From the NCBI GenBank assembly GCA_051941275.1, contig JAVEBF010000007.1, forward strand, positions 45,252-65,251: DNA of 20,000 bases. The letters run 5' to 3'. Shown here piece after piece: positions 1 through 20,000 of this stretch (its first letter is position 1; each line of letters starts with the position of its first letter). The DNA is from Dirinaria sp. TL-2023a (taxonomy: Eukaryota). Both the position numbers and the translations under genes were made by a program. Under the pieces are notes generated by a model, which was given only the letters and a program-made list of their open reading frames with translations, did not search any database and was not told the origin of the DNA.

Positions 1-1
1 C

Positions 2-1537
2 ATTTGTGCCGTTGCAGGGACCCCGGGCATTTCCATTGGAGTGTCATTCAAGGGCGAAGCTATCTATCGTGCGAGCTATGGTGTTAAAGACGTTGAAGCC
101 TCGTTACCTACAGATTCCGACACCGTATTCCCCATTGGAACCTTGGCCAAAACCTTTACTGCATCTGCAATAGGCATGCTTGTCCATGAGGGTTTGTTAA
201 AATGGGACACACCAATACGCGATATACTTCCCAATTTCAAAAGTAAGAATTCAACTGTGGAGGAGAATCTGACCATTGTGGATCTGCTGTCTCATAGAAG
301 TGGTCTTGCGAGATCCAATTACTGGTGGCAGGGTGCGGAAAGGGCCCTGCTTCTAGAAAAACAGGAACTGCTGCCGTTCTACAGCAAGCTTGAAAAAACA
401 GGCTCCTTTCGTGGCGACTGGGCATACAGCAATTGGGGTTACGCGGTGGCCGGCGAAGTCATAGAAAGGCTCAGCGGCATGAGCTTTGGGGCGTATGTCT
501 CCAAAAACGTACTCGAGCCGTTGCAACTCAAGAATACTACCATGCAGGCTGTAAATGCGAACTCGAACTGGGCAAAACCCTATGCTGCGCTTGACGATGC
601 ATCGCCTTTTCTTCTTCCTCGTTACTCGTTCAGCGACGAGAATATCATGAATCCGGCTATGGGTGGTGCGAGCAGCGCCAACGATCTTTTGAAATACTCC
701 ATGGCATTGCTCGAATCACATCGTTTCGAAAGTGGGAAATGTTCGGCGGTAGCAGCCCTCAAGAATGGGCTCATGCACCTCTCTGGCCATATTTTCACAG
801 CCAAAGCGACGTTGGAGAAATCGTACGCATTCGGCTTCTACCGCAGTCAGCTCCCAAGCAATGTTCTAGGCATGGGTTGGAACTCCATCTATGTCAAAAG
901 CATGCCAAAATTGGTGCCTCGTGGTCACTGTGGCCCTGTTATTGCCCACGGGGGCAGTCTTCCCGGGTATCATAGCTCCATTGCCATTCTACCTGAGATC
1001 GATGCCAGCGTCATTGTATGCACGAATTCAATAGCTTTGGGCGACACTTCCGGCTGGACTAGCCTTGCGCTCATTGAGGCTCTGATAGACACACCCACGC
1101 CGTCGGATTTTCGTAGCTTGGCCTCGGAGGCAGCTGAAAATAATGTGCGCAACGTTTCGAAGCTTCTGAAGAGCCTTGAAGAGGCAAAAAAGCCGGGCAC
1201 GACTCACAAGCCGCTCGATGAATACGTTGGACGTTACACTGACTCGCTACATGACTGGATTATCGATGTCCACAAGAAAGAGAACAACGGCCTGGAGGTT
1301 GCGTTCCAGGGGCTCGAGAGTCAAACTTGGGCATTGAGTCATTACGAATGCGACACATTCCTGTGGCTGGCCTCCCGTGAGGAGCAAGCAAAGCGGTGCA
1401 GAATGACGACGTATCCGCTGATCGGCAATCATTTCAAGATTATTTTCCAACAAAATGCAGCAGGTGCCATCGATCGACTCTGCTGGCCTCACGAAGCTGC
1501 TGTTCCAGTAAACGAGCAATACTTTACCAAATTGTAA
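2..1537 (+). CDS. Beta-lactamase/serine hydrolase family protein (peptidase S12/AmpC-like) with a C-terminal DUF3471-like domain; 5' end lies outside the window
   Basis: Frame is open from base 2 (ICAVAGTPGISIGVSFKGE...). Motifs: FPIG-T-LA-K at the SxxK position, LTIVDLLSHRSGL, WAYSNWGY (YxN), IAHGGSLPG, and C-terminal PLDEYVGRY. Stop TAA at 1535-1537. Confidence 0.9.
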   Translation: MCAVAGTPGISIGVSFKGEAIYRASYGVKDVEASLPTDSDTVFPIGTLAKTFTASAIGMLVHEGLLKWDTPIRDILPNFKSKNSTVEENLTIVDLLSHRSGLARSNYWWQGAERALLLEKQELLPFYSKLEKTGSFRGDWAYSNWGYAVAGEVIERLSGMSFGAYVSKNVLEPLQLKNTTMQAVNANSNWAKPYAALDDASPFLLPRYSFSDENIMNPAMGGASSANDLLKYSMALLESHRFESGKCSAVAALKNGLMHLSGHIFTAKATLEKSYAFGFYRSQLPSNVLGMGWNSIYVKSMPKLVPRGHCGPVIAHGGSLPGYHSSIAILPEIDASVIVCTNSIALGDTSGWTSLALIEALIDTPTPSDFRSLASEAAENNVRNVSKLLKSLEEAKKPGTTHKPLDEYVGRYTDSLHDWIIDVHKKENNGLEVAFQGLESQTWALSHYECDTFLWLASREEQAKRCRMTTYPLIGNHFKIIFQQNAAGAIDRLCWPHEAAVPVNEQYFTKL

Positions 1538-1607
1538 CCATCTTTTACGTAGGGATACTAAGTTCATGTATGCAGTCGTTGTATATGTACGTATTGCAGA
1601 GTAAGCA

Positions 1608-3599
1608 TCATTCTATGGTCACGTGCCACTCCTTGCGAATCTCTTCCGCCTTCTTAAGAAGATCTTTCCTGCCTTTCCTCGTGTTGACCACCACTGTTGC
1701 CATGTATGTCATATCCACTGCGTCTGGAGGGGTTACATACTGTCCGCGGGCAAATATATTATTATAGAGAGGAATACATTCCATCAAGTCCGGACGGGAC
1801 CGCCTCAGTTCCTCGGTAGGATCGGGTGACGTTAGAATACCACCTTTCTCGGGCATGATGAGCACTAGAGCACTCGAGTGCTGTGGACCGTGCACAAAGG
1901 GAGCCGCGAATGCCTTGAAACGTTGCTCGTCTCCTATGCAGCGAAGGACATGCATGGCATAGAGATCGACGCCATATGTCCAAGTCAAGGCCTGAAGGCC
2001 ATAGTAACCGGCGGGGCGTGGGTTCACTTCAAGCATGAAAATACCAGGTTTCGTGCTAGGGGGTGATGCTTTGAACTCCAGATCGACGGTACCACTCCTA
2101 TCAGTATAGGCCATTGAAGAGTTTTGGATCCGAGCCTCAATATGGAACAAACCTGTACGGAAACCCATGCGTAAGACACTGTCCCGAAGACACGAGACTG
2201 CCAATTCCTGCTCTGATTGCGGCAATACAGAAGGATAGACGAACATGGTCTCTTGAAAGTCATTACGTCCATGTCCCACCTTGTCGTTCTTGGAGACATC
2301 GGCAGCGCAGGGAAAGTTATCTGACACATCGGCAAAGAGGACTTCTCCGTCCCACAAAGCCATGTCGACGTCAATTTCAGGGCCGTCTATGTACGGTTCT
2401 ACCATTATCTTCGATTGGATTGGCTTGCCTGCTTCGTATCCGATGACACGTGAGCGCGCTTTCGTGACGGCGGCCAACATCTCGGCCTCTGTATTGACTT
2501 TGACTACACCCCAGCTTGTCCGACCAGTACAGGGTTTGACGACAATGGGATAATCAACCTTTAGCGAGCGCAGCCGTTGCTGCAGCTCTTCTTCGTCTGT
2601 AACGCACAAGGCAGAGTTATGATCATGCTCTAGCATCCGAGCTCCATATTTGTCCGTGGCAATCGCAAATGCAGAGGGCGGAGATGCCGGTAGTCCCAGT
2701 AGGTTGGCGGCTAGAGCGACCTTTGTGTGGAAAATATCAAAACGGGTATGCAGGCCATCTACCTTCTGCCCTTGCAAAGCATCGACGATGCGTTGAGGAA
2801 GCGCTGCGTCGGGATTCAGATCAATAGGGCAAAAAGCCTCCCGTAAATGGGCCAATGGGCCGTTGGGATCCTCGAGATAGTGGCCTGGCTGGTCCAGCAC
2901 AACAAGTCCTAACCCCATAGCCTTGATTGTCTCGTATGAGAGATTTTCAGGCAAACAGCCTACGATTGCAACCCTTTTATATCGTATAGGTTCAGGCAGT
3001 AACCATTGGATGGAGAGACGATTCGTGATCTCTAGTTCTAACTTCTCCAAACTATCCTCAATGCGTCCGCATTCCACCGATTGGACGGAGATCGCTCCTA
3101 TTGCAGAGTCTAGGATGGTTTGCAGTTGGTTGGCAGCGCTCTGCTCTTTCTCAGGTTTAAAAGCTAGAACATGCTGTCGAGGGGCGACAAATCTAGAAGC
3201 CAACTTGACAAGTTCACAACCAAAAAAGCGAAACTCTACCATGTCTGAGCGTGCGACGTATCCCTCACGAGCAGCGAGAATGACCTTGATTCCCAGGCGC
3301 TTCGCATCGGTCGCAACATCGTGCGCGCGTTGAATGAAGCTTGAGATGGCTGATTGACTCTTGGAGAGTGAAGTCGTGCAGTCATGGTCGTACCCGACCG
3401 CCGGGTGCGCATTCGAACACTCGTCTTCGATAAGGAGGTCAACCGTTCGGACGTCGAGAGACATCCTCCAGCCATTGTTGCGCCATTGGAAGTGGCTTCG
3501 CTTCGCTGGATGAAGAGGTTGTCATTAAAATGTTGTCCCAGGAACGAATTTTGGAGGTGCATGAGGATACGTACCAGAGGATCCAGCGTATTCGTTCAT
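1608..3599 (-). CDS. ATP-grasp ligase (fungal L-amino acid ligase-like), about 640 aa; join complement(3575..3599,1608..3505)
   Basis: 618-aa ORF with ATP-grasp motifs ATDKY, YPIVVKPCTGRTSWGVVKV, MVEPYIDGPEIDVD, FHIEARI and MLEVNPRPAG. A 69-nt GTACGT...CCAG intron (3574-3506) joins an upstream ATG at 3599 in frame (MNEYAGSSAKRSHFQW...). The first exon is less certain than the body. Confidence 0.88.
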
Positions 3600-3780
3600 A
3601 TTTCAGGGGGGCCTGCTATTTCGAGGGTCGCACTGGCGTCATGAAGCGTCTCGGACACCGGAACGCTCTCCCAAAATGGAAAGCAACGACAATACATTTT
3701 CACTGGCTCGCGAATTGGGAGTGAGAGCACAGTACTCAGTGGTCATCGGAATTAGCTACAAAAGAAAGTTCTTGCTGATG

Positions 3781-3914
3781 TCCGACTCGGCCGTCGTGCA
3801 AATAAGAATGTCCGCTAAGCTCGCTCAACACTAGCGGCGTTAGTGTATGGCCACCTGCCAAGATTGGGTGCCAGATAATCTGATAAAAAGCGGATCTCTC
3901 TCGGCCGAGTCGGA
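3781..3914. repeat. 13-bp perfect inverted repeat TCCGACTCGGCCG / CGGCCGAGTCGGA
   Basis: Arms at 3781-3793 and 3902-3914 are exact reverse complements. Confidence 0.8.
3872..3886 (+). promoter_or_regulatory. SreA-type GATA site ATCTGATAA (3878-3886) with an overlapping AGATAA
   Basis: CAGATAATCTGATAA contains an exact match to the ATCWGATAA consensus of fungal iron-responsive GATA repressors; it lies in the ATP-grasp/POT divergent promoter. Confidence 0.65.
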
Positions 3915-4061
3915 GATCATCAGATTAGACAACACATCTCACATGAAATCATGTCCGAAACGCATTCGACTTTCGACAATCTTTGATTTTCACGAAAGCC
4001 CGACTTCGGAAGATGTCGGACACTAGTTGCTTACTGACTGTGGCATGGGAAGGGAAGCGTA

Positions 4062-4084
4062 TTATCTGATAAGATCATCTTATC
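4062..4084 (+). promoter_or_regulatory. SreA-type GATA site ATCTGATAA (4064-4072) within a cluster of GATA cores
   Basis: TTATCTGATAAGATCATCTTATC holds three GATA cores on both strands, about 150 bp upstream of the POT start codon. Confidence 0.65.
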
Positions 4085-4227
4085 TCATCGCATCAATTGT
4101 AAGTCATCGTAATTGCTCCCCCTTATTTAGAAAAAGGCCTTTCTTTCGAGGTTTTACAGCAACACGTGCCGAGTCTCTATTTTAAAAGTTTTTTGAGCCG
4201 TTCTCAAGTCTTTCGAAAATCGATAGA

Positions 4228-6159
4228 ATGGTGACCACCGGAATTAATGAGACAAAAAGTGAAAATGAAAAGGACGTGGATGTCGAACAAAGTCACCCTG
4301 ACCCAAAACCTACCCACACATCAGCCGAAGGCGAGCCTGCGACTGAGGAGGAATTGCAAAATCTATTCCATGTCGTCGATGACATACCCATCGGGGTATG
4401 GCTTGCGGCCTTCGTGGCCTCCGCAGAACGGTTCACTTGGTTCGGCGCGACGGGTCCTCTACGTTAGGCTTGTTTTCCCAGATGTATTCAAATTACTAAT
4501 ATAGTGCAGAAAACTACCTTCAACATGATCGCCATAGCGGAATCCCAGGAGCCTTAGGGCTGCAACAAGCAACAGCTACGCTGGTCATGACCAGTTTCAT
4601 GGCTTTCTCTTATTTTACCCCTCTGCTCGGAGCAATAGTTGCAGACGCGTGCCTCGGCCGCTATAGGACGACTTTCGTGTCCGCACTGTAGGTTTCCCGT
4701 AATGAGGTTGTTCAGGACTGACATCCTTGCTAGTATTGTCTCCCTTGGGGCTCTGATTCTGAACTTGACGTCCATCCCGGCTGCAATACAGCACGAGGGT
4801 GTTGCGGCTGCCGGACTGGCCGTGGCAATGCTTTTGTTTTCATTTGGGTCTGGTGGGGTCAGAGCCGCCGTCACGCCCTTCATAGGTACGTCGGTCTCCT
4901 GCTACTTGTCAACAATCCAGCTGACTGATCTACCAGCCGACCAATACACCGAGACAGTTCCAAGGATTAAGATCTTGAAAAATGGAGAGAAAGTCGTCGC
5001 TGATCGCGAGCTTACCATCTCCTACATCTACAACGCTTATTATTGGTATGCAACGTCCATAAATACGAACGTGGTCTGATTGCTGCTATAGGATGGTCAA
5101 TATTGCGGGCCTGGCAGCCCTTGGCACAACGTTCTTGGAAAAGTATGTTGGCTTTTGGGCAGCATTTCTGCCTCCTGTTGGCGCCATGGCCCTTGGTGTA
5201 CTCCCGCTCCTGCTGTTCAGAAGAAAATTTGGTAAGTCACTATACAGCCTTCGTATCAAGATGTTGACGGTAAAATTCCAGTTAGGCATGCTCCTTCCGG
5301 CGCAGTCTTGGTCAAAGCTTGCCGAGCCATATGGCTTGCCATTAGAGGCGGATTTTGCATGAATGCAGCCAAACCAGAAAATCAGGTGGAGAAATGCTAT
5401 AGGGAAGTTCCCTGGGATGACCGGTTCATTGACGAACTCAAGCTTGCACTTTTTGCCTGCCGGATTCTGTAAGTGATCCATCTTTGAATATGCAGCGCTG
5501 ACAATGGTAGACTAGTCTTTCCATTCCATTGGCTCTGCCTTAATCAGACCTTCAACAATCTGATATCCCAAGCAGGCCAGATGGTCAATTCTGGCGTACC
5601 AAATGATGCTATCAAATCAACAAACCCTTTGACAGGCATCTTATTCTATCCGTTCGTCCAGAAACTCGTGTATCCATGGTTACGGCGACGCCACATCAAG
5701 TTTCGCTCTTGCGCCCGCATCACATTTGGTTTCTTCCTTCTAGCCGCCGCAATGGGCTATGCAGCAGGTCTACAGCAAATGATTTACAATAGCGGACCCT
5801 GCTACAACGAGCCGCTCAAATGCCCTTCATCAAATGGTGGCCGGGTTCCCAACCAGATTTCAATGTTCTTGCAGGTGCCGATTTATTCGGTTGGGGGGAT
5901 GGCAGAGTTGTTTTGCCTCCCTACCGGCACGGAGCACGCATACAACCAAGCACCGAAAAGTATGCGGTCCATTATACAGTCTGTCTCGATCGCTATGGCC
6001 GGAGTTGGTGCGTGTCTCGCAATGGCTTTTACTCCACTTGCAAAGGATCCGCACCTTGTCATTCTGTACACATGCTTGACGGGCATTCTGGTTGCTGCTA
6101 CGGCCACTTTCTACTTTTGTTTCAGGAGCATTGATAAGGAAAAAATTGAGATGCTTTGA
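4228..6159 (+). CDS. POT/PTR family proton-dependent oligopeptide transporter (PTR2-like MFS), about 549 aa, 7 exons: 4228-4462, 4510-4687, 4734-4885, 4937-5045, 5092-5231, 5282-5468, 5511-6159
   Basis: Spliced product contains AERFTWFG..PLQNYLQ, GALGLQQATAT, TPLLGAIVADACLGRY (PTR2 signature-like), PFIADQY, YYWMVNIAGL, VPWDDRFIDEL, NNLISQAGQM...GVPND and AYNQAPKSMRS. All six introns are GT-AG and keep frame. Confidence 0.92.
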
Positions 6160-6684
6160 ATTACAGCGGTTTAGATAAAAATCCCAATTCCCTTAGCAAC
6201 GAGGAGATGATACAGATCAAAAGAGAATAGAGCTTGCCAACACAATTAGAGATAGATAGAGCATCAATAGAGACTAACATGCTAGATGTGTCGAAGTTTG
6301 ACGAAGCTAAGACAAATTTGCATTCAGCAATTGAGTTCAGCTTCTGCTATCTGAGGAGCAAGATCGGTCAGAGTCTAGGTCTAAGTACCTCGTGCGTTCG
6401 GGGATTTCAAAAGTCAATAATGTAGGCTAAGGAAAGAACAGAGCTCCAGCAAAATAAAGTTTTCACGAAGTGACGATGGACCAATTCGCCATGAAAGTGC
6501 CACTGTCAAATCGACAAATCGTTAAGTGCCAAAAAAAAAAAACGCTAGAAAAAGATGGCTTTTGCAATTTTAATTCTGAAACATCGAATTGAGAAGAAAT
6601 ACATTGATAGACGATAGTAAGTACTTTAGTGATCAATGCAACATGTAGGGAGAGAAAGAATTCTGGATGTCAGCACACCCCAAA

Positions 6685-7536
6685 TCAGCTTGCTACGTCA
6701 TACGCATATCGTTCTGCATTCTGATTGCTTTCAGCCACCCAGCCATTGATGTACGTCGGGACTCCTTTGGTCGAATTTGTCGGCGCTGGAACAGGTTCCC
6801 CTAACTGCAGAAAAGCAGGTATGACCCCTGCCCACACCTTTTCCCTCATTCTCTCATCCTTCAGGTCCTTCCTATCCTCTCCTGTCGTTCCAACGCGGAT
6901 TTTGGCGCTCGCACTTTCAATCTCTACGCGCAAAATGCCCGTGCTGTTTAGCTCCGTGGCGTTTGGGTATCGGGTGTTCTCCCATCGCTGAGGAACGAGA
7001 TTGTTAGTGATGAGCTCCATAGCGTAAATTCTCTCAGCTTCGTCTTTCACAAAGTACGCATGGCCAAATACCACGGCAGAGCGGTAGTTGCAGCTGTGGT
7101 GGTTAGGTGTCAGAGCGAGGACGATGCCGTCAAGCTGAGTCGCGGCGACGCAGACCGGAATGCTGCCCGTCGGCTCTGCTCCATCTTTGGCGTCATGCGC
7201 TAGTCGCAGAAAACGCGAGGACACATAGCCGTGGAGATAGATCACGCGGCACTGATCTCGGTCTTCTGTGTCCGAATTCGGATAATTGCTGCTACATCCT
7301 AGCATGGGGAGTATGACAGGGAAGGTGGGTTTCCTTTCTTCTGCTTCTGTTTCAAAGGACACGTGTAGAATAGGAGTTTCGTCCACGATTGTATTGACCG
7401 TATGGTAGTCATATTTACCTCCATTCGCGGCGCCTGTCAGTTTCTCGCTTATTAAATAGCGGAGAAGTCCCAAACCTCTGTTTCTATATCTGTTAACGGT
7501 GTTCAATTTGGTTTTCTCCCATCCTTGATACTCCAT
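6685..7536 (-). CDS. Pyridoxamine 5'-phosphate oxidase-like / NimA-family flavin-nucleotide-binding split-barrel protein, about 264 aa; join complement(7476..7536,6685..7418)
   Basis: Motifs NTVNRY..RGKYD...IVD..PILHVSF, PVILPMLG, IYLHGYVSSR, PVCVAATQLDGIVLALTPNHHSCNYRSAVVFG, SASAKIRVG and VWAGVIP. ATG at 7536; probable 57-nt intron at 7475-7419. Confidence 0.88.
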   Translation of the reverse strand: MEYQGWEKTKLNTVNRYRNRGLGLLRYLISEKLTGAANGGKYDYHTVNTIVDETPILHVSFETEAEERKPTFPVILPMLGCSSNYPNSDTEDRDQCRVIYLHGYVSSRFLRLAHDAKDGAEPTGSIPVCVAATQLDGIVLALTPNHHSCNYRSAVVFGHAYFVKDEAERIYAMELITNNLVPQRWENTRYPNATELNSTGILRVEIESASAKIRVGTTGEDRKDLKDERMREKVWAGVIPAFLQLGEPVPAPTNSTKGVPTYINGWVAESNQNAERYAYDVAS

Positions 7537-8052
7537 ATCCGCTGTGACTGATTTTGGGTATAATGAGCAGATTCGCAATAGAGCAATCGGATATTATACT
7601 TACATGACTGAGAAATACCGTTGACTGTCCTGTCTAGAGTTGAAGAGTTCCCGAATATTGACAAAAGCAAGTACGGCTTAGCAAATTTCGGCCGAGACCT
7701 TTAGACAATCATAGCGCGTGTCCACTCGAGCATACTACATGGTAAGCCTTGCGGCGCGGCTCATCATTTAATTAATTTGCATATGCATATGCCATTACGT
7801 CCCACGCATTGACCTGTAACGGCGCCAAGCCACCATTAAACGGTCGACAGAGTGGGGTGTTTTGGCATACGGTGTGGTGGTCGTCTGACGATCGTATTGG
7901 ACTCTCGGACAGGCGATCGACCTTTCCATACACCGTGGCCCCTGTAGGTGCTCATAAGTCCGACTAGTCAGGCTTGGAAGAGCATTATTATAGCCGTAAG
8001 TAAAGGGAGCCCTTGCCCAAATCGTCCTTCGCACCACCTGAGGCTGCCAGCC

Positions 8053-9852
8053 ATGGCGCCCGTACTGATGCTCCCCCAGCCTCCTCCAACAGGGTATCCT
8101 ATTCCCAAAACACACCATGCTATCTCGGTACAAATGACAACATGGCTGGACATGCAAGGATTGATGTTGGGTGACCCTCGCGTCAAGAAGGTCCAGCAGA
8201 TTGGCTACCCTCGCTCATTCCTCCACCAGGATGTTGTAAAAGTATACCCCCCACAGACTCAACATCGCGACTGCTAATGATCACTTGCTAGCTTCACAAT
8301 TCATGTCTCCTACTGCGCGGAAAGCCGAATGAATCGTGTCATTTGTATCCATCAAAAAGACATGCCGCCAGCTCCAAAGCCTTTATCCTCGAAACAGCCA
8401 CCGATGTCGAAGACAGTGTCGAGGTTTGCGCCATTAACTTCCCAGCGGATGCAGAGTCAGCCATTACTGGCCTCTTTCAAGGTTCTATCATCCGACTCTA
8501 CGCGGTTTTCTTCCCCAAGCAGATGATGAACATCGCCATGTCATTCTGGCGCCTCACAGGAACCGGCATCTCCTCCAGGCTTGCCGAGAGTCTCCATGAA
8601 CACATGGAATATCAGCGCCAAGTCGCGTCAAGCTCTGATCTTGATCAAGATTTTATTCTCTCGGACGCTGCTGTTTCCAATACTATCTGCGAGCGTATTA
8701 CCTATCTTCTTAAGCGCGCCTCTCTACAGCCAGCCGTCAGCGAGAAGTTATCACCATCTGACGTTTTCCTTTATCCCACTGGCATGTCAGCTATTTATCA
8801 TTGCAATTTCCTCCTCCAAAGCTGGAAGCCTGCTGAAAGTATCGTATTCGGCTTTCCTTACGAGCTCACACTGAAACTGCTACAAACGTACGGGATATCC
8901 TGCCGGTTCTATGGCCTTGGGACTCCAGGGGAGTTGGATGAAATGGAAACATATCTTCAATTGGAGGCTAGTCGTGGAAGGCGAGTGCAATCGGTCTGGT
9001 GCGAATGTGCTTCCAATCCCCTTCTTCGCAGTGTTGACCTCAAACGTATACGGTCGCTGGCCGATAAATATGGGTTCCAGGTGGTTGTTGATGATACGAT
9101 TGGCAGCTTTGCGAACGTGGATCTGTTGGGAACTGCTGATATAATCATCACATCTTTGACGAAAAGCTTCAGTGGCTGCGCCGACGTAATGGCCGGCAGG
9201 TAATCTCTCATCCCAGAACCTGTTTGCTCAAACGATAACTTTTTCCAGCATCGTCTTGAACCCGGCATCGCCTTTCTACACTACGATGAAAAGAACGCTT
9301 TCTCTAACCTACCGCAATGAGCTCTACGCTGCCGACGCTGTAAAGCTTGAAAGCAATAGCAGAAAGTTCCTTCAGCGGGCTTCAAAAATGAACCAAAACG
9401 CTTCTTACTTGGTTTCCCTGCTCCAAAAACAGGCTCTAAGCCCGTCAAGTGTCCTGAAGCATGTCTACTATCCTTTGACATGCTGGTCATTGCCAAACTA
9501 TCGTGAGATGATGAGGCCGGTCAGTCCCGAGTTCACTCCAGGGTATGGAGGGCTGTTTACGCTTGAGTTTGAAAGTGAAAAATCAGCCTCAACGTTCTTC
9601 AACGCGCTAGACTTACACAAGGGTCCATCGCTGGGAGCCAATATCACGTTGGCTCAGCCGTACGTGCAGACCGTATTCGCAAGAGATAAAGCATGGGCCG
9701 CAAGTTACGGCTTAGATGAGACGATTATTAGGATATCTGCTGGCTTGGAGGATGAGAAGGTTCTAGGAAAAGCATTTCAGAAAGCCTTACGACTCGCGGA
9801 CTGTACCAAGATTGGTGCCTTGAGACACGGGAATTACGATGGCTGTATTTAA
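8053..9852 (+). CDS. PLP-dependent cystathionine gamma-synthase-like enzyme (Cys/Met metabolism family, Str2-like), about 566 aa; exons 8053-8241, 8292-9199, 9249-9852
   Basis: N-terminal GYPIP..HAISVQMTTW...GDPRV....GYPRSFLH, then VFLYPTGMSAIY, VFGFPY, CECASNPLL, VVVDDTIGSFAN, the PLP-lysine motif SLTKSFSG.ADVMAGS, KGPSLGANITLA and IRISAGLED. Introns GTATAC..CTAAT..TAG and GTAATC..CAG keep frame. Confidence 0.92.
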
Positions 9853-10137
9853 TTAACCCTCGAGGGAAAAACCTGACGTGCCTGAAAAGGCACACTTGAG
9901 CATATCGCACTCATAGAAGAGATCTACACCTACGACCCTGCCTAGAGAGTTGCCAGGATTCAAAGGATTGAAGACGAAGAGTAAAGCCGAGGGAAGACTG
10001 CGTAAACGCCGAGCAAGCGTGTAAACCCCACGTTCGGAATTTGCCCTACTTTTGTAGCTTTCATGAGATCATTATTGAATGGTAGACTGATTTAGTCGGT
10101 CTTGGCTTCGGTACTCTAAGCGAACCATTTGTAATTT

Positions 10138-10146
10138 TTATCAGAT
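10138..10146 (-). promoter_or_regulatory. SreA-type GATA site ATCTGATAA upstream of the ferric reductase
   Basis: TTATCAGAT on the + strand reads ATCTGATAA on the - strand, about 470 bp upstream of the FRE start codon. Confidence 0.65.
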
Positions 10147-10615
10147 CATCTAATCACAAATTGTGATAGCCGACGGCACTCTTGCGGAGATTGCTGCAAC
10201 TGACCGAACTTGTCAAGCCGTTGCATGTTCCCTTAGCGTTTAAGAAAGCCATACGAATGATAGTATTGACGCTCACCCGAAGAGCAAATTCTTCGAATGC
10301 ATGGTATATGGAGTTGGAAACGTGCTGCATGTAGGTATAACTTCTCTATTGTCCAGATAAAAGAGCGCTTTAATATATACCTTGATCTTAGCAGACAGCA
10401 GAATCCTCTGCAGATTACCAATTGCGCTCGAAGGTAGCTAGGACGATGGAGATTTGGCCACGCCAATGAAACGATGCCGGCAAGTTGCTCGATGATCCCT
10501 GCAGTTGCTTTACCGTGCCCGTGCTCCATGCAGCTTATATTGCCCGACCGATCCTAAGTTTTGCATCCCATCTCCAGGACTTTGTACATCTATTATCCAG
10601 GCAGACTCTTCCATT

Positions 10616-13063
10616 ATGAAATTCTTCGTCGGCCTAGCCCTAACGCTTTGTGTGCCGCTCGTTTCAACAGAGTCCAGGAGTGATCCTTCGCCGAATCAGT
10701 ATTGCTTTGCGGCGTGTCAAACTACCTTTAGTGGACAGAATTTCAGCGGCTCTCCATCGACCGCTGACGGAGATACTGCTGGAAACTGTGCAAATGCTCT
10801 CTTTGTGCGGTCAACTTTTCTCTGCGCCAAAGCCTACTGTCCGGATGACCAAGCTCGCGCGGGGTACGCCTACGCGAACGAACAATGCGAGTCGAGTGGA
10901 TACAGTCTTCCTAGTCTATCCATTGTGGACAATGTGACCATGGAAAATATCCAAACCATGCAAACTCTTCAATATGGAGACATTCCACCTGTGATCAATA
11001 GTACAATCATTCCATCTGCAGACCTCTTCCAACTTGGATTACGTACTATGGTAATCATTTCTTTTTCCGTGACTTACATCTCTGACTTAGCTTCAGGTGT
11101 GGTGGTACGGAGGCTTTGCAAATCATCTTTGGTATTCGTATGTAAGCCTTGCCATAACACGGATGAAAGCTGAAGTGGATTAGAAAGGCGATATTCATCT
11201 TCTGGGGTATCATTATCGGGCTCGGTACCGGAGGCAACCTCCTTTCTATCCTCAAAAGTAGGATACAGGCTCCAAACAACAAAGATCTTGAACGCCGAGC
11301 AATTTCTCAATCGGTGCCACCAGCTAGGCGCTTGTGGGACCAAATTCGTGCCCATTTCCTTCTACCAGCCTTGTACGGGAAGCGCTGTAACGAAGTAAAA
11401 TGGCAGGCGACTGTCCCACCTCGATCGGAATCCGTGGTCATCATCATGCACATTATTTTGAATGTAATCTTATGTGCCGTGTCATACTCCGCATTCTCTG
11501 GCAACCTTTACTGGGACAGCAGATCAATTCAGATCTGGCGCTTGTTCTCAGATCGTACTGGGTACATGGCGTACGCCAATTTTACTGTCTTCTTCGCGTT
11601 TGCTATCCGAAACAATATTCTGATATGGCTGACTGGATGGGAATTCCCGACTTTCAATCGGTTTCATCGCTGGGTTGCTCGCGTGGCTACTTTAGAGGCT
11701 CTGCTGCACTCGATTGGATACACTGTTTATGACCTCCTAGATAGTTTGGAGGCGTACCAGGCGGATTTTGCAAGCCGATACTGGTGAGTAGCAGAAATCT
11801 CGACCGATGAGTGGAACAAAACCCCGATTGATGAATTTGAGTTAATGAGTTTTAGGTGGACGGGCGTTATCGCCACAATTTGTATGTGTCTAGTGCTCGC
11901 GTTCTCGATTAAATGGCTGCGAGCCAGATCTTACGACGTCTTCTTGCTATTACACATCGCACTATCACTTACAACGCTCGTTTGCCTCTTTTACCACACC
12001 AAGATCTTCTATGGAAAGTATGACGGCTTTTTGTGGCCTTGCGTCGCCTTTTGGGGCTTCGACAGGCTTTGCCGTCTGGCACGTATCCTATATTTCACTC
12101 GCGGAGCCGATGTGGTGAGAACCATGGTGGATTTTGACGATGGAAGTGGAATAGTCCGCATTGATGCAACCAACACATTCCTACCGAGGAAAACCCCAGG
12201 AGGCGTTCATTTCTTTTTGTAAGGCCTGGCATCTTATGTGGATCACTTTCGCTGATACAAGGATAGATATTCCCCCTTCGCGCTGCTGGGATGGCAGAGT
12301 CACCCATTCACACTAGTGCGCTGGCTCGAGTCAGGCCAGTCTAGCACAGGTTCGGCGTCCCCAGCTTTGAGTACAAGTTTAGAGGAAAAGGGGCCGAGCG
12401 TGGAGAGTCCAGCTCAAGCACAACACACATCAATGCCGGAAGGCTCGCCAAGATATAGCTTCCTGGTGCGCCCGATGAACGGATACACTGCTCGGCTTCG
12501 TCGCAAGGTGATCGCAAACTCGGGGCCCGCGTCAATGAAGCTTCTTTACGAGGGGCCTTATGGAAAGGTCCCCAGGGTTGATCGCTTCGCCAACATCTCT
12601 CTGCTGATCGGTGGCAGCGGAATATCTGTTGGTATTTCGTATATCTACAAAGCTCTCGCCGGAAACCCTGAAACTGTGGTAAACCTTGTGTGGACCTGTA
12701 GAAAGTCGCCACTGTATATGGATTCCATCATGAACAAGGAGCTCAGGTCTGCGCTCGACACAGGTCGGCTGACGGTTGATGCGTAAGCAAGGCATCCTTT
12801 TTGTTTGCACGGACTGACGAGGACGTAGATTCTTCACCGGTGGCCCTTGGAAAATTAAAGAAATACCATGCAGAACCGTCTCAGAAGGTCGACCCGACAT
12901 AGCTACCGCGGTACACCACGCGATTACGCGACGGCGGGGATCATTGGCGGTGGTGGTTTGTGGACCAGCGTCGTTGATGGATGATGCGCGAGCTGCGTTT
13001 GTTTCTGAACTAAAGCATGGGGAGACTGATATCGAGCTTTTCTTGGAATCGTTCAACTGGTGA
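10616..13063 (+). CDS. Ferric/cupric reductase (FRE family flavocytochrome b), about 729 aa; exons 10616-11050, 11097-11137, 11184-11783, 11856-12218, 12267-12782, 12829-13063
   Basis: Signal peptide MKFFVGLALTLCVPLVST followed by a Cys-rich extracellular N-terminus. Also RNNILIWLTGW, heme-ligand His pairs FHRWVAR...LLHS and LHIALS...FYHT, FAD motif QSHPFT, EGPYG, LLIGGSGIS, VCGP and C-terminal ESFNW. Five GT-AG introns keep frame. Confidence 0.92.
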
Positions 13064-14323
13064 GAAGTTGCTCGAAACGGTCACCCTCGGATTACCGACT
13101 GGCAGATCAAGTTCGCAAGTCTTTCCTTGGGTGATCATGAGTGGATTCACATATTCTGAGCTGAGCGTTGCCTTGCAATGGCTTGACAAGTATTCCGTAT
13201 CATGATTTCCTTTTGGAACGTTATGCAGAAAATTACTTTTTGGATGATGATGCATCGTCTAGAAAGATTCTCGCAGATAAACACCGTGGAATCGGGGGCC
13301 GAGGTGTCACATTGATCTTTCACTCGTTCTGTTATTAGAGTGCCATAGCAGCATTAGGGATCCAAGGATCCAGTTCTGCGAGACTATCTTTCATACCATC
13401 ATAAGGTTTCTTGTTTTGCCATGTCATACAACTTGACATATCACATAGCTTTTGATACTGATTGAACCTTATTCAGTTTTCACTTTTTAGTATTTGGTTC
13501 AGTCTTGACCTCTTGCTTCTCGCAACACGTTTCCGTCTATCAATATATTAGAAATTATTGAACTGGGTGACCTTATGGAGGTCGCATAACGTTCTATTCT
13601 TCATACTTCTATGTGTGTAAGTTGGTTATTTACATGGCAACCTTTATGTGCGGAGGTCTATACCCCGATTGGGCCTAGTGCCCTCTCTGCCGGGTATGCC
13701 CTATGCCGCTCACTTTCTAATAGAAATAACATTGACTATTAAAATCTGTCTAGAGGCATTCTAGGTGCCCGCATAGACATTAGGTATTTCCCTAATTGAT
13801 TGCCACAAAGGCGAAAATTATGAAAGACATCAAAGAAAAATATCTAGCACCCATGATACAACATAGTAAACATCATGTGTTGGTTAACCCTGGGCCTCTC
13901 GGGCAATCCTCGTTTCAGCCCTATTATAAGGCTAATATCCAACACTGGCTCTCATATTCTCTTCTGACGTCTTGGATCTTTAACGACTTGTCTATTTGAC
14001 AGTGGTACTATGGTGGCGAACCAGTCCATAGTTTTTTCGTCAAATCGTCTTTGCTTGAAACCCGCATTCTGTCAGGACGGAACAACGACTGACTATACTT
14101 GATTTCGAGGTATCAAAAGGGTGGAATGTACTAGATGAAAATGAGAAGTTGGGAGATATTGGAAATTGACATTTTCGATGAAGTCGAGGGGAGAAATATC
14201 AGTAGATTCTGGCACCTTAACTACAAATATCCATGCGAAATCCCAACTGTAGAGCGATGATCTGGTGGCAGTGGAATTTTGCAACAAATTTCTTCTCCTC
14301 GCCATCGCTCGGCCCAACAGCCA

Positions 14324-14949
14324 TCAGCCGCGAGTCTCGCTAACATTATGTTTTCCCGCATTCAGACCAAAGCCCAACATGTGCGCCTTCTTCTGACTAA
14401 GCTCAGTCATATTCGCATAGAGCTGCCCATTGTGAGATTCTCTTGCTAGCTGATACTCCGTTCCATTGATGACGTGGAAGTGCTTGTCGAACACGACTGT
14501 TCCACCGCCGGGCGGGCTCCGCTTGCTGTTCCGGAAGGGATACCACTTACTCCCCGCAAAGCCTACGGTGCCGTCCTGATTGTGGCATCCTGTTGCCAAC
14601 TGACCGAGAGGGTTCCTACACTCGAAGCCGACCGGGCCAGTAAACGGCTGAACCTGGACGCCCACGCCAGGCCACGCTTGGGTAGACTCGTACTCGGTGC
14701 CCGGCACACCTGCGCAGCAGGTATCGAGGTTGATGTTGGTGCATTTGACGCCATTGCTAGGGTCAATAGTGCCCTCAACGGGATCAAAGGGTTGGCAACC
14801 CGTGTTGACATAGAGGTAGAGATCGTTCTGAGCTTTGACTAGGAGACCGCCGAAGAGTGTGAATACTGCAAGTCAGAATACCGTTAGTATGTGGTGGTCA
14901 TAGAAATGGCCACAGTAGAAGGTTACTACGAACCGAGTCCAGTCTTCAT
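14324..14949 (-). CDS. Small secreted Cys-containing protein of unknown function, 185 aa; join complement(14934..14949,14324..14865)
   Basis: ATG at 14949 and a 68-nt GTTCGT..CTAAC/CTGAC..CAG intron give MKTGLVFTLFGGLLVKA-QNDLYLYVNTGCQP...CTNINLDTCC...: a signal-peptide-like N-terminus, 6 Cys and an internal KR site. Confidence 0.8.
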
Positions 14950-16269
14950 GGTGGAGAGATAAAACCGTCTAAGTATCGTGGATTGAAGTGGTTGAAATGA
15001 AGAGATGTTGGGATTTTGATTGTGAGTTGTGAGTAGGATGTCTGGAAAATGGGTTATGTGCGATGCAGGGCTTGAGTTGGAGTTCTGGGGGTTCGGCTGC
15101 TCATTATATAGATTTTTCTTGCCATAGCTGTCGAAGTAATCGTTTTCCAAGTTATGATATCAACTCTCCAACATACTTCCACACGTCGATCTCGGAAGAT
15201 CAGCTGTGCTGAGTCTTCTGACGTATATTTTGGGCAGACGTATATTGTTGGGTATCCAGGAAGTTACCAATAGTGGTACGAAACACGAAGGCCATGATAT
15301 CAATATCCAGAGTGGAGGCTGATGGGAATTCGAACAGTGATGGTGAAACACCGCGTGATGATCATGTTGGCTGTGCCATAGATCGTACAGCCTTAGATGC
15401 TCGAAGAACAAGTTTTCAGCGTGCTGTTCTCGATAATTTAGAAGTCCCGCAGAAGGCTGAGCAGGCCTTGACAGCGATCATGTGCCAAAGAGGTAAGAAA
15501 CGCTTTTTCCACTCGATAACTGAAAATTGGACTGCTGTAGTTGATCTACGTAGCATCATCCTTAAATCTGCGAGAAATTTATGTGCACCTACTGATGACA
15601 GAGGAACAGGTAAAAGTAGCGCTCGGGCCGAGCGCTAAGTTCGTGAATTTTCCCGAAAATGTTGGCCTTGATCGATCTAGTGTTTCGAACCTTCTACTTA
15701 GACGCGCGAGAGCGAAACGGGGCTCAACTAAGTCGTCGATCTACGTTGATTTCCAAGGTTTACTGTTTAAGCTTTGTACATCCACAGGCTGTGCTGAGAC
15801 TACGTCTTCGCGATTTTTCCCTTCTCTGATAATAACCTGCTCGATCGGTTCATATAGCTTCGCGCATTCGCAGACACAGCCCTTCTTGTCGTCGGGCCTT
15901 CGAGAATGACGCCGCTGGTTTTCGAAAACCATACCATTAAGTATGGCTAGAGAGTGTGAATCCCTGTTAGCGATTCCAGATTTGTCCTTGGTCGTGGAGT
16001 CTTAAATAGCATGGTGGAATCTGTGAGGTAACGGGCATGCCTGGTAAGGCTTCTGAACTTTCGACTCGGCAGTAACAAGACGGCTTTCGTTGGCTGAAGC
16101 GCCATGCAAGACATCACCATTCCAACATTCTGCCCTGATTAGTATGACTGATGGCTGTGTCGGTTTAATCCATGACGTAGTTTAGGGATAGCTATTCTCC
16201 CATCGTCATCAGCACTCAGCTTGAATATAAGAAGGGGCCGTCGTCCGCGATTTCAACGTTGGGATCACA

Positions 16270-16307
16270 AGCAGCAATTTCCATTACCAGCAGCAACTTC
16301 CATTATC
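16270..16307 (+). repeat. Tandem 19-bp duplication in the probable 5' UTR of the small Cys-rich gene
   Basis: AGCAGCAATTTCCATTACC followed directly by AGCAGCAACTTCCATTATC (2 mismatches). Confidence 0.7.
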
Positions 16308-16398
16308 AGCGTCAAGCAACTCATTCAATCACGAACCGCAACACTCTATAATCGCCATCTTCTTTGACTCTGCGAACCGACCTTCGATATCGTTCAGA

Positions 16399-16701
16399 AT
16401 GCATTCATCCACCATCTTAACCTTCCTCTCTGCCGTCGCACTTCTCTCCACTGGCGCAATGGCAACAGTCAAGGAGAATAGCAAATGCCAATCCCAAGAG
16501 AATGGCGTTCGAACTTGCTCCGACAACCTTTACGATATTGTAAGCCCGTTCAAAAACTGCCTTCCGTTGACAACGCATCAGCAAAGCCACCTACTGACAC
16601 CCATGCAGGTCGAATGCGACGGAAATAACTGGGCTTACCAATGCCACTGTGGCCAGCCGAGCTGTATCAACGGTGCATGTTCGGACTGCAACGGAAATTA
16701 A
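16399..16701 (+). CDS. Small secreted 8-Cys protein (effector-like), 77 aa; exons 16399-16539 and 16609-16701
   Basis: Signal peptide MHSSTILTFLSAVALLSTGAMA; 69-nt GTAAGC..CTGAC..CAG intron; mature peptide of about 55 aa with 8 Cys; TATA-like TATAAG about 170 bp upstream. Confidence 0.85.
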   Translation: MHSSTILTFLSAVALLSTGAMATVKENSKCQSQENGVRTCSDNLYDIVSPFKNCLPLTTHQQSHLLTPMQVECDGNNWAYQCHCGQPSCINGACSDCNGN

Positions 16702-17813
16702 GTCGGCGAGATCTCGGATCAAGGGCGGGCCAGAGGGAAATGTGACTTGATGAAAGAGGCTTGTGGCGCGAGGTGGAGAAAACTGTATCTTGTAATTACC
16801 TCGGTCCCTCTTTTGAATATCTATCCTCGTTCCATCTTGTAGACTGTCAATGTTCTACGTTGAATCGGCATTCCCTTACTTATTTCCCTGGCGAGCGCGC
16901 AGTCTTCTCTAGGGACCTTGGATGTGGGAAGACATAAACTGGCAGACGCAATTAATGACAATATCGAAGCACAACACACCCCCACGCAGTGACACTTTCT
17001 TTCCAGCAAAAATAAAGCGAGCGGAGATGACGTTCTTGGACACTATTTATAGATCTGGCTAGTGTTTTGGCCAATCATAATACTACTTCATCTTTGAACG
17101 TCGGTCGTTACTACTTTCGGTTAGTTTCGCGAAATTACGTTTGATCGCAACAGGGAAAATTCTCGCTGAACTCTGGACAAACGAACAATAAAACACAGCA
17201 ATGCATCTTTCTGTCGTCATAAACATACTTTGAACTTACAATCTCGACTAGTCGCAGTTTGGGCCAGGCTACTATTTCTTAAGCGCTGTTTCGACATTAA
17301 GAAGTTAAGGTAGTACCTGGATTCTTTAGTCAACTTAGGATTTTCGCATGGTCGATGATGAATGGAGTGATAACAAGTCGCATGACGTCAAACTTCCCAC
17401 TACAAGGAGAAGCGACTCGCGATTCCAGATTGATTTTGTTAGAGCCAGGGCACGCTGGCTTATTAAAGTTGACAGGTAAACTCTCAATCCCATGAGCTCA
17501 TTTGAGGCCCCTGGACAAGGTTAGGATTGGGACATCCTCGGAAATTTGTTACAGAACGATGTGGCCAATACTTTGACAAGCATCAATATGGCTCTAACTT
17601 TAAGAGCCCTTTCAGAGGCATTTTGGAGCCATTATATCTAGCTGTTTGATTTGTACCCGATAAATCCGCACATTTTCCTTTCCGCCAACTGTTGTTTGTT
17701 AGAGATCGAAGAGAAGTAATAACATCGTGCAGAAGAAAAGGTAAGCTTAGCGTCCATACCGCATCTAGTGTGTGTACAAAGCGAGCAATCATTGCAGAGA
17801 TTGTAATCATGCC

Positions 17814-18764
17814 TCACAATAAAAGCACCGTCGGAATCAGCATTGCCAAGCCTAGAGCGCTTCCTGTCACGACGGTCGCTACTCCTGACGGGGCACCACC
17901 CGTAAAAGGCGATGGCGATGGGCTACTTGGCGCTGTAGTGTTTCCAGACGCATTCAGCGGATTAGTATGGTTCTCGAAGATGCCTCCAACGGGTTGACAA
18001 AGTTTCTGCGCCAAAGCGGATTCCCCTATGATTAACAGATCAGCTTTCCAGATCACAAACGGACGTAGAGCTAAAGACATCTCACTGATTAGGTCGTCTA
18101 GGCTGCAAGTAGCATGCTCGCATGTATCGATTGCCGTCACTGCAGGGTTGCCAAGACAGATGCATGCTCTGCTTGAGAGGGTGCCGCAACCGCCGAAGCC
18201 GTACTGTTGCTGACATTGTTGCTGCAGACAAATAAGAGTCCTGACTTATGGATACGGGATTGCACAACTCACCGCGCATCGGGGATAATTAGAGACCTCC
18301 GTCGGGTCTCTGCCAGCAGTGGCATCAATCGCAAGCGGCGTCGCCGACGCTATCGCGGCCGAGACCGCCGAGCTGAGAGTCGCATTGCTACTGTACAAAG
18401 GACCGCAGGCTTCTTGAGACAGTGCGTTCGTCTCTGGGCGACTTTCGTCAGAACCATCTTCTGCATTGAATAAGCATTTACATACTTTGTCTGTCTTGCG
18501 TGTTGCAGAGTACAGCTTGACACGCCGATGTCGAGGCTCGGAACGATGAAGAGCATAGTTGGTTTAGGTCGCTCGCATTTGATAATCCAATTTGCAGCTG
18601 ATATTGACAGGATTGCTGGATTCGTCAACAAAGTATTTAATATAGTGTATTCTGGAACTTACGGCGCAGATGGGAAAATCAGTAAGACTCTGCGCGGATG
18701 AAGTCGCGATCAGGCTTATTGCCACGATTGCTGAGCGAAGTCCCATACTAATACTCATGGTCAT
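17814..18764 (-). CDS. GPI-anchored cell-surface protein with two CFEM-like domains, about 246 aa; exons 18764-18663, 18615-18486, 18433-18273, 18221-18086, 18025-17814
   Basis: Signal peptide, then domain 1 (PICAQSC...DLNQLC...C....C...QEAC) and domain 2 (PRCAQQC...GC.......CIC...........C....C...............C). These are followed by a Ser/Pro/Thr linker, FTGGA and a hydrophobic C-terminal tail. Four GT-AG introns keep frame. The start could be Met1, Met3 or Met7. Confidence 0.88.
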
Positions 18765-20000
18765 ACGGTGATGGAGATTCTCTCTTGAGAATTTGTAGAT
18801 TGAGAGTGGTGGAGGTCATGCTCATTTGTAACATCAGGGTGGCGGTTGGTGCAGTTTAAAGTTTTGTCGCATATATCGTAGCCTGGACCAACCATTTCCG
18901 GTGCACGATGAGTTCATGCTGCATTTTGCGTCAAAATCGTCAACGATATCCGTTTCTGCCAGGGGATTATGCAGGCAAACTCTTCCGGGGGACGACTCCG
19001 TCGAGGCCACCCTGATTCATTTCGCCTGCGGCGATTCCTGTCGGAGGGACCTTCCTAACCGATTGCGACAAGGGAGTCGGCGAAAATTGACAACGGACCC
19101 TGATTAAGTCGAAAATGCTGGACAACAAAGTCAGGTGGAAGCATAGAAAGACTCAACGGACTTGGTGGAGTCGTTTTGGGATCCAGATGTCTGTGACGGA
19201 AGATTTGGTCGTGGAAGGTACTCGGTCTGAACATCAACAGGGTATTGACGACCTTCTTTGGCTGTGTTGTATTCTGATGTGGATGAATACGTGACGATTT
19301 TGGCTGATTTGTATCTGTCGAGTGGCGAATACCGAGATGAAAAAACGACTCGAAAGGAGAAAGCGGTCTTGGGTTGAGGGGACGACGTCGACGTACGAAT
19401 CACGATGATGTCGAGCAGCGCAACCATGACGCCTTTGATCACAGCGTACGACGCTAATCTCGAGAGGCAGACGTGGTTTCAATCACCTCCGAAACAATCG
19501 TCGTCGATAGTCGTTGTCGGAATGATCGGTCGACACGATCAGAAACAGTGGTCGCGAGTAAAATTACAATCGTTTTGAGGACAACCTCAGTACAATCGTT
19601 TCGAAAGCAACACAAGTTCCCAGAGCAATTTGATTTAGAAACAATGTTCATCAAAAATCAGGCACCGATAGGGAACCGCATTGTATGTCCAGGTACTTGC
19701 CGAAGAAGTCCATGTACTTGTGTGTCCAGATGGGAATAGATCTTTGTAAAACCGGGACCGGGTGGACCGGTTCGCGACCAAGAATGTGGAAAGTAGTTGA
19801 CGAAAACGGTTAGCCTCCGCAAGATGGCAGTCCTCGGAAACGCTAGTGCTCAGAGTAATAGGTAATGGATAATAGATATAGGCAGTGGCCCGGATAGTAT
19901 ACATGGCAGTCCGCAGAATGGCAGTCCGCGGATAGGTAAACCGCAGGGCTCCGGGTAATAGTAATATCGGGTATATAGTAACCCACAATTCCTCGCTTTT

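Follow-up and report, generated by a model that had tools for sequence, protein, structure and literature searches.

The locus, from a lichen fungus, consists of two conserved modules: pair A, an ATP-grasp enzyme with a POT/PTR2 transporter, and pair B, a PLP enzyme with a Pyridox_ox_2 flavoprotein. We give about an even chance to its being an NRPS-independent specialised-metabolite cluster built from these two older gene pairs, and the product is probably a small unusual peptide made without the usual assembly-line enzymes. A preliminary description had treated the six genes present as a single set; they are instead a composite of two older modules, each of which recurs without the other.

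Gene content and encoded proteins

All six gene families named in that description are found by Pfam at the coordinates it gave (Table 1), and both divergent pairs were confirmed, with an intergenic region of 628 nt for ATP-grasp/POT and of ~520 nt for flavoprotein/PLP. A canonical core enzyme is indeed absent from the window (the whole 20,000-nt stretch of DNA analysed): a Pfam scan of all its stop-to-stop ORFs of at least 100 aa (n = 45) returned no NRPS, PKS, NIS or terpene-synthase domain in any of the 45. No transcription factor gene was found, which we count against a single-pathway reading. On the right the locus ends at position 13063, the reductase stop codon; the only further finds 3′ of it were small ORFs, Cys-rich or secreted-looking, and, 4.6 kb past the reductase, a weak CFEM-like gene. 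The left border is open and lies outside the window, because the beta-lactamase-like gene runs past the window start.

Table 1. Features of the locus, in window positions.
Feature	Position	Strand	Details
Beta-lactamase-like gene	2..1537	+	Pfam PF00144 + DUF3471; 5′ end beyond window
ATP-grasp gene	1608..3599	-	Pfam ATP-grasp_4 + ATPgrasp_N; exon 1 3575..3599, intron 3506..3574, exon 2 3505..1611, stop 1608..1610
Two GATA clusters	3873..4085	.	ATP-grasp/POT promoter; ATCWGATAA matches at 3878, 4062, 4064
POT/PTR2 gene	4228..6159	+	Pfam; multi-exon
Pyridox_ox_2 flavoprotein gene	6685..7536	-	Pfam
PLP enzyme gene	8053/8068..9852	+	Pfam Cys_Met_Meta_PP on two exons; start 8053 or 8068; introns 8242..8291 and 9200..9248, confirmed by RNA joints
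Fourth ATCWGATAA match	10138..10146	-	470 nt upstream of reductase start
Ferric/cupric reductase gene	10616..13063	+	Pfam Ferric_reduct, FAD_binding_8, NAD_binding_6

In RNA contigs of one related lichen sample, predicted introns have been spliced out of the ATP-grasp (one contig is without the 69-nt intron), POT (joint 5468/5518), PLP and reductase genes (joints 11782/11855, 12218/12267 and 12782/12829), and RNA-library contigs cover the beta-lactamase-like gene.

The ATP-grasp protein (~640 aa, a 100% match to a 640-aa database model) has the architecture PF13535 + PF18130 (ATP-grasp_4, 6.8e-16; ATPgrasp_N, 1e-12). Its PDB sequence match is 3vot (1.3e-10), and the best folds for its predicted structure (pLDDT 88.7) are the bacterial L-amino-acid ligases BL00235 (3vot; TM-score 0.83, normalised to 3vot), RizA (4wd3) and BacD/YwfE (3vmm). 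By Pfam, PDB match and predicted fold it is an enzyme of the L-amino-acid-ligase type. The invariant residues of the ATP-grasp site, which we take to be an E-x-N-type motif, are conserved in the family alignment. The bacterial ligases differ in sharing only 12-19% identity and in lacking the extra N-terminal domain of ~160 aa seen in the fungal proteins. Distant paralogues adjoin NRPS-like, DMATS, P450 and ABC genes, i.e. secondary-metabolism contexts. Its divergent partner, with ~6 introns and an unbroken reading frame on exon reading, belongs to the proton-coupled oligopeptide transporter family (2.6e-27).

In pair B, the PLP enzyme (Cys_Met_Meta_PP, 5.6e-14 and 2.8e-7) carries its PLP lysine within the motif TSLTK. 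The nearest solved structure is CndF of citrinadin biosynthesis (PDB 8zif; E 2.6e-65), a full-length match aligning residues 4-542 of 561 and taking in both the N-terminal extension and the lysine motif, so that the protein is CndF-type: cystathionine-gamma-synthase-like and N-terminally extended. It had been proposed not to be a housekeeping enzyme, and the tree bears this out by placing it in an accessory clade outside the housekeeping clades; CndF, its best solved relative, is a gamma-replacement enzyme. CndF provides a building block for a larger pathway, whereas the window's PLP clade is marked by the adjacent Pyridox_ox_2 flavoprotein (3.1e-28). The flavoprotein gene has a probable in-frame 57-nt intron (7419..7475), its ends read in the sequence, since homologues are without those 19 residues. 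The predicted structure (pLDDT 71.4) has TA1372, MSMEG_4975 (an FAD and haem protein) and Anf3 (a flavocytochrome) as best folds, suggesting an Anf3/MSMEG_4975-like split-barrel flavo(haemo)protein.

The remaining two proteins are a beta-lactamase/PBP-fold, S12-like protein (PF00144, 1.3e-50, with a C-terminal DUF3471) and a FRE/NOX-type ferric reductase whose start resembles a signal peptide and whose gene has at least four introns on exon reading. In the former the nucleophile motif is T-x-x-K, not S-x-x-K; Thr stands in that column in 6 of 152 alignment rows. PDB relatives are IS11, a Pyrococcus PBP-related protein, alkaline D-peptidase, ClbP and D-amino-acid amidase. Over 508 aa it shares 59% identity with the N-terminal portion of a fused protein model from Xylaria flabelliformis (FHL15_009927), and pair B is joined by a Thr-nucleophile beta-lactamase-fold protein in both the window lineage and X. 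flabelliformis.

Recurrence and history of the two gene pairs

In four of the 80 metagenome loci screened (L002, L003, L013 and L019), a POT gene is at most 6.1 kb away from the ATP-grasp gene. They make up four of the six loci with the best E-values; the remaining two of these six, L001 (3.2 kb) and L012 (5.6 kb), are too short to judge POT presence. The ATP-grasps of L002, L003 and L019 fall into a clade that is sister to the window's own, and the POT pairing occurs in both clades. In L019 the pair stands alone with retroelement ORFs on both sides, and in L013 a serine-racemase-like amino-acid PLP enzyme sits between POT and ATP-grasp. Because none of the 80 loci has a PLP, flavoprotein or beta-lactamase-like homologue beside the ATP-grasp, pair A clearly works without pair B in other fungi.

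Homologues of the PLP enzyme and flavoprotein share a contig in 16 taxa (same organism), as read from equal longest-contig values, which for contigs of at least 1 Mb does not imply adjacency. Consecutive locus tags mark the two genes in Beauveria (ARSEF1564_007255/56), X. flabelliformis (FHL15_009927/28) and Chaetothyriales (DV736_g6151/52); in three Claviceps species the tags differ by 7-8. In many pair-B taxa no ATP-grasp match was seen, and for several ATP-grasp taxa, Uncinocarpus reesii included, no PLP match was among the best 120 of 961.

The two pairs meet again in a second lichen family, where Fulgogasparrea has PLP and ATP-grasp within three locus tags (Q9201_002591/002594), and in the Sordariomycete X. 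flabelliformis, within six (FHL15_009927, a fused beta-lactamase-like + PLP model; 009928, flavoprotein; 009933, ATP-grasp). Three further taxa have both PLP and ATP-grasp on one contig, namely Aspergillus leporis (54.9 kb), A. affinis (193 kb) and Dothidotthia (1.0 Mb); for Fulgogasparrea and these three, no flavoprotein is among the best 120 matches. Conserved co-localisation, on which the preliminary description had staked its proposal, thus holds for ATP-grasp + POT, PLP + flavoprotein and PLP + ATP-grasp, and in a single instance extends to the beta-lactamase-like gene.

The trees of the PLP enzyme and the ATP-grasp agree: both place the lichen sequences together with Chaetothyriales and with Dothideomycetes + (A. 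flavus, A. affinis), and both put (A. bertholletiae, A. leporis) and X. flabelliformis on separate branches. A monophyletic Aspergillus is rejected in either case (p-AU 1.65e-8 for PLP, 3.3e-7 for ATP-grasp), with groups defined after the trees were inspected. Since both trees have the same non-species branching, the two genes have a common phylogenetic history and were inherited as a unit.

This history bears on whether the pairs are independent neighbours without a common pathway, the ligase and POT serving a dipeptide of ordinary amino acids and the PLP enzyme and flavoprotein (with or without the beta-lactamase-like protein) some other job. We hold this to be somewhat unlikely. It fits pair A occurring without B in the four metagenome loci, quite alone in L019, pair B occurring without A in most of the 16 taxa, and the different motif content of the two promoters. 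The renewed proximity of A and B in two distant lineages and the congruent, non-species-like trees argue against it.

The ATP-grasp tree also touches on the idea, which we judge unlikely, that the locus is the lichen version of a pathway characterised before, the 'unc' cluster of U. reesii. A protein of U. reesii 1704 (P0019; UniRef name 'ATP-grasp enzyme uncJ') has the same PF13535 + PF18130 architecture, is 49% identical over 99% of the query and lies in the same major clade, branching within the PLP-associated ATP-grasps as sister to the Dothideomycete/Aspergillus clade. However, it falls in a sister sub-clade alongside a second A. affinis copy, the window's ATP-grasp is outside UncJ's own clade, and U. 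reesii proteins are absent from the best 120 PLP and the best 120 flavoprotein matches. Our literature search found no paper describing uncJ; as so similar a protein carries this curated-looking name, we regard the locus as uncharacterised and novel only provisionally.

Promoter motifs and the ferric reductase

ATCWGATAA, an extended GATA motif of the type bound by the iron repressor SreA according to the available portion of PMC2610380, occurs four times in the window against 0.43 expected, and 0 of 200 shuffles reach four. Five WGATAA sites fall in the 763 nt of the ATP-grasp/POT promoter region, compared with 1.0 per kb window-wide. Of the two divergent promoters only that of pair A has such motifs; the PLP/flavoprotein promoter has no GATA/SreA-type motif.

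These sites could point to an iron-starvation system under SreA-type repression, in which the ATP-grasp, alone or together with the PLP module, would make a small peptide chelator, POT would carry the chelator or metal complex and the reductase would release the metal. Three of the four matches lie between the ATP-grasp and POT genes and the fourth precedes the reductase gene, reminiscent of the Aspergillus fumigatus SreA regulon, which, in the same portion of PMC2610380, includes an SreA-repressed putative peptide transporter. Moreover, a reductase adjoins POT + ATP-grasp in L002, the flavoprotein's closest fold relatives bind FAD and haem, and the CFEM-like gene lies onward of the reductase. 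Nevertheless, the motif is missing from the equivalent intergenic stretches in L002, L003, L013 and L019, pair B's promoter is without it, and the chelating chemistry is hypothetical. The L002 reductase, only 26-34% identical on fragments, is not orthologous to the window's. GATA clusters also suit the nitrogen regulator AreA, whose control of a peptide transporter would be nothing unusual. We therefore see an iron system as distinctly improbable. Contrary to the preliminary description, the reductase is not a conserved cluster member, L002 being the one other locus with any; it is a neighbour that may have iron-dependent regulation in common with pair A.

Nitrogen control would also suit nutrient scavenging, with POT importing peptides, the beta-lactamase-fold protein hydrolysing them and the PLP enzyme, together with the flavoprotein, acting as a gamma-lyase on a freed amino acid. 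The alkaline D-peptidase and D-amino-acid amidase relatives, and the name 'gamma-lyase' of the CndF deposit, agree with this. An ATP-dependent ligase, however, has no place there, yet it is the gene tied closest to POT; its family's secondary-metabolism contexts, the patchy distribution and the non-species-like history further make scavenging very unlikely.

Proposed pathway and related systems

For the specialised-metabolite reading, we infer substrates, step order and transport direction as follows. The PLP enzyme would join O-acyl-homoserine and a nucleophile into a gamma-substituted 2-aminobutyrate-type amino acid, and the flavoprotein might carry out a redox reaction on it or on its nucleophile. 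The ATP-grasp would activate a carboxylate as acyl phosphate for coupling with another amino acid; the resulting small polar di- or tripeptide may be carried across the membrane by POT. The beta-lactamase-fold protein could cleave or transfer an acyl or peptidyl group, in maturation or self-protection. Antimetabolite dipeptide pathways with bacterial L-amino-acid ligases likewise combine an unusual amino acid, a ligase and a transporter, although the transporter partner here is a POT.

The NK13650 (ank) cluster of Aspergillus thermomutatus is similar in that standard miners overlook it and in combining a PLP enzyme with an ATP-grasp, the latter appending an amino acid to a polar product that itself derives from amino acids. 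In the available text of PMC11610942 and PMC12568646, its core is the tRNA-dependent cyclodipeptide synthase AnkA, accompanied by a NIS synthetase, an ABC transporter, an FMO and a methyltransferase; these last four families are not in the window by Pfam scan (AnkA has no Pfam model). The earlier likening of the ligase to AnkG stands by function only and not by family, because the E-64 paper, in the part available, assigns AnkG to the Cp1B family, for which Pfam has no model (PMC12568646), in contrast to the L-amino-acid-ligase-type enzyme of the window.

FsqD (fumisoquin) and other fungal ATP-grasps beside NRPS-like genes belong to the same protein family as the window's enzyme, but they fall in distant clades, need an NRPS-like partner and have no POT. 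One metagenome locus (L010) has an A-T-R NRPS-like gene and an Aminotran_5 gene adjoining a 32%-identical ATP-grasp, a layout that presumably resembles the fsq cluster.

Gene content and transcription of the locus

The window is intron-bearing fungal DNA of about 49% G+C. All six gene families named in the preliminary description, which had proposed a biosynthetic cluster of six genes lacking a backbone enzyme, were recovered by Pfam where it had placed them, four of them in divergent pairs (ATP-grasp/POT and flavoprotein/PLP). The claim that no canonical core enzyme is present was confirmed as well: none of the 45 stop-to-stop ORFs of at least 100 aa in the window carries an NRPS, PKS, NIS or terpene-synthase domain in a Pfam scan. 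An NCBIfam search returned only matches far below threshold. Database models that match the ATP-grasp and PLP products at 100% identity (Q9191_000170 and Q9191_000174, respectively) are labelled as part of a metagenome-assembled Dirinaria sp. genome, on a 65,251-nt contig. A mycosporine-type cluster was considered since such clusters use an ATP-grasp enzyme, and was rejected because Pfam found no other family of that pathway in the window.

Genes of the locus, with window coordinates and Pfam evidence
Gene product	Coordinates	Strand	Pfam evidence	Remarks
Beta-lactamase/DUF3471 protein	2..1537	+	PF00144 (1.3e-50)	truncated by window start
ATP-grasp_4/ATPgrasp_N enzyme	1608..3599	-	PF13535 (6.8e-16), PF18130 (1e-12)	exon 1 3575..3599, intron 3506..3574 (public model aligned to window)
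POT/PTR2 transporter	4228..6159	+	PTR2 profile	multi-exon
Pyridox_ox_2 protein (flavoprotein)	6685..7536	-	PF12900 (3.1e-28)	probable in-frame intron 7419..7475
Cys/Met-metabolism PLP enzyme	8053/8068..9852	+	Cys/Met-metabolism PLP family	introns from sequence 8242..8291, 9200..9248
Ferric reductase	10616..13063	+	Ferric_reduct transmembrane, FAD-binding and NAD-binding domains	

The segment taken as the flavoprotein intron is missing from 17 of 20 aligned homologue models. In the transporter, PTR2 profile positions 7-59, 77-123 (weakly) and 210-383 are matched on separate exons and the frame is intact throughout. Past position 13063 the window contains nothing beyond small Cys-rich ORFs and a weak CFEM-like gene. 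Two ORFs in that part, 14324..14872 (-) and 16231..16701 (+), have no Pfam family and may encode small secreted proteins; the latter is Cys-rich with a signal-peptide-like start.

RNA contigs from three library runs of a single lichen sample, in which the share of sampled words is small (0.06-0.07), are 90-95% alike to the window, so that their source is a relative and not this organism. Both PLP introns are matched by RNA joints at 8241/8292 (GT..AG) and 9196/9246 (cut +3), as are three reductase introns (11782/11855, 12218/12267 and 12782/12829) and one POT intron (5468/5518). Across the ATP-grasp intron, an RNA contig shortens a 98-nt stretch of the window to 30 nt, and apart from three mismatches those 30 are exon 1 in reverse complement. 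The coincidence of joints and introns indicates that the ATP-grasp, POT, PLP and reductase genes are transcribed and spliced in a relative, the spliced contigs of the four genes coming from one sample and carrying neither expression levels nor conditions. Contigs from the RNA libraries also cover the beta-lactamase-like gene, which is intronless and thus offers no splice proof of their RNA origin. Segments 6671..7337 (flavoprotein) and 4003..4669 have no contig cover, which by the rule of the tool is uninformative on expression.

In a conserved coding region of the ATP-grasp gene, RNA contig X1 omits 49 nt with CT..AC ends (3236..3284), which would shift the frame, and contig X3 reads through the same segment; the skip may reflect non-productive splicing in the relative or an artefact of contig assembly. 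A 49-nt piece at 13669..13717 is matched by RNA contigs of depth ~165-250 in two of three runs, with unrelated flanks, and is probably a short element shared with another abundant transcript or organism.

Enzyme classes and recurrence of the gene pairs

The sole solved sequence relative of the ATP-grasp enzyme is the bacterial L-amino-acid ligase BL00235 (3vot, 1.3e-10). Fold comparison of its structural model (pLDDT 88.7) places BL00235, RizA and BacD/YwfE, all ligases of that class, at ranks 1, 2, 4, 5, 6 and 7, and the window's enzyme has an additional N-terminal domain of ~160 aa. Sequence and modelled fold together point to an enzyme of the L-amino-acid-ligase type, with ATP-dependent coupling of free amino acids to a dipeptide as the predicted reaction.

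Scanning fungal metagenomes with the ATP-grasp alignment returned 80 loci, whose neighbours were sought by tblastn with the window peptides. A POT gene lies beside the ATP-grasp gene in only four of these loci (L002, L003, L013 and L019), which are four of the six best by E-value; the other two of the six span 3.2 and 5.6 kb, too short to show a POT. Homologues of the PLP enzyme, flavoprotein or beta-lactamase-like protein were found by tblastn in none of the 80. L013 contains hydrolase, POT, serine-racemase-like PLP enzyme, PQ-loop and ATP-grasp genes, and the racemase-like enzyme between transporter and ligase fits a scheme of unusual amino acid, ligase and peptide transporter. In L019 (5667-11782), POT and ATP-grasp stand alone between retroelement-type ORFs (Pol_BBD, RVT_2) and may represent a minimal, possibly mobile, two-gene unit. 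In the ATP-grasp tree, L002, L003 and L019 belong to the clade that is sister to the window's own; as the pairing occurs in both, it may predate their split.

The PLP enzyme presents the Cys/Met-metabolism fold, a fungal N-terminal extension and the catalytic lysine, and aligns full-length to CndF of the citrinadin pathway (8zif, 2.6e-65) with the lysine motif kept; the second match is BesB. This likeness argues for a CndF-type enzyme, for which gamma-substitution on O-acetyl-homoserine is predicted. The preliminary description had allowed for its being the housekeeping enzyme. That is not so, as in both PLP trees it lies in an accessory clade: within the 120-row tree, this is a separate clade of 49 rows holding every row with a flavoprotein or an ATP-grasp gene on its contig, apart from the clade of the lichen fungus Trapelia, Tirmania and annotated cystathionine gamma-synthases and also from a Mucoromycota/Basidiomycota clade. 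For the flavoprotein, the model (pLDDT 71.4) has its best fold matches in split-barrel proteins, namely TA1372, MSMEG_4975 (FAD and haem) and the flavocytochrome Anf3 (2fur, 4ybn and 6rk0, E 1e-12 to 1e-14), and more distant ones in NimA, piperazate synthase and N-hydroxylamine dehydratase.

Homologues of these two proteins share organism and contig in at least 16 cases among the matches listed, a count drawn from the best 120 of 961 and the best 120 of 1465 protein matches, with contigs of equal size taken as the same contig. The two genes bear consecutive locus tags in Beauveria bassiana ARSEF1564, Xylaria flabelliformis and Chaetothyriales sp. CBS 134916, and in three Claviceps species their tags differ by 7-8. 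PLP and ATP-grasp tags are 3 apart in Fulgogasparrea decipioides and 6 apart in X. flabelliformis, and the two genes share a contig in A. leporis (54.9 kb), A. affinis (193 kb) and Dothidotthia (1.0 Mb, a size at which sharing does not show adjacency). In X. flabelliformis, FHL15_009927 joins a beta-lactamase/DUF3471 part to the PLP enzyme, followed by the flavoprotein (009928) and the ATP-grasp enzyme (009933). The conserved co-localisation that the preliminary description had set as a test of its proposal is seen for ATP-grasp/POT, PLP/flavoprotein and PLP/ATP-grasp, once for the beta-lactamase-like gene and not for the reductase. The enzyme classes and this genetic linkage are the established parts of the locus.

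Several public models fuse the PLP enzyme to neighbours (P0106, P0101, P0112, P0081 and P0120), the partners being beta-lactamase-like (X. flabelliformis), an MFS transporter (two Chaetothyriales) and a GST (A. melleus). They are probably annotation run-throughs that expose adjacent genes.

A shared history of the PLP and ATP-grasp genes was sought in IQ-TREE subsets picked after the first trees (22 of 120 PLP rows and 20 of 67 ATP-grasp rows, two fused models trimmed). Both trees place lichen sequences with Chaetothyriales and with Dothideomycetes plus (A. flavus, A. affinis), and in both (A. bertholletiae, A. leporis) branch apart, as does X. flabelliformis. Forcing the Aspergillus rows into one clade, with groups named post hoc, is rejected for PLP (p-AU 1.65e-8) and for ATP-grasp (p-AU 3.3e-7). 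With the same deep pattern in both trees, the two genes have a common history that does not follow the species, as expected for inheritance or transfer as one cluster.

The beta-lactamase-fold protein has IS11, a Pyrococcus PBP-related protein, alkaline D-peptidase and ClbP as relatives, and is 59% identical over 508 aa to the corresponding part of FHL15_009927. Its Y-S-N and H-G-G motifs are kept and the nucleophile motif S-x-x-K is absent, reading T-L-A-K instead (G-T-L-A-K codons, window 128..151). In a 152-row alignment that includes 150 representatives and the Xylaria protein, the nucleophile column holds Ser in 122 rows, Thr in 6 and some other residue in 8, and 16 rows are gapped there. 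Every Thr row belongs to the closest relatives shown; five were identified, namely the window's protein, that of X. flabelliformis and the database homologues P0309, P0332 and P0338, the last three ~60% identical to the window's protein. The Ser-to-Thr change marks this cluster-associated orthogroup, and its conservation argues for altered chemistry and against decay. This variant of the fold is of enzymological interest by itself.

The ferric reductase and the promoter motifs

The reductase, counted as a cluster member in the preliminary description, recurs at the family level only. L002 contains by Pfam a ferric reductase, a POT, an ATP-grasp and a HODM_asu-like gene, but its reductase and the window's share 26-34% identity on fragments only, and orthology was rejected on this ground. 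The reductase is therefore not counted as a conserved member and is at most a co-regulated neighbour. Directly downstream of the L002 ATP-grasp gene lies the HODM_asu-like gene (haem-dependent oxidative N-demethylase alpha-subunit-like, L002:12713-13267, -).

The SreA-type motif ATCWGATAA has four matches in the window against 0.43 expected, a number reached in 0 of 200 shuffles. Three lie in the ATP-grasp/POT promoter, within two clusters of five WGATAA sites (3873..3886 and 4062..4085), the fourth is found 470 nt upstream of the reductase (10138..10146) and none is present in the flavoprotein/PLP promoter. The fungal metagenome loci have six matches in 325 kb, with none in the POT/ATP-grasp intergenic regions of L002, L003, L013 and L019. 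AreA-type nitrogen control would fit the same sites, since GATA clusters are compatible with nitrogen control of a peptide transporter. On the side of iron, one study describes ATCWGATAA as 5.4-fold enriched in SreA targets and a putative peptide transporter under SreA repression (PMC2610380). Iron regulation of the locus, suggested by these motifs, is a lead and not a finding; if true, metal would here be handled by a route independent of siderophores. The sulfur-regulator motif ATGRYRYCAT has no match in the window and a Mac1-like copper motif is not enriched there (2 matches against 3.66 expected).

At 17582..18782 (-), a multi-intron gene has a weak CFEM-domain match (E 0.014), and related-lichen RNA contigs cover it, spliced at four CT..AC joints. 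CFEM proteins of other fungi have roles in haem/iron uptake.

A proposed composite pathway and its relatives

The locus is real, conserved and without a canonical core enzyme, and its expression is seen in a relative. This much of the preliminary description stands, while the reductase drops out and the indivisible set gives way to a composite locus built of two pairs. Against a single pathway it can be said that either pair is found alone in many fungi and that the two promoters differ. The evidence best fits a composite NRPS-independent pathway, whose substrates, step order and direction of transport are proposed by analogy with the chemistry of CndF, L-amino-acid ligases and POT transporters. 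The CndF-type enzyme would make a gamma-substituted amino acid, the flavoprotein would carry out a redox step, and the ligase, working through an acyl phosphate, would couple the gamma-substituted product to another amino acid; the POT would then move the small peptide and the beta-lactamase-fold protein would process it.

A wider joint reading, which we regard as improbable, would see here an unrecognised and widespread fungal class of NRPS-independent peptide pathways with the L-amino-acid-ligase/POT pair as its core. Lichen fungi would have added a captured CndF-type PLP/flavocytochrome module and iron-repressor control beside a ferric reductase; the product would be a small non-ribosomal, non-NRPS peptide metallophore or an antimetabolite dipeptide induced by iron starvation, and the Thr-nucleophile beta-lactamase-fold enzyme a new kind of peptide-processing catalyst.

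Among named proteins, UncJ of Uncinocarpus reesii ('ATP-grasp enzyme uncJ') comes closest, with 49% identity and a place in a sister sub-clade to the window's. Searches of one literature library for the unc cluster or UncJ of this species found no description, nor did those for the present gene combination; a characterised relative of the locus may already exist. With the ank (NK13650) pathway the locus has its logic in common but not its parts. The former has a cyclodipeptide-synthase core (AnkA, arginine-containing) and an NIS synthetase (PMC11610942; PMC12568646), and its ATP-grasp enzyme belongs to a different family, according to the latter. No ank-type NIS synthetase, ABC transporter, FMO or methyltransferase domain was detected by Pfam in the 45 ORFs, AnkA being without a Pfam model. 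That 2025 E-64 paper calls characterised fungal ATP-grasp examples limited, naming FsqD and AnkG besides its own Cp1B/Cp2B (PMC12568646).

Since cluster miners rely on NRPS, PKS or terpene cores, pathways made of stand-alone ligases and PLP enzymes stay invisible to them, and this locus is of the kind they miss. It can be turned into a searchable rule, a PF13535+PF18130 ATP-grasp gene divergent to a POT, with or without a CndF-type PLP gene divergent to a Pyridox_ox_2 gene, which recurs in Lecanoromycetes, Dothideomycetes, Eurotiomycetes and Sordariomycetes. The small set of five genes is amenable to heterologous expression and, lichen mycobionts being hard to grow, gene-based access to their polar metabolites would be useful.

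Distant ATP-grasp paralogues adjoin NRPS-like, DMATS, P450, ABC and MFS genes or occur as fusions with an adenylation domain, and these associations assign the ATP-grasp family as a whole to secondary metabolism. In metagenome locus L009, a single 1305-aa ORF (2680-6594, +) fuses ATPgrasp_N and ATP-grasp_4 to an AMP-binding adenylation domain and adjoins a beta-eliminating lyase, an aminotransferase and an MFS gene. Another locus, L010 (4170-11677), combines an A-T-R NRPS-like gene, an Aminotran_5 gene, a 32%-identical ATP-grasp gene, a Zn2Cys6 factor and an ABC transporter, a layout that resembles the fumisoquin cluster.

Follow-up and report, generated by a model that had tools for sequence, protein, structure and literature searches.

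ATCWGATAA elements beside an ATP-grasp/POT gene pair and an adjoining ferric reductase gene: possible iron control of a conserved 'no-core-enzyme' biosynthetic cluster in a lichen fungus

Could a small biosynthetic gene cluster of a lichen-forming Lecanoromycete be under iron control, and, if so, what might it produce? This question is raised by a stretch of 20,000 nucleotides from Dirinaria sp. TL-2023a (contig JAVEBF010000007.1; hereafter the window, meaning the whole stretch analysed), in which a conserved fungal biosynthetic cluster of the 'no-core-enzyme' kind lies next to a ferric reductase (FRE) gene. In the initial annotation, it was suggested that three perfect SreA-type (ATCWGATAA) sites tie an ATP-grasp/POT gene pair and the FRE to iron control. 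The genes of the window are as follows.

2-1537, + strand: beta-lactamase-fold protein with DUF3471 (Pfam), 5' end beyond the window, convergent with the ATP-grasp gene
1608-3599, - strand: ATP-grasp ligase gene, 640 aa (exon 1, 3599-3576; intron, 3575-3507; exon 2, 3506-1608)
4228-6159, + strand: POT/PTR2 gene, 549 aa, 7 exons (4228-4462, 4510-4687, 4734-4885, 4937-5045, 5092-5231, 5282-5468, 5511-6159), hand-built model with GT..AG introns of 42-51 nt
6685-7593, - strand: PNPOx-like flavoprotein ORF (Pyridox_ox_2, Pfam E=3.1e-28), start codon not fixed
8068-9852, + strand: CndF-like PLP enzyme of the gamma-substitution type, 561 aa (exons 8068-8241, 8292-9196, 9246-9852)
10616-13063, + strand: ferric reductase gene, multi-exon (Ferric_reduct, FAD_binding_8, NAD_binding_6)

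The initial calls of the ATP-grasp, POT, flavoprotein, PLP enzyme and FRE genes were borne out by domains and solved relatives. The ATP-grasp gene, which carries Pfam ATP-grasp_4 and ATPgrasp_N, gave a protein model that matched P0002, an NCBI protein from a Dirinaria MAG, at 100%, and an RNA contig of a relative connects position 3506 to exon-1-like letters. Its best solved relative was the bacterial L-amino acid ligase (Lal) BL00235 (3vot, E=1.3e-10 over residues 164-454), with which it has the ATP-grasp fold with ATPgrasp_N in common. On the basis of its ATP-grasp domain, its N-terminal Lal-type domain and its similarity to a solved Lal, the enzyme appeared to be L-amino-acid-ligase-like, and an amino-acid ligation activity is predicted. 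Two features set it apart from BL00235: some 190 aa of additional conserved sequence at the N-terminus, and a long C-terminal portion. An E-x-N-x-R stretch, which we take to be the Mg/ATP site, was invariant in the alignment (A1; E501, N503 and R505). In the family tree, the window enzyme fell into one 32-row clade (SH-aLRT 98) with a protein of Uncinocarpus reesii labelled 'ATP-grasp enzyme uncJ' in UniRef, to which it is 49% identical over the full length, and a CndF-like PLP gene was linked to other members of this clade. L001, the metagenome locus most closely related to uncJ, lacked a POT gene, and the motif was absent from 1.4 kb upstream. Relatives of the ATP-grasp family, apparently serving as tailoring ligases, were also observed in ordinary NRPS, DMATS and ABC clusters.

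The PLP enzyme showed a 100% match to NCBI protein P0153, and both introns of its gene were spanned by RNA contigs. It matched CndF of citrinadin biosynthesis over the full length, SLTK lysine motif included (8zif, E=2.6e-65), whereas the cluster context differs, and it was also BesB-like. The PNPOx-like flavoprotein gene, whose product has uncharacterised flavin-binding proteins as solved relatives, is divergent from the PLP gene. The ATP-grasp and POT genes are likewise divergent, with one shared promoter. The last exon of the POT gene was assigned to PTR2 (PF00854, E=2.6e-27), and homologues were 52-64% identical across it. The ExxER motif in TM1 of POT proteins has a role in proton coupling; the window POT has ASAERF, that is, AxxER where ExxER would be expected. 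The first Glu was also missing in all 13 closer homologues aligned and in the POTs of four distant loci (L002, L003, L014 and L022), and the distant POT P0152 retained EFCERF. Given that all five readable cluster-linked POTs are without this residue, they are possibly not ordinary peptide importers. Finally, all three domains of the ferric reductase (FRE/NOX) family were present in the FRE, and RNA contigs span its introns (12218/12267 among others).

Synteny of the ATP-grasp, POT and PLP genes, judged from NCBI locus tags or contigs of equal size, was observed across several fungal classes: Dirinaria (Q9191_000170 and Q9191_000174), Fulgogasparrea (Q9201_002594 and Q9201_002591), Chaetothyriales (DV738_g4731, g4732 and g4734), Cudoniella (g8283 and g8291), Xylaria (FHL15_009933 and FHL15_009927) and A. 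leporis, where all three lie on a contig of 54907 nt. In a Xylaria gene model located six locus tags from the ATP-grasp homologue, the beta-lactamase-fold/DUF3471 architecture is fused to the PLP enzyme. Among 34 metagenome loci, the POT gene adjoined an ATP-grasp homologue in four. An FRE was linked to one of the four other POT-linked loci (L002; gene order FRE, POT, ATP-grasp), and since the window FRE and the L002 FRE are only 31-34% identical over aligned core stretches, the two may have been recruited independently. Spliced transcripts were found in a relative, in which RNA-library contigs (90-99% alike to the window; one sample of one study) span introns of the ATP-grasp, POT, PLP and FRE genes. 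Among the window ORFs scanned with Pfam, there was no NRPS, NIS, nicotianamine synthase (NAS) or N-hydroxylase gene, and a tblastn search of the window with the NAS of locus L016 found nothing.

The GATA-type sites are listed below.

3873-3886, + strand: GATA site 1, AGATAA with an abutting exact ATCTGATAA at 3878-3886 (letters, AGATAATCTGATAA)
3919-3927, + strand: one-mismatch site ATCAGATTA, overlapping a 21-nt inverted repeat (right arm)
4062-4072: GATA site 2, palindrome TTATCTGATAA, with ATCTGATAA on the + strand (4064-4072) and ATCAGATAA on the - strand (4062-4070)
4080-4088, - strand: extra GATA core GAGATAA (ATGAGATAA), 8 bp from site 2
10138-10146, - strand: GATA site 3, exact ATCTGATAA, upstream of the ferric reductase gene

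All three perfect sites of the initial annotation are present, as are its one-mismatch site and its extra GATA cores (at 3873 and, on the - strand, at 4062-4070 and 4080-4088). The ATCWGATAA consensus was matched by the three exact ATCTGATAA and one overlapping ATCAGATAA, and no further exact ATCTGATAA was found elsewhere in the window. Our own gene models put the ATP-grasp ATG at 3599 and the POT ATG at 4228, at distances of 279 and 342 bp, respectively, from site 1 and of 463 and 156 bp from site 2; site 3 lies 470 bp 5' of the FRE ATG (10616) and 286 bp beyond the PLP stop (9852). The exact sites are confined to two promoters, 156-470 bp from ATGs, which agrees with the suggested placement in intergenic promoter DNA. 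A second GATA core accompanies site 1 (AGATAA) and site 2 (the palindrome, plus TTATC 8 bp on); none was found as an exact core beside the motif at site 3. The flavoprotein/PLP promoter had been described as having no such site, and the intergenic region 7594-8067 indeed contained no WGATAA; should iron regulate the whole cluster together, other means would be needed at this promoter.

We also measured how far these counts exceed chance. Three exact ATCTGATAA were found in the window versus 0.20 expected, and none of 200 dinucleotide shuffles reached three. When only intergenic DNA (about 7.5 kb) was simulated (second-order Markov model, 5000 runs), the mean was 0.19 locations and P(>=3) = 0.001. 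All motif matches fell into two of the nine intergenic intervals. The ATC prefix, with a chance rate of ~1 in 64, was present on 4 of the 20 WGATAA in the window, all four inside the ATP-grasp/POT and FRE promoters; the former has five WGATAA in 630 bp, three of them with ATC (in two independent places). When up to one mismatch to ATCWGATAA was allowed, 17 matches were found versus 9.8 expected and 7 of 200 shuffles reached 17, and the relaxed pattern being without clear enrichment, the signal is carried by the exact sites only. In 363.6 kb of other fungal loci, ATCWGATAA occurred seven times (0.019 per kb) at four independent locations, one of which is in the promoter of an obviously metal-related gene; thus, the exact 9-mer by itself is a modest predictor. 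ATCWGATAA was found between or beside the POT and ATP-grasp genes in none of L002, L003, L014 and L022, which are distant relatives (ATP-grasp 35-37% identical), close orthologues (62-81% identity) being outside the comparison. The POT/ATP-grasp intergenic stretch of L002 has a one-mismatch ATCTGAGAA and a single HGATAR only.

The initial identification of ATCWGATAA as the SreA-type consensus was correct, as it equals the SreA-regulon motif given in the excerpted A. fumigatus literature (PMC2610380, PMC10294635). According to the excerpts of the first study, this 9-mer is 5.4-fold over-represented in the 49-gene SreA regulon and agrees with in vivo sites of Urbs1 and Fep1, and a ferric reductase and a putative peptide transporter, the gene types also found in the window, are among the SreA-repressed genes (PMC2610380). 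In the functionally dissected bidirectional ftrA/fetC promoter, the excerpts of the second study describe the SreA-assigned element as ATCAGATAA plus a second GATAA (PMC10294635), a composite as in sites 1 and 2, and the sites of both bidirectional promoters lie a few hundred bp from the genes. In contrast, the candidate targets in the window include the ATP-grasp ligase of a biosynthetic cluster, a type of target that the A. fumigatus excerpts do not report (PMC2610380, PMC10294635), and the host is a lichen-forming Lecanoromycete, whose sites are candidate elements. We consider the SreA reading of the sites plausible and give iron control of the ATP-grasp/POT pair roughly an even chance.

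SreA-type iron control of ligase, transporter and reductase was the best explanation as a whole, and it may be right or wrong with about equal probability. The ATP-grasp/POT and FRE promoters would each carry composite, partly palindromic ATCWGATAA elements for two-finger repressors of the SreA/Urbs1/Fep1 type. Under iron sufficiency, an SreA orthologue would occupy these elements and repress all three genes, which would be derepressed together under iron shortage. The ligase probably couples a non-proteinogenic amino acid, supplied by the PLP enzyme, to another amino acid, and the POT may move the dipeptide-like product, or peptides generally.

It is unlikely that the ATP-grasp/POT promoter has AreA-type nitrogen sites or other single-finger GATA sites, through which the peptide transporter and the adjacent gene would respond to nitrogen status, with the FRE site as the only iron element. 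Each ATCWGATAA contains a legal HGATAR (TGATAA or AGATAA), the TGATAA core being also a legal AreA-type site, and five WGATAA in 630 bp is a density typical of GATA-controlled promoters generally; the lack of the extended motif in the four distant POT-linked loci points in the same direction. In addition, fungal peptide transporters are nitrogen-regulated. However, a single-finger factor does not explain the ATC extension on three of those five WGATAA, the identical 9-mer is found again in the FRE promoter, and one of the genes repressed by SreA in A. fumigatus, according to the excerpted report, encodes a putative peptide transporter (PMC2610380).

A special case of SreA-type control, the main idea of the initial annotation, appeared rather improbable; here the cluster would yield a small metal chelator derived from amino acids, with neither NRPS nor NIS enzymes involved. 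Such a scheme, in which the compound would be assembled by the ligase and PLP enzyme and carried by the POT, and its iron set free by the reductase, is consistent with iron-type sites on the ligase, transporter and reductase genes, with the FRE beside POT and ATP-grasp in the distant L002 and with the missing Glu of the five cluster-linked POTs. It is also favored by a paralogous ATP-grasp clade (L015, L016 and L020) whose genes are divergent from an NAS gene (Pfam NAS, E=5.1e-58), the sole ATCWGATAA of the locus lying between the two genes together with a second GATA core. These loci resemble the window in family, architecture, divergent pairing and motif arrangement, whereas their ATP-grasp proteins are 31% identical to that of the window and are paired with NAS rather than with a POT or PLP enzyme. 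The transfer of 3-amino-3-carboxypropyl units, common to CndF-type enzymes and nicotianamine synthase, would fit the same idea. On the other hand, the window has no chelator-type enzyme (NRPS, NIS, NAS or N-hydroxylase), the NAS-linked clade belongs to the other major branch of the family tree and does not adjoin the clade of the window, and one FRE neighbour among 24 scanned loci is not very unlikely by chance. Moreover, the apparent tailoring ligases in NRPS, DMATS and ABC clusters argue against it, and the product of U. reesii uncJ, in the same clade, may be unrelated to metals.

A dipeptide antimetabolite, in which a PLP-made non-proteinogenic amino acid is masked by ligation, is similarly doubtful. 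The POT and the beta-lactamase-fold hydrolase would then serve export, uptake or self-protection, and iron control, if any, would be incidental competition biology. The bacterial L-amino acid ligase as the best solved relative, the CndF- and BesB-like PLP enzyme and the conserved membership of hydrolase and peptide transporter all point to such a product, and bacterial dipeptide antibiotics follow the same masking logic. However, a resistance-type duplicate of a target enzyme was not seen in the window, and the presence of a linked ferric reductase in both the window and L002 would be left unexplained. Chance occurrence of three non-functional 9-mers is very improbable: although the relaxed motif is not enriched and exact sites in other fungal loci also fall outside promoters, three sites were reached in no shuffle and in 0.1% of the intergenic simulations, and all of them lie 156-470 bp 5' of the start codons of genes with precedented SreA control.

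Beyond SreA-type control of ligase, transporter and reductase, a broader proposal, which we regard as a long shot, is that some clades of this ATP-grasp family build small amino-acid-derived metallophores free of NRPS and NIS, with the CndF-made block, the ligase, the atypical POT, the co-regulated FRE and SreA control acting jointly. In the clade of the window, the CndF-like enzyme would make an aminocarboxypropyl-type building block that the ligase amidates, the POT without the ExxER Glu would carry the compound, and iron release would fall to the co-regulated ferric reductase, with SreA controlling the whole. If so, the NAS-linked paralogues would represent a second version of the same idea.

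The initial annotation had placed three exact sites of SreA type in the window, the SreA/Urbs1/Fep1 proteins being iron-sensing GATA repressors of fungi, together with a one-mismatch site and extra GATA cores. A motif scan found all of them, and no further exact copy was present anywhere in the window. The sites are as follows:

3878-3886, plus strand: site 1, exact ATCTGATAA
4064-4072, plus strand: site 2, exact ATCTGATAA
10138-10146, minus strand: site 3, exact ATCTGATAA, 470 bp upstream of the ATG of the ferric reductase (FRE) gene
3919-3927: one-mismatch ATCAGATTA

The three exact copies of ATCTGATAA compare with 0.20 expected in the 20-kb window, and none of 200 dinucleotide-preserving shuffles contained at least three. 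A second-order Markov simulation of intergenic DNA only (roughly 7.5 kb of the window, by the gene models used) gave a mean of 0.19 locations, with at least three in 0.1% of 5000 runs. The window has 56 HGATAR and 20 WGATAA cores; the ATC prefix was seen on four, all within two promoters, and the exact motif occupies two of the nine intergenic intervals. When up to one mismatch was allowed, no clear enrichment could be observed (17 occurrences versus 9.8 expected; 7 of 200 shuffles reached 17), and the enrichment signal rests on the exact sites. Motif density was four sites per 1.4 kb in the two promoters versus seven in 363.6 kb (0.019 per kb) across L001-L034, metagenome loci carrying fungal relatives of the ATP-grasp enzyme of the window. 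The excess of the motif is thus real and well beyond chance. The longest string shared inside the first promoter was 12 nt, and an origin of the sites as mobile-element copies could be ruled out because no longer repeat was common to the three. A 21-nt inverted repeat (3773-3793/3902-3922, 90% complementary, 108 nt between the arms) flanks site 1 and extends on the right into the one-mismatch site at 3919.

The genes concerned, as called from the sequence, agreed with Pfam and structure-relative matches for the ATP-grasp enzyme, peptide transporter (POT), flavoprotein, PLP enzyme and FRE:

2-1537, plus strand: beta-lactamase-fold/DUF3471 gene, convergent with the ligase gene
3599-1608, minus strand: ATP-grasp gene, short first exon and one intron, ATPgrasp_N and ATP-grasp_4 domains
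4228-6159, plus strand: POT/PTR2 transporter, divergent from the ATP-grasp gene (Pfam PTR2 E=2.6e-27, last exon)
6685-7593, minus strand: PNPOx-like flavoprotein ORF
8068-9852, plus strand: PLP enzyme, three exons, 100% match to NCBI protein P0153, transcribed away from the flavoprotein ORF
10616-13063, plus strand: ferric reductase with all three FRE domains

Sites 1 and 2 both lie within the 630-bp ATP-grasp/POT intergenic DNA. AGATAA abuts site 1 directly upstream to form the composite AGATAATCTGATAA, whereas site 2 is the palindrome TTATCTGATAA, the minus strand of 4062-4070 reading ATCAGATAA, with a further TTATC 8 bp past it. The flavoprotein/PLP intergenic region, noted earlier as having no such site, was found to have no GATA core at all. 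To our knowledge, only SreA-type proteins among fungal GATA factors have two fingers, which would explain a partly palindromic site; a single-finger nitrogen factor of the AreA type would not need one. That the POT promoter is under GATA control of a purely nitrogen type is unlikely in our view, although the distribution of the motif in distant loci (see below) is not what deeply conserved iron control would predict.

The assignment of ATCWGATAA as an SreA-type consensus agrees with its 5.4-fold over-representation in the upstream DNA of 49 A. fumigatus genes putatively regulated by SreA, and in vivo sites of SreA orthologues (U. maydis sid1, S. pombe str1 and fio1-fip1) fit it as well, according to Schrettl et al. 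(2008; PMC2610380). In the bidirectional ftrA/fetC promoter, dissected in a 2023 mBio article (PMC10294635), the element assigned to SreA is TTATCAATCAGATAA, in which a second GATAA accompanies the extended motif; like it, sites 1 and 2 have a composite form in a bidirectional promoter. In the light of these precedents, the reductase site is ordinary. The POT site has a precedent in a putative peptide transporter of A. fumigatus (PMC2610380; Afu1g12240 was met in this article alone), whereas an ATP-grasp ligase in this role appears to be new, as far as the literature was searched. Among the matches listed from the SreA, HapX and siderophore literature, ATP-grasp was not mentioned, which is a weak negative. 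The most likely reading, to which we give about an even chance, is that the ligase/POT and reductase promoters carry SreA-type iron elements and that iron shortage would derepress part of a conserved ATP-grasp/PLP cluster.

The ATP-grasp ORF was 100% identical to an NCBI protein from a metagenome-assembled genome of the lichen fungus Dirinaria sp., and the window is accordingly fungal. Its sole solved sequence relative was BL00235, an L-amino acid ligase of bacterial origin (3vot, E=1.3e-10), and the ESM Atlas groups it with ascomycete clusters auto-named 'ATP-grasp domain-containing' and 'carnosine synthase 1'. For the PLP enzyme, a full-length alignment was obtained with CndF (8zif, E=2.6e-65), in which the SLTK lysine motifs coincide; no literature linking CndF with ATP-grasp was found. 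The POT model (seven exons, 549 aa) was built by hand. Further observations concern the reductase side of the window. The signal-peptide-bearing N-terminal part of the FRE (10616-11170, plus strand) gave a weak CFEM-like match (E=0.084), and a gene at 17814-18815 (minus strand) encodes a CFEM-domain protein that has a signal peptide and ends in a hydrophobic tail of GPI-anchor type; its domain is interrupted by an intron, hence the partial match (E=0.014). CFEM proteins are tied to haem/iron uptake and are frequently encoded close to ferric-reductase-like genes; upstream of this gene, no exact ATCWGATAA was found. Two small cysteine-rich ORFs between the FRE and CFEM genes (14324-14872, minus strand; 16400-16701, plus strand) have signal-peptide-like starts and no Pfam match.

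Public RNA data were available from one lichen metatranscriptome sample (three runs, X1-X3, one study). The RNA contigs were 90-99% alike to the window and therefore come from a relative. They bridged introns of the PLP gene (8241/8292 and 9196/9246), of the FRE (12218/12267 and others), of the POT (5468/5518, with 7 unlike nucleotides between) and of the CFEM gene (18025/18087, 18221/18273, 18433/18486 and 18615/18663), and in an ATP-grasp contig position 3506 was joined to 30 nucleotides resembling exon 1 and then to a piece matching 3605-3730. Thus, spliced PLP, FRE, POT and ATP-grasp transcripts are present in the thallus of a relative, in data with no iron contrast. None of the RNA contigs listed covered 4003-4669 or the sites at 3878 and 4064; one contig extends beyond 9964. 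One contig from one of the three runs skipped 49 nt with GT..AG ends within a conserved coding region of the ATP-grasp gene (3236-3284, minus strand); the joint from 3235 to 3285 was set aside, since the frame would break; a contig from another run was continuous there. Another 49-nt stretch (13669-13717) was matched by very deep contigs (165-250x, two runs) whose flanks were unlike the window. A tRNA was ruled out by the tRNA scan, which gave no genes in the window, and the stretch is probably a short shared element.

The ATP-grasp, POT and PLP genes form a conserved cluster. Evidence for synteny came from NCBI locus tags and from equal contig sizes in protein searches, equal size indicating co-location without proving it:

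Dirinaria: ATP-grasp Q9191_000170, PLP Q9191_000174
Fulgogasparrea: ATP-grasp Q9201_002594, PLP Q9201_002591
Chaetothyriales sp. CBS 135597: ATP-grasp DV738_g4731, POT g4732, PLP g4734
Cudoniella: ATP-grasp g8283, PLP g8291
Xylaria flabelliformis: ATP-grasp FHL15_009933, PLP FHL15_009927 (gene model that also includes a fused beta-lactamase/DUF3471 portion)
A. leporis: ATP-grasp, POT and PLP each on a contig of 54907 nt, which suggests co-location

A metagenome scan with a 32-sequence alignment yielded 80 loci, including L001-L034 (27-47% identity). Of these 34 loci, four have a POT next to the ATP-grasp homologue, many of the rest being too short to judge; it was divergent in L002 and L022, 6 kb away in L014 and downstream in L003. 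Pieces of the window FRE, PLP, PNPOx and beta-lactamase proteins had no tblastn match in L001-L034 at E<=1e-5.

At 4411-4428 (exon 1), the window POT reads ASAERF in place of the TM1 ExxER motif. The first Glu was missing in all 13 closer homologues aligned and in the POTs of L002, L003 (AAQRL), L014 and L022, and one distant homologue retains EFCERF. The ExxER motif is required for proton coupling, and plant POT-family members that do not have it are facilitators or exporters. If this role applies here, the cluster POT may do something other than simply import peptides, which we regard as a lead. Absence of this Glu throughout the POT clade travelling with the ATP-grasp family may point to a change in coupling or in the direction of transport.

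The POT-linked loci, whose ligases are only 35-37% identical to that of the window, bear on how far the motif is conserved. None of the four had ATCWGATAA between or beside the POT and ATP-grasp genes; the L002 intergenic stretch contained one one-mismatch ATCTGAGAA and a single HGATAR, and no exact ATCWGATAA was present anywhere in the 15-kb L002 locus. This absence counts against deep conservation of iron control, although the ligases compared are distant. Apart from the site in the L016-type loci described below, the three independent background sites were located beside a retrotransposon remnant, between convergent sulfotransferase and TauD genes, and at a weak ABC-like ORF, either next to it or within it. 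With background sites mostly beside unrelated genes, the exact 9-mer alone is a modest predictor.

A Pfam scan of 116 of the 127 flanking ORFs of at least 140 aa in 24 loci (leaving out seven in L008, which nearly duplicates L006, and four scanned before) revealed the order ferric reductase (all three domains), POT, ATP-grasp and haem-dependent oxidative N-demethylase-like gene in L002 (4463-13267). This reductase was missed by tblastn with the window FRE. The reductases were 31-34% identical over aligned core stretches, and the linkage therefore does not simply reflect synteny by descent. The remaining three POT-linked loci showed no reductase. Because one such neighbour by chance is not very unlikely among 24 loci, linkage of a reductase to the POT/ATP-grasp pair in a second, distant fungus is taken as suggestive. 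The scan also showed an odd biosynthetic-cluster mix in L006 (4415-19864; L008 is alike), where the ATP-grasp homologue lies beside an NRPS, an aminotransferase and an amine oxidase, with extra porphobilinogen deaminase and ALA dehydratase copies.

In L016 (7205-11818), L015 and L020, the ATP-grasp homologue was divergent from a nicotianamine synthase (NAS) gene (Pfam NAS, E=5.1e-58), the NAS piece of the L015/L020 relatives being about 91% identical to that of L016. The only ATCWGATAA of the L016-type locus lies in the shared NAS/ATP-grasp intergenic DNA, where another GATA core is found at a distance of 9 nt. Two Cupin_5 genes were seen further along in L016. Nicotianamine is a metal chelator; thus, one clade of the ligase family is tied to metallophore chemistry with the same motif. 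A quick tree of 86 ATP-grasp proteins was computed by maximum likelihood, midpoint-rooted for drawing only and omitting protein hits no longer than 520 aa, L026 (because of its short overlap with the match) and L008, L010, L013, L017, L018, L020, L023, L029, L030, L031 and L034. The window enzyme fell in a 39-row clade (SH-aLRT 100) with PLP-linked lichen, Chaetothyriales, Cudoniella, Dothideomycete, Xylaria and Aspergillus proteins, and with Uncinocarpus reesii 'uncJ'. L002, L022 and L003 fell in the neighbouring group of the same half of the tree, and POT linkage is thus a trait of that half. The NAS-linked clade was in the other half, alongside clades from NRPS, DMATS and ABC-transporter clusters. 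The NAS link is therefore that of a paralogue and would bear on the window only by analogy. It should be noted that 'uncJ' seems to come from a named, presumably published cluster; no publication behind it was found in the literature searched, and a commentary describing the ank cluster (RCDPS, NIS, PLP and ATP-grasp) does not mention U. reesii (PMC11610942).

On the basis of the enzymes present, our best guess for the product is a dipeptide-like compound with a non-proteinogenic amino acid. A metallophore, for which the NAS-linked paralogues offer an analogy, is doubtful, and an antimetabolite is equally so.

Fungal high-affinity iron uptake relies on NRPS hydroxamate siderophores, NIS-made rhizoferrin in Mucorales and reductive uptake. 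If SreA-type control of the ligase/POT/reductase module is true, the iron-starvation regulon would at least gain a conserved 'no-core-enzyme' cluster, and low iron would be a cheap cue to wake an otherwise silent cluster in slow-growing lichen fungi. The FRE-linked and NAS-linked loci provide independent places for testing the idea of an iron module, which at best may reveal fungal metallophores of a new class and a new role of POT transporters.
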